Origin: an uncultured Gemmatimonadales bacterium
Lineage (GTDB): Bacteria; Gemmatimonadota; Gemmatimonadetes; Gemmatimonadales; GWC2-71-9
NCBI GenBank assembly: GCA_963771275.1
Contig: CAVYSW010000003.1
Location: 257,037-321,036, forward strand
Length of the DNA: 64,000 bases
Direction of reading: 5' to 3'
Part shown: positions 1-64,000 of the stretch, piece after piece
Position numbering within the stretch: position 1 is the stretch's first letter
Layout: each line of letters starts with the position of its first letter
Translations under genes and position numbers: made by a program
Notes under the pieces: model-generated
The model's input: only the letters and a program-made list of their open reading frames with translations
Database searches by the model: none
What the model was told of the DNA's origin: nothing

Positions 1-392
1 AGCAGCCGCTCCACCAGCGCCGTCATCGGGCCGATGTAGTCGGTGGCCCGTGGGTAGACATCGGCGGGCCGGATGCGCAGGAAATCCCGGTCCTCGAAGA
101 ACGCCCTGGTGTACCGCTCGGTGAAGTCCCGGATCGCCATGCCCTCCGCCGCGGCCGCCTTGATGATGCGGTCGTCCACGTCGGTCAGGTTCATGATCAG
201 GAAGACTTCGTACCCGACGTACTCGAGGTAGCGGCGCAGGATGTCGCCGACGAGGAAGGTCCGGAAGTTCCCGACGTGCGCGTAGTTCCACACGGTGGGG
301 CCGCACATGTACATCGTGACCCGCGGCGGCGCGAGTGGCGCGAACGGCTCGACCCGGCGCGTGAGCGTGTTGAACAGGGCAAGCCCGCTCAT
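1..392 (-). CDS. cysS: cysteinyl-tRNA synthetase, N-terminal part (gene runs off the left edge)
   Basis: Absent from the ORF track because no stop lies in the window. My translation from ATG 392-390 reads MSGLALFNTLTRRVEPF..MYMCGPTVWNYAHVGNFRTFLVGDILRRYLEYVGYEV..NLTDVDDRII. This is colinear with the CysS N-terminus, including the HIGH-type box (HVGN). Confidence 0.85.
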   Translation of the reverse strand, partial: MSGLALFNTLTRRVEPFAPLAPPRVTMYMCGPTVWNYAHVGNFRTFLVGDILRRYLEYVGYEVFLIMNLTDVDDRIIKAAAAEGMAIRDFTERYTRAFFEDRDFLRIRPADVYPRATDYIGPMTALVERL

Positions 393-547
393 CGGCGGTG
401 GCCCAAGTTAATGATTGACATGGAGTTCCAAGCGCGGAACCGAAGGCGCACCGGTGCAGACGTCAACGGTCTGACGGGGAATGGGCTGAGGCGAGCGCGC
501 GGGGTCCGTGACGCCAGCCGGCGGCCCGCCGTCACATCCCGTACTGC

Positions 548-1330
548 TCACTTCTTGTCGGGGCCGTCGTCCTCTTCCACCAGCTCCGCGTCGTGGATCG
601 GCTCGCTCCCGGCCGTGCCGGCGGAGAGCTGCTGCGGCGCTTTCGTCTCCCCCGCACCCAGCAGTCCCATCTTCTGCTTCAGCTCCAGCAGCCGCTGATC
701 GGCGGATCCGTGGTACTCGAGCGCCGCGAACTCCTGCTGCAACGTGTCGCCGCTCAACTCCCCGGCGAGCTCGGCGGCCGCCAGGGCCTGGCGCTCCATA
801 TCGTCGATCTTCTCCTCCATCCGCGCGAACGTGTCGAACGCGCTCTGGTCACTCATCGAGTGCATCGTCTGCTGGATGCGCTGCTGGGCCTCGGCGCGCT
901 TCTGCCGGGCAACCAGGACGTTCTTCTTGCGCTTCAGCTCTTCGATCCGGTCGTTCATCTGGCGGAGGGAGCCCTTCAGGTTCTCCGTGTCCGCCTTGTG
1001 GCGCACCCAGGTCTCGTGGAGCTGCGTCGCGTTCTGCACGTGCTCCGACTGCCGCATGAGGGCCTGCTTGGCGAGATCGTCGCGCCCTTCCTGGACCGCC
1101 AGCATCGCGCGCCGCTCCCAATCCTCTGCCTGCTTCTTCTCGCGCTCCGATTGCGCCTGGAGCTTCTTCTCGTCGGCGATCGCCCCGGCCACGTCCTGCT
1201 TGGTCTTCGCAAGCTGGGTCCGCGCGTCGATCAGGGACTGCTCGAGGACCTTGGAGGGGTCCTCGGCGCGGCCGATGAGCGCGTTGATGTTCGCTTTGAT
1301 CACAGTCATCAAGCGCTGGAAGATCCCCAT
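548..1330 (-). CDS. pspA: PspA/IM30 family membrane-stress protein
   Basis: 260 aa. MGIFQRLMTVIKANINALIGRAEDPSKVLEQSLID.. is followed by a long heptad-rich coiled coil, typical of PspA/Vipp1. Confidence 0.85.
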   Translation of the reverse strand: MGIFQRLMTVIKANINALIGRAEDPSKVLEQSLIDARTQLAKTKQDVAGAIADEKKLQAQSEREKKQAEDWERRAMLAVQEGRDDLAKQALMRQSEHVQNATQLHETWVRHKADTENLKGSLRQMNDRIEELKRKKNVLVARQKRAEAQQRIQQTMHSMSDQSAFDTFARMEEKIDDMERQALAAAELAGELSGDTLQQEFAALEYHGSADQRLLELKQKMGLLGAGETKAPQQLSAGTAGSEPIHDAELVEEDDGPDKK

Positions 1331-1476
1331 GGCTCCCCTACGCCTCCCGCGCCAGCCCTGTTCCGGCCGCGCGTCTCACAACGGGTTGAGTACTGCGACC
1401 GGCCGGGCGCTGCCCGGCGCTCCATTGGCCTGCTGGAAGATCGGCATCGGCACGCCTTTACGCCACCGGCCGGGCG

Positions 1477-1770
1477 CTAGCGGGCCGCCGGGCTCCCGTC
1501 CGGCGGCAGGACCCCCTGCCGCTGCTGGGCCAGAAGGCGCTCAGCGAAATCCAGCCGCTCGTGCACCTCCGCGACATCCTGGCGCAGCTCCTCCATCTCG
1601 TCCATCACCGCCTGGTTGGAGGCCTCGAGCCGCTGGACCACCTCGTCCGACGTGACCGCCTTGCCCTGAATCCGCGCAGCGAAGGCTCGACCCACCGGGG
1701 AGATCGCGAGCAAGAACAGCGTCCCGCCACCGAAGATGAACGTGATTGCGAGAATGCCTTCCATATCCAT
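1477..1770 (-). CDS. small single-pass membrane protein, PspB-like paralog 5 of 5
   Basis: 97 aa with an N-terminal TM helix (ILAITFIFGGGTLFLLAI) and a charged helical tail ending in HERLDFAERLL. Confidence 0.7.
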   Translation of the reverse strand: MDMEGILAITFIFGGGTLFLLAISPVGRAFAARIQGKAVTSDEVVQRLEASNQAVMDEMEELRQDVAEVHERLDFAERLLAQQRQGVLPPDGSPAAR

Positions 1771-1773
1771 GCC

Positions 1774-2073
1774 TCAATGCTCTCCTTCGATCAGGGGGCG
1801 CTGGGCGTGCTGCGCCAGCATGCGCTCGGCGAATTCCAGGCGCTCCTCCAGCTCCTCCCAGCGGTACGTCTTCCCTTCGAGCTGCTCGATCCGCTGCTGC
1901 AACCGCTGCAACTCCTCGCCGACCCCCGGCCCAGCCTCACCGAGGCGAGCGTCGTGCCGCCGGTCGAGGAACTTGTTCGCGATCCGGTAGATCCCGAACA
2001 GGACGAACCCGCCCATCCCCATGCCGATGATGGGGAACACGACATTCTGGACCCACACCCAGTCGCTGAACAC
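1774..2073 (-). CDS. small single-pass membrane protein, PspB-like paralog 4 of 5
   Basis: I place the start at GTG 2073-2071, two nt after the upstream stop, not at the track start 2193. The sequence VFSDWVWVQNVVFPIIGMGMGGFVLFG parallels the paralog 3 N-terminus, and the tail carries EERLEFAERML. Confidence 0.65.
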   Translation of the reverse strand: MFSDWVWVQNVVFPIIGMGMGGFVLFGIYRIANKFLDRRHDARLGEAGPGVGEELQRLQQRIEQLEGKTYRWEELEERLEFAERMLAQHAQRPLIEGEH

Positions 2074-2074
2074 C

Positions 2075-2344
2075 TCACGAGCCTCCGGGAAGTCCCTCGC
2101 GCCGCTGCTGCGCCAGCAGCCGCTCGGCAAAGTCCACCCGCTCTTCGAGCTCCGCCACCCGATCGACCATGGTCCCCAGTGCCTCCACCTCACCGCGCAG
2201 CCGTTCCAGCTCTTCGGCGGATGCCCCGCTCCCTACCTGGCGCCGGTCGATCCAGCGGACGATCAGCTTGTACGTCACCACCAGGAACACGATCCCGGTG
2301 GCCATCCCACCGAACGGTACGAGGAATACCCAGTCAGGGGGCAC
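2075..2344 (-). CDS. small single-pass membrane protein, PspB-like paralog 3 of 5
   Basis: 89 aa. MPPDWVFLVPFGGMATGIVFLVV forms the TM helix and the tail carries EERVDFAERLL. Confidence 0.7.
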   Translation of the reverse strand: MPPDWVFLVPFGGMATGIVFLVVTYKLIVRWIDRRQVGSGASAEELERLRGEVEALGTMVDRVAELEERVDFAERLLAQQRREGLPGGS

Positions 2345-2618
2345 GGGAGCCTCCGGACGGGCCCAAGTCGCCGTGCTCGCGTGCCCGGGTCAGCATCCGC
2401 TCCGTGAAGTCCTGACGCTCCTCGAGCTCGGCCAGGCGCTGCTTCAGGTTGTCGAGCTCGAGCAGGGCCTCCGCGGCGATGTCCGCGCTGCGCCCGTCGG
2501 GGGGCAGGCCGCGCCGGGCGATGCGATCCGCCAGGGCCCGGCCGAGCGGGCCGCGCAGGATCACCGCGCCGGCGATGCCCAGGATCGCCACGACCGGAAC
2601 GAGAACGTCCGGCCCCAT
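2334..2618 (-). CDS. small single-pass membrane protein, PspB-like paralog 2 of 5
   Basis: 94 aa. VLVPVVAILGIAGAVIL forms the TM helix and the tail carries EERQDFTERML. It overlaps the next paralog by 11 nt. Confidence 0.7.
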   Translation of the reverse strand: MGPDVLVPVVAILGIAGAVILRGPLGRALADRIARRGLPPDGRSADIAAEALLELDNLKQRLAELEERQDFTERMLTRAREHGDLGPSGGSRAP

Positions 2619-2619
2619 G

Positions 2620-2937
2620 CTACTCGCCCCCCCGCTCGATCCGCTCCGGCTCCTTGCGGGCGGTCAGCACCCGCTCCGCAAAGTCCAGCCGCTCGTGCAG
2701 CTCCATGACCTCGGCGCTGAGCTGCCGAACGGTCTGTCGCAGCTCCTGCGTGGCCTGCCCGTCGGCGGGGACCTGGACGGTCCACCGTCGCACCAGCCCG
2801 CGCACGAGCGTCCACAGGATCCCCATGCCCCCGACCGACGCCACCACGATCACGACCGCGATCGCGATGTTGACCGGGTCCGGGCCCTGATGAACGATGA
2901 AGTCCGGCAACTGCGGCGGTGCGGGGACCTGCTGCAT
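2620..2937 (-). CDS. small single-pass membrane protein, PspB-like paralog 1 of 5
   Basis: 105 aa. A GGAGGA Shine-Dalgarno lies 7 nt upstream of the ATG. The TM helix is IAIAVVIVVASVGGMGILW and the tail carries HERLDFAERVL. Confidence 0.7.
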   Translation of the reverse strand: MQQVPAPPQLPDFIVHQGPDPVNIAIAVVIVVASVGGMGILWTLVRGLVRRWTVQVPADGQATQELRQTVRQLSAEVMELHERLDFAERVLTARKEPERIERGGE

Positions 2938-3019
2938 GCGTCATTCCTCCGTCGTCCGAGACCCCCTACGTCCACTGTTTCAAAAAGTGTCGCTCGCGCG
3001 GGAAAAGTAAAGGCGTGGG

Positions 3020-5848
3020 TCAGCGCCGGAGCAGCGGCGCGAGATAGCGGGCCGTATGGGAGTGCGGCGCGCGCGCGACGTCCTCCGGAGACCCCTGCGC
3101 GACGATCGCGCCGCCCGCCGCCCCGCCCTCGGGCCCGAGATCGATCACCCAATCGGCGGTCTTCACGACCTCGAGGTTGTGCTCGATCACCACCACGGTG
3201 TTGCCACGGTCCACGAGGCGGTGCAGCACATCGAGCAGCAGGCGCACGTCCTCGAAATGCAGCCCCGTGGTCGGCTCGTCAAGGATGTACATCGTCCGCC
3301 CGGTGTCGCGCTTGGCCAGCTCGGTGGCGAGCTTGACCCGCTGGGCCTCGCCGCCCGACAGCGTGGTGGCGCTCTGGCCCAGGTGGACATAGCCCAGACC
3401 GACGTCGTTCAGCACCTCGAGCCGCCCCCGGATCCGCGGCTGCGCCTCGAAGAACTCGAGCGCATCGGCCACCGTCATGTCGAGCACGTCGGCGATCGAT
3501 CGGCCCTTGTAGCGGACGTCGAGCGTCTCCCGGTTGTAGCGCCGGCCCTTGCACACCTCGCACGGCACGTAGACGTCCGGCAGGAAGTGCATCTCGATGC
3601 GCACGAGCCCGTCGCCCTGGCAGGACTCGCACCGCCCGCCCTTCACGTTGAACGAGAACCGTCCCGGCCCGTACCCGCGAATCCGCGACTCGGCCAGCTG
3701 GGCGAACAGATCGCGGATCGGCGTGAACAGCCCCGCGTAGGTCGCCGGGTTCGAGCGCGGCGTCCGGCCGATCGGGCTCTGGTCGATCGCGAGGACCTTG
3801 TCGAGCTGCTCCAGACCCTCGATCCGGTCGTGCGCGCCGGGCAGGGTCTTCGTCCGGTAGAGATGCCGGGCCAGCCCGTGGTACAGGATGTCGGTGACCA
3901 GGGTGGACTTCCCGGAGCCCGAGACGCCCGTCACCGCGATGAACGCGCCGATCGGGAACGCGACGTCGAGGTTCTGCAGGTTGTGCTGCCGCGCCCCCAC
4001 GACGCGGACGGCCCGGGTGGGGAGCACGGCCCGGCGGGCCGCGGGCTGCGGGATCCGCAGTTCGCCCCGCAGATACCTGCCGGTGAGCGACGTCGGGTGC
4101 CGCACGACATCGTCGACCGACCCCTCCGCGACCACCTCACCCCCGAACCGCCCCGCACGTGGCCCGAGATCGATCACGTGGTCGGCGGCGCGGATCGTGT
4201 CGGCATCGTGCTCGACCACGATCACCGTGTTGCCCAGGTCGCGCAGCCCGCGCAGCGTGTCGAGCAGCCGGCCGTTGTCGCGCGGGTGGAGTCCGATGGA
4301 CGGCTCGTCGAGGATGTACAGCACGCCGACCAGCCGGCTGCCGATTTGCGTGGCGAGGCGGATGCGCTGCGCTTCCCCGCCCGAGAGCGACTCGGCCGCA
4401 CGGCCCAACGTGAGGTAGGCGAGACCCACGTCGCGGAGGAACGCCAGCCGCTCGACGACCTCGCGCAGGATCGGGCCCGCGATCTCGCGATCGATGGTGC
4501 CGCCGGGCTGGCCGCGCAGCGGGATCTGCTCGAAGAACTGCAGCGCCTCGGACACCGACAGGGCCACGATGTCGCCGAGGCTCCGGCCGTGGACCAGCAC
4601 GCTGAGGCTCTCCGGCTTGAGCCGCCGGCCGCCGCACGCGTCGCACAGGATCTCGGTCATGAACTCACCGAGCTGCTCGCGCACGGCATCCGAGCTGGTC
4701 TCGCGGTAGCGGCGCTCGACGTTCTTGATGATGCCCTCCCAGACGCTCTCGTAGGTGGCGCCGCCGCTCCCCGCGGGGAACCTCAGCTTGCGGTCCGGCA
4801 GGCCGTCGAGCAGCAGCCGGCGGACCCGTTCGGACAGCGCTCCCCACGGCGCCTCCAGGCGGAACCGGAACGTCGTCGCGAGCGTCGGCAGCACCACCTT
4901 GCGCAGGTACCCCGTGGGCTCGCCCCACGGCAGGACCACGCCTTCGAGCAGGGAGATCTGCGGATCGCCCAGCACCAGGGCCTCGCTCACCTCCCGCCGG
5001 GTGCCGAGCCCGCCGCACGCGGGACACGCACCGTAGGGCGAGTTGAACGAGAACTGGCGCGGCTCGAGCTCCGCCAGCGAATAGCCACACTGGGGGCAGG
5101 CGAACCGCTCGGAGAAGAGCGTCTTCTGGCCGTCCCGCACGACCTCGACCAGCCCGTCCGCGGCTTTGAGGGCCGTCTCGATCGAATCGTGCAGCCGGCC
5201 GCGATCCGCCGGGCGCACCACCAGCCGGTCGACGATCAGGCCGATGTCGTGGCTCACCCGGCGGTTGAGCCGCGGCGGGGACGCGAGCTCGTGGACCGCG
5301 CCGTCCACGCGTGCCCGGACGAAGCCCTGGCGGCGCGCGCCCTCGAACAGATCGTGGAACTCGCCCTTGCGCCCGCGGACCAGCGGGGCCACGACCTCGA
5401 TCCGCGTCCCCTCCGGCCACTGCAGCACCGCCTCACTGATCTGCGAGGCGGTCTGTCGCCGGATGGCCGCGCCGTCGTGCGGACAGTGGGGGATGCCGAC
5501 GCGCGCCCAGAGGAGCCGCAGGTAGTCGTAGATCTCCGTCACGGTCCCGACGGTCGATCGCGGGTTCTGCCCCGCCGTCTTCTGCTCGATCGAGATCGCC
5601 GGCGACAGCCCCTCGATGGCGTCGACGTCCGGCTTCTCCATGAGGCCGAGGAATTGGCGGGCGTACGCCGACAGCGACTCCACGTAGCGGCGTTGCCCCT
5701 CGGCGTAGATCGTGTCGAACGCGAGGGACGACTTGCCGGAGCCCGAGAGTCCGGTGATCACGGTGAGCCGGTTGCGCGGGATTTCCACGGTGATATTACG
5801 CAGGTTGTGCACCCGCGCGCCGCGCACGACGAGGCGGTCGTCGGCCAT
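3020..5848 (-). CDS. uvrA: excinuclease ABC subunit A
   Basis: From ATG 5848 the product is 942 aa: [66 protein letters not shown]. It has two ABC ATPase modules and CxxC zinc-finger pairs. The 1310-aa track ORF adds an Arg/Pro-rich non-coding-looking extension. Confidence 0.95.
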
Positions 5849-5992
5849 AGCCGTCGAACGTAGTGGCACCGGGAACCCGCGGTCAACGGGCGGGGGCGCG
5901 CCGCGGACCGGGGGCGGACCGGACCTGTCTTGCCACACCCGGGGCGCCGGGATACTTTGGCGGTCCCTGCTGCGCGAGGCGATCCGCGAGCC

Positions 5993-6340
5993 ATGGCCGC
6001 GCCCGATGTCAGCGACGCCGTGATGGTGTTCACGATGCTCGAGACCCCCGACGCCGCCCGGCTCCTGGTGGAGCGCCTCGTCGAGCAGCGCATCGTGGCC
6101 TGCGGCACGATCGTTCCGGCCGCAACGTCGGTGTACCGCTGGGAGGGCACGATCACCACCGCGAGCGAAGCGCTGGTCCTGCTGAAGACGACGCGCGATC
6201 GCTGGCCCGCCCTCCGCGCGGCGGTCGATCGCCATCACCCGTATCGCGTTCCCGAGCTGCTCGCCGTGCCGGTGGTGCACGGCCTGCCCGCCTACCTGGC
6301 ATGGGTCGCGGCGGAAACCACACCCGGAGAAACTCCGTGA
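5993..6340 (+). CDS. cutA: CutA1 divalent-cation tolerance family protein
   Basis: From ATG 5993: [54 protein letters not shown].. Confidence 0.8.
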
Positions 6341-7146
6341 CACGGCGCCATCGACGCCGGGCTCGACGCCGCCGGGGCTACACCCCAGTGGCGCGGCAGC
6401 CCGCCGAGTCCGCCGGGGCCTCGCCCTCGCGCCCCGCATTGCCGTTCGAGCTGGTCGAGCCGGCCCCCCTGGCGGCATCGGACGGGACGCCCGCCCCGGA
6501 GGTGACGGCCGTCGCCGGGACGTCGCTGCCCAGTGAGGAGGTGTTGTATCGCGCGGCGCAGCAAGCGGCGCAGCGCGGCGACGCGGTGCGCGCACAGGCG
6601 ATCTACCGGGAGCTCCTCGTGGCGTGCCCCGGCCACGTCGACGCGCGCAGCAGCTTCGCCCTGCTGCTCGACCGTCTTGGCCAGCACGACACGGCGCTGG
6701 CCGAGCTCGACCTCTGCCTCGAGCATGCGCCCGACGATCCCGGCGCGCTGATCCGGCGCGGGACGCTGCGCAGCTCGCTGGGACTGTTCGCGCAGGCGGA
6801 GACCGATCTGCGCCGCGCGCTGCGGCTGGATCCGGCCAGCGCGGACGGGCACCTTGCCCTGGGGCTGGTCCTGTCGCGCAAAGGCCTGTGGCGGGACGCG
6901 ATTCCGCACCTGCGGCGCGTGCTGGAAGTCGACCCCAGTCGGGCGACCGCATGGGATGCGCTCGGGGAAGCCCTCAACCACATGGACGATCTCGATGGAG
7001 CGCTGCAGGCGTTCCAGCGCTCCGCGGAGCTGCGCCCGACCAACGCCCGGGCCCTGCGCGGACTGGGCGTCGTCTATGACCGGTTGAACCGGCCGCGCGA
7101 GGCGGCACTCATGTATCGTCGCTCGCGGGAGCTCACGGGCACGTGA
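6337..7146 (+). CDS. TPR repeat protein
   Basis: GTG 6337 overlaps the cutA TGA (GTGA). Repeated 34-aa TPR-like units are visible (..AQAIYRELLVACPGHVDARSSFALLL.., ..DAIPHLRRVLEVDPSRATAWDALGEAL..). Confidence 0.7.
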   Translation: MTRRHRRRARRRRGYTPVARQPAESAGASPSRPALPFELVEPAPLAASDGTPAPEVTAVAGTSLPSEEVLYRAAQQAAQRGDAVRAQAIYRELLVACPGHVDARSSFALLLDRLGQHDTALAELDLCLEHAPDDPGALIRRGTLRSSLGLFAQAETDLRRALRLDPASADGHLALGLVLSRKGLWRDAIPHLRRVLEVDPSRATAWDALGEALNHMDDLDGALQAFQRSAELRPTNARALRGLGVVYDRLNRPREAALMYRRSRELTGT

Positions 7147-7646
7147 TCAGGGTGGTGGTGGACGATCTCGCGTTCGTGGCCGCCGACGCGATCGTCCGAC
7201 CCGCCACGGACTTCCTCGAGCCGACCACCCCGAGCCTGCGCCGTCTCGAGCAGGTGGGCGGGCCGGCGTTCTGGGACCATCTCAAGGTCGAGCGACCGCT
7301 CGCGGTCGGATCCGCCGTCGTGACCCCCGGCGGGAGCCTCCCGGCGGAGCTCGTCATCCATGCTATCATTCGGAGCGCCACGGAGCCGGTGTCCGAGCGC
7401 TCGGTTCGGCGGGCGCTGACCACGGCCCTGCAGCGCACCGCCGACTGGGCGCTCGCCCACGTGGCGGTGCCACCGGTGGGCATCGGCGCCGGAAACCTCA
7501 CCCTCGAGGACGCGGCTCGGACCATGGCCGGGGTCTTCGCGGGCGTGCCGGGCGCGTCCGGCTACCCCCGCGACGTGACGATCGTGGTCGAAACGGAGGA
7601 CGAGCGCCGCGTGTTCGAGACCTACTTCCGGACCAACGGCTCGTGA
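7143..7646 (+). CDS. macro domain (ADP-ribose binding/processing) protein
   Basis: 167 aa: VVVDDLAFVAADAIVRPA..GSAVVTPGGSLPAELVIHAI..VAVPPVGIGAGNL. GTGA overlap with the TPR gene. Confidence 0.7.
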   Translation: MIRVVVDDLAFVAADAIVRPATDFLEPTTPSLRRLEQVGGPAFWDHLKVERPLAVGSAVVTPGGSLPAELVIHAIIRSATEPVSERSVRRALTTALQRTADWALAHVAVPPVGIGAGNLTLEDAARTMAGVFAGVPGASGYPRDVTIVVETEDERRVFETYFRTNGS

Positions 7647-9190
7647 GCCGCCGCGTCATCGCGGCGGTCGTCGTCGTGGCGTGGCTGGCGTCGCTCGCCC
7701 TGCTGCTCCGGCGGGAGTACTGGCGGCCGCCTGCCCAGGTGCTGGCGGAAGCGGCGTCGAACCTGCCGCCGGGCGCGGCGTACTATGCGGTGAGCCTGGG
7801 CACCGACCAGATCGGCTACGCCTCGAGCACGATCGACACCCTGGGTGACACGCTCAGTCTCGGCGACATCGTGGTGCTCGAGATCCCCGTGCTTGGGACG
7901 GTGCAGCGCACCGAGGCGCGCACGACCATCTTCCTGACGCGGGGCCTCCGGCTCCGCTCGTTCACGGCGTCGCTGCACTCCGAGAGCGCGCAGTTCGACG
8001 CGACCGGCCGGATCGAAGGCGACTCGCTGCTCGTGCTCGAGATCGCGTCAACGGACAGCCGGGAAACCCGCCGCATCCGACTCCCGGAGCCGATTGTCCT
8101 GCCCCAGCTGCTGCCGCTCGCGGTGGCGTTGGGGGGCGCGCTCCAGACGGGGCGATCCTTCACGATGCAGGTGTTCGACCCGTTGCTGCTGAGCACGCGA
8201 CGGGTCACGGTAGCGGTGACCGCCGAATCCACGTTCACCTTCGCGGACAGCGCGGTGTTCGATACCGCCGCGGGGCGCTTCGTCCCGATCCTCACGGACA
8301 CCGTCCGAGGGTGGCAGCTGCGCGAGGCGCATGGCGACGTCCCCATCGACACCTGGATGGACCGTCGCGGGCAGGTGATCGCGATGACCTCACCGATGGG
8401 GTTCCGGCTCGAGCGCACCGCGTTCGAGGTGGCGTACGAGAACTTCCGCCGGTTTCGCACGCCCGCGGCCGGCACGGCCCCGCGGCGCGGCATCGACCTG
8501 ATCCGCCAGACGGCGATCGCCTCGAACGTGACGCTGGCCAGGGACACGCTGACGCTCCTGCAGGTCCGGCTCGGTGGCCTGGGCCTCACCGGCTTCGACC
8601 TCGACGGCGACCGGCAGCACCTCTCGGGCGACACGCTGACGGTTCGCCGGGAGGATGCGGCGGCCCGGCGGGCGTCGTACCGGCTGCCCGCGACCCTGCC
8701 GGCGCTGCGTCCCTTCCTGCAGCCGGAGCCGCTGGTGCAGAGCGACGACCCGCGCATTCAGGCCCAGGCGCGCCAGATCATCGGACGCACCCGACGCCCT
8801 GAGCGCGCCGCCGAGCTGCTCACCCGCTGGGTGGACGAGCGCGTGCGGAAGGAGGTCACGCTCAGCGTGCCGAGCGCGCTGGACGTCTACCAGCGTCGGC
8901 GCGGCGACTGCAACGAGCACACGGTGCTGTTCGTCGCGCTCGCCCGGGCGGTCGGCCTGCCGTCCCGGACAGCCGCCGGGCTCGTCTATCTCGACGGAAC
9001 CTTCTACTATCACGCGTGGGCCGAGGTGTACCTCAACGGCTGGGTGGCGGTGGATCCGACGTTCGGACAGTTCCCCGCCGATGCCGCGCACGTGCGGTTC
9101 ACCATCGGCGGCCTCGCGCGCCAGCTCGAACTGATCCGGCTGATCGGCCGGCTGACCATCGACGTGATGAGGACCGACTCGCTGCCATGA
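7643..9190 (+). CDS. transglutaminase-like cysteine protease superfamily protein, N-terminal TM anchor
   Basis: 515 aa. A C-terminal Cys-His-Asp core is present: RRGDCNEHTVLFVALARAVGLPSR..YHAWAEVYLNGWVAVDPT. Confidence 0.75.
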   Translation: MSRRVIAAVVVVAWLASLALLLRREYWRPPAQVLAEAASNLPPGAAYYAVSLGTDQIGYASSTIDTLGDTLSLGDIVVLEIPVLGTVQRTEARTTIFLTRGLRLRSFTASLHSESAQFDATGRIEGDSLLVLEIASTDSRETRRIRLPEPIVLPQLLPLAVALGGALQTGRSFTMQVFDPLLLSTRRVTVAVTAESTFTFADSAVFDTAAGRFVPILTDTVRGWQLREAHGDVPIDTWMDRRGQVIAMTSPMGFRLERTAFEVAYENFRRFRTPAAGTAPRRGIDLIRQTAIASNVTLARDTLTLLQVRLGGLGLTGFDLDGDRQHLSGDTLTVRREDAAARRASYRLPATLPALRPFLQPEPLVQSDDPRIQAQARQIIGRTRRPERAAELLTRWVDERVRKEVTLSVPSALDVYQRRRGDCNEHTVLFVALARAVGLPSRTAAGLVYLDGTFYYHAWAEVYLNGWVAVDPTFGQFPADAAHVRFTIGGLARQLELIRLIGRLTIDVMRTDSLP

Positions 9191-9945
9191 TCCGTCTCGA
9201 AGGGCTGACGAAGCGGTACGGGACGTTCGTGGCGGTCGACCAGATCGCGCTGCACGTGCCGCGGGGGCAGCTGTTCGGCTTTCTCGGGCCGAACGGCGCC
9301 GGGAAGACGACGACCCTCCGGATGATCGCCGGGATCCTGCGGCCGACGGCGGGGCGCATCTGGCTGGGTGACGACGATCTCCTGGCGCGCCCGATGGTCG
9401 CCAAGGCGCGACTCGGGTTCATCCCGGACCGGCCGTTCCTCTACGAGAAGCTCACCGGCGGGGAGTTCCTCCGGTTCGTGGCGGGGCTGTACGGCCAGGA
9501 CGGCAGCGCGATCGAGCGGCGCATCGACCAGCTGCTCGACGTGTTCGAGCTGACCACCTGGAAGGACGAGCTGATCGAGGCCTACAGCCACGGGATGCGG
9601 CAGAAGCTGATCATCTCCAGCGCGCTGGTCCACCGGCCGGAGCTCATCGTCGTGGACGAGCCGATGGTCGGGCTCGATCCGCGGGCCGCGCGGCTGCTCA
9701 AGGACATCTTCCGGCAGTTCGTGGGTCGCGGCGGCACGGTGCTGATGAGCACGCACACGCTCGAGGTCGCCGAGGCGATGTGCGACCGGATCGCGATCAT
9801 CCAGGCGGGCCGCATCGTGGCCGAGGGCACGATCGCGGATTTGCGGGAGCAGACGCGGGCCGGCGACGCGTCGCTCGAGGATTTGTTTCTCAGGCTCACC
9901 GGCGGGAGCTCGGGCCGGGAGCTCGGGGCCATTCTGGGAGACTGA
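9187..9945 (+). CDS. ABC transporter ATP-binding protein
   Basis: ATG 9187 (ATGA overlap). Walker A is GPNGAGKTT, the signature is SHGMRQKL and Walker B is LIVVDEP. Confidence 0.9.
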   Translation: MIRLEGLTKRYGTFVAVDQIALHVPRGQLFGFLGPNGAGKTTTLRMIAGILRPTAGRIWLGDDDLLARPMVAKARLGFIPDRPFLYEKLTGGEFLRFVAGLYGQDGSAIERRIDQLLDVFELTTWKDELIEAYSHGMRQKLIISSALVHRPELIVVDEPMVGLDPRAARLLKDIFRQFVGRGGTVLMSTHTLEVAEAMCDRIAIIQAGRIVAEGTIADLREQTRAGDASLEDLFLRLTGGSSGRELGAILGD

Positions 9946-9946
9946 G

Positions 9947-11632
9947 GTGGAGTCGCTCGCCCACGTGCTCGGCCCCAAGTGGCGCACGGCGCGCGCCCGG
10001 CTGCGGCAGGAGCGCCAGGCCGGTGGGCGTGGCAAGCTCGTGCTGCTGGCGGTCGTCGGCCTGGCGTTTTGGCTCGCCGTGTTCGGCGTGCTCTACCGCG
10101 TGCTGGCCTACTTTCGGGGGGTCGCGGAGATCGGCCCGCTGCTGGCCGGCAAGCTGCTGGGCCTCGTGCTCCTCTCGTTTCTCTCGATTTTGCTGCTGTC
10201 CAACCTGATCACGGCCCTCTCGTCGTTCTTCCTGGCCAAGGACCTGGACCTCCTGGTGTCCGCCCCGGTGGACAGGGTGCACTTGTACCTCGCCAAGCTG
10301 GGCGAGACCCTGGTGCACAGCTCGTGGATGGTGGCCCTCATGAGCGTGCCGATCTTCGCGGCGTATGGCGTGGTCTACGGCGGCGGCTGGGCGTTCGTCC
10401 CCCTGGTCGTGGCGGTGTTCCTGCCGCTGGTGGTGGTGCCTGCGGTGATCGGGAGCGCCACGACGCTAGTGCTGGTGAACGTGTTCCCCGCCCGCCGCAC
10501 GCGCGACCTGCTGTCCGTCGTCACGATCGCGGCGGCGGGACTCCTGATCCTGATGTTCCGCGTCATGCGGCCGGAGCAGCTCGCCCGGCCGGAGGGCTTC
10601 CGCAACCTGCTCGATTTCATCACCGTGCTGCGCACGCCCACCACGCCGTTCCTGCCGAGCGAGTGGGCCACCGAGACGGTGATGAGCTATCTCGTGGGGC
10701 CGTTCGACTGGCTGGGACTGGCGCTGCTGTGGTCCACCGCGGGCGTGCTGGTCGTGGGCGGCGCCGCCCTGCACGGGCGCCTCTATCCGATCGGCTACAC
10801 CAAGGCGCAGGAAGGCGCCGAGCGGTTCGTCCACGGCTGGGTCTGGCAGACCCTGCTCGCGCCGCTGGGGACCGTGTTCTCCGTGGCGAAGCGCGAGTTC
10901 ATCGTGAAGGACATCAAGCTGTTCTTCCGCGACACCACGCAGTGGAGCCAGCTGATCCTCTTGGGCGTGCTGGTGGTGATCTACCTGTTCAACATCCGCG
11001 CGCTGCCGCTGTTCTCGGGCGAGCAGGTCCCATTCTACTTCATGAGCCTCGTGGCGTTCCTCAACCTGGGCCTTGCGGGGTTCGTGCTCGCGTCGATCGC
11101 GGCACGGTTCATCTTTCCCATGGTCTCGCTCGAAGGGCGCCAGATGTGGCTGCTGCGGTCCAGCCCGCTCGATCTGCGGGCGTTGCTCTGGTCGAAGTAC
11201 TGGACCGGCACCGTGCCGCTCCTGGCGCTGGCGCTCGTCATCACGGCGTTCACGAACCTGCTGCTCAAGACGACGCCGTTCATGATGGCGGTGGCGGTGG
11301 GCACGATCATTCTGCTCACACTGGCGATCGGGGCGCTCGCCCTGGGATTCGGCGCCGTGTACCCGCAGTTCGAGACGGAGAACGCGGCCCAGATCCCCAC
11401 GTCGTTCGGCGGGCTCGTCTTCATGATGAGCACGATCGTCCTGCTCGCCGCGGTGATCGTGGTGGAGGCAGTACCGGTCTACCAGTATCTGCAGGCGGTG
11501 TACCGGCGGGAGCCCGTCGTGCTGGACTGGCGGATGTATGCGGCGTTCGGGGCGGTCGTCGGGATCTGCACCGCCGCGACGGTCGTCCCGCTGCGCGTGG
11601 GGCTCAGACGGATGGAGCAGTTCGAGTTCTAG
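9947..11632 (+). CDS. polytopic membrane protein, putative ABC exporter permease
   Basis: 561 aa with many hydrophobic helices. It starts 1 nt after the ATPase stop. Confidence 0.65.
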   Translation: MESLAHVLGPKWRTARARLRQERQAGGRGKLVLLAVVGLAFWLAVFGVLYRVLAYFRGVAEIGPLLAGKLLGLVLLSFLSILLLSNLITALSSFFLAKDLDLLVSAPVDRVHLYLAKLGETLVHSSWMVALMSVPIFAAYGVVYGGGWAFVPLVVAVFLPLVVVPAVIGSATTLVLVNVFPARRTRDLLSVVTIAAAGLLILMFRVMRPEQLARPEGFRNLLDFITVLRTPTTPFLPSEWATETVMSYLVGPFDWLGLALLWSTAGVLVVGGAALHGRLYPIGYTKAQEGAERFVHGWVWQTLLAPLGTVFSVAKREFIVKDIKLFFRDTTQWSQLILLGVLVVIYLFNIRALPLFSGEQVPFYFMSLVAFLNLGLAGFVLASIAARFIFPMVSLEGRQMWLLRSSPLDLRALLWSKYWTGTVPLLALALVITAFTNLLLKTTPFMMAVAVGTIILLTLAIGALALGFGAVYPQFETENAAQIPTSFGGLVFMMSTIVLLAAVIVVEAVPVYQYLQAVYRREPVVLDWRMYAAFGAVVGICTAATVVPLRVGLRRMEQFEF

Positions 11633-11731
11633 TCGATAGCCGATAGCCGATGGCCGATGGCCGTTGCGGAACGGCGGTGGGACGGCGCATCCGTCGCCCA
11701 CCGCCGCTGTCGTTGGCCACCGGCTATCGAC
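11632..11731. repeat. long imperfect palindrome with CGATRGC heptamer array, probable bidirectional terminator
   Basis: Four CGATRGC heptamers occupy 11634-11661. The outer arms gtcgatagccg (11632-42) and cggctatcgac (11721-31) pair, and the GC core ggcggtgggacgg / ccgtcgcccaccgcc (11673-11705) pairs. The element lies between convergent genes. Confidence 0.6.
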
Positions 11732-11743
11732 CAACGCCAACCC

Positions 11744-12667
11744 CTACTCGATGCGGTAGGGAATCGCCCAGACGTTGGCCCGGTAGTCGTCCTCGCTGTC
11801 CGTGTTGAACGTCTGCGAGTCGATCGCGTCCACCGTGATCCGCTCTCTCCCGGTGAACCGGGCCGTCCACTCGCGCACGAACACCCCGGCCTCGGTCTCC
11901 CGCATCGGCACGCGCACCCAGCCTCGGGCATCCGGACCGGCATGGTAGAGGTGCAGCAAGACGAACGTCGCGGGCTCGTTGCCCGTGCCCGTCGTGTTGT
12001 CGACCGTCGCCGCGACCCGCACCACGTCACCGACGTGCAGCCGCGGGACCCGGTCGTTCACGTCGAACAACTCGGTCGGGTTCTCGACGACGAAGGCGAG
12101 CGTGCCGTTCACCCAGACGCCGACGCGGGTGAGGCGCACCGTCCGCTTCGCCTCGTCCGTCATCCTCCACTGATGCGGGCTCAGGGCCGCGAGGTGCCAG
12201 CGGCGCCCTGTGCCGTCCGGGTCCCCACGGACCAGCAGGGCGTGCTGCACGGCCTCCTCCTGCAGCGGTTTCGCCGTGGGGTTCCGCACGCCGTCGTCGG
12301 TCCGATCGAGCACGAACGTCCCGTCGAATCGCATGACGGCCCGGACGCGCGCGGTGTCGTTGGCCACGTCGACGCTCACCCGGCGTCCGATCGGCGGTCC
12401 AGGCTGCCGCCCCCAGGCCCGCACGAGCGGGACCGAGTCCGCCGCGCTCGGCGCGAGCCCGAGGTCGAAGCCGGCGGTGGCGCTCAGGGGGGCATTGTCG
12501 ATCGCCCCATCGAGCCCGAAGTCGTCCGCAAACCAGCCGGACTGGTCGAGCGCGGTGAGGACTTCGCTGCGATCCTGCGGGTCGGCGTTGCCCGGGGCGG
12601 TGGCGTCACTGCACGCCGCCGCGGCCAGGGCCGCCACACATCCTATGGCGAAGGGTAGTCGCTGCAT
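11744..12667 (-). CDS. hypothetical lipoprotein
   Basis: 307 aa. The signal peptide carries a lipobox-like LAAAAC (MQRLPFAIGCVAALAAAACSD). Confidence 0.55.
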   Translation of the reverse strand: MQRLPFAIGCVAALAAAACSDATAPGNADPQDRSEVLTALDQSGWFADDFGLDGAIDNAPLSATAGFDLGLAPSAADSVPLVRAWGRQPGPPIGRRVSVDVANDTARVRAVMRFDGTFVLDRTDDGVRNPTAKPLQEEAVQHALLVRGDPDGTGRRWHLAALSPHQWRMTDEAKRTVRLTRVGVWVNGTLAFVVENPTELFDVNDRVPRLHVGDVVRVAATVDNTTGTGNEPATFVLLHLYHAGPDARGWVRVPMRETEAGVFVREWTARFTGRERITVDAIDSQTFNTDSEDDYRANVWAIPYRIE

Positions 12668-12761
12668 GATATCGCTCCCGGTCGAATGGGCTGGAGGGAT
12701 AGGCTCCCGCGTTCGACCGTGAGACGTGCCGCCCGGCGCGGCGTTAAGCCGGTGAGCTAGA

Positions 12762-13205
12762 TCACACCCCGAGGGGCCGGCCGCATTCGGAGCAGAACGC
12801 GGCCCCGGTCTCGGGTCGCGGCCCGCAGACGGGGCAGACGGACGCCTGGTTACGGGCCGCCAGGATCAGGGCCTCCGCGGGATCGTCCGTGGCCTCGGCG
12901 GCGGCGACCGCGGTGGTTGCGGTGTCTTCGGCCTCGATCGCGGCCAGCGCCCGCTTCGCGTAGCGGGCCTTGAGGTGCTCGTAATCGTCGTCCGAGAGCT
13001 TGCCGGTCGCGCGGTCGAACTCGATCTCCTTGAGCGCCAGCAGGGCTTGCACCTTGGGGGACTCGGATTCCTCGAGCGGTGCAAAGTCCTCGTCGGCGTC
13101 GTCGTCGGCACCGGCCGGCGCGTCGGCGCGATTGCGGATGAGCGGCTCGAGCACGAGCGCGAGCGCGGCGAGCGCGACGGCGACGCCGGCAATCAGTTCC
13201 AGCAT
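12762..13205 (-). CDS. CcmI-N-terminal-like membrane protein with C-terminal zinc ribbon
   Basis: 147 aa. It has a TM helix, then LLALKEIEFDRATGKLSDDDYEHLKARYAKRAL (CcmI/CycH-N-like), then CPVCG..CSECG. It starts 1 nt after the ccmH stop. Confidence 0.5.
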   Translation of the reverse strand: MLELIAGVAVALAALALVLEPLIRNRADAPAGADDDADEDFAPLEESESPKVQALLALKEIEFDRATGKLSDDDYEHLKARYAKRALAAIEAEDTATTAVAAAEATDDPAEALILAARNQASVCPVCGPRPETGAAFCSECGRPLGV

Positions 13206-13206
13206 G

Positions 13207-13788
13207 TCAGCTCTCCAGGCGATCCAGCTCCGCCTTGAGGCGCGCGGCCTCGTCCGGTGAGAGCCCCACGCGCTCGGGCCCGGGCGCTGTGGCCGCGACG
13301 GTCGCCACGCGGGCGCGGCGGATCAGCACCGTGCCGATGACGACGCCCACGATCGTGATCACCACGCCCGGCAGCAGGTACGCCGCCCAGTTGAACCCCT
13401 GCTTGGGCGGGGCCATCAACGCCGTCTCGCCGTACTTCGCCACGAAGGCGGCAATGACCTCGTCGGCGCTCTTGCCCTGCTGCACCAGTCCGACGATCTC
13501 GTGATGCAGGGCGGGCGAGTAGGTGCACGTAAAATCGGTCGTGCGGCACGTGTAGATGTCGAGGTTGCAGCCGCAGGTACAGCGCAGGCGCCGCTCGACC
13601 CCGATGATGAACGGATCGTTCTCGTAGTCGGTGATCGCGCCGCGCGGTCGCCCCGCCAGGTCGGGCTGCCACAGGCGGGCCGCCGCGGTGTCCCGCGTGG
13701 TGTCCTGCGGCGACTGCAGGCCCGCCACCGGTGCGAGGCCGAGCACGGCCGTCTGCCGCAGGAACGCGCGCCGCCCCAACGCCTTCAC
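13207..13788 (-). CDS. ccmH: cytochrome c biogenesis protein CcmH/NrfF-like
   Basis: GTG 13788 overlaps the ccmF TGA. The N-terminus is twin-arginine-like (GRRAFLRQT). A Cys-rich motif LRCTCGCNLDIYTC and a C-terminal TM helix are present. Confidence 0.7.
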   Translation of the reverse strand: MKALGRRAFLRQTAVLGLAPVAGLQSPQDTTRDTAAARLWQPDLAGRPRGAITDYENDPFIIGVERRLRCTCGCNLDIYTCRTTDFTCTYSPALHHEIVGLVQQGKSADEVIAAFVAKYGETALMAPPKQGFNWAAYLLPGVVITIVGVVIGTVLIRRARVATVAATAPGPERVGLSPDEAARLKAELDRLES

Positions 13789-15821
13789 GCGTCCACCGCC
13801 TCTCCCGCCAGCGACACCTGGTAGCCTTCCACCGCGCGGCGCCGGGCGGTCTCCGACGGCCCGCCACCGGGCCACAGCGTCACGACGCCACCGAACACGA
13901 GGATGGCCCCGCCGATCCAGACCCAGATGACGAGCGGGTTGATCGTGAACTTGTAGACGGCCTCCTCGGTGCCGTTGACCGCCCCGGCGAACACGATGTA
14001 CAGGTCCTCGCGCGCCGACGAGCGGATCGCCGCCTCGGTGGACGGCTCGAACGTCTGGCGGCCGAACGAATCCACGTACTGGCGCTTCTCGCTCGTCATC
14101 ACGCCCAGGCGCTTGCCGTCCTGGGTCACTTCCACGCTCGCCGCCGACACGAAGCGGTTGAGCGCCTCGTACTGCGACACGCCGATGTGCGTGAACGTGA
14201 GGGTGTTGCCGTACGGCGACCGCATCGTCACCGACTCACCCGGCTTGAGCGACGCCTCCTGCTCCTTCTTGAAGGCCAGGCCGGTGAAGGCGACGAAATA
14301 CACCACGATGCCGAGGTGCACGATGTAGCCGCCGTACCGGCGCCGGTTGCGGCCGACGAGCCGCGCGAACGCGAGCGCGTAGTGCTCGCCGTGCAACCGG
14401 TGCCGGGCGCCCACGCCGCGCACGAACTCCTGCAGGATGGTCCCCACGACGAACGCGGCAAGCGTGATCGCCACGCCGGCAGAGAAGTTCGAGAGACGGA
14501 GCGCGATCAGCGTGGCCGCCATCGCCACCGCGGCGAGGCCCGGCACCACGAACTGGCGTCGCAGATTGCGCGGGCTCGCCTTGCGCCACGCGATCAGCGG
14601 GCCAATGCCGGTGAGCGCCAACAGGGCGAGCCCGAGCGGCACGTTCACCTGATTGAAGAACGGCGGTCCCACCGTGACCTTCGTGCCGCGGACCGCCTCC
14701 GAGAGGATCGGGAACAGCGTCCCCCACAGCACCGAGAACGCGACCCCAACGAGGATCAGGTTGTTGAAGAAGAAGCTCGCCTCACGCGACAGCGCGCTCT
14801 CCAGCCTGGTCTCGGTGCGCAGCAGATCCCAGCGCGACCAGGTGAGCCAGCCCATGAAGCAGCCGCCGAGCACCAGGAAGCCGAGGAAGAAGTAGCCCAC
14901 GTTCGACTGCGTGAACGAGTGGACGCTCGAAATGATGCCGCTCCGCGTGATGAACGTCCCGAGAATGGACAGCATGAAGCTGATGCCGATCAGGACGATG
15001 TTCCAGCGCTTCAGCATGCCGCGCTTTTCCTGGATCATCACGGAATGGAGGAACGCCGTCATCGTGAGCCACGGCAAGAGGCTGGCGTTCTCCACCGGGT
15101 CCCACGCCCAGTAGCCGCCCCAGCCCAGCTCGACGTACGCCCACCACATCCCGAGCGTGATCCCCGCCGAGAGGAACACCCAGGACAACAGCGTCCACTT
15201 GCGGATCGCGTGGAGCCAGCCGATGTCGAGCCGCCGGGTCAGCAGCGCCGCGACCGAGAAGGCGTACGGGATGGCGATCGAGATGTAGCCGAGATAGAGC
15301 ATCGGCGGATGGATCACCATCCCCGGGTTCTGGAGCTGCGGGTTCAGCCCACGCCCGTCCATCGGCGTATAGGCCAGCCGCGTGAACGGGTTGGCCGCGA
15401 ACACCGAGACGGACACGAAGAAGGCCGCGATGACGCACGTGACCGCCGCGACGTACGGCATCAGATACGCATACCGCCGCGGCGTGAGCAGCTGGGCCGC
15501 GGACGCGAACACGCTCAGCACCAGTGCCCAGAACAGGAGGCTCCCCGACTGCCCGCCGTAGAACGCCGACAGCTTGTAGGCGAGCGGCAGGTTGCGGCTG
15601 CTGTAGCTCGCGACATAGGAGACGTTGAAGTCGTCCTTGAGGAGGGCCACCACGAGCGCCAGGGCCGCGACGGCGATGACCCCCGTCAGGGCGTAGACCG
15701 TGCGCCGGGCGCTGCGGATCAGCACGGGATCACCGCGGCGCCCGCCAACGATGCCGACCACCGCCCCCCATACGCCGAGGAGCAACGCCAGCCACAACGC
15801 GAGTTGTCCGAGAATGGTCAT
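13785..15821 (-). CDS. ccmF: cytochrome c heme lyase subunit CcmF
   Basis: From ATG 15821 the product is 678 aa and polytopic, with the tryptophan-rich motif WGGYWAWDPVENASLLPW. Confidence 0.9.
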   Translation of the reverse strand: MTILGQLALWLALLLGVWGAVVGIVGGRRGDPVLIRSARRTVYALTGVIAVAALALVVALLKDDFNVSYVASYSSRNLPLAYKLSAFYGGQSGSLLFWALVLSVFASAAQLLTPRRYAYLMPYVAAVTCVIAAFFVSVSVFAANPFTRLAYTPMDGRGLNPQLQNPGMVIHPPMLYLGYISIAIPYAFSVAALLTRRLDIGWLHAIRKWTLLSWVFLSAGITLGMWWAYVELGWGGYWAWDPVENASLLPWLTMTAFLHSVMIQEKRGMLKRWNIVLIGISFMLSILGTFITRSGIISSVHSFTQSNVGYFFLGFLVLGGCFMGWLTWSRWDLLRTETRLESALSREASFFFNNLILVGVAFSVLWGTLFPILSEAVRGTKVTVGPPFFNQVNVPLGLALLALTGIGPLIAWRKASPRNLRRQFVVPGLAAVAMAATLIALRLSNFSAGVAITLAAFVVGTILQEFVRGVGARHRLHGEHYALAFARLVGRNRRRYGGYIVHLGIVVYFVAFTGLAFKKEQEASLKPGESVTMRSPYGNTLTFTHIGVSQYEALNRFVSAASVEVTQDGKRLGVMTSEKRQYVDSFGRQTFEPSTEAAIRSSAREDLYIVFAGAVNGTEEAVYKFTINPLVIWVWIGGAILVFGGVVTLWPGGGPSETARRRAVEGYQVSLAGEAVDA

Positions 15822-15825
15822 GGGA

Positions 15826-16230
15826 TCAGGCCTTCGGGACGGCCTCGTAGCGCGACCCGCACTTCGCGAGCAACGTGGTGGCGCGGAAGGTGCCGTCCGG
15901 CTGCAGGCGACCCTCCACCACAACCTCCACATCATCCGTGAACGTGTCGGGCGCCAGGCCGCGGTAGACGACCGGGTAGGTCACCTGGCCATCGGTGACA
16001 TTGAAGCTGATCGTCTGCGTGGCGACGTCCCGCGCAATGGAGCCCGTCACGACCTTGGCGCCCATCTTGACGCCCACGTCGTGGAACCCCGGGTCGGCCG
16101 CCACCTTGGCGGCAAGCTCCGAGGGGGTCAGGAAGTAGACCCCGGTTTCCTTGATGCCGGACGCCATCAGAAACCCCACGGTCCCCACCACCAGCACACC
16201 TGCCATCAGGACTTTCGTCGACGCGCGCAT
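15826..16230 (-). CDS. ccmE: heme chaperone CcmE, Cys-type (CxxxY) variant
   Basis: 134 aa with an N-terminal anchor and an OB-like body. The C-terminal LLAKCGSRYE replaces the canonical LAKHDENY. Confidence 0.85.
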   Translation of the reverse strand: MRASTKVLMAGVLVVGTVGFLMASGIKETGVYFLTPSELAAKVAADPGFHDVGVKMGAKVVTGSIARDVATQTISFNVTDGQVTYPVVYRGLAPDTFTDDVEVVVEGRLQPDGTFRATTLLAKCGSRYEAVPKA

Positions 16231-16584
16231 GGCTCTCCCAACGCCCCATGATGAGAGTACGACACGAATATAGACTACCGCGGGAGCGGGGAAAAGTTCA
16301 TCGGGAGTTCATAAAGAAGGTTTCATCCGGTCGCCCTAGCACCGGACACTGCCGGTGGACCGGCGGACGAGCCGGCCAGGCACGCCGCCCCCTCCTTTGC
16401 CGTATCCGACTACGCCGGGCTGACTTGCGTGGCCTTGACCGACCTGGCGACCGCGACTGGTTCACACGCCATTAATCCTTTCTTAAGCGTGGGCCGCCTA
16501 GCGTATGACCACTGACTCTTGGGGGGCCCGCCATGGACCCGCCACCCTTGGGGTTTTCGTCCGGTCAGGCATTCGAGGTGACCC

Positions 16585-16935
16585 GTGCGGACGCTGTTCA
16601 TCCTGAACGACCCGCCCTACGGCAGCGAGCGGTGTTACAACGCGCTTCGCCTTGCCGCGTCGCTCGCGACGCGTGAGGGGGAGCAGGTGTGGGTCTACCT
16701 CATGGGGGACGCGGGGTCGGGCGCCAAGGCCGGGCAGGAGGTGCCCCGGGGCTACTACAACATCGAGGCGATGCTCCGGCTGATCCTGTCGTACGGCGGC
16801 ACCGTGGGGGCCTGCGGCACGTGCCTCGAGGCCCGCGGCCTGGCCGACAGCGAGTTGATCGACGGGGTCCAGAAGTGCACGCTCCAGGTCCTGACCGACT
16901 GGGTGCAGGAGGCGGACCGCGTCCTGCCGTTCTGA
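16585..16935 (+). CDS. DsrE/DsrF/TusD-like sulfur-relay family protein
   Basis: 116 aa: MRTLFILNDPPYGSERCYNALRLA..VWVYLMGDAG..GACGTCLEARG. Confidence 0.65.
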   Translation: MRTLFILNDPPYGSERCYNALRLAASLATREGEQVWVYLMGDAGSGAKAGQEVPRGYYNIEAMLRLILSYGGTVGACGTCLEARGLADSELIDGVQKCTLQVLTDWVQEADRVLPF

Positions 16936-16938
16936 GGC

Positions 16939-16961
16939 GCGGCGCCCCCACAGGGCGCCGC
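16939..16961. terminator. GC hairpin between convergent genes
   Basis: The stem is about 9 bp (gcggcgccc / gggcgccgc) with loop ccaca. It lies between the stops at 16935 (+) and 16975 (-). Confidence 0.45.
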
Positions 16962-16974
16962 CGCCGCAGCCCGC

Positions 16975-18072
16975 CTACTTGGTGGGGTTCGCCGTGTACC
17001 CGAGGTACGTGAGCACGAGCATGTAGGCGATGATCGCGACCGCGATCCCGGTAAACAGCCGGCTCGGCCGGCCGCGCGCCGTCCGGCGATCGACAAACGG
17101 CACCAGCAGCAGGAACACGGCGGCGAGCCCGAAGCCCATGATGCCCACCGCCTCGCCCTCGAAGAACAGAATGTGCGCCGGCAGGTACTTCAACGTCTGG
17201 AACATGAACATGAAGTACCACTCCGGCCTGATCCCCGCGGGGGCCGACGCGAACGGATCGGCTTTGGTGCCCAGCTCCGCCGGCAGATAGGCCGCGAGCG
17301 CCGCCAGGATCGCCAGCGCGGTCAGCCACCCGACGAGATCCCGCAACAGGAAATTCGGGAAGAACGGCATCACCCGCTTCGGGCCGCCCTCCTGCTGCAC
17401 GCGCGGCGGCACGCTCATGCCGTGCTTCTGGACGAGGTAGAGGTGCAGGCCGACCAGCACGAGGGTCGTCGCGGGAAGCAGCGCCACATGGATCGCGTAG
17501 AACCGCGTCAGCGTGGCCCCGGTGACGTCGTCTCCTCCGCGCAGCACCCGGAGCAGGAACTCCCCGACCACCGGGACGACGCCGATGATCTGGGTCCCGA
17601 CCCGCGTGGCGAAGTAGGCCAGCTCGTTCCACGGGAGCAGGTATCCCGTGAACCCGAAGGTCATGGCGAGCCCGAGCAGGGCCACCCCGGACATCCAGGT
17701 CAGCTCCCGCGGCTTGGCGTACGACCGCAGCAAGAGCACGCTGAACAGATGCAGGAACAGCGTGAAGATCAGCAGGTTGGCGGCCCAGGCGTGAATCGAC
17801 CGAATGAGCCAGCCGAACGGGACCTCGGCCATGAGAAACTGGACCGACTCGTAGGCCCCTTCCGCACTCGGCCGGTAGTAGATCAGCAGCAGCGCACCCG
17901 TGGACAGCTGGACGATGAACAGAAACAGCGTCATGCCGCCCAGGTAGTACCAGATGGTGTGCCGGTGGATCGGCACGTCCTTCTTCTTTGCCAGCGCGCC
18001 GACCGCCGCCAGCCCCAGCCGCTCGTCAAGCCAGGTCCAGACAGCCATCCAGGCACCGCGGAGTCGCGTCAT
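16975..18072 (-). CDS. cytochrome b (b6-type heme-ligand spacing, fused b6 plus subunit IV-like)
   Basis: The His pairs are [15 protein letters not shown] and [16 protein letters not shown], and the Qo motif RPEWY is present. I prefer ATG 18072 over the TTG 18078 used by the track. Confidence 0.9.
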
Positions 18073-18074
18073 CG

Positions 18075-18530
18075 TCAACTCCCCTTGCTCACGACGATCT
18101 CGTCACCCCGCACATTCACGGTGAAGGCCTCGAGCGGCTTCGGGGGCGGGCCCGCGACATTCGTCCCGTTGAGATCGAAGTGGCCGTTGTGACAGGCACA
18201 CCACAGCTGCTGCAGATCGGGTCGGTACTGCACGATGCACCCGAGATGGGTGCAGGTCGCGGAAAACGCCCGCAGGTCTCCGGTGGGGGTTCGCACGATG
18301 ATCCCGGGGCGGTTGCCGAACTTGAAGATCCTGCCCGTGTCGGGCGCCAGGTCGTCGGGCTTGATCGGGAGCGTCACGCTGGATGCCGCCGACTCGCCGC
18401 TGCGCGGCGGGACGAGGTAGCGTCCGGCCGGGTACACGATCGCGAGCAGCAGCCCGCCGACGCTCGTGCCAAGCAGCCAGTTGACGAACCGCCTGCGGGG
18501 CGGTGCGGGGGCCTGCGACGACTGAGCCAT
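18075..18530 (-). CDS. Rieske 2Fe-2S subunit
   Basis: From ATG 18530 (AGGAGG upstream) the product is 151 aa. It has the Tat motif [11 protein letters not shown] and the ligand boxes CTHLGC and CACHNG. Confidence 0.9.
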
Positions 18531-18568
18531 GCCTGCTTCCTCCTGGGGCGTGCCCCGGTCCGGACGGG

Positions 18569-19849
18569 TCATCGGCCGGCGCTCTCCAACTGACGGATCT
18601 TGAGGACGAGGCCGGTGATCAGCAGGACGATGATGCCCGTGGATACACCGAGCCCGATACGGCGGAACCGGAGGTCGCTCAGCGCAGCATGGCCCCACTT
18701 GACGGCGGTCGCCGTGATCACCAAGCCCTCGTCGACGTGTCGCGACACGGAGTCGGTCACGAACGTGTGCACCGCGTTCCGCGCCTGCAGGAGGGTCGTC
18801 CGCGCGTTGCGGAGATCGAACTGCGGCTGGCTGACCTCCATGCCCGCATGCTCGGCGGCGGCCAGCAGCGAGTCGGCCGTCGCATAGTCGGTGCGCAGCG
18901 AGTCGATCGCGCTCCGCATCGCCGCTGCCGTGATCCCGCCACCCGCCCCCGCGACGTGGCAGCGACCGCAGACCGACCCCGCCGCGACCCCGAGCATCGT
19001 GTCGGACGTGACCGTGATCGCGTGATTGCCGTGGCAGCCGACGCAGCCGGGCACACCGAGCTTCGTGAAGATCGACGAGTGCGGGCTCGCCGCGAAGTAG
19101 TCCGCCATCACGGAGTGGCACTGCCCGCACACGTTGCCCACCCAGCCGACGCCGGGGGGGGCCGCCCCATGATTGCCGTGGCAGTCGTTGCACGTCGGGG
19201 CCGAGCGGTCGCCGTCCACGGACAGGGCGTGCCAGTGCACGCTCTGCTCGTAGCGCTCCAGCTGATCGGTCGGGATCCCGTAGTCACGCATGTAGGTCGT
19301 ATCGGCATGACACGCGCCGCACGTGCGGGCGACGTTCACGGGGTTCACGCTGGAGCGGGGGTCATTGGGCGGGCGAATGCGATGCGCGGGGTGGCAGCTC
19401 ACACAGGTGGCGACTTTCCGATCCGCCATCCCGAGCAGCCGCTGGCCGTGGACCGACGTGGCGTATTCCGCCGCCTGGTCCACGCGCAAGGCCGGATTGT
19501 ACTGCCGCATGAACGCCGCGTCCGAGTGACACCGGCCGCAGACCTGGATGACCTGGCGCCCCACGGGCCGACCCACGAACCCCTTGGCGGGGTCCATCGC
19601 GCCGAACCCGGCCACGGTGGGATCGCCGCCGTGGCAATCCGCGCAGCTGAAGCCGCGGGCCGCGTGAATGTCCTCCTGGAACGCCTTGACCGGCGCGGAA
19701 AGCCGCTCGACGGTCAGCATCTCATGACATGACCGACAGCTGTCTTCGCCACCACCCTGCGCCGCGGCGGGTCGCACCGCAACCACCGTCCCGATCGTCA
19801 CCAGCAGCGGGAGCCACGGGGCTCCCCGCCCGGCATACGCGTTGTTCAT
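18569..19849 (-). CDS. nonaheme cytochrome c with C-terminal TM anchor
   Basis: From ATG 19849 the product is 426 aa. It has a signal peptide, 9 CxxCH motifs, a helical region and the C-terminal TM helix IGLGVSTGIIVLLITGLVL. Confidence 0.85.
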   Translation of the reverse strand: MNNAYAGRGAPWLPLLVTIGTVVAVRPAAAQGGGEDSCRSCHEMLTVERLSAPVKAFQEDIHAARGFSCADCHGGDPTVAGFGAMDPAKGFVGRPVGRQVIQVCGRCHSDAAFMRQYNPALRVDQAAEYATSVHGQRLLGMADRKVATCVSCHPAHRIRPPNDPRSSVNPVNVARTCGACHADTTYMRDYGIPTDQLERYEQSVHWHALSVDGDRSAPTCNDCHGNHGAAPPGVGWVGNVCGQCHSVMADYFAASPHSSIFTKLGVPGCVGCHGNHAITVTSDTMLGVAAGSVCGRCHVAGAGGGITAAAMRSAIDSLRTDYATADSLLAAAEHAGMEVSQPQFDLRNARTTLLQARNAVHTFVTDSVSRHVDEGLVITATAVKWGHAALSDLRFRRIGLGVSTGIIVLLITGLVLKIRQLESAGR

Positions 19850-21039
19850 CGTCCGCGCCCCTGCGTCGCAAAGTAGGCCACCAGGTCCGCGACCGCCCCC
19901 GGCTCGAGGGTGGGCCACGTCCGACTCCACGTGCTCTCCGGCAGCGCCACGTGATTCCAGAGCGCCGCGAGCACGGCCGCCCGGGTGCCGAGCCCCAAGC
20001 GCCCGGCGAGATCCCCCGCGCCGCCCGCTCCCGGCCCGCCGAACCCGTGGCACGACAGGCATCCTGCGGAGCGCAGCCGGTCGCGCCCGCGGGCCGCGCT
20101 GCCTTCCCCGGCCAGATACTGCGTCGTGCCAAGATACGCGACGAGGTCCGCCATCTCGGCGCCCGCGAGCTCCGGCACCGCGATGCCCGCCGTTCGCATC
20201 GCCTGGATCATCCCCGGGCTCTTGTTCCACATCGCGGCGGCGAACGCCATCGGGTCGCGGCGCGGCACCGCACCGAGGTCCGGTCCCCGGGTGCCGCCCT
20301 CGCCGCCGACCCGGTGACACCGGACACAGCCTTTCGTGCGGAACAGCGCACGCCCCGCGTCGGCGTTTCCGGGAAGCACGTTCACGGCGCCAGCCTCGGG
20401 AGACGGGCTACCAGCCCGCAGGAACGCGAGCAGGTCGTCCAAGTCCTGCCCGGTGAGGGCGGGCCGGGCGATGCCCCGTTCCTGCATCTCGTGCTCCATC
20501 GTCGCGGCGTGGTTCCAGAACGCTGCCGCGATGTCGATCGGCGACTCCGCGCGCAGACCGTCGAGCCGCGGGCCGATCACCCCGCCGATCCCGCGCGCCT
20601 GATGGCACATGATGCAGCGCTTCTCGCTGAACAGGCGGTGCCCCGCGGCGGAATCGCCGCGCGGGCTCACGTAGCCGGCCCAGAACAGGAACGCGACGAG
20701 ATCCGCCGCCTCCCACGGGGCCACATGCGGGGCGGCCGCGCCGGTCGCCCGCATCCGCGACGCCATGGCGGGGAGGTGGTTCCACATGAGCGCGGCCAGC
20801 CCGTAGACCGACGCGACCCCCCCTACACGGCCCAGATCGGGACCGATCGTCGCCCCGACTCCATTGATCGCGTGGCACCCACTGCATCCCTTGGCCCCGA
20901 ACACGCGTGCGCCCGCCGCGACATTCTGCGCCGGGGTCGTCGCCTCCTGGGCCGATGCGCTGCGCGGGACCAGCACACTGCAGGCGGCCGCGACCGCCAG
21001 GCCGCGGGCCATTCGCGCCGGATGCGAGGAAAAGGGCAT
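19846..21039 (-). CDS. four-domain class I cytochrome c (4 CxxCH)
   Basis: Four repeats of the type CSGCHAINGVGATIGPDLG, CIMCHQARGIGGVIGPRLD, CVRCHRVGGEGGTRGPDLG and CLSCHGFGG. An alternative start is ATG 21012. ATGA overlap with the next gene. Confidence 0.8.
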   Translation of the reverse strand: MPFSSHPARMARGLAVAAACSVLVPRSASAQEATTPAQNVAAGARVFGAKGCSGCHAINGVGATIGPDLGRVGGVASVYGLAALMWNHLPAMASRMRATGAAAPHVAPWEAADLVAFLFWAGYVSPRGDSAAGHRLFSEKRCIMCHQARGIGGVIGPRLDGLRAESPIDIAAAFWNHAATMEHEMQERGIARPALTGQDLDDLLAFLRAGSPSPEAGAVNVLPGNADAGRALFRTKGCVRCHRVGGEGGTRGPDLGAVPRRDPMAFAAAMWNKSPGMIQAMRTAGIAVPELAGAEMADLVAYLGTTQYLAGEGSAARGRDRLRSAGCLSCHGFGGPGAGGAGDLAGRLGLGTRAAVLAALWNHVALPESTWSRTWPTLEPGAVADLVAYFATQGRGR

Positions 21040-21148
21040 GTCACCCCCAAGATTGAAGCTCGCGTCGGGCAAACTTCGGGCGGGGTGGAACGGGGGCAAG
21101 TCTCGCTTGCCCCACTGGGTTCGCGCAAGAGGCCCGGCGACCGATGCG

Positions 21149-21916
21149 CTACGACGCCTGCACCGGACGGCTGGGCCAGGCCGCGGCGAGCAGGGCCGGC
21201 AACGCCTCGCCTGCGCGACCCACCACGTGGTGAATGCGCGGGCCGCTGCGCTGGCCCACAACTACGGTGTTGATCACGATGACCTCCGCGCCCGCCGCCG
21301 CCGCGTGCCACGGCAGCGCCGCGGCGGGCTCGACGAGGTTGGAGGTCCCGACCGACAGGAAGACATCGCACACCGACGCCGCATCCCACGCGGCGCGCAG
21401 CGCCTCGGCCGGCACCGGCTCCCCGAACCACACGACGTCGGGCCGGAGCGGGGCCCCGCACGCCACGCAGCGGGGCGGCACCTCCGGCCCGTCCGCCCAG
21501 CGCTCGACGACGCTGCCGTCGCGCGTGCAGCGCGCGCGCAGGATGTTCCCGTGCAGCTCGAGCACGCGCGTGCTCCCGGCCCGCTGGTGCAGGCCGTCGA
21601 CGTTCTGCGTCACGAGCACACAGGCCGGGGCGAGGCGCTCGAGCTGCGCGAGGGCGCGGTGGCCGGCATTCGGCTCGGCGTGCTGCACGATCGCGCGCCG
21701 CCAGGCGTACCACTCCCACACCAGCCGCGGGTCCCGGGCGAACGCCTCCGGCGTCGCGAGGTCCTCCGGCCGGTAGCGCGCCCACAGTCCGGTGAGCGCG
21801 TCGCGGAACGTGGGAATGCCGCTCTCCGCCGAGATGCCGGCGCCGGTGAGGACGGCAACGTGCCGCGCCGCGCGCAGCCGGTCCGCGCAGGCCGTGAGGA
21901 CCGGGTCATCCATCAC
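21149..21916 (-). CDS. cobB: Sir2-family NAD-dependent protein deacylase
   Basis: GAGISAESGIPTFR and QNVDGLH motifs, with zinc Cys pairs CTRDG..CVACG. Confidence 0.85.
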   Translation of the reverse strand: MMDDPVLTACADRLRAARHVAVLTGAGISAESGIPTFRDALTGLWARYRPEDLATPEAFARDPRLVWEWYAWRRAIVQHAEPNAGHRALAQLERLAPACVLVTQNVDGLHQRAGSTRVLELHGNILRARCTRDGSVVERWADGPEVPPRCVACGAPLRPDVVWFGEPVPAEALRAAWDAASVCDVFLSVGTSNLVEPAAALPWHAAAAGAEVIVINTVVVGQRSGPRIHHVVGRAGEALPALLAAAWPSRPVQAS

Positions 21917-22539
21917 GCCCCAGCCACCCGCTTGACGGCCAGCACCTGCACCACGGCGCCGCGGCCGTGGTGGCGCGGCCCTTCGCGGATGTCGCGCTCG
22001 ATCTCACGGCCGATCACCACCTCGAGCCCGGCGAGCTCACGCCGGGCATCGGCGAGCGTGATGAGCAGCTCGGCCCGGCTCGGGCCCCCGGTGCCGAAGT
22101 GCAGCTGGCGCGGGGTGTACGCTTCGAGCACCAGCGCGCCGCCGGGCCGGAGCGCCCGCCCGACCGCGGGGTAGAGCCGCGCCCGGATCTCCGGAGGCAG
22201 GTGGCAGAAGATCGACGTGACCGCGGCGAACGCGTGGTGCGGAATCGGGAACGCCGCGAGATCGGCGACCACCGCGGCGAGCCCGAGCCCCCGCTCCGCG
22301 GCGAGCCGCCCGGCCTTGGCAAGGCCGACGCGGGAGCGGTCCACGGCGACCACCCGGTGACCGCGCGCGGCCAGGAACGCTGCGTTGCGTCCCTCGCCCT
22401 CGCCGAGGCACAGGACCGGGCCCGGTGGCAGCCGCGGTGCCATCTCGACCAGGAAATCGTTCGGGGCCGTCCCGTATACGAAGCCGGGCGCCGCATAGCG
22501 CTCGTCCCACTCGGTCAGCTGCCGCCCGCGGCCGTTCAC
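21913..22539 (-). CDS. class I SAM-dependent methyltransferase (TehB-like)
   Basis: VLCLGEGEGRNAAFLAARGHRVVAVD is SAM motif I. The start is uncertain: GTG 22539 or ATG 22575. Confidence 0.65.
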   Translation of the reverse strand: MNGRGRQLTEWDERYAAPGFVYGTAPNDFLVEMAPRLPPGPVLCLGEGEGRNAAFLAARGHRVVAVDRSRVGLAKAGRLAAERGLGLAAVVADLAAFPIPHHAFAAVTSIFCHLPPEIRARLYPAVGRALRPGGALVLEAYTPRQLHFGTGGPSRAELLITLADARRELAGLEVVIGREIERDIREGPRHHGRGAVVQVLAVKRVAGA

Positions 22540-22552
22540 CCGGTGCCCCCTG

Positions 22553-23989
22553 TCACGGGAAGGCGGGCGCCGCATCCCGAATGCGCCGCCACGCCGCCTC
22601 CACGTGCGCGCGTTGCGTGAGCGGGGCGCCAAGCGCGAGGCGCAGCACGAGCCGATCGCGCAGGCGGGTGTGCGTGAGGTACAGCGCGCCCGAGGCGTTG
22701 AGCGTATCGAGCAGCCGCTGGTTCACGGCGTCGCCACCCCGATGGCGGAAGCACACCAGATTCACGACCACGGGCGCGGCGACCTCGAACCGCGGATCGT
22801 CCCGGACCCAGCCGGCGAACGCCTGCGCGAGGGCCACGTGGTGCCGGATGTGCCGTTGCAGACCCGCCACGCCGTACCAGCGGATCACGAACCAGAGCTT
22901 GAGCGCGCGGAACCGCCGCCCCAGGGGCACCTGCCAGTCGCGGTAATCGAGCACCGCCCCCGACTCGGTGGCCTTGTTTTTCAGGTACTCCGGCAGGATG
23001 GAGAGCGCGCGGATCAGCGCGGCGCGGTCCGCCACATAGAAGCAGTCGCAGTCGAAGTTCGTGAGCAGCCACTTGTGGGGGTTGACGCAGTAGCTGTCCG
23101 CCAACTCCAGGCCGTCGTGTAGCCAGCGGAACTCGGGACAGATCGCGGCGTTTCCGGCAAGCGCGCCGTCCACGTGGAGCCAGACCCCGTGCCGGCGGCA
23201 GACTTCGCCGAGCGGGCGCACGGGGTCGACCGCGGTGCTCGACGTGGTGCCCACGGTGGCAACGACGCAGCAGGGCGCGCGGCCGGCCGCGCGATCCTCG
23301 CCCAGCGCCGTGTCGAGCGCCTCCGGGCGCATGGCGCCAGCGGCGTCAACGGCAATGCGTCGCAGGTTGCGCCGGCCAAGGCCCGCGATGCCCACGGCCT
23401 TTTCCACCGAAGAGTGCGACTCGCTCGTCGCATAGACCGTGAGCGGACCAGTCACACCGGTCTCGTTGGCGGCGCCGCCGGTAGCGCGCTCGCGGGCGGC
23501 GAGCAGGGCGCAGAGCGTGGCGCTCGACGCGGTATCCTGGATCACCCCGCCGCCCGCCGTGCGGGACGTGAAGCGCTCCGGCAGGCCGAGCATCCCGGCC
23601 ATCCAGTCGAGCACGTGGGTCTCGAGCTCCGTGCAGGCCGGGCTGGTGGCCCAGAGCATCCCCTGTACGCCGAGGCCGGACGCCACCAGGTCGCCCAGGA
23701 TCGCCGGCCCCGAGGCGTTGGCCGGGAAGTAGGCGAAGAAATTGGGGGACTGCCAGTGCGTGATGCCCGGCAGGATCACGCGGTCGAGGTCGCGCAGGAT
23801 CTCGTCGAACGCCTCGCCGTGCTCCGGGGGCGCGGGCGGCAGCGCGGCCCGGACGTCGCCCGGCCGGACGCGCGACAGCACCGGGAACTCGTGCACCCGC
23901 TCCATGTAGCGCGCGACCCACTCGACCGCTTCCCGGCCGCGCCGCCGGAACTCGTCCGGGGTCATGTGGGGCGCGCCGGAGTCAGGCAC
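22553..23989 (-). CDS. PLP-dependent aromatic-L-amino-acid decarboxylase family (group II)
   Basis: ITHWQSPNFFAYFPANAS.. and the PLP-lysine context VNPHKWLLTNFDC. ATG 23965 is also a possible start. Confidence 0.85.
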   Translation of the reverse strand: MPDSGAPHMTPDEFRRRGREAVEWVARYMERVHEFPVLSRVRPGDVRAALPPAPPEHGEAFDEILRDLDRVILPGITHWQSPNFFAYFPANASGPAILGDLVASGLGVQGMLWATSPACTELETHVLDWMAGMLGLPERFTSRTAGGGVIQDTASSATLCALLAARERATGGAANETGVTGPLTVYATSESHSSVEKAVGIAGLGRRNLRRIAVDAAGAMRPEALDTALGEDRAAGRAPCCVVATVGTTSSTAVDPVRPLGEVCRRHGVWLHVDGALAGNAAICPEFRWLHDGLELADSYCVNPHKWLLTNFDCDCFYVADRAALIRALSILPEYLKNKATESGAVLDYRDWQVPLGRRFRALKLWFVIRWYGVAGLQRHIRHHVALAQAFAGWVRDDPRFEVAAPVVVNLVCFRHRGGDAVNQRLLDTLNASGALYLTHTRLRDRLVLRLALGAPLTQRAHVEAAWRRIRDAAPAFP

Positions 23990-25265
23990 CGCCGCCGCCT
24001 GTCGGTTGCGGCGCGCCCGCGGCGAGCGCGGCCTGCCGCCGTCCCAGCCACAGCGCGATCGCCAGCCAGGCCGCGGCGAGCGGCACCATCACCCAGGAGA
24101 TCGCCGCGATCCCGAGACCCAGGGCACCCACGAGCAGCCGGTCATACGACCACGCCGCCGTCTGGTCGCCGACCCGGTAGACGAGCGTGTCGTTGAAGTT
24201 CTTCGCCTTGTACTTGTCCTCGCGCGAGACGACGGTGTAGAGCGCTTCCCGAGCGGGACGCCCCACCGCATACTCTCCGGCGCGCCGCAGCACCTGGAAC
24301 ACGACGAAGACGGCCAGCGTGGGCCAGATGCCGAGCGCGACGAAGCCGGCGGCGGTGAGCAGCGGCAGCAGGCCGAGCGTCAGCGGCAGGCCGAGCCACC
24401 GGATGATCCGGCCGGTGAGAAACACCTGGGTGAGCGCGGCGAGCATGTTGACCCAGAGATCGATCCGCGCGAAGAACACCGTGCGGGCCGCCCGGTCCGC
24501 GAACGCCTCGGCGAATCGGGCCTGGTGGAAGTACAGCGCGGTCGAGCCGATGGTGTACAGCAGCATGTACAGCGCGATGCCCAGGAGATAGGGCGAGCGC
24601 AACACGTGCAGCACGCCGGCAAAGGTGCTGCCGCCGATCGGGCGCTCGGGATCGGCGGCCGGTGTCGCAACGCGCGACACCCCCGTCCCGGGCGCGATCA
24701 GCCGCCCGGCGCACTGCACGGCGAGCTCGAGCAGCACCGCCGAGACGAGCAGCAGCTGCACCGGACCGAGCGGCGCCGCGAGCAACGCCGTGGTCTTGGC
24801 GCCGGCTATCGCGCCCACCGTTCCGCCGACAGCGATGAAGCCAAACAGGCGCTTGCCCTGCTCCGAGCGGAACACGTCGACCAGGACGGCCCAGAGCGTC
24901 GACACGATGAACAGATTGAACACGCTGGTCCAGATGAAGAACGCACGGCCCACCCACACCTGTTGATCCGCCGGCACCATCCGCAGCAGCGCGAAGAACA
25001 GCAGCACGTTGAGCAGGAAGAACCGGTAGGTCAGCGTGACGAAGCGCCGGCGCGGCAGCCGGGCCACGAGGGCCGCAAACGGCGTGTGCAGCAGGAGCAT
25101 CGCGACGACCGTGCCCAGGAACAGCCAGGGCAGGTTCCGCACGCCTCCGGCGACCCCCATTTCGTCCCGCAGCGGCCGGATGACGTAGTACGAGGCGAGC
25201 ACGAAGAAGAAGTACGCCGCCGAGAGCAGCAGCGGCCGCAGCTCGTCCGGCCGCACGGCGACCAT
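23982..25265 (-). CDS. TLC/Npt-like (ATP:ADP antiporter family fold) polytopic transporter
   Basis: From ATG 25265: LRPLLLSAAYFFFVLASYYVIRPLRDEMGVA resembles the TLC family N-terminal pattern. The substrate is unknown. Confidence 0.5.
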   Translation of the reverse strand: MVAVRPDELRPLLLSAAYFFFVLASYYVIRPLRDEMGVAGGVRNLPWLFLGTVVAMLLLHTPFAALVARLPRRRFVTLTYRFFLLNVLLFFALLRMVPADQQVWVGRAFFIWTSVFNLFIVSTLWAVLVDVFRSEQGKRLFGFIAVGGTVGAIAGAKTTALLAAPLGPVQLLLVSAVLLELAVQCAGRLIAPGTGVSRVATPAADPERPIGGSTFAGVLHVLRSPYLLGIALYMLLYTIGSTALYFHQARFAEAFADRAARTVFFARIDLWVNMLAALTQVFLTGRIIRWLGLPLTLGLLPLLTAAGFVALGIWPTLAVFVVFQVLRRAGEYAVGRPAREALYTVVSREDKYKAKNFNDTLVYRVGDQTAAWSYDRLLVGALGLGIAAISWVMVPLAAAWLAIALWLGRRQAALAAGAPQPTGGGGA

Positions 25266-25536
25266 GCGGCTCACGACGCGGCCGACGGGGCCGTGCCCGT
25301 CGGACCAAGTCCGCTCAGCCGCCACAGGCGTGCCCGGCCGCCGCGGCGGCGTACCCGAACGACTCCCTGCGGCTCGTCGCCATGCATCTTCTCCGGGGGT
25401 CTGGTGGATCAGAAGTGTGCACCGGAACATGCAGGAACGTCAGGCCCCGGCCTGCTTCCCGGCCGGCGCCTGACGTTCGAGGTATTGCTGCGGCAGGGCC
25501 CACGCGGGCGCCACCGGTCCTACGGCTGCGACGCGA

Positions 25537-25944
25537 TCAGGTCTTGGGTGCGGCGTGGCACAGGGTGCAGGTCTTCACATCCCAGCCCTTGTGGTTCGCC
25601 GGAGCCGCCTTGATCCCCTCCATCGCGCCACCGTGGCACATCAGGCACTGTTCCTTGCCGGCCGGGGAGTGCGCCATCGCGGGCGCGGCCGCCGTCTGCA
25701 TCGGCGAGTCCTTGGCATGGCACATCAGGCACTGGGCGTTGGTACGGCCCTGGTGGTCCTTCGGGGCCGCCTTGATGCCTTCCATGGCCCCACCGTGACA
25801 CATCAGGCACTGCTCTTTCCCCGCTGCGTCATGCGCAATCACCGGGGGCTTCTTGGGCGCCGCGGCCTGTGCCCACGCCGGGGACGCGACAGCGACCGCG
25901 GCGAGCGACAGGCCAAAGGCAAACACGATTCTCACGGCCTTCAT
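25537..25944 (-). CDS. small periplasmic tetraheme cytochrome c
   Basis: 135 aa with a signal peptide. The heme motifs are CLMCH (three times) and CTLCH. The 21-aa segment AGKEQCLMCHGGAMEGIKAAP occurs twice. Confidence 0.85.
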   Translation of the reverse strand: MKAVRIVFAFGLSLAAVAVASPAWAQAAAPKKPPVIAHDAAGKEQCLMCHGGAMEGIKAAPKDHQGRTNAQCLMCHAKDSPMQTAAAPAMAHSPAGKEQCLMCHGGAMEGIKAAPANHKGWDVKTCTLCHAAPKT

Positions 25945-26046
25945 TGTCCGGACCCTCCTCAGAAAGCGTTACATCCGTAAAAAAACGGATGGGGGAGGGG
26001 GCACGCAAGGGCCGCGCACACGCCCCCTCCGTAACCGGGCCAACCT

Positions 26047-26856
26047 TCAGCCGCCGCCCGGGATCGCCGACCCGTGGCAAACCGCGCACATCTCGGGGTT
26101 CTTCTTTCTCATGCGCTCGGCGTCGAACCCCGGGCCGTGCGGGTTGAAGCGGAACTGCTGATTGCCGCCATGGCAGGCGAGGCAGTCGTTCTGGGCGTGG
26201 CAGGAGACGCAGCTTTCGAGGCTCTGCCGTGCCGCCTGGCCGTGGCCGCCGAGAAACGCCTGGTTGCGGTCGTGGAATCCTCCGCGCAGCGCGCCCTTGG
26301 CGGTGAGACCCGCCTGCTGGTGGCACGACGTGCAGAACTGGCCGGTGTTGTGGCAGTTGGCGCACTCTACCTGCTGCGAATACGCCTGCGCGGGGTGCCC
26401 GGCGAGGAATCCGGCGGGGTGGTACCCGCTGGCCCGCGCGGGGTTGGGCCGGTGACACTCGAGGCAGTCGCTCCGGGTGTGGCAGCCGGCGCAGGTTTCG
26501 GCATGCGCGGACGCCTGCGCGCCATGGGTCTCCCGGAAATCGGCCACGTGGGACGCCGGGCGGTGGCGGGAGACCTGGACGCCCATCGCCTTGCCGGATG
26601 CGGCGGGGGCGAACCCGTTCGCGACACTCGGGGTCGCCCGGTGGCAGGTCAGACAGCTTTCCTGCTGGTGACACACCTGGCAGGCCGTCGCGTTCTTGCG
26701 CACCGTCGCGCCGTGGGTCTGGAGGAACGCGGGGTCCTTATGCGTGCTGGGGGCGCTGATCTGCGCGACCAGCGCGGCCGGAGCCAGCAGCGCGAGCGCC
26801 GCGACCAGGGTCGCGCCGCGCAGCTGCGCGGCGCGCGGGGTTTGGAGCCGTGTCAT
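26047..26856 (-). CDS. periplasmic nonaheme cytochrome c with paired CxxCH-x4-CxxCH motifs
   Basis: 269 aa with a signal peptide and 9 CxxCH motifs, several of them doubled (CQVCHQQESCLTCH, CAGCHTRSDCLECH, CVSCHAQNDCLACH). Confidence 0.85.
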   Translation of the reverse strand: MTRLQTPRAAQLRGATLVAALALLAPAALVAQISAPSTHKDPAFLQTHGATVRKNATACQVCHQQESCLTCHRATPSVANGFAPAASGKAMGVQVSRHRPASHVADFRETHGAQASAHAETCAGCHTRSDCLECHRPNPARASGYHPAGFLAGHPAQAYSQQVECANCHNTGQFCTSCHQQAGLTAKGALRGGFHDRNQAFLGGHGQAARQSLESCVSCHAQNDCLACHGGNQQFRFNPHGPGFDAERMRKKNPEMCAVCHGSAIPGGG

Positions 26857-28472
26857 CGCGCACCTCCCTCGGGAATCCGCAGGATTGCCGGCGGCAGGGT
26901 CGACCGGTCGGCGCTCGTGCCGAGCCCCAGGCGGATCCCGGCACTGAGCCGCACCTGGTTCCAGGAGAACTGCGCGGCATCGGGATACTCCGTTCCGCCG
27001 ACGACCACCTTGCGGTCGCCCCCGCGCGCCTCATCGTAGTACAGCACGCCACCGAACACCCGGAGCTCGTCGAGCACCTGCGCATCGACGTCGAGGGCGT
27101 ATTGCCAGACGCTCGCGTCGTTGAAGCGCAGCTCGAGCGCGCGCTGCAGGTTGGCGATGCTGCCGCGGACCGCCACCCGCGGGATCGGCCGCCAGAACAC
27201 GCTGCCGTCGATCCCCAGCGCCCCGGCGCCCGGGCCGGTCTCGATGTGGTAGTCCGCCGTCGCGATCAGATTCGCGGAGCGCATGTAGGTGGCCCCGAGA
27301 CTGCCGCGCCAGCCGGACGTCTCGATCGAAACCAACGGCGTTGCGGTCTCGGTGTTGGCGTACTCGTAGACCTCGCCCCGCGCTCGCACCTGCACGCGGT
27401 TCATCAGGTGCATGGTGAGCGACCCGAACGCCGCGTGGTACGGGACGGGACTGAACACGCCCCAGATGCTCCACGAGTCGAAGTGCGGCCGATACCGCCG
27501 GCCGCCCACCGCAGCCGTCGCCCCGGTCCCCGGAATCGCGACCGCGAGCTGGCCTTCGGCGCTGCCCCACTCGCCGAACACCAGGTCGTAGTCCGCGCCC
27601 CCGGACACGGTGACCCCCCGCCACGGGCGCAGCACCACGTCCGCGCCGAGCTGCTCCGACGCGACCCGGCTGGTGGTCCCCGACGGCCCCATGGCGTCCA
27701 TCTCGCGTTCGTACAGGACCGTGGCCTGCATCCACCGCAGGTTCCAGCCGACGTCGCCGCCGACCAGCACGCCGCGCTTGCTGGGACGAAACTCGTTCAG
27801 CGGATTGAGCAGGGAGTCGGTCACGCTCAGCAGGGCCCCGCGCGCCAGCGCCCACCCCCCGTACACCGCCGCGCTCACCTTGCCACTGAGCGGCCGCACA
27901 CGGACTCGGGCCCCGTCAAAGCCGGTGTATCCCAGGCGCGACGTTTCGATCAGGCGCCCACCCTGCGCCATCGCCAGGCCGCGCACATACTCGGCGTAGC
28001 CTTCGACGAGCTGCAGCGTGGGCTGGGTGGCCGGCCACGCGTCCGGATTGGCCAGGTCGGTCACCACGCGCGCGCGCGCCCGGGCGCTGAGCCCCGGAAC
28101 GCCGAAGTCCCACGCGGACAAATCGGCCGTCGTGACGAACGGCTGGCCCTGCTGCGCGGCGCCTGGCGTGTAGTAGCGACAATACGCGTCGCCGGTCGGG
28201 CAGGTCACCGCGTACCCATCCGCGGTCTGCAGGCCGCCCCCCGGTCCCAGCACGACGTCCGTGACCGGGACGCTGTCGAGCTGCCAGCCGCGATACTTCA
28301 CGGACTGGAATCGCGACTCGATGCGCACGCGGTACCCCTGGCCCCAGAGTGGAGCCGTCTGGAGCGCGAGCCCCACGAGCACCGCCAGCGCGAACACCCT
28401 GGACCGTCTCACCAGCCCTCCTCCGTGTGGGCAGCCCCGTCCGGCTGCCGGTTCCTCACCGATTCGCCTCAC
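26853..28472 (-). CDS. putative outer-membrane beta-barrel protein (porin-like)
   Basis: 539 aa. It has a signal peptide (RVFALAVLVGLALQTAPLWGQG), no TM helices and no CxxCH. Many short amphipathic strand-like segments are rich in G, Y, W and R (e.g. RVQVRARGEVYEY, WRGSLGATYMRSANLIATADYHIE). Confidence 0.5.
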   Translation of the reverse strand: MRRIGEEPAAGRGCPHGGGLVRRSRVFALAVLVGLALQTAPLWGQGYRVRIESRFQSVKYRGWQLDSVPVTDVVLGPGGGLQTADGYAVTCPTGDAYCRYYTPGAAQQGQPFVTTADLSAWDFGVPGLSARARARVVTDLANPDAWPATQPTLQLVEGYAEYVRGLAMAQGGRLIETSRLGYTGFDGARVRVRPLSGKVSAAVYGGWALARGALLSVTDSLLNPLNEFRPSKRGVLVGGDVGWNLRWMQATVLYEREMDAMGPSGTTSRVASEQLGADVVLRPWRGVTVSGGADYDLVFGEWGSAEGQLAVAIPGTGATAAVGGRRYRPHFDSWSIWGVFSPVPYHAAFGSLTMHLMNRVQVRARGEVYEYANTETATPLVSIETSGWRGSLGATYMRSANLIATADYHIETGPGAGALGIDGSVFWRPIPRVAVRGSIANLQRALELRFNDASVWQYALDVDAQVLDELRVFGGVLYYDEARGGDRKVVVGGTEYPDAAQFSWNQVRLSAGIRLGLGTSADRSTLPPAILRIPEGGAR

Positions 28473-28512
28473 GCGTTCCGCCGTGAGGGCTCGCTCCGCC
28501 CCGCGGCGCGGG

Positions 28513-31317
28513 TCAGCGGTAGCCGAACAGCATCGAATAGACGATCAGCGCAATCAGGGTCAACCCGACCGCCAGCGCGGTGAAGCCGAACACTTTGAAC
28601 GCACGCTCCAGCTTGGTCGGATAGGGCTCCACGAGCGACTTCTCCAGCTCGCCGCTCCGGACGAGCTCCTCGTACTCACGTGGCTTGTCCCGCTTGAGCT
28701 CTTCCAGCGGTACCCGTCCCGTGAAGATGACCGGGTCCATCGGGAACTTGTCCGGTCGGAAGTGCGTGTTGAAGAAGTGCACCGTGAAGATGAACGCCAC
28801 CGCCAGCAACGCCTCGTCGCTGTGCAGGATCGTCGCCACGTTCACGGTCCAGCCCGGCAGCACCTTCGTGAAGACCTCGGGGAACCACAGCAGCAGCCCC
28901 GTCGAGCCGATGATGAACATCCCCCAGAACACGGCGAAGTAGTCGAATTTCTCCCAGTACGTGAACCGCCCGTACGCCGGTCGCGGGCCGCGGCCGAAGA
29001 ACCACCGGACCGACTGCAGGAAATCCGTGAGATCCTGCTTGGTGAAGACCAGGGAGTCGTCGGTCTGCATGAAGCGCAGCCAGGAGAGCCCCGACGCGCG
29101 CTTGCGCGTGCGCACGTCCCACAGGTGCAGCGCGAAGATCGTGAGCAGTGTGACGGCGCCCAGGCGATGCAGGACGCCGGTCGTCGAGAAGCCCCCCACG
29201 AACGCCGCGGCGGCCTGGGCCCATCCCATGTAGGAGAACTTCAGCACCATGCCGGTCAGCGCGAGCGTGAAGAAGCTCAGCAGCATGACGCCGTGCATCG
29301 ACCGTTCCCACACGCTGAACCGACGATGCAGCTTCTCGCCGGGCGCGGCGGCGCGGTGATAGCGCCATTGCTCGGGCTCGCGCCACAGCCGCCACAGCCA
29401 CGCGAGCGTGTGCACGACGGCGAAGGTGAGGGTGCCGATGAGGAGCGCCGTCATGCCCCAGAACGTCCAGAACAGGAACGGGTACTTCCGGGCGTCGTGG
29501 TGGGTCGCGTGGGTCAGATAGCCGGCGAACCGCCGGTTGGCGCCCGCGTGGCACTTGGCGCACGTGCCCACGATGTTCCGCCGGCTGAGCGTGGAGGCGG
29601 GCTCGTCCGGGGGCAGGATGTTGTGCGCGCCGTGGCAATCCGAGCACTTCGCGGCCCCGGCGTCGCCCAGGCGCGACACCTTGCCGTGGAACGTGTCGAA
29701 GAACCGCTCCGCTTCCTGCTCATGGCACTGGCCGCACTGGTTCATCATCATCAGCCGGAAGTTCCCCGCGTCGGTCCGGCTGATGGTGTGCGACGTGTGG
29801 CAGTCCCGGCAGCTCGGGAGCCGCTTCGTCGTGTCGCCCCCGAGATCCGCGGTGGCATGGATGCTCTGGAGGAACTGCGCCTCGATGCCGTCGTGGCAGG
29901 CGCCGCACGTCGTGCCGACGTTGCGCGGGTTGATCGTCGAGAGCGTGTCCTCGGGAGGCAGCGGCCGGTGCGCCGTGTGGCAGTTGCTGCAGGTGGCGGT
30001 CACCAGGAGGCCGCTCTGGATCAGGCCCTTGCCGTGGATGCTCTCCTGGTAGGACCGCACGATGTCGGGATGGTCGGCGGCAATCCGCACGGCGGCCTTC
30101 TCGCCCGCCCGGTGACAGCGGGCGCAGAGCGCGGGCACGTTGCGCGGGAACGTCGGTGACGTCGGGTCCGTCCGGCCCTTGGTCGCGTGGTCGTCGTGGC
30201 AATCGAGACACTTCGGCGCGTCGGGATCCCCCTGGGCCGCCAGCTGGCCGTGCCGGCTCACCTGGTTGTCCGCGACCTCCTGCGCGTGGCACACGCTGCA
30301 GTCCACCCGGTCCGCCCGGGAGGTGGAGCACGCGCGCACGCGCGACGGCGTGACATCGGTGTGGCACTGGGCGCAGGCCGTCTGGGCGTGCATCGAGGCG
30401 GCGTACGCCTCGGGATCCACGTACAGGGATGTGGAGTCGCCGTTCGCGATCCCGCGCAGCTCGGGGTTGGCGTGGCAGCGGAAACAGTCCTGATTCGCGG
30501 CGCCAGCCGTGTAGAGCACCCGGCGGATCTTGTGCGGCGAATGACAGTCGACGCAGGCCGGAATTCGGTTGGGCTCGGACTCCCACAGGCGGCCTTCGAT
30601 CACCTTGCGATGGACCTGTTCGATCAGCCCGTGACACTGGGTGCAGGTCTTGGCGATGTTCGCGCGGTTGATGCTCGAGCGCGGGTCCGTGTGGGGGAGG
30701 ATGAGGTGGGACGTATGGCACGACGTACAGACCGCCGTGACGGTGAGCCCCTGCTGCAGCAGGCCCGCCCCATGGATCGACTCGGAGTAGTTCTCGAGGA
30801 TCCGGTCCTGGGGAATGTTGAAGCTGCGCGAAACCGGCGTCCCCTCGTGATGGCACTCCCCGCACAGGAACGGGATGTTGGTCACGGCCGTGCGGGACTT
30901 CGGGTCGCTGGGCGCCTTGACGTCGTGCGTCCCGTGGCAGTCGCGGCAGGTCGGCGCCAGCCGCTCGCCCCGCGCGGCCGCCTGGCCATGGAGCGACTCG
31001 GCGTGTTGCGTCGCCTGGGTGGGGTGGCAGCTGCCGCAGTCGACCTTCGGCCGATCCTGCGGGTGGGGGAATCCCAGGGCCCCGTGACACGTGGTGCAGC
31101 CCATGCCCTTGGCGCCGTGAATCGACCGGCCCAGGGCCTCCTGCGTAACGACGTAGCGGGTCGGGTTGGGCTTGGCCTTGAACAGCGCGGCGTTGCTGTG
31201 GCACATCAGGCAGGTGGCGTCGTCCTGCGCCGCTGCCGGGTGCGGCACGGTCAAGCTCGCACCGACGATCGCCGCCGCCACGCACGCGCGTGCTCCGGCA
31301 GGGCTCAGTATCCGCAC
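28513..31317 (-). CDS. 19-heme cytochrome c fused to a C-terminal cytochrome b-type membrane domain (CbcL-like)
   Basis: 934 aa with a signal peptide and 19 CxxCH motifs. The C-terminal polytopic domain (KYPFLFWTFWGMTALLIG..HGVMLLSFFTLALTG..) resembles FdnI/HydC/PhsC-type b cytochromes. Confidence 0.8.
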   Translation of the reverse strand: MRILSPAGARACVAAAIVGASLTVPHPAAAQDDATCLMCHSNAALFKAKPNPTRYVVTQEALGRSIHGAKGMGCTTCHGALGFPHPQDRPKVDCGSCHPTQATQHAESLHGQAAARGERLAPTCRDCHGTHDVKAPSDPKSRTAVTNIPFLCGECHHEGTPVSRSFNIPQDRILENYSESIHGAGLLQQGLTVTAVCTSCHTSHLILPHTDPRSSINRANIAKTCTQCHGLIEQVHRKVIEGRLWESEPNRIPACVDCHSPHKIRRVLYTAGAANQDCFRCHANPELRGIANGDSTSLYVDPEAYAASMHAQTACAQCHTDVTPSRVRACSTSRADRVDCSVCHAQEVADNQVSRHGQLAAQGDPDAPKCLDCHDDHATKGRTDPTSPTFPRNVPALCARCHRAGEKAAVRIAADHPDIVRSYQESIHGKGLIQSGLLVTATCSNCHTAHRPLPPEDTLSTINPRNVGTTCGACHDGIEAQFLQSIHATADLGGDTTKRLPSCRDCHTSHTISRTDAGNFRLMMMNQCGQCHEQEAERFFDTFHGKVSRLGDAGAAKCSDCHGAHNILPPDEPASTLSRRNIVGTCAKCHAGANRRFAGYLTHATHHDARKYPFLFWTFWGMTALLIGTLTFAVVHTLAWLWRLWREPEQWRYHRAAAPGEKLHRRFSVWERSMHGVMLLSFFTLALTGMVLKFSYMGWAQAAAAFVGGFSTTGVLHRLGAVTLLTIFALHLWDVRTRKRASGLSWLRFMQTDDSLVFTKQDLTDFLQSVRWFFGRGPRPAYGRFTYWEKFDYFAVFWGMFIIGSTGLLLWFPEVFTKVLPGWTVNVATILHSDEALLAVAFIFTVHFFNTHFRPDKFPMDPVIFTGRVPLEELKRDKPREYEELVRSGELEKSLVEPYPTKLERAFKVFGFTALAVGLTLIALIVYSMLFGYR

Positions 31318-31402
31318 CCGCCGCCCCCTGCCTTCAGGCGCCTCACGACCACCCGACCCCCTTTTCGCTCCGTCAACTTACGGACGCCAGGTCCAGTGAT
31401 TA

Positions 31403-31449
31403 TGAGAAGAGTGTGAAGACGTCTCTAAAGAACTTCTCACAACGTCTTC
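31403..31449. promoter_or_regulatory. candidate operator in the divergent intergenic region
   Basis: gaagacgt (31415-22) and its complement acgtcttc (31442-49) form an inverted pair. They interleave with gagaag (31404-09) / cttctc (31434-39). The palindrome agacgtct lies at 31417-24. Local GC is lower than in the flanks. Confidence 0.3.
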
Positions 31450-31552
31450 CCCGTCCCCGAGCCCCATCAATGTCATACTCAATGCGCAGGATACCAATGA
31501 CTTGTGAGCTTTCCGGGTCCGGCTTCCAGGGCCCGAAGGAGTGTTCTTCAAG

Positions 31553-32512
31553 ATGCGTCCGCTCTCGCGCAGAGGGTTCCTCGAGAGAGGGGGGCGTGCG
31601 TTCGCCGGCCTTGCGGCGGCCGGGGCTGGCACCGGTGGGATTGCCCTGCTGGCGCAGCCAGCTGCCGCCGCACCCGCCTCTCTGGAGCGCCTCACCCAAC
31701 AGGCCTCCAAGCAGTGGGCCATGCTGTTCGACTCGACGCTGTGCGTCGGATGTCGTTCATGCGAAGTCGCCTGTAACAAGAAGAACGACCTCGGCCGCAC
31801 GCCCACCGAGATCTTCGAAGGACGGGACGCCCAGGACGCCCGTGCCTTAGCGCCGGACGTCTTCACCTACGTCACGTTCCATCAGTGGGAGGCCGATCCG
31901 TCGACGGCCGCCTTCGGCAAGGTGCAGTGCATGCACTGCATCGAGCCGGCCTGCGCGGCGAGTTGCCCGGTGGCCGCGCTGCACAAGACGCCGGAGGGTC
32001 CGGTCGTGTGGGACGGCAGTCTCTGTCTGGGCTGTCGCTACTGCATGATGGCGTGCCCCTTCCTCGTCCCCCGCTTCGAGTGGGAGTCACGCAACCCGCG
32101 CATCCGCAAGTGCGACATGTGCTGGGACCGGCAGATGGAGGGGAAGCCCCCCGCCTGCGTCGAGGCGTGTCCCACCAAGGCCCTCAAGGCCGGCACGCGG
32201 GAGGAGTTGCTGCAGGCCGCATACGACCGCATCAACGCCCGACCCCGGAAGTACGTGCACCACGTGTACGGGGAGCACGAGGCGGGCGGCACCAACTTCC
32301 TGCACATCGCGGGGCGCCCGTTCGACGAGCTCGGCTACCGGCGCAACCTGCCGCTGCGTTCCTATCGCGAGTATACCAGGCCCGCGATGGCCACGATCCC
32401 GTACGTGCTCGGCGGCCTCGGGCTGGCCCTGGGGGCCGTCCGCTGGGTGGTCGTCCGTCGGCAGCAGGTCGCCCGCGGGCAGGCCGGGACCGGGGAGGGC
32501 ACCGCGCCATGA
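31553..32512 (+). CDS. Tat-exported 4Fe-4S ferredoxin-type subunit (HybA/NrfC/DsrO-like) with C-terminal TM
   Basis: MRPLSRRGFLERGG is a Tat motif. The cluster motifs are CVGCRSCEVAC, CMHCIEPACAASCP, CLGCRYCMMACP and CDMC..CVEACP. A C-terminal helix is IPYVLGGLGLALGAV. Confidence 0.85.
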   Translation: MRPLSRRGFLERGGRAFAGLAAAGAGTGGIALLAQPAAAAPASLERLTQQASKQWAMLFDSTLCVGCRSCEVACNKKNDLGRTPTEIFEGRDAQDARALAPDVFTYVTFHQWEADPSTAAFGKVQCMHCIEPACAASCPVAALHKTPEGPVVWDGSLCLGCRYCMMACPFLVPRFEWESRNPRIRKCDMCWDRQMEGKPPACVEACPTKALKAGTREELLQAAYDRINARPRKYVHHVYGEHEAGGTNFLHIAGRPFDELGYRRNLPLRSYREYTRPAMATIPYVLGGLGLALGAVRWVVVRRQQVARGQAGTGEGTAP

Positions 32513-33852
32513 AACCAGCCAATCTGCTGCGGATCCCGGTGTCAGGCGGGATGGCGACGCTGGTCGTGCTCGGCTGCGTGGGCCTGATGCTCATCGCCTA
32601 CCGGTTTGCCGTCGGCCTGGGCCCGGTGACCAACCTCAGTGACGGCTATCCGTGGGGGTTCTGGATCGGGATCGATGTGCTCGTGGGGATCGCGCTCGCC
32701 GCTGGCGGGTTCGTGATGGCGGGGCTCGTGCACATCTTCGGCGGCCACCGATTCCACGCGCTCACCCGGCCGGCGATCCTCACGGCGTTCCTGGGTTACC
32801 TGCTGTTCATTTTCGCGCTCATGGTGGACCTGGGACGCCCGTGGAACATCTGGCGGGCCTTAATCTCGTGGAACCACTACTCGCCGATGTTCGAGGTGGC
32901 GATGTGCGTGATGTTCTACACGTTCGTGCTGTTCCTGGAGTTCCTGCCCGCGGTGTTCGAGCGGCTGGGGCTCGAGCGTGCGCACCGAGCGTGGCGGGAG
33001 GTGTCGCCGTTTCTCGTCATCACGACCCTCACGCTGTTCGTCTTCGCCATGACCGACAGCCTGCGCTGGACGGTCGCCATCTTCGGCATCCTCGCGGCCT
33101 GGGAGGCGCTGATGCGCCTGCGCGTGGCACCGCGCGACCACCAGATGCCGGTGCTGCTCATCATGGCGGGGATCATGCTCTCCACGTTGCACCAATCGAG
33201 CCTGGGGACCCTGTTCCTCATCACCGACAAGCTGGGGCCCCTGTGGTATACGCCGATCCTCCCCTTGCTCTTCTTCCTGTCGGCCGTGATGGTCGGGCCG
33301 GCGATGGTGATGGTGGAAGCCATGCTCACCGCGCGGGTGCGACGCGAGCGGCCGGAGCTGGAGCTGCTCACCCAGCTGGGCCGGGCCATGCCCTACCTGC
33401 TGGGGGCGTACCTGGTGCTCCGGGTGGGCGACATGCTGATGCGCGGGGTGGTGCTGCAGGTGATGACGGCCTCTGGTGCGAGCGCGTGGTGGTGGCTCGA
33501 GGTCGGACTCCTGTTGACCGCCATGGCCCTGTTTGGGACCGCCGAGGTCCGGGCCAGGGAACGTGGACTCTTCCTGGCGGCGCTGGCCACCGTGGCGGCC
33601 GTGATCGTGCACCGCACTGGAGTCGCCGTGGTGGGCCTGTCCGTCCCGGAATACGGGCGCTATGTCCCGAAGTGGTCGGAAGTCTTGATCACGATCGGCA
33701 TCGTATCGCTCGGGCTCCTCGGGTTCCGGGCGGCGATCGCGTTCCTGCCCATCTACCACGACGAGAAAGACCGACACCTTGCGCCCGCCGAGGCGTCCGC
33801 CCGGCAGGCGGCTCAACCGCTCCCCATCGCGGCCGCGGAAGCGGCGCGCTGA
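32509..33852 (+). CDS. NrfD/PsrC/HybB-family quinone-interacting membrane subunit
   Basis: ATG 32509 (ATGA overlap), 447 aa, polytopic: GYPWGFWIGIDVLVGIALAAGGF.. Confidence 0.8.
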   Translation: MKPANLLRIPVSGGMATLVVLGCVGLMLIAYRFAVGLGPVTNLSDGYPWGFWIGIDVLVGIALAAGGFVMAGLVHIFGGHRFHALTRPAILTAFLGYLLFIFALMVDLGRPWNIWRALISWNHYSPMFEVAMCVMFYTFVLFLEFLPAVFERLGLERAHRAWREVSPFLVITTLTLFVFAMTDSLRWTVAIFGILAAWEALMRLRVAPRDHQMPVLLIMAGIMLSTLHQSSLGTLFLITDKLGPLWYTPILPLLFFLSAVMVGPAMVMVEAMLTARVRRERPELELLTQLGRAMPYLLGAYLVLRVGDMLMRGVVLQVMTASGASAWWWLEVGLLLTAMALFGTAEVRARERGLFLAALATVAAVIVHRTGVAVVGLSVPEYGRYVPKWSEVLITIGIVSLGLLGFRAAIAFLPIYHDEKDRHLAPAEASARQAAQPLPIAAAEAAR

Positions 33853-33870
33853 GCAGAACGTTTCCGGAGG

Positions 33871-34431
33871 TTGATCATGGAGCACATGTCCACGCCAGCC
33901 GGCAGCAACGGGCGCGGGCGGGTCCTCGCCATCATCCTGAGCGCGGTCGCCCTCATCCTGCTGGTTTTCGTCACGCAATCCCTCGTGCGGCTGGATCGTG
34001 ACGTCGCCGGTCTGCGCGCCGAGCTCGCGACCAAGCAGGACCTCGCGAATCTCGCCACCCACCTCGGGCCGCCGGATCCGGCGATGGCGGCGCTGCAGGG
34101 GACCTGCACGGATTGCCACACGGCGGAGACCTTTCAGGCCGCCCACGGGGTGACCGAGAGCATCCCCAATCTGGTGCAGCGGATGAGCGAGTTGTCGGGC
34201 GCGCACATCAGCAGCACCGAGGTCCCCAGGGTGGAGGCCGCGCTCACGTTCATGAAATGCGCCCATTGCCACACCGGCGACCGCCTCAAGGAGCTCGCGA
34301 TTCTGAGTCCGAAGGAGCGGTGGGACGTCATCATCAAGATGATGAAGGAGCCGGGAGCGCAGATCACGCAGGACGACGCGCAGCGCATCCGGGATTTCTA
34401 CGGCGAGTTCTGGGGTTGGCACACGAAGTGA
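33871..34431 (+). CDS. membrane-anchored diheme cytochrome c
   Basis: 186 aa. The N-terminal TM helix is VLAIILSAVALILLVFV and the heme motifs are CTDCH and CAHCH. Confidence 0.75.
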   Translation: MIMEHMSTPAGSNGRGRVLAIILSAVALILLVFVTQSLVRLDRDVAGLRAELATKQDLANLATHLGPPDPAMAALQGTCTDCHTAETFQAAHGVTESIPNLVQRMSELSGAHISSTEVPRVEAALTFMKCAHCHTGDRLKELAILSPKERWDVIIKMMKEPGAQITQDDAQRIRDFYGEFWGWHTK

Positions 34432-34441
34432 CCTGATGACC

Positions 34442-34475
34442 ACCGGGCGGCCGGCTGCAACGCCGACCGCCCGGT
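34442..34475. terminator. GC hairpin 1 between convergent operons
   Basis: accgggcgg (34442-50) pairs with ccgcccggt (34467-75), giving a 9-bp perfect stem. Confidence 0.5.
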
Positions 34476-34488
34476 CTCCCGTGAGGGC

Positions 34489-34514
34489 CCGGGGGCGGCA
34501 CATGCCGCCCCCGG
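34489..34514. terminator. GC hairpin 2 between convergent operons
   Basis: ccgggggcggc / gccgcccccgg form an 11-bp perfect stem with loop acat. Confidence 0.6.
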
Positions 34515-34521
34515 TGCATTC

Positions 34522-36453
34522 TCAGGCCCCGCGATCTCCGGGCGGCGGCGGCGCGCCGGTTTCCTCGTCGTACCACTTGGCGTGGTGCTCGCGCACCGCC
34601 CGCTTGCTGATCTTCCCGGTCAGCCAGGTCCAGCTCATCGGGTACTCCTCCGGATGGAAGATCACGAAGAAGAAGTGCCACACGATGATGGCGAGCGTCG
34701 CGAGCCACGCTTCGTAGTAGTGAATCGTCTGCGCCGCCGGGATCAGGAACGAGGGGAGGAACCTGGCCGCTACCGTCGGGAACCAGAGCACCAGCCCCGT
34801 CACGATCATGATGATCGTGCCCCAGATGAGCGCCCAGTACTCGGCCTTCTGCGAGTAGTCGTAGCGCCCGAACTGCGCTTTCTCCGTGCTGCGCCACGTG
34901 TAGAACCGCAGGTTCAGGACCAGGTCCTTGAGATCGCCCCACGTGGGCAGGATCGCACGGAACTCCTTCTTGCCGCGCCGCGTGAAGAAGACGTAGTACG
35001 CGTGGCTCAGCCCAACCAGGATCAGGATGACCGCAGCAACTCGGTGCACGTTGAGCCGGACCGGCTCGGTCAGTCCCACGGAAGCCAGCCAACGCACCCA
35101 CCAGGCGTCCGGGAAGCGCAGCGCGAATCCCGTGATGACCAGCAGGATGAAGGCGACGGTGAGGGCCAGGTGCTGCACGATCTGCACACGGTCGAATCGG
35201 ACCATCATCTCGGCGGTCGCTTCCTCCTTGCGTCGCTGCATCATGAAGAAGTTCATGATGACCAGGTTGTGCAGCACCATCCCGCCGAGGAGCCCGATAA
35301 TCAGCACGACATAGATGCTCCGGATCACGCGATTCACCGGGTTGGCGCTGATCGACGCCTTCTCGTGCGTGTAGCTCGCCGCGAAGCCCGCGTCCGCATT
35401 GGCGTGGCACTGGCGGCACGTGCTTACGACGTTGGCCGGACTGATGGTGGACAGGGAATCACTCGCCGGCAGGATCGAGTGGACGCCGTGGCAGCTGACG
35501 CACGTCGCCGCCCGCGCGTAGTTCCGCCTGACGGCCCAGCCGTGGTAGCTGTCCGCGTAGGAGCCGACGACGCCGCCCTGCAGGTTGTACTTCGCGACGA
35601 TCACCGGATCGTTGTGGCACTGCCCGCAGGTCTCGGTCGCGATGTGCGCCGCGAAGGTCTTGGCGTCGGGATTGCGCGGCGACAGAATGTGATGCTCGCC
35701 GTGACAGCTCGTGCACGTCGGCGCGTCGGTGACGCCGGCCTGCAGCGCCCGGCCGTGAATCGAGCCGTCGTACTGGAGCTCGATGTCGGGGTGGCACTGG
35801 CCGCACGTCGCCGCCACGTTGCGCGGGTTGATCCGCGACGTCGGATCCGCCGCGCCGAGGATGTCGTGGACGCCGTGGCAGTCCGCGCAGGAGGCCGCCG
35901 ACGCGACGCCGCGCCCCGTGCCCTGCCCGTGCACCGATTGGGCATAGTCCGTGAACGACTGCGGCAGCTTCACGATCTGGTCCGTGAGCAGGCCTGCCGT
36001 GCCGTGACACGTGGCACAGGTCCCCGGCAGGCGGACTTTGTGCGTCGGTGACCGCGGGTCGCTGCTGGCCAGCACGCCGTGGGCACCGTGACAGCTCACG
36101 CAGGTCGGCGCACGGGGGTTGCCGCGCGCCAGCGCGTAGCCGTGCAGGCTCTTGGCATACTTCGCCCCGACGTCCGCGTGGCAGCCGCTGCAGGCCAGCG
36201 GCTTCGCGTCCGGGGGGTGCGGGAAGGTCGTCATCGCCTGATGGCACATGCTGCACCGGACCCCGGCCGCCCCATGCACCGAGCCGTCGAGGCTGGCCTG
36301 CGCCACGACGAGGAGCGCGGAGTCCGGCTTCCCCTTGAAGAACCCCGGCTCCCCGTGACACATGAGGCAGTTGTCCTTCTCCTGGGCGGCTGCCACGCCC
36401 GCAACGATCAGCAGCGCCGTCGCGATCGGCAGCGCCCGCAGTCTGCTCCGCAT
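34522..36453 (-). CDS. 11-heme cytochrome c fused to a cytochrome b-type membrane domain (CbcL-like, second copy)
   Basis: From ATG 36453 (GGAGGAG upstream) the product is 643 aa with 11 CxxCH motifs. The membrane domain (IVQHLALTVAFILLVITGFALRF..) is colinear with the C-terminus of 28513-31317. Confidence 0.85.
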   Translation of the reverse strand: MRSRLRALPIATALLIVAGVAAAQEKDNCLMCHGEPGFFKGKPDSALLVVAQASLDGSVHGAAGVRCSMCHQAMTTFPHPPDAKPLACSGCHADVGAKYAKSLHGYALARGNPRAPTCVSCHGAHGVLASSDPRSPTHKVRLPGTCATCHGTAGLLTDQIVKLPQSFTDYAQSVHGQGTGRGVASAASCADCHGVHDILGAADPTSRINPRNVAATCGQCHPDIELQYDGSIHGRALQAGVTDAPTCTSCHGEHHILSPRNPDAKTFAAHIATETCGQCHNDPVIVAKYNLQGGVVGSYADSYHGWAVRRNYARAATCVSCHGVHSILPASDSLSTISPANVVSTCRQCHANADAGFAASYTHEKASISANPVNRVIRSIYVVLIIGLLGGMVLHNLVIMNFFMMQRRKEEATAEMMVRFDRVQIVQHLALTVAFILLVITGFALRFPDAWWVRWLASVGLTEPVRLNVHRVAAVILILVGLSHAYYVFFTRRGKKEFRAILPTWGDLKDLVLNLRFYTWRSTEKAQFGRYDYSQKAEYWALIWGTIIMIVTGLVLWFPTVAARFLPSFLIPAAQTIHYYEAWLATLAIIVWHFFFVIFHPEEYPMSWTWLTGKISKRAVREHHAKWYDEETGAPPPPGDRGA

Positions 36454-36548
36454 GACTCCTCCACCTTCGCGATTCCGCGGGGAGCGTGTTCGGCACCGGG
36501 CCCGGCCCGCGACGCCGCCGGGCCGGCCACTCCGGGTGCTCCCCCGAC

Positions 36549-38570
36549 CTACCCTCCCGCGCCGCTGAGCGGCGTCATCTGGTGGCACTGGTCGCACGCC
36601 ACCGGCGCGTTGTGCTGCACGCGATCCGTGTGGCACACCGTGCAGATCTGGCGCGACCACTCGGTGAGGCCGGCGACCTTGTCGCCATGGCAGCCCGTAC
36701 AGGGACGGTGGGCGATGGCCGCCTGCATGTGCTTGGCCTTGACCCCCTGGTCCGCGCGGTGGCACGCGAGGCAGGTGGCCGCCGGCAGGTGGTGCGCGCC
36801 GTGACAGTTGTCGCAGTTGAGATCCGCCGCGCGCATCGCGGGCGCCTGGTGACACACGGTGCAGGCGAACCCGATCGCCACGTGCGCCGGGTGCGGAAAG
36901 TCGCCCGCCGGCCGCGGGATCACGCCGGCCGGCACCGCGTTGGACCCGGTGTGGCAGTGCAGGCAGGTCGCCGGCTCCGCGGCGCGGTGATGACAGCCCT
37001 GGCAGTCCGCGCTGGAGCGCAGCGTGATCTTGCCGTGGTCGTCGAGCGGCGTGTGACAGGCGGTGCACGGGAGGCCGGCGCCCAGGTGCGGCTCGTGCGC
37101 GAAGCGCGCGCCCTGAAAGACGCCCGCCTGACGCTCGACGGCGAGGTGACACTGGAGGCAGGCGCTGCGGTCGAGGGCGGGACCGAGATCCACGCGCCCG
37201 ACGTCGAACGGGAGTCCGCCCGCCGCCACCGCCCGGCGGGTCAGGTCCACCGCGGCGTGCAGCAGCCGATCGGCGTACCCCACGTTGTGCGCGCCGCGGC
37301 CGACGCGCACGAGCTCGACGTTCTCCCGCGCGAGCCCCAGCAGGCTGTCCGCCGCCCTGCGGCCCGCCGCCGTGCCCGCGGCGCGCACCGCTTCGGCGCC
37401 GCGCACAACCCGCTCGACCCGCGCGAGGCGCCGCGTCATTTCCTCCTGCCAGCTGGGCAGGATGTCCGCGTAGCGCGTCCCGTGGCAGGCCATGCAGGAC
37501 GCCGCTCCCGCGACCTGCACGTTCTCGTGTCCTCGCGTCCGCCGGTTCAGCTCGTGGCAACTCTTGCACGAGACCTGCGCGCGGAACATCGCGCTGGGCA
37601 GGGACTCCGCCCCGTGCCCGCCGACGCCCGCGAGCAGCCGCTGCTGCGCCGTGTGCACGCCCTGATGGCACGATGCACAGTCAAGGGACTCGGTGCCCGT
37701 CGCCATCCCGGGCGGCATGACGACGCGATGCTCGATGGGGTCGTGGCACTGCGTGCACTCGACCTTGTGCTCCGTGATGTGCTTGCGGTGCAGCAGCGAC
37801 GTATTGCCGAACTCCTGCAGCCGCGCCGGCTCGTTGTGGCAGTTGAAGCAGCGCGACTGGTCCACGCCGCCCGTGCCCTGCACCACCTGGCTGTGGCAGG
37901 AGAGACAGGAGACCAGGTCCCGCACGAACTGCGGGTGGTCGATCACCACGCCGCCCGCTTGCTCCAGCCGCGGCGGGGCGGGATGGCACCCGATGCAGCC
38001 CGCCACCGGCTCGGCGGTCCGCCGCTCCTTGAAGTGGCAGAGGAAGCAGGTCTCCTCGGTGACCGCGACGTGGGCGCCCTGCACGATCTGCGAATGGCAG
38101 CTGGTGCATCGCAGCTGCTTGCCGCGCCGCAACTCGCCCAGGTGGTCGGCGTGACTGAACCGGACCCCCTTGAAATCGACCTCCGACGACAGCTTCGCCT
38201 CGACGTGACAGCCCGAGCGCAGACACGCGGCGTCGTCGATCTCGGCCCAGGGCTTCTTCATGCCGTACTGCCTGGTGATGTACTTCACGACCTGGTTGGC
38301 CGCCTGGAACTTGCCCATCGCCTCCGCCTTGATGCCCGGCGCATAGTGGCAGAGGATGCACTTCACGTCCTTGTGGCTGGACGTCTTCCAGGACTCGTAG
38401 TACGGCACCATGTTGTGGCAGTTCTTGCAGAAGCTTGGCTGGCCGCTGTACTCGACGAACCCCACCGTGCCGGCCGTCAGCAGGATCACGCCCGCGATGG
38501 TCAGCTGCACGAGCAGCCGCAGCCACCGCCGCCGTCGCCGGGGCGCGGGCACCGGCGTCCCGCTCGTCAT
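36549..38570 (-). CDS. NapC/NirT/NrfH-like membrane-anchored multiheme cytochrome, 21 CxxCH plus 1 CxxxxCH
   Basis: From ATG 38570 (ATGA overlap) the product is 673 aa. An N-terminal TM helix is followed by FCKNCHNMVPYYESWKTSSHKDVKCILCH, typical of the NapC/NirT family. Confidence 0.85.
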   Translation of the reverse strand: MTSGTPVPAPRRRRRWLRLLVQLTIAGVILLTAGTVGFVEYSGQPSFCKNCHNMVPYYESWKTSSHKDVKCILCHYAPGIKAEAMGKFQAANQVVKYITRQYGMKKPWAEIDDAACLRSGCHVEAKLSSEVDFKGVRFSHADHLGELRRGKQLRCTSCHSQIVQGAHVAVTEETCFLCHFKERRTAEPVAGCIGCHPAPPRLEQAGGVVIDHPQFVRDLVSCLSCHSQVVQGTGGVDQSRCFNCHNEPARLQEFGNTSLLHRKHITEHKVECTQCHDPIEHRVVMPPGMATGTESLDCASCHQGVHTAQQRLLAGVGGHGAESLPSAMFRAQVSCKSCHELNRRTRGHENVQVAGAASCMACHGTRYADILPSWQEEMTRRLARVERVVRGAEAVRAAGTAAGRRAADSLLGLARENVELVRVGRGAHNVGYADRLLHAAVDLTRRAVAAGGLPFDVGRVDLGPALDRSACLQCHLAVERQAGVFQGARFAHEPHLGAGLPCTACHTPLDDHGKITLRSSADCQGCHHRAAEPATCLHCHTGSNAVPAGVIPRPAGDFPHPAHVAIGFACTVCHQAPAMRAADLNCDNCHGAHHLPAATCLACHRADQGVKAKHMQAAIAHRPCTGCHGDKVAGLTEWSRQICTVCHTDRVQHNAPVACDQCHQMTPLSGAGG

Positions 38571-39808
38571 CCGCGTGCCCCGTGGTCCCGGCGGCGATCG
38601 GCGATCCGGATCCAGGCGAGCGCCACCAGCGCGAGCGCAAGGAACCACACCGGCACGAGCAGCAGCTTGTGCTCCCACTCGTTCTCGCCGGCCGCCGCGG
38701 CCGCTTCGTCGATCGTACGGGTGGCGGAGGCGACGCGCAGCTCGAGATCCTCCAGCGTCGCGAGATCGAGATCGTGCTGCACCAGCACGACCTGGCGATA
38801 CCAAGTGCGGGCGTCCTCATAGCGGAGCCGGCTGTCGGTCACATCCCGGCCTTTGTGGATCAGCACGTCGATGGCGCGCTGCGCCTCGAGCAGGTCATTC
38901 GCCGCGCGCGCGATCCGCGCCTCGAGCTCCACTCCCAGGGCCGCCGGCGCGCTCCCCGCCGGATGGCACTTGAGGCAGGTCTCGGCGATCGAGTCCTGCG
39001 GCACGCGCTCGGTGCCGTGGTTGCTGTGGCAGCCGACGCACCCGGCGAGCCGGCCTTGCTTGGCCGGCGCGCCGTGCGGCCCGTCGAAGAACGCCTGGCG
39101 CACGAGCGTGTGGCAGCGCCCGCACACATCGGCGATCTGGGTGACGCCCGGCGGCAGCGCCGAATGCGAGCCGTGGCAGCCGACGCAGGTGGGGGCGGCG
39201 AAGTTCTCGTCCTGAAACACCGCGACGCCGTGCGCGCTCGAGACATACTGCGTGAACTGATCCGTCGGCAGCCCGTACTTGCCCATCAGCTTCGCGTCCG
39301 CGTGGCAGCGCGCGCACAGCACCGGGATGTTCGCCGGGTAGGAGTTGCTGCGCGCGTCCGTCGCCCGGCGGATCAGGTGCGATTCGTGACAGTCGGTGCA
39401 GGTCGGCGCATCGGGATCACCCCGCTCGAGCAGCTGCCCGTGGCGACTGGCCCGCAGGCCGGCCAGCTGATCGTACGGCAGGCCGAACTGCCGCATCTTG
39501 TTCGGATCGGCGTGGCAGGAAGCGCACAACGTCGCGATCTGCAGTTTGCTGGGCCGCCCGAGGAAGTGCCCCGCGTGTGCGCCGGGCAGCTCCTGCGCGG
39601 CCGGATTGCCGCCGTGACAGTTGTGGCACTGGATGCCCCGCTCGGCATGGACCCCGGACAGGAAGGCGCGGCGGTGCTCGGCGTGGCACACCACGCAGGA
39701 ATACGAGCTGTCGATCGCAAGCGACGGGGCCTGTGCCGCCAGCGCCCGGAAGGGCCCCACCAGCAGGCCGACCCCCAGCGCCGCACGCCCGACGAGCCGT
39801 GGCGTCAT
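38567..39808 (-). CDS. nonaheme cytochrome c with C-terminal TM anchor (paralog of 18569-19849)
   Basis: From ATG 39808 (ATGA overlap) the product is 413 aa with 9 CxxCH motifs. It is colinear with the other nonaheme (CHNCHGGNP vs CADCHGGDP; APTCVGCHGSHSALPPGV vs APTCNDCHGNHGAAPPGV). The C-terminal TM helix is LLLVPVWFLALALVALAWI. Confidence 0.85.
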   Translation of the reverse strand: MTPRLVGRAALGVGLLVGPFRALAAQAPSLAIDSSYSCVVCHAEHRRAFLSGVHAERGIQCHNCHGGNPAAQELPGAHAGHFLGRPSKLQIATLCASCHADPNKMRQFGLPYDQLAGLRASRHGQLLERGDPDAPTCTDCHESHLIRRATDARSNSYPANIPVLCARCHADAKLMGKYGLPTDQFTQYVSSAHGVAVFQDENFAAPTCVGCHGSHSALPPGVTQIADVCGRCHTLVRQAFFDGPHGAPAKQGRLAGCVGCHSNHGTERVPQDSIAETCLKCHPAGSAPAALGVELEARIARAANDLLEAQRAIDVLIHKGRDVTDSRLRYEDARTWYRQVVLVQHDLDLATLEDLELRVASATRTIDEAAAAAGENEWEHKLLLVPVWFLALALVALAWIRIADRRRDHGARG

Positions 39809-41058
39809 CGGGACCTCCCCGCGGTGGTCGAATCGGTGGAGTCCGGGTGCAGCGGCGCGATCCCTCCCGCGTCCGCGCCGAACGGGACGGCCCGGCCCGG
39901 GGTCTCCATCGGCGTCGCATGGGGCACCGGTCCCTGCGACTGCAGCGTGCGGCCGACGCCCCACGTCAGCAGCGTCACGGCGAAGAACGCAATGCCGGCC
40001 GCGAGCACCAGGGGGCGCTCGCGCAGCCGCCGCTCAGGACCGCGGTCGAACAGCGGCAGCACCGCGAGCACGGCGCCGAGCAGGACGAACAGCGCCACGC
40101 CCCACCCACCCAGGAAGTGCCCGAGCGTGCGTCCGATGTCGACAATCACCCAGGTGGAGATCAGGTCGCGGGGCAACGCCCCAGGGTCCGCGGGCGGCCC
40201 GACGGGACGGGTGAACCAGGTCGCGAGCGTGATGACCACGGCGAGTGTGACCGCGGCGACCATCAGCGACCGCATCAGGTGCACCGGATAGAAGCGCACG
40301 CCGGGCTCGGACGTCTCGCGTCCGGGCGGCGGGGTGATGCCGTGCCGCCGGATCAGGGTGAAGTGGAGCCCCAGCAGGACGAAGAGCAGCCAGGGCAGCA
40401 GCACCACGTGGAGCGCGAACTGCCGGCTCAGCGTGGAGCCGGACACGAGCGAGTCGCCGCGCAGCAGCTCCGTGGCGAGACCGCCCACCACCGGGATCGC
40501 GGACAGCAGCTCGAGGCCTTCCGAGAAGGTCCAGTACGCCCACTGATCCCAGGGCAGCAGGTAGCCCGACGCCCCAAACGCCAGGACGACGCCGAACAGC
40601 CCGACCCCGATCAGCCAGTTGGTCTCGCGCGGCGGCTTGTACGCCCCGTCGAAGAACACGCGGGCGAGGTGCGCCAGCAGCAGGACGACGAGGAGGCTGG
40701 CGCACCAGACGTGCAGTCCCCGAATCAGCCAGCCGAACGGCGCCTGCGACTGGATGTACTGGACGCTGGCGTAGGCCTCCTGGGCCGAGGGGCGGTAGTA
40801 GAACACCAGCAGGACCCCGGTCGCCACCTGCACCATCAGCAGCAGGTAGGCGATGCTCCCGAACGCGTGCCGCCAGGTGATGTGGGCCGGGAGGCGGTAG
40901 TTGAGCGCCTTGCGGAGCGACACGTCGATGCGCGAGCGGCCGTCGATCGGCCCGTAGAGCAGTCCGAGAAACCGGGCGATGCCGAGCAGGCTGGGGTCGG
41001 TCGACTGCCGGAGGTCCTCCCAGAACTGCGCGAGCCAGCCGCGGATCCGTCCGGTCAT
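39805..41058 (-). CDS. cytochrome b homolog lacking the PEWY Qo motif
   Basis: From ATG 41058 (GAAGGAG upstream) the product is 417 aa. The His pairs HVWCASLLVVLLLAH and HVVLLPWLLFVLLGLH are retained. The position aligned to RPEWYF of copy 1 reads ISTWVI. Confidence 0.85.
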   Translation of the reverse strand: MTGRIRGWLAQFWEDLRQSTDPSLLGIARFLGLLYGPIDGRSRIDVSLRKALNYRLPAHITWRHAFGSIAYLLLMVQVATGVLLVFYYRPSAQEAYASVQYIQSQAPFGWLIRGLHVWCASLLVVLLLAHLARVFFDGAYKPPRETNWLIGVGLFGVVLAFGASGYLLPWDQWAYWTFSEGLELLSAIPVVGGLATELLRGDSLVSGSTLSRQFALHVVLLPWLLFVLLGLHFTLIRRHGITPPPGRETSEPGVRFYPVHLMRSLMVAAVTLAVVITLATWFTRPVGPPADPGALPRDLISTWVIVDIGRTLGHFLGGWGVALFVLLGAVLAVLPLFDRGPERRLRERPLVLAAGIAFFAVTLLTWGVGRTLQSQGPVPHATPMETPGRAVPFGADAGGIAPLHPDSTDSTTAGRSR

Positions 41059-41510
41059 GGCGCCTCCTTCACGTAGACCACGTCTCCGTGCACAAAGACA
41101 CCGAACCGGCGGAGCGGCACCGTCGTGAGGCCGGTCACCACGTTGCCGTGCAGGTCGTACACGAGGTGGCTGCACGGGGAGACGATCTGCAGCCCCTGCT
41201 CGTCCCATTTCAGCAGGCAGCCATCGCTGGGGGCGGTCCCCTCCACCGCGTAAAAGGTGGCCGCGGACCGCCGCACGACCAGCACCACGCGCGCACCCCA
41301 GTTCACCACCCGGCCCGTGCCGACGGGGAAATCGGCGACCCGCGCCACGCGGATCGTGGGCTGGAGCTCCGGGATGTGGAGGCGCTGCGCGGGGAGCAGA
41401 TACAGGGCGATCACGAGCAGCACCGCGAACGCCGTGACCGCGAGGACGCCGGCGAGCAGCAGCCGGTTCAGCTCGGAGCCGGATTCCCGTACGTGCACCG
41501 TGTCAGGCAT
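41055..41510 (-). CDS. Rieske-fold protein lacking 2Fe-2S ligands
   Basis: From ATG 41510 the product is 151 aa, the same length as the true Rieske, with an N-terminal TM helix. Box I reads APSDGC instead of CTHLGC, and box II reads SPCSHL instead of CACHNG. Confidence 0.75.
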   Translation of the reverse strand: MPDTVHVRESGSELNRLLLAGVLAVTAFAVLLVIALYLLPAQRLHIPELQPTIRVARVADFPVGTGRVVNWGARVVLVVRRSAATFYAVEGTAPSDGCLLKWDEQGLQIVSPCSHLVYDLHGNVVTGLTTVPLRRFGVFVHGDVVYVKEAP

Positions 41511-41719
41511 GCTCGCCCTCCTCCCCCGCCGCGTCTCCATCGCGGCCCAGCCATGCCAGAAGCCCCACCACGGGCGGCTGCGCGGCCACGACTGCTCCAA
41601 ACGTGGCAGCCGGCTCCACCACCCGAAGGAGGGGAGCCGGCCGCCGCTTCAATCCACTGTCGTTCCGGGAGCCGGCGGGCCCGGGACTACCCGGACCCGC
41701 CGGGCTCCACTACCAACGA

Positions 41720-43372
41720 TCACCGCAGCTTCCTGAGGCCCGCGGGCGCCGTGAGCTGCTGGCTCAGGGTCACGGGCGGAGCCGGGACGTTGTAGTACGT
41801 CCTCAGATAGTCGATCGACGCAAGCAGCAGCGCCTCGAGCAGGAATGGGTTGTGCGCCCCCTGCCCGCTGGAGATATGGCCCGTGTTCGAGCCGCCGCTC
41901 GGCGACGTGCAGGTCTGCGACGCGCAGCTGTACTGCTCGGGGACCTTGAAGCTCAGCCAGGCGGGGCGCTCGCTGGTGGCCGCCAGCTGGGCGTTCCAGA
42001 TGGCGCCCTCGGCCGGTGTCAGCACGGAGTCATACAGGTTTATCTGCCGGCGCTCGTTGTTCGCAACGGCCTGCGCCAGGATCTCCGGCAGAACCCCGCG
42101 ATCCGTGGACTCCATGAGCGAATCGTTGTCCACGTCGGTCCACAGGGCGTCGGTCAGGGAGTTCATCCGGGCCCGCACCACCTGGAACGCCGTCCGCGCC
42201 GCGTCGGCGCTGCCGTGGCAGCCCGACACCGCACAGGAGCGGAAGTCGCGCTGGGAGTCCGGGCAGTCCGCGCCGGGGATCGGCTCGCCCGTGCTCTGAT
42301 TGATGCAGGGAACCGCCTGGAACGTGTGCCCCACGTAGTTCTTGACGAACGTGCTGTCCGCGGCGTTGATCGCGAACCCGGCGACGTGGCACGCGGCACA
42401 CTGCCGCGGATTCGCGGTGGTGTGCGAGCCCACGACCCGGTCGGTGTACGGCCAGTTGGGCGGCAGCCAGCCCGCTTCCTCGTCCATCACGATGGACCCC
42501 TGCGCGCCATGCGGGCCGCGACGGGTGATGCCGCTGGCGCCGGGCTCACCTTCACGCGAGTGGCAGCGCGCGCACAGCTGCTCCAGGCTCGACTCGTCGA
42601 GCGGGCGGCGGAGCTGACCCTCGTTGGTGGCGTCGTGCGGATCATGGCAGACGGCGCAGACGATCGGCTGGTAGTCGCCCGCGATGTCCTTCTCCAGGAA
42701 GACGGTGGGATCGCCGCCGGTCTGGCCCGAGGGACGTGGATCGAGCCCGCTCATCGCCACGCGAATCGCCGCGCGACCCTCGTGGCAGTTCATGCACGGA
42801 TCGCGCGAGCCTTCGGCGAGGTAGGCGTCTCCGCCGTAGCCGTGCCTGGATTGGCTCCACTCTTCGATAAACGGATGGTGCACGTCGGTGTGACACTCGC
42901 CGCAGCCGTTGGCGGAGTCGATCCCGACCGCGATCGCCGCGAGCGGTGCCACGACGCTGCCGCCGAACACGGACTCGACGTGGGCCAGGCCGGGGCCGTG
43001 GCAGCTCTCGCACTGCACGTCGAAGTAGGCGGTGTCCGCCACCTTGTTGTGCCCCGCCGCCGAGTCGACCGCGTTGCCGAGGTCACTCACCGTGTGGCAG
43101 CCCTCGCACATCGCGTCGGCGTGACCGGAGGCTTGGAGGTCCGCCCAGGCGCTGGCGTGCTTGGTCTGCACCCACGATGCCTGCATGTCGGCGTGGCAGT
43201 TGCCGCACGTGGTCTGCTTGTCGGCAGGTGTGTAGTAGCCGAGGTACCCCGCGGCCGCGTCCGGCGGGGGGTTGAATACGGGCGTTTCGACGTACTGGAT
43301 CTCGTGCTCCGTACAGGCGCCGAGCAGTACGACCAGCGCCGCCGCGCTCGTCCAACGAATCAGGCTCGTCAC
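41720..43372 (-). CDS. multiheme cytochrome c lipoprotein (8 CxxCH plus 1 CxxxxCH)
   Basis: GTG 43372 with AAGGAG upstream. The lipobox is VLLGAC. The product is 550 aa with a heme-free helical C-terminal region. The family (Otr/HAO-like vs other) cannot be resolved by eye. Confidence 0.8.
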   Translation of the reverse strand: MTSLIRWTSAAALVVLLGACTEHEIQYVETPVFNPPPDAAAGYLGYYTPADKQTTCGNCHADMQASWVQTKHASAWADLQASGHADAMCEGCHTVSDLGNAVDSAAGHNKVADTAYFDVQCESCHGPGLAHVESVFGGSVVAPLAAIAVGIDSANGCGECHTDVHHPFIEEWSQSRHGYGGDAYLAEGSRDPCMNCHEGRAAIRVAMSGLDPRPSGQTGGDPTVFLEKDIAGDYQPIVCAVCHDPHDATNEGQLRRPLDESSLEQLCARCHSREGEPGASGITRRGPHGAQGSIVMDEEAGWLPPNWPYTDRVVGSHTTANPRQCAACHVAGFAINAADSTFVKNYVGHTFQAVPCINQSTGEPIPGADCPDSQRDFRSCAVSGCHGSADAARTAFQVVRARMNSLTDALWTDVDNDSLMESTDRGVLPEILAQAVANNERRQINLYDSVLTPAEGAIWNAQLAATSERPAWLSFKVPEQYSCASQTCTSPSGGSNTGHISSGQGAHNPFLLEALLLASIDYLRTYYNVPAPPVTLSQQLTAPAGLRKLR

Positions 43373-43527
43373 GTGCTGCTCCTTCGAATCGGTAGTAGTC
43401 CCGCGCGCGCACTACGTGGTAATACGGACTGCGCTAAATGTAGATCTGCTCTGTTAAGGAGTCGTTAAGACGGGCTTAAGTGACGCGGAGCTTCGTGATG
43501 AACTTGAAGCCAATGTCCCACAAGGCC

Positions 43528-45021
43528 TTAGGTATCCTCGTGAGATCGCGCGGCGGGCCCCAGACGGACCCAATGAAGAGCCGTGGCCACGGCGCGAGCC
43601 CACTCCCGGTATCGGGCGTTTTCGCGACCAGCTCGCGGATTGAACGCCTGGTAGCTGCGCGTGGCCTGGAACGTCGCGGCGTCGGGCCAGACCCCGGTCG
43701 CCAGCCCCGCGAGGCCCGCCGCCCCCAGGCCGGTCGACTCGACGGCGTCCGGCCGCCAGACGGGGACCGCCAGCACATCGGCCTGGAACTGCATCAGCCA
43801 GTCGTTCGCGGCCGCGCCGCCGTCCACCTTGAGGGTCCGCAGGGGAACGCCGGTGGCGGCGACCATCGCGTCGGCGACTTCGCGCGTGCTGTAAGCCATC
43901 GCTTCGAGGGCGGCCCGGACGAGGTGGGCGCGCCCCGTCCCGCGCGTGAGCCCCACGATGGTGCCCCGGGCGTCGGGCTCCCAGTGCGGGGCACCCAGCC
44001 CCACGAGGGCCGGCACGAAATACACGCCGCCGGTATCGGGCACCGATCGGGCGAGCGCCTCGGTTTCGGCGGCGGTCGCAATCAGGCCCAACCCGTCGCG
44101 CAGCCACTGAACCGCGGCGCCGGCGATGAAGATCGCGCCCTCGACGGCGAGCGCCGGCTCCCCGCGCTCGTCACACGCCATGGTCGTGAGCACTCCCCTC
44201 CCCGCCGGCGCCGGCCGGTCCACCAGCATCAGGAGGAACGCGCCCGTGCCGTACGTGTTCTTCGAGTCCCCCGGCCGGTAGCAGCCCTGCCCGAACAGCG
44301 CCGCCTGCTGGTCGCCTGCCATGCCCGCCACGGGCGCAGCGACGCCGAGCACCGCACGATCGGCGGCGCCGACGACGCCGCTCGACGGCGCGAGCGTCGG
44401 GAGCGCGCGGCGCGGCACCCCGAACAGCTCGAGCAGCTCGGCATCCCAGTCCCGGGCTCTGATGTTGTACAGCAGGGTGCGCGATGCGTTGGTGGGGTCG
44501 GTGACGTGGGTGCGGCCGCCCGTCAGGCGGAAAGTGAGCCAGCTGTCCACGGTGCCGAACACCACGTCGCCGCGGGCGGCCTGGCCGCGCAGGCCCGGTA
44601 CCTCGCGCAACAGCCATTCGATCTTGGTGGCGGAGAAGTAGGGATCCCAGACGAGGCCGGTACGCTCCACGAGGAACGCGTCGCCGTGCGCGGCCCGCAG
44701 CGCTCGGCACCGCTCCGCCGTGCGCCGATCCTGCCACACCAGGGCTCGGTAGACCGGCCGGCCGGTGCGCCGCTCCCACGCGATCACGGTCTCACGCTGG
44801 TTGGTGATGCCGATGGCGACCGGGGCTTCCGTGCCGAGGGCGTCGCGCGCGGCCGCGAGGGTTGCCTGCCAGATCTCCTCGGGATCGTGCTCCACCCACC
44901 CCGGCGCCGGATAGTGCTGGCGGATCTCGCGGTATCCCCGCCCGACGATCTCCCCTTGGTCCCCCACGAGGAGGGCCGTCGAGCCGGTGGTCCCCTGGTC
45001 GAGGGCGAGGACGGTCGGCAC
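43528..45021 (-). CDS. glpK: glycerol kinase
   Basis: MPTVLALDQGTTGSTALLV..EHDPEEIW..GITNQRETVIAWERRTGRPV..WQDRRT. Confidence 0.95.
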   Translation of the reverse strand: MPTVLALDQGTTGSTALLVGDQGEIVGRGYREIRQHYPAPGWVEHDPEEIWQATLAAARDALGTEAPVAIGITNQRETVIAWERRTGRPVYRALVWQDRRTAERCRALRAAHGDAFLVERTGLVWDPYFSATKIEWLLREVPGLRGQAARGDVVFGTVDSWLTFRLTGGRTHVTDPTNASRTLLYNIRARDWDAELLELFGVPRRALPTLAPSSGVVGAADRAVLGVAAPVAGMAGDQQAALFGQGCYRPGDSKNTYGTGAFLLMLVDRPAPAGRGVLTTMACDERGEPALAVEGAIFIAGAAVQWLRDGLGLIATAAETEALARSVPDTGGVYFVPALVGLGAPHWEPDARGTIVGLTRGTGRAHLVRAALEAMAYSTREVADAMVAATGVPLRTLKVDGGAAANDWLMQFQADVLAVPVWRPDAVESTGLGAAGLAGLATGVWPDAATFQATRSYQAFNPRAGRENARYREWARAVATALHWVRLGPAARSHEDT

Positions 45022-45022
45022 G

Positions 45023-46162
45023 TCAGCGCACCTGCTTCGCCAATTCCTCCAGGCTGGACGACCGTCGCATGAGACTCAGCAGGTCGTTCATCGCATCGAT
45101 CGGCGGCTGACGAGCGAGGCGGTTCCGCAGGGCGTGGGACAGGGCGAGCAGGTCCGGCGGGAGCAGCAGCTCCTCGCGCCTCGTCCCGCTCGCGCTCAAG
45201 TCGATCGCCGGAAACACGCGCCGATCCGCCAGCTCCCGGCTGAGCACCAGCTCGCTGTTGCCGGTCCCCTTGAACTCCTCGAAGATCACCTGGTCCATCT
45301 TGGAGCCCGTGTCGACGAGGGCGGTACCGATGATGGTGAGCGAGCCGCCGCCCTGCGCGGGGTCGATGCGGCGCGCACTCCCAAGGAACCGCTTGGGCTC
45401 CTCCATCGAGGTCGCGTCGAGCCCGCCCGTGAGCGTCCGGCCACTGCCGCGCTCGACCGTGTTGTAGGCGCGCGCGAGCCGGGTGATCGAGTCCAGGATC
45501 AGCACGACGTCCTGGCCCAGCTCGACCCGCCGCCGCGCCCGCTCGAGCGTGAGCTCGGCCAGCGTCGTGTGTCGCTCGGGCGGGAAGTCGAAGCTCGAGG
45601 CGACCACTTCCCCGAACCCGCACAGCTCCATCTCGGTGACTTCCTCCGGCCGCTCGTCCACGAGCAGGATCAAGAGCGTGGCCTGCGGGTGGTTCCGCAC
45701 GACACCCTCGGCCATGGCTTGCAACACCATCGTCTTGCCGGCCTTGGCCGGCGACACCACCAGGGCCCGTTGCCCCTTTCCGACCGGGGACAGCAGGTCG
45801 ATGATCCGGTTGGTGTAGTCCGGCTGGCCGTTGCGGCGCAGGTCGCAGTCGAGGGCGAGGCGCTCGTTGGGGTGGACCGCGCGCAGCTCCCCGAACTCCG
45901 GCCGGTCCCTGGCGGTCTCGGCCGGTCGGCCGTTGACGGCTGCGATCGCGCGGAGGGACAACCCCCGGCCACGCCCCTGGGCCGGCACCGCCTCACCGGC
46001 GATTTCGTCTCCCGTGCGGAGCCCGTAACGCTCGACGAGCTTGGGACTGACGTGAATGTCCTGGCGGGACGACAGGTAGTTCGCCTCGCGCCGGCGGATG
46101 AAGGCCGACCCCTTGCCCGACACCTCCAGCACCCCGAGGAAGCCGTCCGGCGCGGTCGTCAT
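45023..46162 (-). CDS. rho: transcription termination factor Rho (short N-terminus)
   Basis: [24 protein letters not shown] (Walker A), [13 protein letters not shown] and [11 protein letters not shown]. 379 aa. Confidence 0.95.
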
Positions 46163-46216
46163 AGGCGATCGTGGGGTGTCACGCGTCGCGAGCGATCTTG
46201 CTCGCCGCCGGACGTC

Positions 46217-46690
46217 TCAGTGGCGGGAGAAGACCGTCGTCTGTCCCCGACGGTCAAAGGTGAGCACGTCATATGGGTCCTTCCGCCCGCCCTGCTCCAT
46301 GCCCGGCGAGCCGATCGGCATGCCCGGAACCGCGAGCCCCACCACCGCGGGGTGCTCCGTGAGCAGCCGGTTGATGTCCTCCGCCGGCACGTGTCCCTCG
46401 ACGACGTAGCCGCCCACCAGGGCCGTGTGGCACGCTTCGAGCTGGCGTGGGACGCCAGCGCCGACCTTCATCTCGACGAGCGTCGCCTCATCCACTTCCC
46501 GCGTCACGACCGTGAATCCCTTGGCTTGCAGGTGAACCACCCACTGGGAGCAGCAGCCTCACGTGGGGGTCTTGTAGACCGTCACCGTGGGGGGAGCGTG
46601 CCCGGTCCCGGCGGCCACCCGCGTGGCCGCGACCCCCGCCAGCAGCAGCACACCACCCACCGCCGCACCCCAACCCACAACTCGCCGCAT
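46217..46690 (-). CDS. DUF411/CopG-family periplasmic metal-binding protein with an in-frame TGA (selenocysteine candidate or pseudogene)
   Basis: ATG 46690 follows GGAGG. The signal peptide is MRRVVGWGAAVGGVLLLAGVAA. The sequence ..TVTVYKTPT-TGA-GCCSQWVVHLQAKGF.. continues into track ORF 46217-46540. The TGA at 46559-46561 sits where the family CxCC motif has its first Cys. Confidence 0.6.
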
Positions 46691-46864
46691 GATGCCTCCA
46701 TGAACTGCTCACCACACTACCGACTCGCGCAGGATGCGCGGGCCGGTCGCCCTTCCCTCGGAACCGTCCGGTGGCACGTGGGATCGTGCGAAAGTTGCCA
46801 CGGCGCGGCCCGCCGCGCCACCCTCGCCCCTCCACCGGGCCGCGCCGGGGATTAAATTCCGGCC

Positions 46865-47647
46865 ATGCCATACGACCTGCTGCTCTTCACGGTCACCGAG
46901 CGCATCGCGACGGTGACGGTCAACCGCCCCGACAAGCTCAACGCCCTGAACGACGCCGTGCTCGACGAGCTCGACCGCGCGGCGGACGAGATTCGCGATC
47001 GGGCCGACGTCGGCGCGGCCATCCTCACGGGCGCGGGCGCCAAGGCGTTCGTCGCCGGCGCGGACATCGCCGAGCTGGTCAAACAGGGGCCGTTCGACGG
47101 CAAGGCGCGGGCGCTGCGCGGTCAGGCGGTGCTGCGCAAGCTGGAGACCTGTCCGAAGCCGGTCGTCGCGGCGGTGAACGGGTTTGCGCTGGGCGGTGGC
47201 TGCGAGCTCGCCATGGCCTGCCACGTGCGGATCGCCGCCGAGCATGCCAAGTTCGGCCAGCCGGAGGTGAAGCTCGGCATCACGCCGGGCTTCGGGGGCA
47301 CGCAGCGCCTGCCGCGCCTGGTCGGCAAGGGTCGCGCCCTCGAGCTGATCCTCACCGGGCAGATGATCGACGCGGCGGAGGCGTTCCGCATCGGGCTGGT
47401 CAATCGGGTGGTGCCGGCGGCGGAGCTGCTGCCGACGTGCGAGAAGCTGCTCCGCACGATCCTGGCGCAGGGGCCGCTCGCGGTGGCGCTGTGCGTCGAG
47501 GCGGTGGATCGCGGCCTCAGCGTCGGGCTGGAGGACGGTCTGCTCCTCGAGGCCAACCACTTCGGGCTCGCGGCCGCCTCCGCCGACATGCGGGAAGGCA
47601 TGCGCGCGTTCCTCGAGAAGCGCGACGCCAAGTTCACGGGCGCGTGA
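46865..47647 (+). CDS. enoyl-CoA hydratase/crotonase family
   Basis: RPDKLNALN..AFVAGADI..AAVNGFALGGGCELAMACHVRIA..FGQPEVKLGITPGFGGTQRL. Confidence 0.9.
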   Translation: MPYDLLLFTVTERIATVTVNRPDKLNALNDAVLDELDRAADEIRDRADVGAAILTGAGAKAFVAGADIAELVKQGPFDGKARALRGQAVLRKLETCPKPVVAAVNGFALGGGCELAMACHVRIAAEHAKFGQPEVKLGITPGFGGTQRLPRLVGKGRALELILTGQMIDAAEAFRIGLVNRVVPAAELLPTCEKLLRTILAQGPLAVALCVEAVDRGLSVGLEDGLLLEANHFGLAAASADMREGMRAFLEKRDAKFTGA

Positions 47648-48069
47648 CAACGGCGCTGCGCGGAGCCGGACTCGTCGTCGCGGCCGCGTGGCTCGCGGCG
47701 TGCCGTACCGATCGTCTGCGGCCCGGGCCGCCGAGCCTGTCGATCGAACTGCCCCCCGGGGCCACGGTGTTCAGCCCCGACACGCTGGGGCTGGTGGTCC
47801 GGGCGCACGACGACAACGGGCTGGACTCGGTCACGGTGACGATTCTGGGCCGGACGGAGGAGGCGGACGCATTCGATCAGGTGGACGCCGTCGACGTATT
47901 CCTCTGGCCGATTCCCGAGGGGCTGACTCCGGGCGAGCTGGTGCAAATCAGGGGTTACGCCAAGGATCTCGTGGGTGACCGCACGACCGTCACGACGTCG
48001 GTGACGGTCGTTGAGCGGCCGGCGGCGCGCCGCGCCGCGAGCGTTGACCCCCCTCCGGGGCGGGAGTAA
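47644..48069 (+). CDS. hypothetical lipoprotein
   Basis: GTG 47644 (GTGA overlap). The lipobox-like sequence is AAWLAAC. 141 aa. Confidence 0.45.
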   Translation: MTTALRGAGLVVAAAWLAACRTDRLRPGPPSLSIELPPGATVFSPDTLGLVVRAHDDNGLDSVTVTILGRTEEADAFDQVDAVDVFLWPIPEGLTPGELVQIRGYAKDLVGDRTTVTTSVTVVERPAARRAASVDPPPGRE

Positions 48070-48161
48070 GTTTTCGGCATGGCGATTGGGTTACTCGCGG
48101 CGCGGCCGCGGTACGCCGCGCGGCGTTTCGCGGCCGCTCGTGCATCGGACGCGGACGCCGT

Positions 48162-49218
48162 GTGGAGCTGAGCCGTCTCACCGTTCGTCAATTCCGCAAT
48201 CTCGCCGCGCTCGACCTCGACCTCCCGCCGCGCGGCGTGGTCATCGTCGGGGAGAACGGGCAGGGCAAGACCAATCTGCTCGAAGCGATCTACTACCTCG
48301 TGCTGTTCCGCTCGTTCCGCGGCGGGAAGGACCACGAGCTGGTGCGATTCGGCGAGGCGGGCTTCTTCGTCGCGGGCGTGGCGCAGCAGCGCGTCACCGC
48401 GGGCTACGAGCTGCACGGACGGCGCAAGAAGGTGACGGTGAACGGCGCGGCCGTCGCCAAGCTGGGCGACGCCGTCGGGTGCCTCCTGGCGGTCAGCTTC
48501 GCCCCCGCGGACCGGTCCCTGGTGGCGGGAGGGCCGGCGGAGCGGCGGCGCTATCTCGACGTCGCGCTCGCCTTGAGTGACCGGGCCTATCTCGACGCCC
48601 TCACGGCGCTGCGCAGCGCGCTGCGCCAGCGCAACGTGGCGCTGCGGCGGGGCGAGGCGGAGCCGGCGTGGGCGTTCGACGCGCCGTTCGCCCGCGCCGC
48701 AGCCATGGTGGCGGGCCGGCGGCTCGCGTGGGTCAGTGCGCATGCCGGGCAGTACGCCGCGCTATGCGCGGACTTGGGCGAGCGCGACGTGCCGGCGCTC
48801 GAGTATCACGTGCATCGCGGGGGCGGCACGGACGAAGACGAGGTGCTGCGCGGCCTGGCCGCGGCGCGCGACCGGGACCTGCGGCGCGGTGCCACGACGG
48901 TGGGGCCGCACCGTGACGAGTTGCGCCTGCTGCTCGGCGGGCGCGAGGCCCGCCAGTTCGGCTCGGCGGGCCAGCAGCGGACGGCGGCCCTCGCCCTCCG
49001 GCTACTCGAAGCGCGCTGCCTGGAGGCGGCGCACGGCACCACGCCGATCGCCTTGTTCGACGACGCGTTCGCCGAGCTCGATGCCCAGCGCCAGCGGCGC
49101 CTGCTCGCCCTGATCGCGGAAACGCTGCCCGGCCAGGCCATCGTGACGGCCCCGCGCGATGCCGAGGTGCCGGACGCCCTGCTCGACCGGCCACGCTGGC
49201 GGATGCACGGAGGGTGCC

Positions 49219-49229
<11 letters not shown>
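48162..49229 (+). CDS. recF: DNA replication and repair protein RecF
   Basis: LTVRQFRNL..VIVGENGQGKTNLLEAIYYL. Confidence 0.9.
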
Positions 49230-51547
<2,318 letters not shown>

Positions 51548-51622
51548 CCCAACAGAGTTCGTGCAGCCGGCGGCGGGCGCTGCGCGAACGCTCTGGGCCG
51601 TTCAGGGTCCTGCCGCCGGAGC

Positions 51623-51680
51623 GCCCCTCTCCCCCCCTCCCCCCCTCTCCCCCCCCACCCCGCCCCACCGCGCCCCGCCC
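51623..51680. repeat. C/T-only tract (G-runs on the minus strand), G-quadruplex/i-motif prone
   Basis: cccctctccccccctccccccctctccccccccaccccgccccaccgcgccccgccc. The complementary strand has at least 6 runs of G4 to G8. Confidence 0.8.
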
Positions 51681-51709
51681 TTGACGAGATAGTATAATAG
51701 CTATATAAT
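51681..51709 (+). promoter_or_regulatory. near-consensus sigma70-type promoter of arsR, predicting a leaderless mRNA
   Basis: TTGACG (51681-86), a 17-nt spacer, then TATAAT (51704-09). The ATG at 51716 is 7 nt after the -10 box. The motif ATAATAGCTAT (51694-51704) overlaps the spacer and -10. Confidence 0.6.
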
Positions 51710-51715
51710 GATCCC

Positions 51716-52021
51716 ATGGTCAGACGCCCGTTGGTTCGGTCGGTGACTCCGGAGGTGCTCAACCGCGCCGCGGAGATCATTCGGATGCTGGGGCACTCCG
51801 AGCGTCTCAAGATCGTGGAAGTGCTCGAGGCGGGCGAAGCCACCGTGTCGGCGATTCAGGACAAGGTGAGTCTTCCCCAGGCGATTGTGTCGCAGCACCT
51901 GGCGAAGATGCGCGGCGCCGACATCGTGGCGGCGCGCCGAGACGGCGTGCACGTCTTCTATCACCTGATCGAGCCCAAGGTCCAGCACATCCTGCAGTGC
52001 ATCCGCACGTGTGACATGTGA
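51716..52021 (+). CDS. ArsR/SmtB-family metalloregulator
   Basis: 101 aa: AEIIRMLGHSERLKIVEVLEAGEATVSAIQDKVSLPQAIVSQHLAKMRGADIV..DGVHVFY. Confidence 0.85.
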   Translation: MVRRPLVRSVTPEVLNRAAEIIRMLGHSERLKIVEVLEAGEATVSAIQDKVSLPQAIVSQHLAKMRGADIVAARRDGVHVFYHLIEPKVQHILQCIRTCDM

Positions 52022-52063
52022 TGCCCCTGCTCGCCCCCGGGACCCGGATGATCACTTAAATAT

Positions 52064-53371
52064 ATGATAATAGCTATTTTATTATCTCTAAGCACCCAGG
52101 CACCGTCCGACACGCTGGTTCTGTCGCTCGATGCGGCGGTCGCGCGCGCGCTCGCCCACAATCCCACCCTGCGGGCCGAGCGCGCCGACGCCCGCAGCGT
52201 CGGGCAGCTGCCCGCCACGGCCTCCCGCGCATTTCTCCCCAGCATCCGGGCGGACGTGATGGGCATGCGGACGACCGATCCCGTGGCCGTGTTCGGCCTC
52301 AAGCTCCGGCAGGCTGGGTTCCAGGCCTCGGACCTGGCGCTCGACGTGCTGAACGACCCGGCGGCGTACGGCGGCTTCATGAGCGCGGCCACCGCGGAGG
52401 TGCCGCTGGTGGCCCCGGAGGGGTGGTTCGGCTACGCGGCGGCGCGGCGGGCGGCCGCGGCGCGCGAAGCCGGAGCCGAGCGGGCGGCGGGTGCGACGGC
52501 ATTCTTCACCGCGCAGGCCTACCTCGACGCGCAGCTCGCGCAGCGCCGGGTGGACGCCCTCGACACCGCGCTCGCCGCGGCGCGGGCACACGGTACCCAG
52601 GCGGAGCAGCTGCATGCGCAGGGCCTGGTGACGGGGCTCGACGCCCGCCTCGCGCGCCTCGGTGCCGCGGCGCTCGAGGTCCGCCGGGTCGCGGCCGCCG
52701 CCGAGGCGGCCAACGCCACCTCCCGCCTCCGCGCCTTGCTGGCGGTGCCCGAGAACACCGACCTGCGGCTCACGGATTCGCTCACCGTCGCCCGGGCGAC
52801 CGTATGCCCCGGCGAGGCATGCCGGCTGGAGCAGCGCGGCGACGTGCGGGCGCTGTCGGCCGGCGCGGAGGCCGCGGCGCTCGGCGCGAAGAGCGCGTGG
52901 GCGGCACAGCTGCCGCAGCTCGGCGCGTTCGGGACGATCGCCTATCACGGGCACGACGCGCCGTGGGGCGGCGGCAGCGGCGACTGGACCGTCGGGATCG
53001 CGCTGCGCTGGAACGTGTTCCCCGCCCTGGGCGGGCTCGCCGCCGTGCGGCGGGCGAGCGCCGACCGGGACGCCGCGCGCGCGCGGTACGAGGCGGCGCG
53101 CCGCCAGGCCGAAGTTCAGGTCCTGGCCGCCGAGCGGATGCTCGCCGCCGCACGCGAGGGCGCCGCGATCGCGGCGCGGGCCGAGGCCGAAGCCCGGGTG
53201 GCGCTCGGCCAGGCGCAGGTTCGCTATCGCACCGGCGCGGCCCCTATTACCGAGCTGCTCGACGTCCAGACGGCAGCGACCGACGCCACGCTCAACCTTC
53301 TCACCGCGCGGCACGACCTGCTGCTCGCCCAGGCGGCGCTGGAGCTCGCCTACGGAGTGCATGACCGATGA
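52064..53371 (+). CDS. TolC-family outer membrane efflux protein
   Basis: 435 aa with Ala/Leu/Arg-rich coiled repeats (LSLDAAVARALAHNPTLRAERA.., ..LLDVQTAATDATLNLLTARHDLLLAQAALELA). The N-terminal signal peptide is unusually short. Confidence 0.75.
   Translation: MIIAILLSLSTQAPSDTLVLSLDAAVARALAHNPTLRAERADARSVGQLPATASRAFLPSIRADVMGMRTTDPVAVFGLKLRQAGFQASDLALDVLNDPAAYGGFMSAATAEVPLVAPEGWFGYAAARRAAAAREAGAERAAGATAFFTAQAYLDAQLAQRRVDALDTALAAARAHGTQAEQLHAQGLVTGLDARLARLGAAALEVRRVAAAAEAANATSRLRALLAVPENTDLRLTDSLTVARATVCPGEACRLEQRGDVRALSAGAEAAALGAKSAWAAQLPQLGAFGTIAYHGHDAPWGGGSGDWTVGIALRWNVFPALGGLAAVRRASADRDAARARYEAARRQAEVQVLAAERMLAAAREGAAIAARAEAEARVALGQAQVRYRTGAAPITELLDVQTAATDATLNLLTARHDLLLAQAALELAYGVHDR
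52068..52078. promoter_or_regulatory. second copy of the ATAATAGCTAT motif (candidate ArsR operator)
   Basis: The 11-mer is identical to 51694-51704 and contains the palindrome ATAGCTAT. It sits in an AT-rich island overlapping codons 2-5 of the TolC-like gene. Confidence 0.45.
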
Positions 53372-54363
53372 AACAGACCTTCTTGCTTGGCACCCTTGCG
53401 ACCGTCGTCGCCGCCTGCGGCGGGGGGCAGACGCCCGAGCCACCGGTGGCCACCCCGTCCGGGACCGGCTACCAGGTTCGCGCGGAGACGCTGGCGGTCA
53501 CGATCCCGGTCGAGGGCACCATCACGGCGCGACAGCGCGCCGAGATCTCGACCCGGCTGATGGCCCGCGTCACGGACGTTCCGGCCGATCTCGGTACCCG
53601 CGTGCGCGCGGGCGAGACGCTGATCCGCCTCGGGACCGAGGACGTCGCGGCGAACCGCGCGAAGGCGGAGGCGGCGGTTCAGGTGGCGCGGGCGGCGCGG
53701 GACGACGCGGCGCGGCAGGCAACGCGGATGGACACGCTCTACGCCCAGGATGCCGTGGCACTCGTGCAGCGTGATGGGGCCCGGCTCGGGCTCACCGCAG
53801 CGGAGTCGCAGCTCGCGATGGCCGAAGCCACGCTGCGGGAGGTGGAGAGCACCGCGGGCTACGCGCGGATCGTGGCGCCATTCGACGGCGTGGTGGTGGC
53901 CCGCTCGGTGGATCCGGGCGATCTCGCGGCCCCGGGTCAGCCCCTGCTCGTGCTGGAAAGCAGCGGACCACGCGATGCCGTGATCGCCGTCCCGGTGGAC
54001 GTCGCGACCGGGCTGCGCGTGGGCGGGACGATGACCGTGCAGGCAGCAGACGGGCGCACGACCGACGGACGCATCCGCGTGGTGGCGGGCGGCGCCGACC
54101 CGACGACCCGCACCGTCGAGGCGCGGGTGGCCGTTCCGGCCGACTGGCCGACGGGGGTGTCGGTGACGGCCCTGGTGCCGGCGGGGACGCATCGGGCGGT
54201 CGCGATCCCGGCGACGGCGGTGATCCGGCGGGGACAACTCACCGGGGTGATGGTGCTCACTCCGGAGGGGGCGGCGCTGCGCTGGGTGCGGCTCGGACGC
54301 ACGGTCGGCGAGCGGGTAGAGGTGCTGAGCGGGCTCGAGCCCGGGGAGCGGATCGCGCCATGA
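53368..54363 (+). CDS. RND efflux periplasmic adaptor (MFP/HlyD family) lipoprotein
   Basis: The lipobox is VVAACGGG, followed by ..GTITARQRAEISTRLMARVTDV..GYARIVAPFDGVVVARSVDPGDL.. Confidence 0.85.
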   Translation: MKQTFLLGTLATVVAACGGGQTPEPPVATPSGTGYQVRAETLAVTIPVEGTITARQRAEISTRLMARVTDVPADLGTRVRAGETLIRLGTEDVAANRAKAEAAVQVARAARDDAARQATRMDTLYAQDAVALVQRDGARLGLTAAESQLAMAEATLREVESTAGYARIVAPFDGVVVARSVDPGDLAAPGQPLLVLESSGPRDAVIAVPVDVATGLRVGGTMTVQAADGRTTDGRIRVVAGGADPTTRTVEARVAVPADWPTGVSVTALVPAGTHRAVAIPATAVIRRGQLTGVMVLTPEGAALRWVRLGRTVGERVEVLSGLEPGERIAP

Positions 54364-57300
54364 AAACCGGGCCGTCGGGCGCCATCGCCCAGCGCTTCCT
54401 CAACTCGAAGCTCACGCCGCTCTTGATCGGCGCGTCGCTCGTGGCGGGGGTGGGCGGGCTGCTCACGACCCCGCGCGAGGAGGAGCCGCAGATTCGGGTG
54501 CCGATGATCGACGTCGCGGTCGGTCTGCCCGGGGCGAGCCCGCACGAGGTCGAGCGGCGGGTGGTCGAGCCGCTGGAGCGCGCGATCTGGGAGATCCCCG
54601 GCGTCGAGTACGTCTACAGCGTGGCGCAGAACGACGGTGCCCTGATCACGGCGCGGTACAAGGTCGGCACCGAGCCGGAGCTGGCGCTGACCCGGCTGTA
54701 CGGCAAGCTGCTGGCCAACGCGGACAAGGCGCCGCCCGGCGCCACGCCGCCGCTGGTGGCGCTGCACGGCATCAACGAGGTGCCGATCCTCACGCTCACG
54801 CTGTCGGGCGGCGGGGACGTGGGCGACGGCTTTCTGCTGCACCAGCAGGCCGCCGAGTTGGCGGCGCAGCTCAAGCGGATCCCCGACGTCGCGGAAACGT
54901 GGGTCGTGGGCGGCGCCCCCCGCGAGGTCCGCGCGACGCTGGACCCGCAGGCGCTGGCGTCCCGCGGCCTCTCGGCGGCGGCCGTGCTGCACGCGGTCGG
55001 CATCGCCAATGCGGAGCTGCCGGCCGGTGACCTGCTGAGCGGCAACCGGGCCGTGCCGGTCCGGGTTGGCGCGCTGTTGCGCGACGTCGACCAGGTGCGG
55101 GACGTCGTGATCGCCGTACAGGGCGACCGGGCGATCCGCCTGCGCGACGTGGCGCAAGTCACCGACGGGCCGGCCGAGCCCGATCAGTACGTCGCCTTCC
55201 TGCCCGCGGGGAGCGCCACGTTCGAGCCCGCGGTGACGATCGCGATCGCCAAGCGGGAGGGGACCAACGCCGCGACGATCGCCGAGCACGTGATGCAGCG
55301 GGTGGACGCGCTGACCGGCTCGGTGCTGAGCAGCGACGTGCGCGTCACGATCACCCGGAACTACGGCGAGACCGCCACCGAGAAGTCGCGCGAGCTGCTG
55401 CTCCACATCCTGATCGCGACGCTCGGCGTCGCGGTGCTGGTGTGGTTGACGCTGGGCTGGCGGGAGGCCGTCGTCGTGCTAGTGGCCGTGCCGGTGACCC
55501 TCGCCCTCACCCTGCTGGTCTACCGGCTGTACGGCTACACGCTGAACCGGATCACGCTGTTCGCGCTGGTCTTCGCCATCGGTATCCTGGTGGACGACGC
55601 CATCGTCGTGGTCGAGAACATCGCGCGGCACCTCCGGTTGGGGCTGCGCCACGCCGACGAGGCCGCGGTCATGGCCGTGGACGAGGTGGGGAACCCGACG
55701 ATCCTCGCCACGCTCACGGTGATCGCGGCGATTCTGCCGATGGCGTTCGTCTCCGGCCTGATGGGGCCGTACATGCGGCCGATCCCGGTAGGCGCGTCGG
55801 TGGCGATGCTGTTTTCGCTCGGCGTGGCGTTCATCGTGACGCCGTACCTCTCGCTCCGGCTGCTCAAGGGGCACTCGGTACCGCCGGCCGGCGGCGAGGT
55901 CCAGGAGCCGCTGCCCGACGGCCGGCTGGCGCGCTGGTACCGCGGCCTGCTGGAGGGACTGATCGGGAACCCGACGCGGCGCGCGCTGGCGTACGGCGCG
56001 ATGGTGGCGCTGCTGGGGCTGTCCGCGCTGCTGGTGCCGCTCAAGCTCGTGACCGTGAAGATGCTGCCGTTCGACAACAAGAGCGAATTCCAGCTGATCG
56101 TGGACATGCCGGAGGGCACCGCGCTCGAGCGCACGGCCGAGGTAGCGCAGGCGCTGGCGCTCGCCGTCGGCCGCGATCCGGCGGTCCACGACATCGAAAC
56201 CTACGCCGGGGTGGGCGCGCCGTTCAACTTCAACGGCCTGGTGCGCCACTACTTCCTGCGCCGCGGCCCGACGGTGGCCGACGTGCAGGTCAATCTCCTG
56301 CCGAAGCACGAGCGCTCCGATCAGAGCCACGCGATCGCGCTGCGGGTCCGGCCGGTGGTGGACTCGATCGCCCGCGCGTACGGCGCCTCCGTGAAGGTGG
56401 CGGAGATTCCGCCCGGCCCCCCCGTGCTCGCGACGCTCACCGCGGAGGTCTACGGGCCGAGCTACGCGGCGCAGATCGCCACGGCCGAGCAGGTCAAGGC
56501 CACATTCGAGCGCACCGACGGCGTGGTGGACGTGGACTGGTCGGTGACGGCACCGCACGCGGAGGTGCGCGCGGCCGTGAGTCAGGCGGAGGCGCTGCGC
56601 GCCGGGACCAATACCCGGGACGTGGCGCAGACGGTGGCGGCGGCGATGGGCGGCGCGGGCGCCGGACTGTTGCACGACGACCGGGCGGCCGAGCCGGTGC
56701 CGATCCGGGTCGCCCTGCCCGACTCCGCCGCCTCCACGATCGGCGACCTGGCCGCTTTGCCGATCGCGACGCCGCACGGCGCCCGGCGACTCGGCACGCT
56801 CGCCGCGCTCGACAGCGCGCCCGCGGCGACCCCGATCTTCCGCAAGAACCTCCGCCCCGTGGTGTACGTCACCGGCGACGTGGCGGGCCGGCTCGAGAGC
56901 CCGGCGTACGCCATGCTCGCGATGCGGCAGGACCTCGCGCGGATCGGCGACGGCCTCGAGATCCACTACGCCGGCTCGCCGACGCTCACCGAGAAGCCGT
57001 TTCTCGTGTGGGACGGCGAGTGGCAGATCACCGTCGACGTGTTCCGCGATCTCGGCATCGCCTTCGCCGCCGTGCTCGTGCTGATCTACGTGCTGGTCGT
57101 GGCGTGGTTCCAGTCGTTCCTGGTGCCGCTGGTGATCATGGCGCCGATTCCGCTCACGCTGATCGGGATCCTGCCGGCCCACGCGGCGAGCGGCGCGTTC
57201 TTCACGGCGACCTCGATGATCGGCATGATCGCGCTGGCCGGCATCATCGTGCGGAACTCGATCCTGCTGGTCGATTTCATCGAGCTGGGCCGCGAGCGCG

Positions 57301-57512
57301 GGCGGAGCGTGCCGGAGGCGGTGATCGCCTCGGGGCTGATTCGCGCCCGGCCCATCATCCTCACGGCCGCCGCGGTCGTGATCGGCGGCGCGGTGATGGT
57401 GAGCGACCCGATCTTCCAGGGCCTCGGCATCGCGCTGATCAGCGGCGCCGTCGTGTCGACCGCTCTCACGCTCGTCGCCATTCCTCTGCTCTACTACGAG
57501 ATGCGCAAATGA
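54360..57512 (+). CDS. RND efflux transporter permease (AcrB/HAE-like)
   Basis: 1050 aa with a 12-TM two-lobe architecture: ..ALVFAIGILVDDAIVVVENI.. and ..GMIALAGIIVRNSILLVDF.. Confidence 0.9.
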   Translation: MKTGPSGAIAQRFLNSKLTPLLIGASLVAGVGGLLTTPREEEPQIRVPMIDVAVGLPGASPHEVERRVVEPLERAIWEIPGVEYVYSVAQNDGALITARYKVGTEPELALTRLYGKLLANADKAPPGATPPLVALHGINEVPILTLTLSGGGDVGDGFLLHQQAAELAAQLKRIPDVAETWVVGGAPREVRATLDPQALASRGLSAAAVLHAVGIANAELPAGDLLSGNRAVPVRVGALLRDVDQVRDVVIAVQGDRAIRLRDVAQVTDGPAEPDQYVAFLPAGSATFEPAVTIAIAKREGTNAATIAEHVMQRVDALTGSVLSSDVRVTITRNYGETATEKSRELLLHILIATLGVAVLVWLTLGWREAVVVLVAVPVTLALTLLVYRLYGYTLNRITLFALVFAIGILVDDAIVVVENIARHLRLGLRHADEAAVMAVDEVGNPTILATLTVIAAILPMAFVSGLMGPYMRPIPVGASVAMLFSLGVAFIVTPYLSLRLLKGHSVPPAGGEVQEPLPDGRLARWYRGLLEGLIGNPTRRALAYGAMVALLGLSALLVPLKLVTVKMLPFDNKSEFQLIVDMPEGTALERTAEVAQALALAVGRDPAVHDIETYAGVGAPFNFNGLVRHYFLRRGPTVADVQVNLLPKHERSDQSHAIALRVRPVVDSIARAYGASVKVAEIPPGPPVLATLTAEVYGPSYAAQIATAEQVKATFERTDGVVDVDWSVTAPHAEVRAAVSQAEALRAGTNTRDVAQTVAAAMGGAGAGLLHDDRAAEPVPIRVALPDSAASTIGDLAALPIATPHGARRLGTLAALDSAPAATPIFRKNLRPVVYVTGDVAGRLESPAYAMLAMRQDLARIGDGLEIHYAGSPTLTEKPFLVWDGEWQITVDVFRDLGIAFAAVLVLIYVLVVAWFQSFLVPLVIMAPIPLTLIGILPAHAASGAFFTATSMIGMIALAGIIVRNSILLVDFIELGRERGRSVPEAVIASGLIRARPIILTAAAVVIGGAVMVSDPIFQGLGIALISGAVVSTALTLVAIPLLYYEMRK

Positions 57513-57799
57513 AACTCCTGCTGATCTTCGTGGACACCGACCACGCCAGGGACGTCGAGCGGATTCTCGACGAGTCCGACGTCCCGGGCTACAGCGAGTT
57601 CCCCACCGTGCTCGGCAAGGGGGCCACGGGCCGCAAGCTCGGCAGCCGCGCCTTTCCCGGCTCGAGCAGCCTCTATTTCGTCGTGCTGCCGGAGGGCGAC
57701 TGCGGGGGCCTGTGCGACCGACTCAAGGAGCTACAACACGCCCGGGGCCCGGAAGAGGGGCTCAAGGCCTACGTCATGGACACCATGGAGGTGCTGTGA
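57509..57799 (+). CDS. small P-II-like/DUF3240-like protein coupled to the RND gene
   Basis: ATG 57509 (ATGA overlap), 96 aa: MKLLLIFVDTDHARDVERILDESDVPGYSEF.. The family assignment is tentative. Confidence 0.5.
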   Translation: MKLLLIFVDTDHARDVERILDESDVPGYSEFPTVLGKGATGRKLGSRAFPGSSSLYFVVLPEGDCGGLCDRLKELQHARGPEEGLKAYVMDTMEVL

Positions 57800-57801
57800 G
57801 A

Positions 57802-57987
57802 ATGCACTATCTGATCCGGCGGATCGCCGGCGTCTTCGTGCTCGGTTCGCTCGCGCTGGGCTACTGGGTGAGCCCGTGGTGGTACCTGTTCACCGCCTTC
57901 GTGGGGCTCAATTTGCTCCAGTCGAGCTTCACGAAGTGGTGCCTGATGGAGGATATCCTGAGGAAGGTCGGGATCGGGACGGAGTGA
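57802..57987 (+). CDS. DUF2892 (YgaP-like) small membrane protein
   Basis: 61 aa: RIAGVFVLGSLALGYWVSPWWYLFTAFVGLNLLQSSFTKWCLMEDIL. Confidence 0.65.
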   Translation: MHYLIRRIAGVFVLGSLALGYWVSPWWYLFTAFVGLNLLQSSFTKWCLMEDILRKVGIGTE

Positions 57988-58075
57988 AAGAAGTGAAAAG
58001 TGAGAAGTGAAGAGTGAAAAGGGGGCCCGTCTGACGTTGGAGCCCCTTTTCACTTTTCACTTCTCACTTTTCACT
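57983..58075. terminator. about 33-bp-stem hairpin built from GTGARAA heptamers, probable bidirectional terminator
   Basis: Left arm agtgaaaagtgagaagtgaagagtgaaaaggggg. Right arm ccccttttcacttttcacttctcacttttcact. The arms are near-perfect complements and lie between convergent stops at 57987 (+) and 58079 (-). Confidence 0.7.
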
Positions 58076-58078
58076 GCC

Positions 58079-59422
58079 TTATGGGGCCGGACTCTCCCTG
58101 GTGAGCCGGTAGATCAACACCGCCGCCCGCTTGGCCATGAACGGGATGGTCTGGAGATCGACCTTCTCGTTCACGGTGTGGCCGCCGTCGCCGACCACGC
58201 CCAGCCCGTCGAGCGCCGCCCCCACCTCGGCGGACACGAAGGAGATGTCGGCCGCGCCGCGGGCCGCCGGATCGACCGCCTCCACGGGGCCGAAGCCCAG
58301 ATCCCGGCTCACCGCCTTGAGGCGGTCCAGCAGGGCGTAGTTGGCCGGCGTGGGAGAAAACGGCTCGGACGAATCCTCGAAGGTGATGTCGGCCGTGGTG
58401 CCCGGCAGGTTGCGCGCCACGATCGCCCGCATGCGCCGCTTGGCCCGCTCCCGCTGCTCGAGCGAAATCGTGCGCAGGTCGCCGGCGGCGAGCGCCGTCT
58501 CGGCGATCACGTTCGACTTGCCGAACGCGCTGCCGCGGCTCTGCCGGGGGTCGAAATCCATCGTGGTGCCGCCGAGCACGACGCCGGGATTGAACGTGAG
58601 GTACCGCTCCCCCACGAGCGAATCGCGGAACGTGTCGAGTATCCGGGCCAGCTCGAAGACGGCGCCGTAGCCGTACTCCCGCCCGAACACGAGCGAGGAG
58701 TGGCCGGGCGTGCCGTGTACCCGGAGCGTCCAGCCGGTGAACCCCCGACGCGCGACGGTGGCCGATCCCGTGCCCCCAACCCCGCCCTCGAACCCCAGGG
58801 CGTAGGCGCTGCGCTGCCCCGCCTCGACGAGGTCGCGGCGGCTGATGGCGAGCGGGTCGCCGGTGTCTTCCTCGTCGCCGGTGAACGCCACGATCAGATT
58901 CATCCCGTCCAGTACGCCGGCGTCGCGGAGCGCCTGGAGCGCCAGCACCACGACGACGTCGCCCCCTTTCATGTCTTCCGTGCCCGGCCCCTTGGCCCAC
59001 TGGTCGTCCGCCCGCTCGTAGCGCTGGAACGGGCTGTCCTGCTCGAAGACGGTGTCCAGATGCCCGATCAGCAGGACGCGCGGGCCTCGGCCCTGCCGCT
59101 CGGCAAACAGGTGGCCCGCGCGCTCCGCGGAGTCCATCGGGATCCAGCGCGTGGCGAAGCCAAGCGCGTCGAGCTCGGTCCCGAAGATCCGCCCGACCTC
59201 CCGCACTCCCGCGACGTTCATCGTGCCGCTGTTGACGTTCACCGTGCGCTCGAGCAGCGCGACCGCGCCGGCCGTGTGGGCGTCCACCGCGCGGACGATC
59301 CGTTGCTCGACGGCGGACAGGCCCTGGGCGCGCGCCGAGGCGGGAACACCCAGGAGGAGGAGGGGCAGCAGTCGCAGTCGTGAGGACACGCGATACCTCG
59401 GACGGGCGGAAGACAGCCGCAT
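58079..59422 (-). CDS. M20/M28-type metallopeptidase (carboxypeptidase G2-like), secreted
   Basis: From ATG 59422 there is a signal peptide, then GHLDTVF, GPGTEDMKGG and FTGDEE motifs. Confidence 0.8.
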   Translation of the reverse strand: MRLSSARPRYRVSSRLRLLPLLLLGVPASARAQGLSAVEQRIVRAVDAHTAGAVALLERTVNVNSGTMNVAGVREVGRIFGTELDALGFATRWIPMDSAERAGHLFAERQGRGPRVLLIGHLDTVFEQDSPFQRYERADDQWAKGPGTEDMKGGDVVVVLALQALRDAGVLDGMNLIVAFTGDEEDTGDPLAISRRDLVEAGQRSAYALGFEGGVGGTGSATVARRGFTGWTLRVHGTPGHSSLVFGREYGYGAVFELARILDTFRDSLVGERYLTFNPGVVLGGTTMDFDPRQSRGSAFGKSNVIAETALAAGDLRTISLEQRERAKRRMRAIVARNLPGTTADITFEDSSEPFSPTPANYALLDRLKAVSRDLGFGPVEAVDPAARGAADISFVSAEVGAALDGLGVVGDGGHTVNEKVDLQTIPFMAKRAAVLIYRLTRESPAP

Positions 59423-59550
59423 CTTCACTCCGGGACCCGGGCGAGGCAAGGGCGCGCCGTGCCGTGCGCCGGCGCCATCTTGCGCCAACCCGTTACCGGT
59501 CACTACTTTATGGCACAAAGCACTTTCATCCACTTGACCGCGGGGGGCGC

Positions 59551-60132
59551 TTGAGCATCCCGACCCACGAGGAACACGAGGAAGCCAAGGCGGCGCTGGC
59601 GTTCATTCGCCAGACGATGGAGTCCGCCTCCAGCTTCACCGCCATCTCCGGCTGGGGGCTCGTGGGCGTGGGGCTGGTGGGGCTCGCCGCCTCGGCCGCC
59701 GCCGCCCAGCTCGGCGACCCGACCACGCTCACGGTGTGGATCCCGGCGGCCACGCTGGCGGTGGCGATCGCCGCCATCAGCAACGCCGGCAAGGCCAAGC
59801 GGACCGGCGTACCGCTGTGGTCCGGCTCGTTCCGCAAGGTGGCGTGGGTGATGGCCCCCGTGCTGGCGGCGGGCGCAGTGCTGACCTACGCGCTGGCGCA
59901 GGCGGACGACCCGACGCTGCTCCCTGGCATGTGGCTCGCGCTCTATGGGGCGGGTGTCACGGCGGGCGGCACGCTGTCGATTCGGGCGATCCGCGGCATG
60001 GGTCTGGCAATGCTGGCACTCGGCGTCGCGGCCTTGCTCCACCCCCCATGGGGTCCCGTCCTGCTGGCCACCGGGTTTGGCGTGCTGCATCTCCTCGTCG
60101 GCCTGCGTCTGGTCACACGACATGGCGGGTAG
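59551..60132 (+). CDS. hypothetical polytopic membrane protein
   Basis: Several hydrophobic helices are present. The TTG 59551 start is a guess, and an internal ATG is also possible. Confidence 0.4.
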   Translation: MSIPTHEEHEEAKAALAFIRQTMESASSFTAISGWGLVGVGLVGLAASAAAAQLGDPTTLTVWIPAATLAVAIAAISNAGKAKRTGVPLWSGSFRKVAWVMAPVLAAGAVLTYALAQADDPTLLPGMWLALYGAGVTAGGTLSIRAIRGMGLAMLALGVAALLHPPWGPVLLATGFGVLHLLVGLRLVTRHGG

Positions 60133-60445
60133 CGTCACGGCGGAAGACCTCGATCGCCTGATCCACGAGCGCATCAGGCTCGGCATCGTCTCCGCGCTGG
60201 CGGCGAACGACAGCCTGTCGTTTGCGGACCTCAAGGAGGTCCTGCAGACCACGGACGGGAACTTGAGCGTGCACGCGCGGAAACTCGAGGAGGCCGGGTA
60301 CGTGCGCGTCACCAAGGGGTTCGAGGATCGCAAGCCCAAGACCGAATACCGCCTGACGGCCAAGGGCCGACGGGCGCTGGAGGGCTATCTCGCCCATATG
60401 GAGCAGATCCTGAGCGCGGCACGGGAGGCGCTGGAGCGATCATGA
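60122..60445 (+). CDS. winged-helix transcriptional regulator (HTH_34/MarR-like)
   Basis: 107 aa: IHERIRLGIVSALAANDSLSFADLKEVLQTTDGNLSVHARKLEEAGYVRV..YRLTAKGRRAL. Confidence 0.75.
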   Translation: MAGSVTAEDLDRLIHERIRLGIVSALAANDSLSFADLKEVLQTTDGNLSVHARKLEEAGYVRVTKGFEDRKPKTEYRLTAKGRRALEGYLAHMEQILSAAREALERS

Positions 60446-61164
60446 GCGGGTTGCACGTCGCGGTCATCATGGACGGAAACGGGCGGTGGGCCCGGATGCG
60501 CGGGAAGCCGCGGTGGCGGGGTCACGTCGCGGGGGTCGAGAGCGTGCGCGACACGGTGCGCGGGAGCCCCGATCTCGGCATCACGACGCTCACGCTCTAC
60601 GCCTTCTCCTCGGACAACTGGAAGCGCCCGGCGGCGGAAGTCGGGCGGCTGTTCTGGCTGCTGCGGGACTACTGCGGCCGGGAGCGGGACGAGCTGCTGG
60701 CGAACGGCGTGCGGGTCACGGCCATCGGCCGGCGGGACCGGCTTCCCCGGTCGGCGCGGGCGGCCCTCGAGCAGCTGGAGCGTGCCAGCGCCGACCGCGG
60801 GCGGCTGCACCTCCGCCTCGCGATCGACTACAGCTCGCAGTGGGTGATCGCGGAGGCGGCGCGTCGGCTGGCGCAGGACGGCGGCAGCATCACGCCGGAG
60901 GCGCTGGAGCGGACGCTCACCCGGGACGTGCCGCCGGTGGATCTCCTGGTGCGAACGGCCGGCGAGCAGCGGCTCTCGGATTTCCTGCTGTGGGAAGTGG
61001 CCTACGCGGAGCTGTACTTCACCAAGGTGTTGTGGCCCGATTTCCGGCGCGACCACCTGGCGGCGGCGCTGGCGGAATTCCGGCGCCGCGAGCGCCGGTT
61101 CGGCGGCCTGGTGCCGGTCGTGACGGAGGAGCCGCTCGAGGCGCTCCGGGTGGCCGCCGGCTAG
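60442..61164 (+). CDS. uppS: undecaprenyl diphosphate synthase
   Basis: [48 protein letters not shown]. Confidence 0.93.
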
Positions 61165-61940
61165 CCGGCGCCGCCCGCTCCCACCGCGGCCTCCGCGCCC
61201 TTGCCGAGCCCGGCGCGGATCAGGTCCCGGTTCAGCTGCGCGATGTGGTCGATGCTGATGCCTTTGGGGCAGGCGGCCTCGCACGAGCCGTGGTTCGTGC
61301 AGCTGCCAAAGGCCTCCGCATCGTGCTGGGTGATCATCGCCCGCACCCGCCGGAAGCGCTCCGGCTGGCCCTGGGGCAGGTTGGCGAGGTGCGAGATCTT
61401 CGCCGCGGTGAACAGCATGGCGCTGCCATTGGGACACGCGGCGACGCAGGCGCCGCAGCCGATGCAGGCCGCGGCATCCATCGCGCGGTCGGCATTGCGC
61501 TTCGGGATCGGGACGGCGTTGGCGTCCGGCGCGGACCCGGTGCGGGCGGAAATGAACCCGCCGGCCTGGACGACGCGATCGAGTGCGCTCCGGTCCACGA
61601 CCAGGTCCTTGAGCACCGGGAACGCCTTGGCGCGCCACGGCTCGAGCCAGATCTCGTCGCCGTCCCGGAAGCTCCGCATGTGCAGCTGGCAGGCCGTCAC
61701 GCGCTGCACGGGCCCGTGCGGCCGCCCGTTGATCACCATCCCGCACGAGCCGCAGATGCCCTCGCGGCAATCGTGCTCGAAGGCGATCGGCTCCTTGCCC
61801 TCCTCGATCAGCCGGCCGTTCAGGACGTCGAGCATCTCGAGGAACGACATGTGCTCGTTGGCATCCCCGACCTCGTATCGCTCGAACCGGCCGGGCGCGG
61901 CGGCGTTGGCCTGCCGCCAGGCGTGCAGGGTCAGGCGCAT
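61161..61940 (-). CDS. sdhB: succinate dehydrogenase/fumarate reductase iron-sulfur subunit
   Basis: [35 protein letters not shown]. Confidence 0.93.
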
Positions 61941-63865
61941 TACTTGTAGCTCCGCTGAGCGAGGTGCACGTACTCGAACGTGAGCGGCTCCTGGTGGAGC
62001 CTGGGGGCGCTGCGCTCTCCGGTGTACTCCCAGGCAGCGACGTACGCGAAGTGCTCGTCGTCGCGCTTGGCTTCACCGTCCGGCGTCTGGTGCTCCTCGC
62101 GGAAGTGGCCGCCGCACGACTCGTTGCGCTCGAGCGCGTCGAGGCACAGCAGCTCGGCGAACTCCAGGAAGTCGGCCACGCGACCGGCCTTCTCGAGCTC
62201 CTGGTTGAAATCGGCCCCAGAGCCGGGGACCCGGACGTCGCGCCAGAATGCCTCGCGCAGCGGGCCGATCTGGTCGATCGCCTGCTGGAGACCGGCGGCG
62301 GTCCGGCCCATCCCGCACCCGTTCCATACGATGCGGCCCAGCTCCTTGTGGAACGAGTCCACCGTCCGCTTGCCGCCGACGTCGAGCAGCCGCCTGGTCT
62401 TCGCCTCGACCTCGGCCTCGGCGGCCTTGAAGGCCGGGTGGTCGTCCTTGACCGGCGGGAACTTGGTCGCCGCGAGGTAGTCGCCGATCGTGTAGGGAAT
62501 GACGAAGTAGCCGTCGGCGAGACCCTGCATCAGCGCGCTGGCGCCCAGGCGGTTCGCCCCGTGGTCGGAGAAGTTGGCCTCCCCGAGCACGTGCAGGCCG
62601 GGGATCGTGCTCATCAGGTTGTAGTCGACCCAGAGGCCGCCCATGGTGTAGTGCGGCGCCGGGTAGATCCGCATCGGGACCTCGTACGGATTCTCGCCGG
62701 TGATCTGCTTGTACATGTCGAACAGATTGCCGTAGCGGTCCGCGATGACGTTCTTGCCGAGGCGCTGGATCGGGTCGCGGAAGTCGAGGTACACGCCGTT
62801 CCGCTCCGGGCCGACGCCGTGGCCGGTGTCGACCATCTCCTTGGCGCGGCGCGAGGACACGTCGCGCGGCGAGAGGTTGCCGTAGCTCGGGTAGATGCGC
62901 TCGAGGTAGTAGTCGCGCTCGGCTTCGGGGATCTCATTGGCGCCGCGCGTGTCCCCCGCCTGCTTGGGCACCCAGATGCGCCCGTCGTTGCGCAGCGACT
63001 CGCTCATCAGGGTGAGCTTGGACTGGTAGTCGCCGGACTGCGGGATGCAGGTCGGGTGGATCTGGGTGAAGCACGGGTTGGCGAACGCCGCCCCGCGCTT
63101 GTAGGCGCGCCAAATGGCGGTCGTGTTGCAGGCCTTGGCGTTGGTGGAGAGGAAGAACACGTTGGCGTAGCCGCCGGTGGCCAGCACCACCGCATGGGCG
63201 GCGTGCGAGGTCACCTTCCCGGTCACGAGGTCCCGCACCACGATGCCGCGCGCCACGCCGTCCACCACGACGACGTCGAGCATCTCGGTCCGGGGGTACA
63301 TCCGCACCGTCCCGTCGGCGATCTGGCACTCGAGGGCGTGGTACGCGCCGATCAGCAGCTGCTGCCCGGTCTGCCCGCGCGCGTAGAACGTGCGGGAGAC
63401 CTGGGCGCCGCCGAACGAGCGATTGGCGAGCAGCCCGCTGTACTCGCGCGCGAACGGCACGCCCTGCGCCACGCACTGGTCGATGATGTTGAGGCTGATC
63501 TGGGCCAGCCGGTAGACGTTGGCCTCGCGCGCCCGGAAGTCGCCGCCCTTCACCGTGTCGTAGAACAGCCGGAAGATGCTGTCGCCGTCGTTCTGGTAGT
63601 TCTTGGCGGCGTTGATGCCACCCTGCGCGGCGATGCTGTGGGCGCGGCGCGGGCTGTCGTGGTACGTGAAGCACTTCACGCCATAGCCCAGCTCGCCCAG
63701 CGTCGCCGCCGCCGAGGCGCCGGCCAGCCCCGAGCCCACGACGATGATCTCGTACTTCCGCTTGTTGGACGGATTGACCAGCTTCATCTCGAACCGGTGC
63801 CGATCCCACTTCTCTTGGATCGGGCCCGAGGGAATCTTCGAGCGGAGTTCCATATTCCCCATCAC
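61940..63865 (-). CDS. sdhA: succinate dehydrogenase/fumarate reductase flavoprotein subunit
   Basis: [13 protein letters not shown] and [14 protein letters not shown] (FAD-linking His context). The start is ambiguous among GTG 63865, ATG 63862 and ATG 63853. Confidence 0.93.
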
Positions 63866-63875
63866 TCCCGCGCGC

Positions 63876-64000
63876 TCACTTGAGGATGCCGGCGAGCACG
63901 CTCACCGGCACCACCGCGAACCCCACGAACAGGAGCACGGCCACGACGGCCGCCGCGCCGTGCAGCAGCCGGTCGTACTGCGGATGGCTGACGCCGACCG
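63876..64000 (-). CDS. sdhC: probable succinate dehydrogenase cytochrome b subunit, C-terminal part (runs off the right edge)
   Basis: The open frame ends ..AGILK-TGA at 63876-78. It has hydrophobic helix content (..[22 protein letters not shown]) and sits immediately upstream of sdhA. Confidence 0.5.

Follow-up and report, generated by a model that had tools for sequence, protein, structure and literature searches.

The five small genes packed directly upstream of pspA in this window (the whole 64-kb stretch of DNA analysed) encode differentiated, paralogous inner-membrane proteins of bitopic type. They belong to an unannotated family that is probably a partner of PspA at the membrane, not described before. 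With a probability of roughly 0.55, we read the array as a new, lineage-specific membrane anchor or sensor that serves PspA in a way analogous to PspB/C or LiaI.

A packed array between uvrA and pspA

The array lies on the minus strand between uvrA and pspA, and the locus comprises the following features:

uvrA–g1 intergenic region, 2938..3019, minus strand: putative array promoter and 5′ UTR (presumed role)
g1, 2620..2937, minus strand: 105 aa, ATG start, subfamily I
g2, 2334..2618, minus strand: 94 aa, ATG start, subfamily B
g3, 2075..2344, minus strand: 89 aa, GTG start, subfamily C
g4, 1774..2073, minus strand: 99 aa, GTG start, subfamily C
g5, 1477..1770, minus strand: 97 aa (95 aa from the ATG at 1764), subfamily A
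Spacer between array and pspA, 1331..1476, minus strand: 146 nt with two conserved blocks
pspA, 548..1330, minus strand: 260 aa, PspA/IM30 (bacterial ESCRT-III-like)

This anatomy agrees with the original prediction, which had described five single-pass paralogs with a common C-terminal motif upstream of pspA. Its account of the junctions as 1–3-nt gaps or an 11-nt overlap proved exact when re-read on the sequence (g2 and g3 overlap by 11 nt, and the gaps measure 1 nt at g1–g2, 1 nt at g3–g4 and 3 nt at g4–g5), as did the five quoted motifs in the translations, and the N-terminal subtypes that it distinguished are real. The g1 protein consists of a 23-aa periplasmic N-terminal stub, a transmembrane (TM) helix and a cytoplasmic helix, followed by the motif HERLDFAERVL. 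Those of g2 and g5 have P-x-G-R-A-x-A-x-R-I in common after the TM helix (the juxtamembrane motif GPLGRALADRI in g2, SPVGRAFAARI in g5), followed by a helix and then EERQDFTERML and HERLDFAERLL, respectively. The DW...GM.G transmembrane type is common to g3 and g4: in g3, PPDW precedes a TM helix with GM.TG, followed by YK..VRWIDRR, a helix and the motif EERVDFAERLL, while g4, with the motif EERLEFAERML, stems from an old tandem duplication within the g3 type.

Every array gene is preceded by its own Shine-Dalgarno sequence, including GGAGG 8 nt 5′ of the g1 ATG and 5 nt 5′ of the g3 GTG. In a mechanical list of open reading frames g4 reaches 2193, and its start was placed at the GTG at 2073 because GGAGG sits 8 nt upstream. 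For g5, the ATG at 1764 has the better Shine-Dalgarno spacing and is the start used by the NCBI record and by the relative L082. We infer that the array and pspA are co-transcribed, and the array genes are probably also translationally coupled.

All five genes are under purifying selection, with dN/dS values of 0.10–0.32 at dS of 0.58–0.82 against L082 (g1, 0.16; g2, 0.32; g3, 0.11; g4, 0.18; g5, 0.10), and the claim that they encode proteins thus survives a check of coding conservation; the corresponding dN/dS for pspA is 0.07. Gene calls made independently in L082 give these five genes as well. The back-translated pattern ERx[D/E]FxER occurs five times in the 64-kb window, each time in the array locus, compared to an expectation of 0.00 from 100 shuffles, and a search of the whole window with the family HMM matched only g1–g5. 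The region has a GC content of 67–72% and is overlapped in other frames by many long spurious ORFs, which would fit a reading of the small ORFs as equally spurious, non-coding open frames in GC-rich DNA. That reading is already refuted by the selection, the gene calls, the motif count, the Shine-Dalgarno site at each gene and the thousands of homologues carrying the invariant motif, and we give it virtually no credence.

A protein family with an invariant cytoplasmic motif

We propose to define the new family as proteins of 85–135 aa with an N-terminal TM helix and a cytoplasmic helix, encoded in tandem upstream of pspA and carrying the motif E-[EH]-R-x-[DE]-F-x-E-R-x-L about 22 residues before the C-terminus. 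All five window genes fall within this definition (HMM E=1e-20 to 3e-33; g1, 1.4e-20; g2, 2.2e-22; g3, 3.1e-33; g4, 8.7e-27; g5, 6.6e-22). With clusters defined at 50% identity, the family numbers 3,184 representative clusters when matches with E≤1e-3 are counted, and 797 when the limit is E≤1e-10. All named matches are from Gemmatimonadota, and the family appears to be specific to this phylum. Scans of the five genes, of 32 diverse members and of 40 class-II members against Pfam and NCBIfam matched no model at its curated cutoff, so the claim also withstands comparison with characterised, unrelated families.

Across 119 diverse members, E, R, F, E and R of the motif never vary, and the median distances are 44 residues from the end of the TM helix to the motif and 22 from the motif to the C-terminus. 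The cytoplasmic helix is ~45 residues long and coiled-coil-like, and ends in the highly charged R-V-A-E-L-E-E-R-V-D-F-A-E-R-L-L. Around the TM helix, the mean number of lysines and arginines is 0.33 in the N-terminal flank versus 3.79 in the C-terminal flank, and the C-terminal count is the higher one in 255 of 257 members, which argues for an N-out/C-in topology. Both proteins modelled with AlphaFold2 are predicted to have a single long helix in addition to the TM helix (g3, pLDDT 89.4, helices at residues 8–36 and 41–83; g5, pLDDT 82.9, helices at residues 3–36 and 41–85), and a Foldseek search of the PDB with the g3 model returned no match.

The description of the locus as a five-fold amplification understates what was found, as the arrays are phylum-wide sets of 2–14 differentiated, order-conserved paralogs and not a local amplification. 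In the window, the subfamily order is I-B-C-C-A, and order is kept among arrays (IBCCA, IB.CCA, BCCAL): subfamily I comes first without exception, 63 of 80 loci have a subfamily B member, mostly near the 5′ end of the array, and 64 of 80 have one of subfamily A. Each of the five window genes has same-rank orthologues in related arrays; those of g1 head the arrays of L002, L004, L005 and L006, and the best matches of g4 are likewise members of the same rank. Adjacent pairs belong to the same subfamily in 93 of 374 cases, compared to 39.2 ± 5.0 in within-array shuffles, and this excess is the signature of tandem duplication.

Linkage to pspA and the intervening sequence

Co-occurrence of the small proteins with pspA, on which the original prediction depended, is near-obligate in both directions. 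Starting from the small proteins, pspA lies directly downstream (within 800 nt, same strand) in 66 of 68 evaluable loci and, starting from PspA, family members lie upstream in 61 of 61 metagenome loci, all within one phylum and hence not phylogenetically independent. The linkage holds down to 62% PspA identity and persists as copy number changes from 2 to 14, with array members always on the pspA strand. The conserved gene string is uvrA – array – (cesT/tir-like) – pspA, in which uvrA is the next most conserved neighbour (40/73 loci), and the genes downstream vary (cysS, an ABC ATPase, a 361-aa protein and a permease-like membrane protein). Solitary family members were found away from pspA in L048 and L049, an observation that counts against an anchor module.

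The pspA product matches Pfam PF04012 (PspA_IM30) with 162.6 bits (cutoff 33.9, E=1.4e-47) over profile positions 1–217 of 220, and its close homologues are named ‘phage shock protein A’ in JGI records. Against TIGR02977 it scores 135.9 bits, below the equivalog cutoff of 242.95, and we therefore regard it as a member of the PspA family and not as the E. coli-type equivalog.

Between uvrA and g1, the T-rich blocks CTTTACTTTT and GCGACACTTTTTGAAAC (about 2993..2977) are kept in L082, with a dS of 0.6–0.8 in the flanking genes; this region has no match to the sigma-70 consensus. Both spacer blocks are nearly identical in L082, one at 1466..1432 (GTGGCGTAAAGGCGTGCCGATGCCGATCTTCCAGC) and the other at 1372..1331, ending GGGAGGCGTAGGGGAGCC right before the pspA ATG, and GGGAGG stands ~12 nt 5′ of this ATG in most related loci. 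The spacers had no Rfam hit at E≤1, no sigma-70-like promoter and no convincing terminator. Two candidate elements were rejected: a sigma-54-like TGGC...GC in a conserved block, the spacing of which (GG-N11-GC, by eye) is off by one, and hairpins seen in many loci just 5′ of the pspA Shine-Dalgarno sequence, the energies of which match those of dinucleotide shuffles (mean z = −0.37).

Among the related loci, 38 of the 80 from Gemmatimonadota genomes and 24 of the 61 from metagenomes carry a CesT_Tir_1 gene (PF22550, E about 5e-25) that separates the array from pspA. Given the conserved spacer blocks and this intervening gene in half of the relatives, pspA could have its own promoter and regulation. 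The order reproduces the CesT/Tir–PspA dyad (YjfI–YjfJ type), for which the reported contexts are band-7/flotillin genes, polyamine genes and AAA+ ATPases (PMC11237479). In contrast to that dyad, the window has no CesT_Tir_1 gene, either in the 146-nt spacer or in the whole 64 kb (phmmer), and the published contexts hold no arrays of single-pass proteins.

A spacer of 100–150 nt or an intervening gene before pspA would also fit an array that is functionally unrelated to PspA. Its small envelope proteins would then have an independent role of their own, for instance as a hetero-oligomeric coiled-coil scaffold, and the adjacency would be inherited synteny within one phylum. Solitary copies elsewhere in genomes agree with this explanation, as does the frequent presence of uvrA, a neighbour for which no functional tie is suspected. 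In addition, the array motif presumably resembles the coiled-coil trigger sequence xxLExchxcxccx, reportedly described by Kammerer et al. in 1998, and such a likeness would fit self-assembly and not PspA binding. However, the linkage to pspA is much tighter than that to uvrA or to the variable downstream genes and is maintained across PspA divergence and array size, always on the same strand, and we consider an unrelated array unlikely.

Relation to known PspA partners and proposed role

The original prediction had noted that no pspC or pspF is nearby, which the searches bear out. Neither PspC, PspB, PspD nor PspF was found in the 64-kb window or, in 160 related loci, within about 5–6 kb of the array or pspA, the local neighbourhood covered. 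The sole exception, when every ORF of these loci and of the window was searched by phmmer for relatives of the E. coli proteins PspC, PspD and PspF, was an NtrC-like match in L009. Among the Pfam-annotated neighbours in L082 there is no Psp gene besides pspA.

The proteins had also been called PspB-like, a description that holds only for architecture and topology; in sequence, the scores are sub-threshold and no better than those of RIC3 or TraQ. Like PspB, they have ~75–100 aa, a single N-terminal TM helix, N-out/C-in orientation, a cytoplasmic α-helix with an R-[IV]-x-x-L-E-x-x-[LV]-D-like stretch and a place in the pspA operon (presuming co-transcription). The best of the five, g3, scores 20.2 bits against PF06667 (cutoff 25.6, E=6e-4) and 24.7 bits against TIGR02976 (cutoff 51.7, E=2e-5), with most of the model covered. 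For class-II members, PspB is the most frequent NCBIfam family (9/40, best E=3e-6), but the unrelated TM plus coiled-coil families RIC3 (12/40, 5e-7) and TraQ (8/40) score as well or better, and Pfam PspB was touched at E<0.1 by only 2 of 32 members family-wide and 5 of 40 in class II. In hhalign alignments with the family profile, the class-II profile and, among the five subfamily profiles, those of g2 and g3, R[VI]xxLExx[VL]D falls on the C-terminal helix that is conserved in PspB. The hhalign probabilities are 42% with the whole-family profile, 34% with that of class II and 1–28% with those of single subfamilies over 14–28 columns, obtained at low power with an enterobacterial PspB profile (Neff 1.4) that is shallow because the search for E. 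coli PspB homologues gave only near-identical enterobacterial sequences. A PSSM of the motif scored E. coli PspB no better than shuffled sequence (p=0.41). With the Pfam and NCBIfam scans (five genes, 32 diverse members and 40 class-II members), hhalign and the PSSM all sub-threshold or at chance level, homology of the array proteins to PspB is not established.

If the array proteins were nevertheless true, highly divergent PspB homologues, amplified in Gemmatimonadota and acting as PspA-binding signal transducers, then their size, single-pass topology, cytoplasmic helix and operon residence would be accounted for, together with the g3 and class-II matches and the aligned helix. Besides the scores, the genes themselves speak against this: the obligate partners PspC and PspF are missing near the array, the ELEERxDFxERLL motif that is invariant in the array family is missing from PspB, and 2–14 differentiated paralogs stand upstream of pspA, whereas pspB is one gene and lies downstream. 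Duplicates of PspB are only occasional and occur in proteobacterial operons (PMC11237479). We consider this reading unlikely.

Other lineages offer precedents in which a pspA homologue has next to it the gene of a small membrane protein that is the partner of its product, namely PspB/C, LiaI and PspM (PMC9239133, PMC11237479). The closest layout is that of liaIH in B. subtilis, where the gene of a small membrane protein is likewise directly upstream of a PspA-family gene on the same strand. LiaI is the membrane anchor of the PspA homologue LiaH, as shown by bacterial two-hybrid (PMC9239133, PMC11237479), and the role proposed for the array is the same, namely recruiting a PspA homologue to the membrane (PMC9239133). 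Unlike the array proteins, each with one TM helix, LiaI is a member of the LiaI-LiaF-TM family, which has several TM helices and for which a 4TM region is described (PMC11237479); it is a single, LiaRS-controlled gene without a long cytoplasmic coiled coil and has no sequence relationship to the array proteins, which matched no Lia family in Pfam or NCBIfam. PspM (Rv2743c), from the clgR-pspA-pspM-pspN operon, is also a lineage-specific integral membrane partner without PspB/C homology (PMC11237479), but it is a single gene of other architecture, downstream of pspA and found in Actinobacteria only. The arrangement in Gemmatimonadota appears undescribed, as had been supposed: neither Gemmatimonadetes nor Gemmatimonadota is mentioned in two large surveys of Psp systems (PMC11237479, PMC9239133), and literature searches on Gemmatimonadota with PspA or ‘phage shock’ and on the motif strings turned up nothing of relevance. 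As the family has no Pfam model, it was out of reach for surveys that describe Psp neighbourhoods by their domains.

As an anchor or sensor, the array would form a membrane-embedded partner module of PspA in Gemmatimonadota that recruits or activates the ESCRT-III-like PspA at the membrane, as PspB/C do in E. coli or LiaI does in Bacillus. All paralogs would use the invariant cytoplasmic segment as a surface for docking or oligomerisation, with PspA and/or with each other, and the divergent, subfamily-specific TM and juxtamembrane parts would provide distinct membrane inputs or hetero-oligomer positions. A multi-input or stoichiometric membrane-stress sensor, as first put forward, is a plausible putative function. 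From sequence and gene context, we infer that the array proteins interact physically with PspA and act as its anchor or as sensors. PspA bears its own N-terminal amphipathic helix (MGIFQRLMTVIKANINALI) and, by analogy with other PspA proteins, may not need an anchor, which counts against the anchor model. Mimicry of PspA helix α5 (xEE[KR][IV]Dx[MA]ER) by the motif was considered and rejected as unsupported, with an hhalign probability of 0.4% and a best PSSM site that is α5 but has p=0.41 versus shuffled sequence.

The same genomic context would be expected of negative regulators or cappers of PspA polymerisation that hold PspA inactive at the membrane until stress, and nothing separates such cappers from the anchor model. 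The invariant motif would then imply one common binding partner, and PspA-family proteins are indeed held in inhibitory complexes, for example PspA–PspF in E. coli (PMC9239133). However, neither hhalign nor the PSSM detected similarity to any PspA helix, and we rate capping as very unlikely. A more elaborate form of partnership, which we put forward tentatively and would not bet on, is that the paralogs are non-interchangeable adaptors that co-assemble via the invariant C-terminal helix into a membrane-embedded, hetero-oligomeric platform, which would nucleate or position PspA polymers. The TM and juxtamembrane segments of each subfamily would direct PspA to different membrane states, and adaptors would be born and lost in tandem (2–14 copies). 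An adaptor set expandable by tandem birth and death would have no described counterpart in the Psp, Lia or Vipp1 systems.

PspA, Vipp1 and ESCRT-III proteins act in membrane remodelling and repair in all domains of life, and the well-studied examples of how bacterial PspA is targeted and switched on are the PspBC, Lia and actinobacterial systems. Here, a large unannotated family (~3,200 clusters), unusual in its order-conserved layout of many paralogs, stands nearly always directly upstream of pspA in a poorly studied phylum. It is a candidate new partner of PspA and a new family for protein databases, and may serve as a natural model for the question of why one membrane-stress effector should require so many single-pass partners that differ from each other.

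Five translationally coupled genes upstream of pspA

Genes g1 to g5, five small membrane-protein genes 5' of pspA (together, the array), are real and translationally coupled; their products are bitopic proteins of N-out/C-in topology, each with a long cytoplasmic helix and the C-terminal motif E-E-R-x-D-F-x-E-R-x-L (the motif). They are laid out as follows.

uvrA stop codon: 3022..3020, minus strand, followed by an 82-nt intergenic region and then g1
g1: 2937..2620, minus strand, 105 aa
g2: 2618..2334, minus strand, 94 aa
g3: 2344..2075, minus strand, 89 aa, GTG start
g4: 2073..1774, minus strand, 99 aa, GTG start
g5: 1770..1477, minus strand, 97 aa; more likely 95 aa from the ATG at 1764
g5–pspA spacer: 146 nt, minus strand, between the array and pspA
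pspA: 1330..548, minus strand, 260 aa, PspA/IM30

The junctions are, in order, a 1-nt gap, an 11-nt overlap and gaps of 1 nt and 3 nt, exactly as the original prediction gave them, and a GGAGG-type Shine–Dalgarno sequence stands ahead of every array gene. Two candidate ATG starts exist for g5 (1764..1770); the second, yielding the 95-aa form, is more likely because its Shine–Dalgarno spacing is better (GAGG, 7 nt) and the same form is used in the NCBI record and in L082, a closely related locus on a JGI metagenome contig. The pspA product is clearly a PspA/IM30 protein by its Pfam match (162.6 bits versus a cutoff of 33.9, whole domain covered). The mechanically called uvrA ORF (3020..6952, minus strand, 1,310 aa) is over-extended: conserved UvrA begins at about 5857, and the extension overlaps divergent CutA1-like and TPR-protein genes (5863..7146 and 5930..6340, plus strand), in agreement with the L082 gene calls.

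Independent gene calling on L082 yielded the same set of five genes (105, 94, 92, 99 and 95 aa) together with a 260-aa PspA. Between the window and L082, dN/dS values (Nei–Gojobori) were 0.16, 0.32, 0.11, 0.18 and 0.10 for g1–g5 and 0.07 for pspA, at dS of 0.58–0.82. Purifying selection therefore acts on all five genes, which answers the concern, raised at the outset, that the ORFs might not be conserved as coding.

Two blocks of the g5–pspA spacer, 1466..1432 and 1372..1331 (minus strand; GTGGCGTAAAGGCGTGCCGATGCCGATCTTCCAGC and GCGCGGCCGGAACAGGGCTGGCGCGGGAGGCGTAGGGGAGCC), are almost identical in L082, and synonymous sites of the genes flanking the spacer are 40–50% diverged (dS about 0.7). 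These blocks may be promoter or operator sequences of pspA, or an element of the 5' UTR; a sigma-54-like spacing within a spacer block is off by one. T-rich blocks in the uvrA–g1 intergenic region (CTTTACTTTT ... GCGACACTTTTTGAAAC, 3012..2977, minus strand), set in surroundings of ~70% GC, are also nearly identical in L082 and are candidates for promoter elements of the array. Neither the uvrA–g1 region nor the spacer contained a sigma-70 consensus, a terminator or an Rfam match. Hairpins just 5' of the pspA Shine–Dalgarno site are common in related loci, with folding energies no lower than those of shuffled controls. The array and pspA may form one operon, the chief weakness of this reading being a possible separate pspA promoter.

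Reciprocal linkage of the array to pspA across Gemmatimonadota

A search with g3 returned 171 homologues, none carrying a Pfam domain, and those with a source-named organism all came from Gemmatimonadota MAGs. Profile searching of 1.84 billion representative proteins recovered 3,184 clusters at E ≤ 1e-3 (797 at E ≤ 1e-10), almost all of 85–135 aa. The family formed by the array proteins and these homologues has no model in Pfam or NCBIfam; a match to some characterised, unrelated family, originally named as a possible refutation, did not emerge. Scanning one genome per GTDB species gave >430 confirmed stretches, of which the best 80 loci were all from Gemmatimonadota.

Across the phylum, the adjacency of the array to pspA is near-obligate, reciprocal and same-strand. 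In the best 80 of the >430 genome loci, family HMM matches form same-strand tandem arrays of 2–14 members; L045, cut by a contig end, retains two, and L048 and L049 have a single member apiece. In L070, which comes from an uncultured Gemmatimonas, the array has seven genes. Sixty-eight of these 80 loci were evaluable for pspA linkage (at least 1 kb beyond the array), and in 66 of them pspA follows downstream on the same strand at a distance of no more than 800 nt. The two exceptions are the solitary copies in L048 (5989-6276, flanked by genes for an alpha/beta hydrolase and an M20 peptidase) and L049 (4312-4545), away from any pspA, which shows that family members can also occur outside the pspA locus. 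As a control, uvrA, the second most conserved neighbour, is upstream in only 40 of 73 loci, and the genes 3' of pspA differ among loci (cysS, an ABC ATPase, a 361-aa protein, a permease-like membrane protein). For the reverse test, 80 metagenome loci were retrieved by the PspA protein alone (62–97% identity to the window PspA); at least one family member was found upstream on the same strand in 61/61 loci with at least 900 nt of upstream sequence, and arrays had 2–9 copies in loci offering at least 4.5 kb. The main ground on which the original prediction could have fallen, a lack of preferential linkage to pspA, therefore fails both ways.

Other Psp components were largely missing nearby. As first noted for this locus, no pspC or pspF stands close by: queries with E. 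coli PspB, PspC, PspD and PspF against all ORFs of 160 loci and the window returned one NtrC-like match only (L009). A gene of ~130 aa does occur between the array and pspA in 38 of the best 80 of >430 genome loci (L013:7021-7410, L026:7438-7839, L030:2795-3232 and 35 others) and in 24 of 61 metagenome loci, and encodes a CesT_Tir_1 protein (PF22550, E about 5e-25). A CesT/Tir–PspA dyad has been described by Ravi et al. 2024 (PMC11237479); the same pair recurs, with the array ahead of it, in roughly every second related locus from Gemmatimonadota. The CesT/Tir gene is missing from the window's lineage. In the window itself it stands neither in the 146-nt spacer nor elsewhere in the 64 kb, yet the motif is fully conserved there, and locally encoded CesT/Tir is therefore not the sole partner of the motif.

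A common motif on differentiated paralogs

Pairwise identity among the g1–g5 proteins is 23–39%, and seven residues of the C-terminal motif (E..ER..F.ER.L) are the same in all five. The 64-kb window contains five occurrences of the back-translated DNA pattern ERx[D/E]FxER, all at the array locus, against an expectation of 0.00 from dinucleotide-preserving shuffles, and the family HMM detected no members beyond g1–g5 in the whole 64 kb. In g1 the top hydrophobic 19-residue segment begins at residue 24, in g2–g5 at about residue 5–11. Mean K+R over 257 family members is 0.33 for the 15 residues ahead of the TM helix versus 3.79 for the 15 behind it, and in 255 of these members the C-terminal side has the greater positive charge, from which an N-out/C-in topology is predicted. 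Cleavable signal peptides were ruled out because the positive charges come after the hydrophobic segment, not before it.

AlphaFold2 models built on alignments of ~120 sequences contain two helices separated by a short break, at 8–36 and 41–83 in g3 (pLDDT 89.4) and at 3–36 and 41–85 in g5 (pLDDT 82.9); Foldseek found no match in the PDB. The geometry is constant, with medians of 44 residues between the TM end and the motif and 22 between the motif and the C-terminus. Conservation peaks at R-V-A-E-L-E-E-R-V-D-F-A-E-R-L-L-A-Q-Q-R; in a set of 119 diverse sequences the motif residues E, R, F, E and R of this segment never vary. The motif helix would carry V, L, V, A/F and L/L on one face, and presumably resembles a coiled-coil 'trigger' consensus. 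Mimicry of PspA helix alpha5 by the motif was tested and found unsupported.

Unlike the conserved motif segment, the TM and juxtamembrane regions set the subfamilies, which we defined by clustering the region before the motif. Genes g3 and g4 share the signature DW...P..GM.xG...Y[KR]...R[WF][IL]DRR, g2 and g5 share [SG]-P-[LIV]-G-[KR]-A-x-A-x-R-I directly after the TM helix, and g1 has a longer periplasmic stub. In subfamily letters the window array reads I-B-C-C-A, those of relatives read IB.CCA, IBCCA, IBCCCA, BCCAL and BCAL, and a second clade has the order (B)FFAAD(H)E..G/K. The best matches of g1–g5 are the same-rank members of related arrays (L002, L004, L005, L006). Subfamilies A and B are present in 64 and 63, respectively, of the best 80 of >430 loci; I is always first, and L and K come at the end. 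Pairs of neighbouring members from one subfamily are in excess (93/374 versus 39.2 ± 5.0 in within-array shuffles), and arrays therefore grow by tandem duplication. Array members are old, differentiated and fixed in order, which argues for non-redundant roles of the paralogs over simple dosage amplification. Some divergent pspA-proximal members have a degraded motif, such as ELAERIDVSERV or ELGERMDFTERVL (L003:7110-7457; L011:7220-7564; subfamily L, for example the last member of L039), suggesting ongoing divergence or decay at array 3' ends.

Relation to PspB and a proposed role as a PspA partner module

The array proteins were originally likened to PspB, and the likeness stands for architecture, topology and operon residence; they may work like PspB. 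The resemblance could reflect remote homology, but all matches fall below cutoffs: the best, both from g3, reach 20.2 bits in Pfam (cutoff 25.6) and 24.7 bits for TIGR02976 (cutoff 51.7), and Pfam PspB is touched by only 2 of 32 diverse family members. Within the most PspB-like class, TIGR02976 is touched by 9 of 40 members and PF06667 by 5 of 40, but matches are comparable for eukaryotic RIC3 (12/40, best E = 5e-7) and TraQ (8/40), unrelated families that likewise pair a TM helix with a coiled coil. Alignment of the family to PspB, whose profile is shallow, gave hhalign probabilities of 1–42% over 14–28 columns, and E. coli PspB, scanned with the motif PSSM, scored at the level of shuffled sequence (p = 0.41). 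The sequences thus do not establish these proteins as members of the PspB family, and we regard remote homology as improbable.

Lineage-specific small membrane proteins beside pspA are a known general theme. The family, its invariant motif and the ordered 2–14-gene array appear undescribed, in line with the initial impression of novelty: Gemmatimonadetes/ota are unmentioned in the main text of two large comparative Psp surveys (PMC11237479, PMC9239133), and literature searches on the phylum with PspA and on motif strings found nothing relevant. Because both surveys identify neighbours through domains already known, they would miss a family that lacks a Pfam model.

By analogy with LiaI–LiaH, where an anchor role was shown by two-hybrid (PMC9239133), with PspBC–PspA and with PspM–PspA, a membrane-partner precedent (PMC11237479), the array would act as a membrane module that partners PspA and recruits or activates it. 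We put the probability of a PspA partner module at roughly 0.55, and that of any specific mode (anchor, sensor or inhibitor) lower. The C-terminal segment is invariant and common to all paralogs, and paralog order is conserved within the array. The invariant charged helix would serve as a common interaction surface for PspA, for the paralogs themselves or for both, and the variable TM and juxtamembrane parts would supply separate membrane inputs or set different positions within a hetero-oligomer.

What the first reader, a model, noticed from the sequence alone, without database searches (positions are those of the whole stretch)
34522..43372. Mega-operon combining three different quinol-interacting modules with 51 heme-c sites
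Six same-strand genes make up the operon:
- A lipoprotein with 8+1 hemes (41720-43372).
- A Rieske-fold protein.
- A cytochrome b.
- An anchored nonaheme.
- A NapC/NirT-like 21+1-heme protein.
- A CbcL-like 11-heme/cytochrome b fusion.
The junctions at 41055-58, 39805-08 and 38567-70 are all ATGA overlaps. A bc-type cytochrome b, a NapC-type tetraheme-like anchor and an FdnI-type b domain are normally alternative ways of tapping the quinone pool. Finding all three translationally chained, with a heme wire long enough to span the periplasm many times over, is not an arrangement I recognise. Two components are paralogs of genes elsewhere in the window: the nonaheme at 18569-19849 and the CbcL-like gene at 28513-31317. 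This suggests modular duplication and rewiring.
Basis: partly seen in the sequence, partly recalled or inferred. Interest (0 to 1): 0.8.

Follow-up and report, generated by a model that had tools for sequence, protein, structure and literature searches.

The report
Iron-sulfur-less bc-type multihaem respiratory module
The six cytochrome genes are real, but the conserved unit is a four-gene module found across the soil phylum Gemmatimonadota: a relative of respiratory complex III that has lost its iron-sulfur centre and carries 31 c-type haems instead, probably to connect the membrane quinone pool to electron transfer at the cell surface.

Summary
Six minus-strand genes, 51 haem-c motifs, three ATGA overlaps and both paralog pairs are confirmed. 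The "six-gene mega-operon" reading holds only in part.

In 65 of 65 related Gemmatimonadota loci with enough flanking DNA, only four genes stay together, with junctions of about 0 nt:
- a Rieske-like protein
- a cytochrome b
- a C-terminally anchored nonahaem
- a 22-haem NrfH/NapC-like cytochrome

The lipoprotein cytochrome lies upstream in 29 of 55 loci. It is separated from the core by a gap of about 140-210 nt that tends to carry strong hairpins. The CbcL-like gene follows in only 15 of 65 loci.

The core is an ancient paralog (26-38% identity) of the canonical Rieske/cyt b/nonahaem complex encoded in the same window. It has lost three of the four [2Fe-2S] ligands, including both His. It has also lost the Tat signal and the PEWY motif (now STWV). 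All four b-haem histidines are kept.

A predicted outer-membrane barrel (best fold match MtrB) with further multihaem genes follows the core in 28 of 40 loci.

Best reading: an FeS-free quinol:multihaem-cytochrome oxidoreductase at the inner-membrane end of an extracellular electron-transfer route. Direction and energetics are unknown. I found no description of it in the searchable literature. I rate it a new variant of a known kind.

The parts
41720..43372 (-). g1: lipoprotein multihaem cytochrome c (8 CXXCH + 1 CX4CH). A frequent but not constant upstream neighbour of the core.
   Evidence: g1-like gene directly upstream in 29 of 55 loci. Ninth site is CXXCH in 13 of 29 orthologs.
41599..41710 (-). 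Two strong GC hairpins just after the g1 stop codon. Candidate terminator, attenuator or mRNA-stabilising structure between g1 and the core.
   Evidence: -87.4 kcal/mol over 133 nt, z=-5.9. In relatives the same gap has median z of -2.05, and 14 of 27 are below -2.
41055..41510 (-). g2: TM-anchored Rieske-fold subunit without [2Fe-2S] ligands and without a Tat signal.
   Evidence: fold homology. (first Cys ligand and both His ligands replaced in all 68 orthologs and in all 14 representative clusters with E<=3e-17). (no twin-arginine motif, against 27 of 29 canonical orthologs).
39805..41058 (-). g3: cytochrome b (b6 plus subunit-IV type, about 7 TM helices). Both b haems retained, PEWY replaced by STWV, no haem-ci cysteine.
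38567..39808 (-). g4: nonahaem cytochrome c with signal peptide and C-terminal TM anchor, topologically like cytochrome c1. Paralog of the canonical complex's nonahaem.
36549..38570 (-). g5: 22-haem cytochrome. NrfH/NapC-type N-terminal TM helix and CXXCHXM first haem, then 12 haems, a haem-free helical bundle (residues 371-451), and 10 more haems.
34522..36453 (-). g6: CbcL/MtoC-type fusion of an 11-haem cytochrome c with an FdnI-type dihaem cytochrome b. An accessory neighbour that is possibly co-transcribed here.
   Evidence: Ortholog downstream in 15 of 65 loci. The g5-g6 gap is unstructured.
34442..34524 (-). Two strong hairpins after the g6 stop codon. Likely the end of the transcription unit, convergent with a plus-strand gene.
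   Evidence: -69 kcal/mol over 86 nt, z=-6.5.
25537..31317 (-). Context: second CbcL-like gene (28513-31317, 19 haems plus b), predicted outer-membrane beta-barrel (26853-28403), 9-haem (26047-26859) and 4-haem (25537-25944) cytochromes. Together a porin-cytochrome-like set.
   Evidence: AF2 pLDDT 78 with about 26 strands. Best PDB fold hit MtrB 6R2Q_B. Barrel plus 9-haem lie downstream of g5 in 28 of 40 loci.
16975..21039 (-). Context: canonical Rieske/cyt b operon. Order: four-haem (four CXXCH) class-I cytochrome c, nonahaem, Rieske (Tat RRRF, CTHLGC..CACH), cyt b (PEWY). This is the paralogous parent type of g2-g4.

Best explanation
The conserved entity is a four-subunit inner-membrane complex encoded by g2-g5. 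It is a derived paralog of the Gemmatimonadota Rieske/cytochrome b/nonahaem complex.

Shown:
- The Rieske-fold subunit has become cofactor-less: three of the four [2Fe-2S] ligands (both His and one Cys) and the Tat signal are gone.
- The periplasmic-side (Qo) loops of cytochrome b are remodelled, with PEWY changed to STWV.
- Both b haems are kept.
- A 22-haem subunit has been added whose N-terminus is an NrfH/NapC-type membrane anchor with the CXXCHXM first haem.

Inferred:
- The complex exchanges electrons between the menaquinone pool and a periplasmic multihaem network, most likely oxidising quinol.
- The c haems of g5 or g4 take the acceptor role that the Rieske cluster plays in bc1/b6f.
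- Haems bL and bH provide a transmembrane branch to an N-side quinone site.
- Electrons pass on to accessory cytochromes (g1 and others) and a porin-cytochrome conduit in the outer membrane, that is, extracellular electron transfer.

g1 and g6 are separately evolving neighbours from the same respiratory island. They are not obligatory subunits. g6 is an independent CbcL-type quinol oxidoreductase.
For: Co-conservation:
- g2-g3-g4 lie directly upstream of g5 in 65 of 65 loci with enough DNA. Median junctions are +1, -2.5 and +3 nt, and many are 4-nt overlaps.
- g5 relatives occur in at least 575 GTDB species, almost all Gemmatimonadota.
- The cyt b and g5 homolog lists share many contigs.

Paralogy to the canonical complex in the same window: 26%, 38% and 33% identity.

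Loss of the FeS centre:
- In 68 of 68 orthologs, CTHLGC..CxCH has become S-P-x-D-G-C..S-P-C-x-[Y/H].
- The 14 closest representative clusters show the same pattern, while more distant hits are canonical.
- The Tat motif is absent, against 27 of 29 canonical orthologs.
- A third, divergent Rieske/cyt b pair in relatives keeps every motif, which serves as an internal control.

Cytochrome b:
- All four His are invariant, and PEWY is [ST][TS]W[VI].
- Fixed differences concentrate in the P-side CD loop (9) and EF loop (3).

g5:
- PF03264 scores above the gathering cut-off.
- It aligns to NrfH 2J7A_C including the CXXCHXM motif, and M54 is invariant.

Link to extracellular electron transfer:
- The predicted barrel's best fold hit is MtrB.
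- It sits next to 9- and 4-haem cytochromes.
- Barrel plus cytochrome follow the core in 28 of 40 loci.
Against: - There is no transcript, protein or activity data. Function and direction of electron flow rest on gene context only.
- The g5 AlphaFold model was poor (pLDDT 57.6), so no haem-to-Qo geometry could be assessed.
- The 80 loci analysed are the closest of at least 575, so the synteny figures may not hold for the more distant genomes.
- In 12 of 40 loci with enough downstream DNA, no barrel gene follows the core within the 8-10 kb available.
- Low-potential bis-His c haems would be poor substitutes for a high-potential Rieske centre in a bifurcated Q cycle.
- The P-side CD loop is still highly conserved (LPWDQWAYW). 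The Qo pocket may therefore be functional in a way not captured here.
Confidence: 0.6

Rival explanations
1. Same four-subunit complex, but working inward. Electrons from extracellular or periplasmic donors (reduced humics, Fe(II), a partner cell, a cathode) enter the c-haem chain, cross the membrane through haems bL and bH, and reduce menaquinone at the N-side site. This would be an FdnI-like redox-loop half, or a pmf-assisted uphill route.
For: - Both b haems and most N-side positions are conserved, while the P-side loops are remodelled.
- CbcL/MtoC relatives occur in both Fe(III) reducers and Fe(II) oxidisers (PMC6295460).
- Porin-cytochrome sets are known in oxidisers as well (PMC5566968).
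Against: - No marker of lithotrophy or carbon fixation was seen in the window.
- The invariant NrfH-type CXXCHXM haem is typical of quinol dehydrogenases (from my own knowledge of NrfH).
- Direction cannot be read from sequence.
Confidence: 0.25
2. One reading: all six genes form one operon encoding a single mega-complex that joins three quinol-interacting modules.
For: - All six genes are on the same strand.
- The g5-g6 gap is short (95 nt) and unstructured.
- Strong hairpins appear only after g6.
- The close relatives L003, L004, L005 and several others keep all six genes in order.
Against: - The g6 ortholog follows the core in 15 of 65 loci and g1 precedes it in 29 of 55. Only 7 of 43 loci have both.
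- Complete genomes CP070815 and CP070722 have the core without g1 or g6.
- Two strong hairpins separate g1 from g2.
- g6 is a self-sufficient CbcL-type architecture (PMC6295460).
Confidence: 0.1
3. The complex serves periplasmic respiration of a soluble substrate (for example nitrogen oxides, sulfur compounds or selenite/tellurite) rather than extracellular electron transfer. The multihaem proteins would then be donors to a periplasmic reductase encoded elsewhere.
For: - g3 scores almost as well against ExtP, the b cytochrome of the Geobacter selenite/tellurite reduction operon, as against b6 (213 against 220 bits).
- Rieske/cyt b modules are linked to Nap, Hao or Nar in Caldithrix and Methanoperedens (PMC5317091, PMC4683180).
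- 12 of 40 loci lack a barrel downstream within the 8-10 kb available.
Against: - No catalytic reductase gene lies in or next to the core in the window or in the loci inspected.
- The recurrent partner is a large barrel plus multihaem cytochromes.
Confidence: 0.15
4. g2-g5 is a decaying, non-functional duplicate of the canonical bc complex.
For: Loss of the Rieske ligands, the Tat motif and PEWY.
Against: - Intact ORFs in at least 575 species.
- Invariant b-haem histidines and all 22 g5 haem motifs.
- The replacement motifs are themselves conserved: DGC..SPC, STW..D.
- Tight gene junctions are maintained.
Confidence: 0.02

Closest known systems
Canonical Rieske/cytochrome b complex (bc1/b6f type), here the copy at window 16975-21039
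   Same: - Homologous cytochrome b with two bis-His b haems.
- Homologous TM-anchored Rieske-fold subunit.
- Homologous C-terminally anchored nonahaem cytochrome.
- b6-like Hx13H/Hx14H spacing.
   Different: - No [2Fe-2S] ligands, no Tat signal, and PEWY replaced by STWV.
- Different gene order.
- An extra 22-haem NrfH-like subunit instead of a class-I cytochrome c.
Geobacter GSU2930-2937 cluster (Cbc6 / CbcMNOPQR; NCBIfam ExtM-ExtS)
   Same: - A b6-type cytochrome b embedded among several multihaem cytochromes (2, 10, 12 and 5 haems) beside an outer-membrane conduit cluster.
- Proposed quinol:cytochrome c oxidoreductase of unknown role (PMC2825233, PMC13591261).
- g3 scores 213 bits on ExtP.
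   Different: - Geobacter keeps a Rieske Fe-S protein (GSU2933).
- g3 is below the ExtP cut-off (290 bits).
- g2, g4 and g5 have no meaningful ExtO, ExtN or ExtM match.
- Geobacter has no NrfH-type 22-haem subunit.
NrfH / NapC / CymA tetrahaem quinol dehydrogenases
   Same: - One N-terminal TM helix, then the first haem.
- CXXCHXM motif aligned to NrfH 2J7A_C.
- Pfam NapC/NirT score above cut-off.
   Different: - 673 aa and 22 haems instead of about 160-200 aa and 4 haems.
- Third motif is CX4CH.
- Always encoded with a cytochrome b, a Rieske-like protein and a nonahaem.
- Below the NrfH equivalog cut-off (51 against 134 bits).
CbcL / MtoC / MtrH family (for g6 and 28513-31317)
   Same: Periplasmic multihaem domain fused to an FdnI/HydC-type dihaem b. 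The family spans 3-23 haems and 15 phyla including Gemmatimonadetes (PMC6295460).
   Different: - 11 and 19 haems, against 9 in G. sulfurreducens CbcL.
- Not directly compared with GSU0274.
Non-canonical Rieske/cyt b complexes with multihaem subunits (Methanoperedens MPEBLZ_00816-00823; anammox R/b complexes, the latter from my own knowledge)
   Same: - A Rieske/cyt b core with additional multihaem cytochromes.
- Several Rieske/cyt b paralogs in one organism (PMC4683180).
   Different: As described, those keep a Rieske iron-sulfur protein. None is reported with an NrfH-type subunit.

Membership tests
Rieske/cytochrome b complex (bc1/b6f) | Cytochrome b with four His ligands for haems bL and bH | tested here: met
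   Hx13H and Hx14H present. All four His invariant in 73 sequences. Cytochrome_B scores 168 bits.
Rieske/cytochrome b complex (bc1/b6f) | Rieske subunit with CxH...CxxH [2Fe-2S] ligands | tested here: not met
   First Cys ligand and both His ligands replaced in 68 of 68 orthologs. The same is seen in the alignment to 8HN2_A and in the 14 nearest representative clusters. A divergent third Rieske in relatives keeps them, as a control.
Rieske/cytochrome b complex (bc1/b6f) | Twin-arginine (Tat) export signal on the Rieske subunit | tested here: not met
   SRRxF present in 27 of 29 canonical orthologs. The g2 family has GFN(D/E)LLLG at the equivalent position.
Rieske/cytochrome b complex (bc1/b6f) | PEWY (or close variant) Qo-site motif in the ef loop | tested here: not met
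   Aligned positions read [ST][TS]W[VI] in 72 orthologs. Only the Trp is kept.
Rieske/cytochrome b complex (bc1/b6f) | Membrane-anchored c-type cytochrome subunit encoded with the core | tested here: met
   g4 has 9 haems and a C-terminal TM helix. It is 33% identical to the nonahaem of the canonical operon.
NapC/NirT/NrfH quinol dehydrogenases (g5 N-terminus) | N-terminal TM helix followed by the family's haem-binding region, scoring above the Pfam cut-off | tested here: met
   PF03264 scores 33.9 bits against 24.1 and covers profile positions 9-168 of 174. TM helix at residues 11-42.
NapC/NirT/NrfH quinol dehydrogenases (g5 N-terminus) | NrfH-type CXXCHXM first haem motif | tested here: met
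   CKNCHNM aligns to CTSCHIM of 2J7A_C. C48, C51, H52 and M54 are invariant in 32 sequences.
NapC/NirT/NrfH quinol dehydrogenases (g5 N-terminus) | Small tetrahaem protein; NCBIfam NrfH equivalog score | tested here: not met
   673 aa and 22 motifs. TIGR03153 scores 51 bits against a cut-off of 134.2.
NapC/NirT/NrfH quinol dehydrogenases (g5 N-terminus) | Quinol dehydrogenase activity | not testable with these tools
   Needs biochemistry.
CbcL/MtoC/MtrH (g6) | Signal peptide, multihaem c domain and C-terminal FdnI/HydC-type dihaem b with 5-6 TM helices | tested here: met
   11 CXXCH. Ni_hydr_CYTB scores 63 bits (cut-off 30.1). FdnI 1KQF_C gives E=8.5e-11. About 5-6 hydrophobic segments.
CbcL/MtoC/MtrH (g6) | Sequence relatedness to G. 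sulfurreducens CbcL itself | not tested
Geobacter Cbc6 / ExtMNOPQS | ExtP equivalog score and a Rieske Fe-S partner | tested here: not met
   ExtP scores 213 bits against a cut-off of 290. g2 lacks the cluster ligands.
Porin-cytochrome conduit (context, 25537-28403) | Large outer-membrane beta-barrel encoded next to periplasmic or exposed multihaem cytochromes | tested here: met
   AF2 model with pLDDT 78 and about 26 strands. Best Foldseek hit is MtrB 6R2Q_B at E=5.8e-7, and all other hits are outer-membrane barrels. Adjacent 9- and 4-haem genes. The TM-score is only 0.42, so this is barrel-level similarity and not proof of an MtrB homolog.
Single six-gene operon | Co-conservation and tight coupling of all six genes | tested here: not met
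   The core is intact in 65 of 65 loci, g1 is present in 29 of 55 and g6 in 15 of 65. Hairpins follow g1. Transcription itself was not testable.

The most novel reading that the evidence does not exclude
A natural "haem-only" complex III. A Met-ligated NrfH-type c haem (or a g4 haem) sits at a remodelled Qo pocket (STWV) and replaces the Rieske [2Fe-2S] cluster as first electron acceptor. Haems bL and bH still carry the second electron across the membrane. Gemmatimonadota would then run a Q-cycle-like or pmf-coupled quinol/multihaem exchange without any iron-sulfur centre, dedicated to extracellular electron transfer.
Probability: 0.2. Interest if true: 0.85.

Novelty: new variant of a known kind. 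Interest (0 to 1): 0.6.

Why it matters
The Rieske iron-sulfur protein is regarded as the defining partner of cytochrome b in every bc1/b6f-type enzyme. It is central to the bifurcated Q cycle.

This is a phylum-wide, strongly conserved relative that keeps the Rieske fold but discards the cluster, its Tat export signal and the PEWY motif, and gains an NrfH-type multihaem subunit. That makes it a natural experiment on what the cytochrome b scaffold can do without FeS.

It also gives Gemmatimonadota a concrete candidate inner-membrane gate for extracellular electron transfer. The phylum is abundant in soils and sediments and has few cultured members, and this capacity is barely discussed for it. 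Public records annotate the genes only generically: "cytochrome bc complex cytochrome b subunit", "NapC/NirT family cytochrome c", "formate dehydrogenase gamma subunit", "hypothetical protein".

Tried and rejected
- AlphaFold2 of g5 with a 32-sequence alignment gave pLDDT 57.6. Only the TM helix and a haem-free helical bundle were confident, so I did not use the model for fold search.
- The sigma-70 promoter scan found nothing, and the T-tract terminator scan found only weak sites in this 70% GC DNA. Rfam and tRNA scans were empty.
- Literature searches found no description of the four-gene module or of a naturally cluster-less Rieske subunit. Terms were Gemmatimonadota/Gemmatimonadetes with multihaem, cytochrome b, Rieske and extracellular electron transfer, plus "Rieske-less"/"lacking the Rieske". 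Dibrova et al. 2013 is not held.
- PCC3/PCC4 of He et al. 2017 were considered and rejected. Their inner-membrane protein is a 5-TM FRD-like protein, not a bc-type cytochrome b.
- A recent duplication was rejected, because g3 is equally distant from its paralog and from cyanobacterial b6.
- The pseudogene idea was rejected on conservation.
- My first by-eye guess that PEWY aligned to "EPGVR" was wrong. The family alignment places it at STWV.
- Correlating identities among the core genes across loci was uninformative, because there was too little spread.

Full report
**Observation**

The window is 67-75% GC, and its proteins find named relatives only in Gemmatimonadota. Six minus-strand genes lie at the stated coordinates:

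| Gene | Coordinates | Product |
|---|---|---|
| g1 | 41720-43372 | lipoprotein, 8 CXXCH + 1 CX4CH |
| g2 | 41055-41510 | Rieske-like, one TM helix |
| g3 | 39805-41058 | cytochrome b |
| g4 | 38567-39808 | 9 haems, C-terminal TM helix |
| g5 | 36549-38570 | NapC/NirT-type N-terminus, 21 CXXCH + 1 CX4CH |
| g6 | 34522-36453 | 11 haems + FdnI-type b |

All six products match, residue for residue, proteins already called on a 1.88-Mb public contig. Pfam, NCBIfam and PDB sequence searches confirm every domain assignment. The 51 haem motifs are not chance. Overlapping off-frame ORFs have none, and the counts are conserved in orthologs. The three ATGA overlaps are present.

**What is co-conserved**

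I fetched the neighbourhoods of cytochrome b homologs. I then scanned one genome per GTDB species with a g5 alignment. At least 575 genomes encode a relative, and 78 of the best 80 carry a Gemmatimonadota-lineage name. One of the remaining two is an "Akkermansiaceae" bin that is fully syntenic and probably mis-binned. The other is labelled only "uncultured bacterium".

A tblastn map of all window proteins onto 83 loci shows the following:
- g2-g3-g4 lie directly upstream of g5 in 65 of 65 loci with enough DNA. Median junctions are +1, -2.5 and +3 nt.
- A g1-like gene is directly upstream in 29 of 55 loci, with a median gap of 140 nt.
- A g6 ortholog (at least 50% identity) is downstream in 15 of 65 loci, with a median gap of 145 nt.
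- Of 43 loci with both flanks available, 7 have both genes, 15 have only g1, 3 have only g6 and 18 have neither.
- Two complete chromosomes (CP070815, CP070722) have the core alone.

In the window, the 209-nt g1-g2 gap holds two very stable hairpins (z=-5.9). The 95-nt g5-g6 gap is unstructured (z=0.6). Two more hairpins follow g6 (z=-6.5). Relatives show the same contrast: the g1-g2 gaps have median z of -2.05 with 14 of 27 below -2, and the g5-g6 gaps have median z of -0.07.

The conserved unit is therefore g2-g5. g1 is probably its own cistron. g6 may be co-transcribed here, but it is an optional neighbour.

**What the core is**

The window also encodes a canonical complex on the same strand:
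- a four-haem (four CXXCH) class-I cytochrome c at 19846-21039
- a nonahaem at 18569-19849
- a Rieske protein at 18075-18530, with Tat RRRF, CTHLGC and CACH
- a cytochrome b at 16975-18078, with PEWY

g2, g3 and g4 are paralogs of its three core subunits, at 26%, 38% and 33% identity. The split is old. The N-terminal half of g3 is 44% identical to cyanobacterial b6 and 45% to its own paralog, and both copies are conserved across the sampled genomes.

The derived copy differs in four linked ways:

1. In 68 of 68 g2 orthologs, the first Cys ligand and both His ligands of the [2Fe-2S] cluster are replaced. CTHLGC..CxCH has become S-P-x-D-G-C..S-P-C-x-[Y/H], and only two cysteines remain invariant. 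The alignment to the solved ISP 8HN2_A shows the same.
2. An exhaustive search of 1.84 billion representatives finds about 14 clusters with this pattern, after which canonical Rieske proteins begin.
3. The twin-arginine motif, present in 27 of 29 canonical orthologs, is absent at the equivalent place in g2. That fits a protein that no longer needs cofactor-loaded export.
4. In cytochrome b the four haem histidines are invariant, but PEWY reads [ST][TS]W[VI]. The haem-ci cysteine of b6 is Leu. Fixed differences from the canonical family concentrate in the periplasmic CD loop (9) and EF loop (3).

A third, more divergent Rieske/cyt b pair found in some relatives keeps every canonical motif. The losses are therefore specific to this family and are not an alignment artefact.

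**The added subunit**

g5 passes the Pfam NapC/NirT threshold. It aligns to NrfH (2J7A_C) through the TM helix and the first two haem motifs, including the NrfH-type CXXCHXM motif. C48, C51, H52 and M54 and essentially all 22 motifs are invariant in 32 relatives.

The protein has 12 haems, a confidently predicted haem-free helical bundle (residues 371-451) and then 10 more haems. The rest of the model is unreliable. Its C-terminal part resembles ActA of alternative complex III.

**Context**

Downstream on the same strand lie a second CbcL-like gene (19 haems plus b), a 516-aa protein with no Pfam match, and 9-haem and 4-haem cytochromes. The unannotated protein is predicted to be a barrel of about 26 strands (pLDDT 78). 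Its best PDB match is MtrB, and all other matches are outer-membrane barrels. The TM-score is only 0.42, so this is barrel-level similarity.

This barrel plus the 9-haem gene follow the core in 28 of 40 loci with at least 8 kb downstream. In many relatives the order is: canonical bc, g1, core, g6, second CbcL, barrel, cytochromes. In the window, a plus-strand Fer4/NrfD/cytochrome c unit (31541-34431) is wedged between g6 and the second CbcL gene.

The region is thus a respiratory island with at least five quinone-interacting modules, of which the finding covers three.

**Mechanism**

Shown: the subunit set, their membrane topology signals, retention of the b haems, loss of FeS, Tat and PEWY, the NrfH-type haem-1 motif, and the genomic link to a porin-cytochrome-like set.

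Inferred: the complex exchanges electrons between menaquinone and periplasmic multihaem proteins. A c haem substitutes for the Rieske cluster, and the b haems give a transmembrane branch. I favour quinol oxidation feeding extracellular electron transfer.

The reverse direction, or a periplasmic soluble acceptor, cannot be excluded. No catalytic reductase is encoded nearby.

**Comparison with known systems**

The closest described arrangement is the Geobacter GSU2930-2937 cluster (Cbc6). It has a Rieske protein and a cytochrome b among 2-, 10-, 12- and 5-haem cytochromes, and its role is still unknown (PMC2825233, PMC13591261). g3 scores 213 bits on the corresponding ExtP model, below its cut-off.

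Other precedents and related reports:
- Non-canonical Rieske/cyt b clusters with pentahaems exist in Methanoperedens (PMC4683180).
- CbcL relatives with 3-23 haems are known in 15 phyla (PMC6295460).
- A 2026 MAG survey noted petB/petC genes inside some porin-cytochrome clusters without further analysis (PMC13264449).

None of the arrangements above that I checked is reported with a cluster-less Rieske subunit or an NrfH-type 22-haem partner. Targeted searches found no such report. That covers only the held library.

**Verdict**

The real entity is a four-gene, phylum-wide, FeS-free variant of the Rieske/cyt b complex with accessory neighbours. It is a new variant of a known kind and of moderate to high interest.

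Noticed in passing
window 16975-21039 (-): A complete canonical Rieske/cyt b operon: a four-haem (four CXXCH) class-I cytochrome c, a nonahaem, a Rieske protein with Tat signal and full ligands, and a cyt b with PEWY. It is the paralogous counterpart of g2-g4 and often lies directly upstream of g1 in relatives.
   Followed up: yes
window 25537-31317 (-): A porin-cytochrome-like set: a 19-haem CbcL-like fusion, a predicted ~26-strand outer-membrane barrel with no Pfam match (best fold hit MtrB), a 9-haem cytochrome and a 4-haem cytochrome.
   Followed up: partly
window 31541-34431 (+): A Fer4_11 protein, an NrfD-type membrane protein (real frame about 32515-33852) and a small c-type cytochrome on the opposite strand, wedged between g6 and the second CbcL gene. 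In several relatives (for example L009, L021, L036) g6 is followed directly by that gene, so this looks like an insertion or rearrangement. CP070815 has a similar MHC/Fer4/NrfD unit right after the core.
   Followed up: partly
L025, L028, L031, L034, L043, L045, L082 (about 17.0-18.8 kb in each locus): A third, divergent Rieske/cyt b pair (29-39% identity to the window's copies) directly after the barrel and 9-haem genes. In the four checked (L025, L028, L045, L082) it keeps CTHLGC, CPCH, RRxF and PEWY.
   Followed up: partly
window 36549-38570, g5 residues 371-451: A haem-free three-helix bundle predicted with pLDDT above 90 splits the 22 haems into blocks of 12 and 10. Its role is unknown.
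   Followed up: no
P0402, P0404; L005 upstream of g2: Some g2 relatives carry an N-terminal cytoplasmic CxxC...CxxC zinc-ribbon-like extension before the TM helix.
   Followed up: no
P0415 and P0422-P0432: Other, more distant Rieske-like groups also lack one or both His ligands. P0415 reads CPRTGC..CPCDY. A 216-aa group reads CT[FY]..C..CPCHG. Cluster loss in Rieske folds may have happened more than once.
   Followed up: no
L004, L015, L082: g1-like lipoprotein cytochrome genes occur in two or three tandem copies upstream of the core.
   Followed up: no
window 13785-16308 (-): The cytochrome c maturation genes CcmF (13785-15980) and CcmE (15826-16308) lie next to the canonical bc operon. A DsrE-like gene sits at 16582-16935 (+).
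   Followed up: no
L067 (CAXMRU010000218.1): The contig is labelled Akkermansiaceae, but it is fully syntenic with the Gemmatimonadota loci and 52-63% identical to them. It is probably a mis-binned contig.
   Followed up: no
window 43528-51547: The housekeeping genes glpK-like, rho, recF and gyrB flank the island on the high-coordinate side. The same flank occurs in the 92%-identical relative L003.
   Followed up: no

Follow-up and report, generated by a model that had tools for sequence, protein, structure and literature searches.

The locus raises the question of whether a bc-type pair can remain a working complex after its Rieske subunit has lost the ligands of the 2Fe-2S cluster and its cytochrome b the PEWY motif and, if so, what such a complex would do. 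The Rieske cluster is seen as the cofactor that defines bc-type complexes and without which they cannot work, and in canonical complexes haem bL reaches the periplasmic chain only via the Qo quinol and this cluster. The window that we analyzed, 64,000 nucleotides of a contig from an uncultured Gemmatimonadales bacterium, encodes two such pairs, both on the minus strand. One, used as the comparator, belongs to a canonical operon (16975 to 19849) with a nonahaem cytochrome as its c subunit (up1; 18569 to 19849), a Rieske protein with the cluster boxes CTHLGC (18237 to 18254) and CACH and a Tat motif (R1; 18075 to 18530), and a cytochrome b with PEWY at 17215 to 17226 (B1; 16975 to 18078). The other comprises R2 (41055 to 41510, with its ATG at 41510), a Rieske-fold subunit of 151 aa that is anchored in the membrane by its N terminus, and B2 (39805 to 41058), a 417-aa fusion of cytochrome b6-like and subunit-IV-like regions with seven predicted transmembrane helices. 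The GC3 values of R2 (0.91) and B2 (0.94) indicate real reading frames; antisense open reading frames over the pair were dismissed as shadows, as GC3 favors the minus-strand frames.

A first-pass annotation of the window had read CTHLGC as changed to APSDGC and CACHNG to SPCSHL in R2. Both changes were found on the minus strand: APSDGC (41217 to 41234) stands where C-x-H-x-G-C of box I is expected, and SPCSHL (41163 to 41180) stands where C-x-C-H of box II is expected. Three independent alignments, namely, an ungapped BLASTP alignment with R1, a HMMER alignment with the solved Chlorobaculum Rieske domain 8hn2, and a profile alignment with PetC of b6f, concur in placing A93 and S95 (box I) and S111 and S114 (box II) at the ligand positions; comparison with Rieske families, which had been suggested as a check, thus yielded no Cys or His at cluster-binding positions. 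C98 and C113, the only two cysteines of the protein and both invariant in homologs, occupy the disulfide positions and may bridge the two loops, in line with the earlier reading that only disulfide-type cysteines are left. The family consensus is [SA]-P-x-D-G-C for box I (120 homologs) and S-P-C-[ST]-[YHF] for box II. The first Cys and the His ligand of box I are missing from all 120 of the 120 closest homologs, and the ligands are likewise lost in every one of the approximately 13 representative clusters that scored >100 bits in a library of 1.8 billion proteins. His115, the box II His displaced by one residue, is Y, H, or F in homologs and hence is not a ligand; His121 is variable, and no His is invariant or nearly so in the homolog alignment. 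A Tat-like motif occurs in 1 of 120 family members versus 17 of 18 R1 orthologs, and the GPxP Pro-loop has become GLTT. As to the fold, a profile search of the PDB with R2 recovered 8hn2 (E = 2.9e-14), and the AF2 model (pLDDT 88.6; a helix at residues 9 to 38 and a beta domain) returned 8hn2_A as its top Foldseek match (TM 0.81, rmsd 1.3), pointing to the Rieske beta-sandwich; the sole Pfam match was Rieske_2 (PF13806) at 26.6 bits with a cutoff of 27. The former cluster loops, at the tip of the domain, are the most conserved regions of R2 (mean column conservation of 0.85 in the box II loop). A membrane anchor and ATGA coupling to cytochrome b had also been noted, and we recovered both, as a predicted transmembrane helix and an ATGA overlap with B2; a shared length of 151 aa holds for R2, but for R1 only with the start MAQSSQ, an upstream ATG giving 165 aa.

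In B2, the four b-haem histidines are kept, as had been claimed. His116 and His130 of helix B (40669 to 40713) are invariant in the 120 closest homologs and in alignment A2, and His217 and His232 of helix D (40363 to 40410), with the b6-type 14-residue spacing, are invariant as well; the corresponding motifs are HVWCASLL (40690 to 40713) and HVVLLPW (40390 to 40410), all on the minus strand. The change from RPEWYF to ISTWVI was located on the same strand at 40144 to 40161, within the sequence I-S-T-W-V-I-V-D (40138 to 40161) that marks the former PEWY site. The P-x-W-[YF] Qo motif is absent from B2 and its homologs, the main clade having STWV in an S-T-W-V-x-V-D context and a sister clade having ALGL or ILWF; S301 and D307 are kept in >90% of the homologs, and every member of the main clade has W303. 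The B2 profile matches cytochrome b6 end to end (E = 3.6e-73, residues 4 to 214) and subunit IV with an E value of only 9e-11, helices E to G being predicted; the Pfam scores are 168 bits for Cytochrome_B (PF00033) and 18.1 bits for Cytochrom_B_C (PF00032; cutoff 20.7). Its AF2 model (pLDDT 81) has the cytochrome b of bc1/b6 complexes as Foldseek matches. In the same 14 genomes, the ef-loop shows 69% identity in B2 versus 93% in B1, so that the pattern of constraint is inverted in B2; the subunit-IV half shows 63% versus 81%, and the N-domain and N-side loops of B2 are strongly conserved. The statement that both halves of the Qo site were lost is correct for the Rieske ligands and PEWY, but the b6-derived half of the quinol pocket (GYLLPWDQWAYW) is intact. 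Because of this intact half, and because S[A/G]WF variants of the motif occur in cytochrome b subfamily L (PMC5600118), the absence of PEWY is by itself no proof that the quinol pocket has been lost. The haem-cn cysteine is missing from B2 and likewise from B1.

R2 and B2 are the first two genes of a translationally coupled core, R2, B2, D, and E, with ATGA overlaps at R2/B2, B2/D, and D/E; all of the genes described here lie on the minus strand. D (38567 to 39808) is a 413-aa nonahaem c-type cytochrome with nine CxxCH motifs, a signal peptide, and a C-terminal membrane anchor, and it is a paralog of up1 (33% identity, E = 8e-61). E (36549 to 38570) is a 673-aa cytochrome with 21 CxxCH motifs, one CxxxxCH, and a membrane-anchored N terminus of the NapC/NirT/NrfH type, which is matched by the Pfam Cytochrom_NNT and NCBIfam NrfH models and contains CKNCHNM, a CxxCHxM motif. 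F (34522 to 36453), which comes after E in many loci, is a CbcL-like protein of 643 aa in which a part with 11 CxxCH motifs is fused with a dihaem cytochrome b of the FdnI/Ni_hydr_CYTB type. The downstream 42-haem chain of the first-pass annotation is accounted for by D, E, and F, with 9, 21 (plus the one CxxxxCH), and 11 motifs, i.e., 41 to 42. Upstream of R2 lies A (41720 to 43372), an octahaem cytochrome of 550 aa whose signal is of the lipoprotein type; most loci have between zero and three copies of it in this position. B2 follows R2 in 55 of 55 loci; D is present in all 50 loci with enough contig (nine CxxCH in 49 of 49) and E in 40 of 40 (21 CxxCH in 36 of 39, CxxCHxM in 38 of 39). Farther downstream, three genes (26047 to 31317) are probable members of a super-cluster: a CbcL-like 934-aa protein with 19 CxxCH motifs (28513 to 31317), a 539-aa protein with no family match that may be an outer-membrane barrel (26853 to 28472), and a 269-aa nine-haem cytochrome with an MtrC/MtrF-domain match (26047 to 26856). 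This trio stands directly after E in about 20 other loci, and the genes after the four-gene core usually encode CbcL-like cytochromes together with a candidate porin-cytochrome module. A dihaem b of the FdnI type fused to multihaem c occurs twice in the region, in F and in the 934-aa protein. Besides B2, the operon holds two candidate quinone modules, the NrfH-type N terminus of E and the CbcL-like F.

The nearest ligand-bearing Rieske relatives of R2 lie in three clusters with the same R-b-nonahaem-NrfH architecture, one in an Armatimonadota metagenome-assembled genome (MAG; L075) and two on metagenome contigs (L076 and L073). Their gene order is that of the R2 locus, with a D-like protein (nine CxxCH and a C-terminal transmembrane helix; 35% identity, E = 2e-74) and an E-like protein with a CxxCHxM N terminus (35 to 38% identity, E = 1e-119 to 1e-129), but their Rieske proteins have CTHxxC/CPCH and the RR motif. 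The Rieske protein of L075 and L076 has CTHLGC/CPCH with the RR motif, their cytochrome b has PEWY and the haem-cn CMGG and is split, and the flanks encode a porin and MtrC-like cytochromes, together with an FdnI-type b in L076. L073 has AVWY at the Qo motif and only the four-gene core, so that PEWY, the haem-cn cysteine, and the Tat motif are found together in two of the three. No published description of such intact Rieske/b6/subunit IV/nonahaem/NrfH-type clusters was found in the literature. Since the nearest ligand-bearing relatives occupy the same architecture, the Gemmatimonadota version is, judging from these sequence relationships, a derived, cofactor-stripped form of a preexisting complex type. 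R1 orthologs scored 45 to 53 bits against the R2 profile, below 136 other entries of the global library, nearly all of them canonical Rieske proteins (54 to 94 bits); this and the shared architecture indicate that R2/B2 is probably something other than a mere degenerate copy of R1/B1.

Could the second pair nevertheless be a duplicate in decay? The catalytic motifs are gone from both subunits, and the Rieske and Cytochrom_B_C Pfam scores fall under their cutoffs, as pseudogenisation would have it; against this stand the intact frames and high GC3 (0.91 to 0.94), the dN/dS of 0.12 to 0.19 for R2 and 0.13 to 0.18 for B2, and the retention of the pair, with the same substitutions, in all 120 closest homologs and in 62 Gemmatimonadota MAG loci counted at the species level, where synteny and ATGA coupling do not vary. 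These dN/dS values are similar to those of neighboring housekeeping genes (glpK, 0.13 to 0.17; rho, 0.08 to 0.09) and as low as those of haem proteins. The pair is retained under purifying selection, and pseudogenisation, to which we attach a negligible probability, was rejected. The two further checks that had been proposed, for the same substitutions in orthologs (120 of 120) and for a dN/dS well below 1, thus agree with the earlier argument against random decay, as do the additional loss of the Tat motif and the Pro-loop and the invariant four-gene core. A related doubt is whether residues overlooked by the alignments let R2 bind an Fe-S cluster or some other metal, given that C98, C113, His115, and His121 are close together in the protein of the window. 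This is very improbable: the three alignments concur, His115 and His121 are replaced in homologs, and R2 lacks the Tat signal that a protein folded around its cofactor would need for export.

In the explanation that we favor and to which, taken whole, we give an even chance, R2 and B2 both function as subunits of a four-gene complex that runs no Q cycle, with R2 in a structural role and the b haems forming a wire. R2, B2, the membrane-anchored D, and the NrfH-type E would form one inner-membrane complex, descended from a Rieske/cytochrome b6/subunit IV/nonahaem/NrfH-polyhaem complex whose intact form is found in other lineages; among the Gemmatimonadota, the Rieske protein would have lost its four cluster ligands, Tat signal, and Pro-loop, and the subunit-IV half would have lost PEWY. 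By the established bc1/b6f mechanism, the canonical bifurcating Qo reaction cannot run where there is no Rieske cluster; such a complex would be unable to perform bifurcating quinol oxidation, and the earlier claim that no bifurcating Q cycle operates here gains support from the same mechanism. R2 would most likely play a structural part without redox activity, its conserved tip still docking on cytochrome b. B2 would most likely hold both b haems as a transmembrane electron wire joining a cytoplasmic-side quinone site to the network of c haems that D and E form in the periplasm, which is the design of the adjoining FdnI-type, CbcL-like proteins; the NrfH-type site of E may offer a second quinol contact point. 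This two-haem role of B2 is plausible. The haem histidines may also be conserved only for folding, a counterpoint to the wire. Acting with the CbcL-like proteins and the candidate porin-cytochrome module, the complex would connect the quinone pool with redox partners in the periplasm or outside the cell, and the R2/B2 module probably joins quinones to multihaem cytochromes in a way that differs from the classical Q cycle. More tentatively, and with somewhat less than even confidence, we propose a new class of inner-membrane quinone-to-multihaem oxidoreductase that evolved from Rieske/cytochrome b by abandoning the Q cycle, in which the Rieske protein is a cofactor-less structural subunit, the dihaem b is either a redox-loop wire or the partner of an NrfH haem that replaces the FeS center, and the whole serves extracellular electron exchange.

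Two other readings accept selection on the pair and assign it different roles. R2 and B2 might be redox irrelevant, anchoring D and E with b haems kept for folding, while the N terminus of E and/or the CbcL-like proteins carry out the quinol chemistry. With those two candidate modules at hand, B2 need not touch quinone at all; the hallmark CxxCHxM of NrfH persists in nearly all E orthologs, the lost cluster is the only known link from Qo to c haem, the subunit-IV half of B2 is relaxed relative to that of B1, and the former PEWY motif varies between clades. However, the intact relatives pair an NrfH-type E with the full Rieske/b6/PEWY set, so E alone does not make the bc part redundant, and the N-domain, N-side loops, and four histidines of B2 are strongly conserved, with dN/dS for R2/B2 as low as for haem proteins; we consider such a role possible but doubtful. 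Alternatively, because the main clade fixes S-T-W-V-x-V-D together with the canonical b6 pocket half, a remodeled, active site on the P side is conceivable, in which the B2 pocket oxidizes quinol and passes one electron to a c haem of D/E in place of the Rieske cluster and the other to bL, giving a Q-cycle-like reaction without FeS. Both b haems, which serve the Q cycle in canonical complexes, are kept, as are the b6 pocket half and, in the main clade, S301, W303, and D307, the last a possible proton acceptor, and Ser-x-Trp motifs are known from subfamily L (PMC5600118). Yet the R2 head, with its highly conserved tip, would fill the docking crater that a haem domain needs, and in the sister clade this position of the motif reads ALGL or ILWF. 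A literature search found no precedent for such a site, and we know of no FeS-free bifurcating Qo site; we regard this reading as unlikely.

If the more tentative proposal of a new oxidoreductase class is correct, the stripped complex and its intact counterparts in other phyla would form a natural before-and-after pair for asking how much bc-type complexes owe to the Rieske cluster and to PEWY, and the stripped complex would serve extracellular electron exchange in an abundant, mostly uncultured phylum of soil and sediment; all carriers of the R2 family are uncultured MAGs. A widely conserved complex whose Rieske protein lacks its cluster would mean that the structural role of this subunit is separable from electron transfer and that the cytochrome b scaffold is reusable for chemistry other than the Q cycle, and the intact and cluster-less versions of one operon offer a defined system for experiments on Qo-site evolution. 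Annotation pipelines name R2 "Rieske (2Fe-2S) protein" and B2 "cytochrome bc complex cytochrome b subunit", as a result of which complex III is overcounted in metabolic reconstructions of Gemmatimonadota MAGs; such reconstructions will also miss a likely module for extracellular electron transfer. Previously, only generic iron-gene matches of the "DFE_0461-0465 / Cyc2-like" kind had given a glimpse of the cluster in the same MAG set (PMC11316326).

R2/B2 shares with canonical bc1/b6f complexes, including R1/B1, the Rieske fold with an N-terminal anchor and two disulfide cysteines, the four haem histidines with the 14-residue spacing of helix D, predicted subunit-IV-like helices E to G, and the adjacency and translational coupling of the two genes. 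Canonical complexes differ in having the 2Fe-2S ligands, Tat signal, GPxP Pro-loop, and PEWY and in being partnered by c1 or f instead of 9-haem and 21-haem cytochromes. Among atypical cytochrome b proteins, a PDWF-FeS branch lacks a Rieske protein and a Pyrobaculum cytochrome b lacks one haem ligand (PMC4122944). These lineages and subfamily L illustrate that both the Qo motif and the Rieske partner can change within the cytochrome b family, but unlike R2/B2, none is described as keeping a Rieske subunit without cluster ligands. The extHIJKLMNOPQS cluster of Geobacter (GSU2930-2940, 'Cbc6'), with a porin-like ExtI, multihaem ExtKL/M/N/S, Rieske ExtO, cytochrome b ExtP, and the membrane protein ExtQ (PMC5877670, PMC2825233), likewise sets a bc-type core among multihaem cytochromes and a porin-like protein. 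In the NCBIfam equivalog models, B2 scored 213 bits against ExtP (cutoff 290), and neither the ExtO model, searched with R2, nor ExtQ gave a match; B2, which reaches neither the ExtP nor the ExtQ cutoff, is an analog and not a family member. The ext cluster differs also in that ExtO is annotated as an iron-sulfur Rieske protein and in its gene order and cytochrome families. Rieske folds that lost their cluster are known in the NirD-type small subunits of assimilatory nitrite reductase (Rieske_2, PF13806), and Foldseek with R2 finds the NirD structures 4aiv and 3c0d. NirD, however, is soluble and cytoplasmic with NirB as its partner, whereas R2 is membrane anchored, coupled to cytochrome b, and closest to a bc-type Rieske protein (8hn2). 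Membership of R2 in the NirD/Rieske_2 family was rejected on its subcutoff score (26.6 bits, <27), its predicted transmembrane anchor, and its neighbors, which are cytochromes and not nirB. CbcL of Geobacter reportedly combines periplasmic multihaem c with a two-haem transmembrane b and a quinone site (Zacharoff et al. in 2016 are said to have described it). B2 resembles the b proteins of the CbcL, FdnI, and HydC type in proposed working principle only, the CbcL/FdnI fold family (PF01292) being unrelated to the PF00033 family of B2.

In the window, which has a G+C content of ~70%, the ligand-less Rieske-like protein R2 (151 aa; 41055-41510, minus strand) and its cytochrome b, B2 (417 aa; 39805-41058, minus strand), lie among genes for multihaem cytochromes on the same strand. 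These are A, an octahaem lipoprotein-type cytochrome (41720-43372); D, a nonahaem cytochrome (38567-39808); E, a cytochrome with 21 CxxCH motifs (36549-38570); and F, in which 11 CxxCH motifs are fused to an FdnI-type cytochrome b (34522-36453). The R2/B2, B2/D, and D/E junctions are ATGA overlaps. The GC3 values of R2 (0.91) and B2 (0.94) indicate that both frames are real and that the antisense open reading frames (39577-41076 and 41088-41795, plus strand) are shadows, as is also seen from their GC1/GC3 pattern. A promoter scan found no sigma-70-like sites, and its terminator-like matches were weak and all within genes. The intact pair of the window belongs to a canonical operon (up1-R1-B1; 16975-19849, minus strand) encoding a membrane-anchored nonahaem cytochrome (up1; 18569-19849, minus strand), a Rieske protein with CTHLGC/CACH boxes (R1), and a cytochrome b with PEWY (B1). 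In this bc operon (16975-21039, minus strand), the membrane-anchored nonahaem cytochrome replaces c1 or f; a gene for a 4-haem class-I cytochrome c (19846-21039) precedes up1, and CcmF-like cytochrome maturation genes (13785-15935) lie just downstream.

All of the motifs quoted in the first-pass annotation are found in place, and its claim that R2 has lost the Rieske ligands is borne out by alignments to curated Rieske proteins, which put non-ligand residues at all four positions. The BLASTP alignment of R2 with R1 (26% identity; E = 2e-12) runs ungapped through both boxes, with A93 and S95 and S111 and S114 of R2 opposite the four ligand positions and C98 and C113, its only two cysteines, opposite the disulfide cysteines; the register is unchanged in HMMER alignments to the solved Rieske domain of Chlorobaculum tepidum (8hn2) and to b6f PetC. 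The displaced His115 was rejected as a cluster ligand, as this position is Y, H, or F among homologues. The sole Pfam match of R2 is to the "Rieske-like" model (26.6 bits; cutoff, 27). Its AlphaFold2 model (pLDDT 88.6) has a transmembrane helix (residues 9 to 38) followed by a Rieske beta domain, and the best structural match of this model is again 8hn2 (TM-score 0.81; rmsd 1.3 Å). Canonical Rieske proteins are exported by the Tat system in the folded state; a [ST]-R-R-x-F motif is present in 17 of 18 R1 orthologues and a Tat-like motif in 1 of 120 R2 homologues. Likewise, the Pro-loop that shields the cluster has the sequence GPxP in R1 and 8hn2 but G-L-T-T in the R2 family. Mean column conservation in R2 is nevertheless highest in the former cluster loops (0.85, versus 0.58 in the transmembrane helix), and positions 98 to 122 hold 8 of the 18 invariant residues, suggesting that this tip is still functional, most simply in docking. 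Some R2 homologues (P0243 and P0245) are extended at the N terminus, on the side predicted to be cytoplasmic, by a zinc-ribbon-like CxxC...CxxC segment.

Searching 5.8 billion proteins recovered at least 199 relatives of R2. The 120 best of these (52 to 99% identity) all conform to [SA]-P-x-D-G-C ... S-P-C-[ST]-[YHF]-[LV]-V-Y-D-L-H-G-N-V-V, with the disulfide cysteines invariant, the four ligands missing without exception, and the displaced His variable; the substitutions that had been expected in orthologues are hence seen in 120/120. When the R2 profile was run against a representative library of 1.8 billion proteins, the ~13 clusters scoring >100 bits were all ligand-less and those below ~93 bits were nearly all canonical C-H-C-H Rieske proteins, so that the two groups are cleanly separated by score. 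Nei-Gojobori dN/dS ratios, computed for the window together with two metagenome contigs collinear with it (dS, 0.26 to 0.55), are 0.12 to 0.19 for R2 and 0.13 to 0.18 for B2, well below 1 as had been anticipated; those for D, E, and F (0.13 to 0.16), glpK (0.13 to 0.17), ECH (0.15 to 0.18), and rho (0.08 to 0.09) were obtained alongside. The family-wide substitutions and these ratios exclude pseudogenization of R2/B2, and the view that the losses are not random decay is well supported.

B2 shares 38% identity with B1, ISTWVI standing opposite RPEWYF. For its N-terminal 210 residues, an end-to-end alignment with cytochrome b6 is obtained (E = 3.6e-73), whereas subunit IV is matched only at 9e-11; correspondingly, Pfam recovers Cytochrome_B with 168 bits, and Cytochrom_B_C scores under its cutoff. 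The four b-haem histidines, which the first-pass annotation had described as retained, are invariant in the 120 closest B2 homologues, and these have L-V-S-T-W-V-V-V-D at the former PEWY site (W303 invariant; S301 and D307 >90%). Across the same 14 genomes, the constraint pattern of B2 is inverted relative to that of B1: identity in the N-domain, C-domain, and ef-loop (the region of the former Qo motif) is 78%, 81%, and 93% for B1 and 71%, 63%, and 69% for B2. The N-side and haem-binding parts are the best-conserved regions of B2, and its N-side loops are canonical, as is the half of the Qo pocket that derives from b6 (GYLLPWDQWAYW); the haem-cn cysteine is absent from the sequences of both B1 and B2. 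The B2 family also has a conserved ~35-residue cytoplasmic-side N-terminal extension (residues 1 to 37; W13, D15, T20, D21, L25, and R29), which precedes the b6-like start and is lacking in B1.

Scanning one genome per GTDB species yielded 62 loci, all in MAG records, of which 60 are labelled as Gemmatimonadota or its orders or families, one as "uncultured bacterium," and one is a Steroidobacteraceae-binned 7-kb contig. On contigs of sufficient length, the genes after R2 are B2 (55/55 loci), D (50/50), and E (40/40). D has 9 CxxCH motifs in 49/49 cases and, at 33% identity (E = 8e-61), is paralogous to up1, whose operon frequently adjoins R2 loci directly; E has 21 CxxCH motifs in 36/39 cases and an NrfH-type CxxCHxM in 38/39. 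Most loci add A upstream and a CbcL-like protein downstream. A divergent clade of 143-aa ligand-less proteins has the same R-b-D-E order with ALGL or ILWF at the former PEWY site, indicating that the replacement for PEWY is clade specific.

The CbcL-like protein of the window (934 aa; 19 CxxCH motifs and an FdnI-type b) is grouped at 26047-31317 (minus strand) with a 539-aa protein (26853-28472, minus strand) and a 9-haem cytochrome of 269 aa that matches an MtrC/MtrF domain (26047-26856, minus strand), and in ~20 other Gemmatimonadota loci the homologues of this trio directly follow E. Pfam and NCBIfam searches gave no match for the 539-aa protein; it is a candidate outer-membrane barrel on just two grounds, its position next to the MtrC-domain cytochrome and the porin of the intact clusters described below. 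With this putative barrel, the trio looks like a porin-cytochrome conduit. On the plus strand (31541-33852), an NrfD-like membrane protein (32509-33852) comes after a 4Fe-4S protein of HmcB/HybA type that has a Tat signal and scores 288 bits with the HmcB model, short of the cutoff; the pair is conserved beside F in L001, L067, and L070 and is a candidate further quinone-interacting module of the same island. In one Gemmatimonadaceae MAG, the core (E, 1,098 aa) is divergent to a NiFe uptake hydrogenase with hyp genes (L003/L050, 1-9474), and a second MAG has it close to a Mo-bisPGD/FeS/NrfD (Psr/Ttr-like) operon (L071, 494-4300); both neighbors are possible hints to redox partners of R2-B2-D-E.

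A recent duplication of R1/B1 within the window is unsupported: R1 orthologues score only 45 to 53 bits against the R2 profile, the lowest among the Rieske sequences tested, 136 other global-library entries, of which nearly all are canonical Rieske proteins, outscore them (54 to 94 bits), and the architecture matches E-containing clusters. The genomic contexts looked up for three of the closest ligand-bearing relatives all have the same architecture. In L073 (250-4425; 46% GC), a Rieske protein (CTHLRC/CPCH and an RR motif) and a cytochrome b with AVWY are followed by a nonahaem cytochrome with a C-terminal transmembrane helix and an 18-haem NrfH-type cytochrome. L075 (4337-14242; a MAG of Armatimonadota UBA10988) and L076 (4491-15928) begin with a multihaem cytochrome, a Porin_4 porin (in L076 also faintly matching MtrB_PioB), and an MtrC-like cytochrome; their bc core comprises a Rieske protein (CTHLGC/CPCH and an RR motif), a b6 with CMGG, and a subunit IV with PEWY, and is followed by a nonahaem cytochrome, a 24- to 26-haem NrfH-type cytochrome, and more cytochromes, with an FdnI-type b closing the L076 cluster. 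The b6 proteins of both have a similarly lengthened N terminus. D and E match their counterparts in the intact clusters with E values of 2e-74 and 1e-119 to 1e-129, respectively. From these sequence relationships, the Gemmatimonadota module is best read as a derived, cofactor-stripped form of a pre-existing multiphylum complex type and not as a broken R1/B1. The cross-phylum Rieske-b6-subunit IV-nonahaem-NrfH architecture appears undescribed, as we found no description of it in the literature searched. The earlier reading of R2/B2 as neofunctionalized is supported in part: it holds in that the losses are not decay and the Q cycle is gone, and is to be amended for origin, which lies in a distinct complex type rather than in the intact copy of the window.

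In bc1 and b6f complexes, the first electron from quinol oxidation at Qo passes to the Rieske cluster. Since R2 lacks the cluster ligands, the canonical bifurcating reaction, and hence the Q cycle, cannot run, as the first-pass annotation had proposed; this is well supported by the ligand loss taken with the established mechanism. What the R2/B2 complex does in its place we infer throughout. We favor R2 being a redox-inert structural subunit, and B2 could plausibly act as a two-haem transmembrane wire from an N-side quinone site to the periplasmic haem network. This role for B2 is favored by analogy with the FdnI-type, CbcL-like neighbors, which have that very design, and by the conservation of its N-side and haem-binding parts, but the path from haem bL to any c haem is its weak point. 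Alternatively, R2/B2 may be a pure scaffold, with quinol chemistry at the NrfH-type site of E, or B2 may have a remodelled P-side site at which a c haem takes the place of the FeS center. The porin-cytochrome context, within which we count the adjacent NiFe uptake hydrogenase of L003 and the Psr/Ttr-like Mo enzyme of L071, suggests that electrons are exchanged with extracellular or periplasmic partners, in either direction.

The observation itself, a variant of the bc-type complex that keeps its Rieske subunit but not the ligands, is confirmed. NirD (PF13806) is a known Rieske fold without a cluster and resembles R2 in this respect. Among cytochromes b, subfamily L has an atypical Qo motif, S[A/G]WF, and clade G' includes long cytochromes b whose genes lie in "large conserved operons of unknown function" (PMC5600118); a PDWF-FeS branch has no Rieske protein (PMC4122944), and the extHIJKLMNOPQS genes of Geobacter place a bc-type core amid multihaem cytochromes and a porin (PMC2825233, PMC5877670). 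Our literature search, with most subscription journals outside its reach, found neither a bc-type complex with a cluster-ligand-less Rieske subunit nor a description of the Gemmatimonadota R2-B2-D-E operon; a survey of marine Gemmatimonadota genomes, in which some of these MAGs are included, has generic iron-gene matches only and never names Rieske (PMC11316326). In public records (checked, e.g., for MGD2134959.1 and MGD2217068.1), R2 homologues go under "Rieske (2Fe-2S) protein" (NCBI) or "nitrite reductase/ring-hydroxylating ferredoxin subunit" (IMG) and B2 homologues "cytochrome bc complex cytochrome b subunit," names that overstate function and cofactor content. Beyond the R2 family, partly degenerate bc-type Rieske proteins also occur (P0269, P0277, P0296, P0384, P0389 [~216 aa], and P0261). 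One such group has C-x-[YF] in box I, with the first His lost; P0261 (CRCD), on a short contig, has C-R...C-D and lacks both His residues; and P0269 (CYCH group), likewise on a short contig (L077), is followed by a cytochrome b gene.
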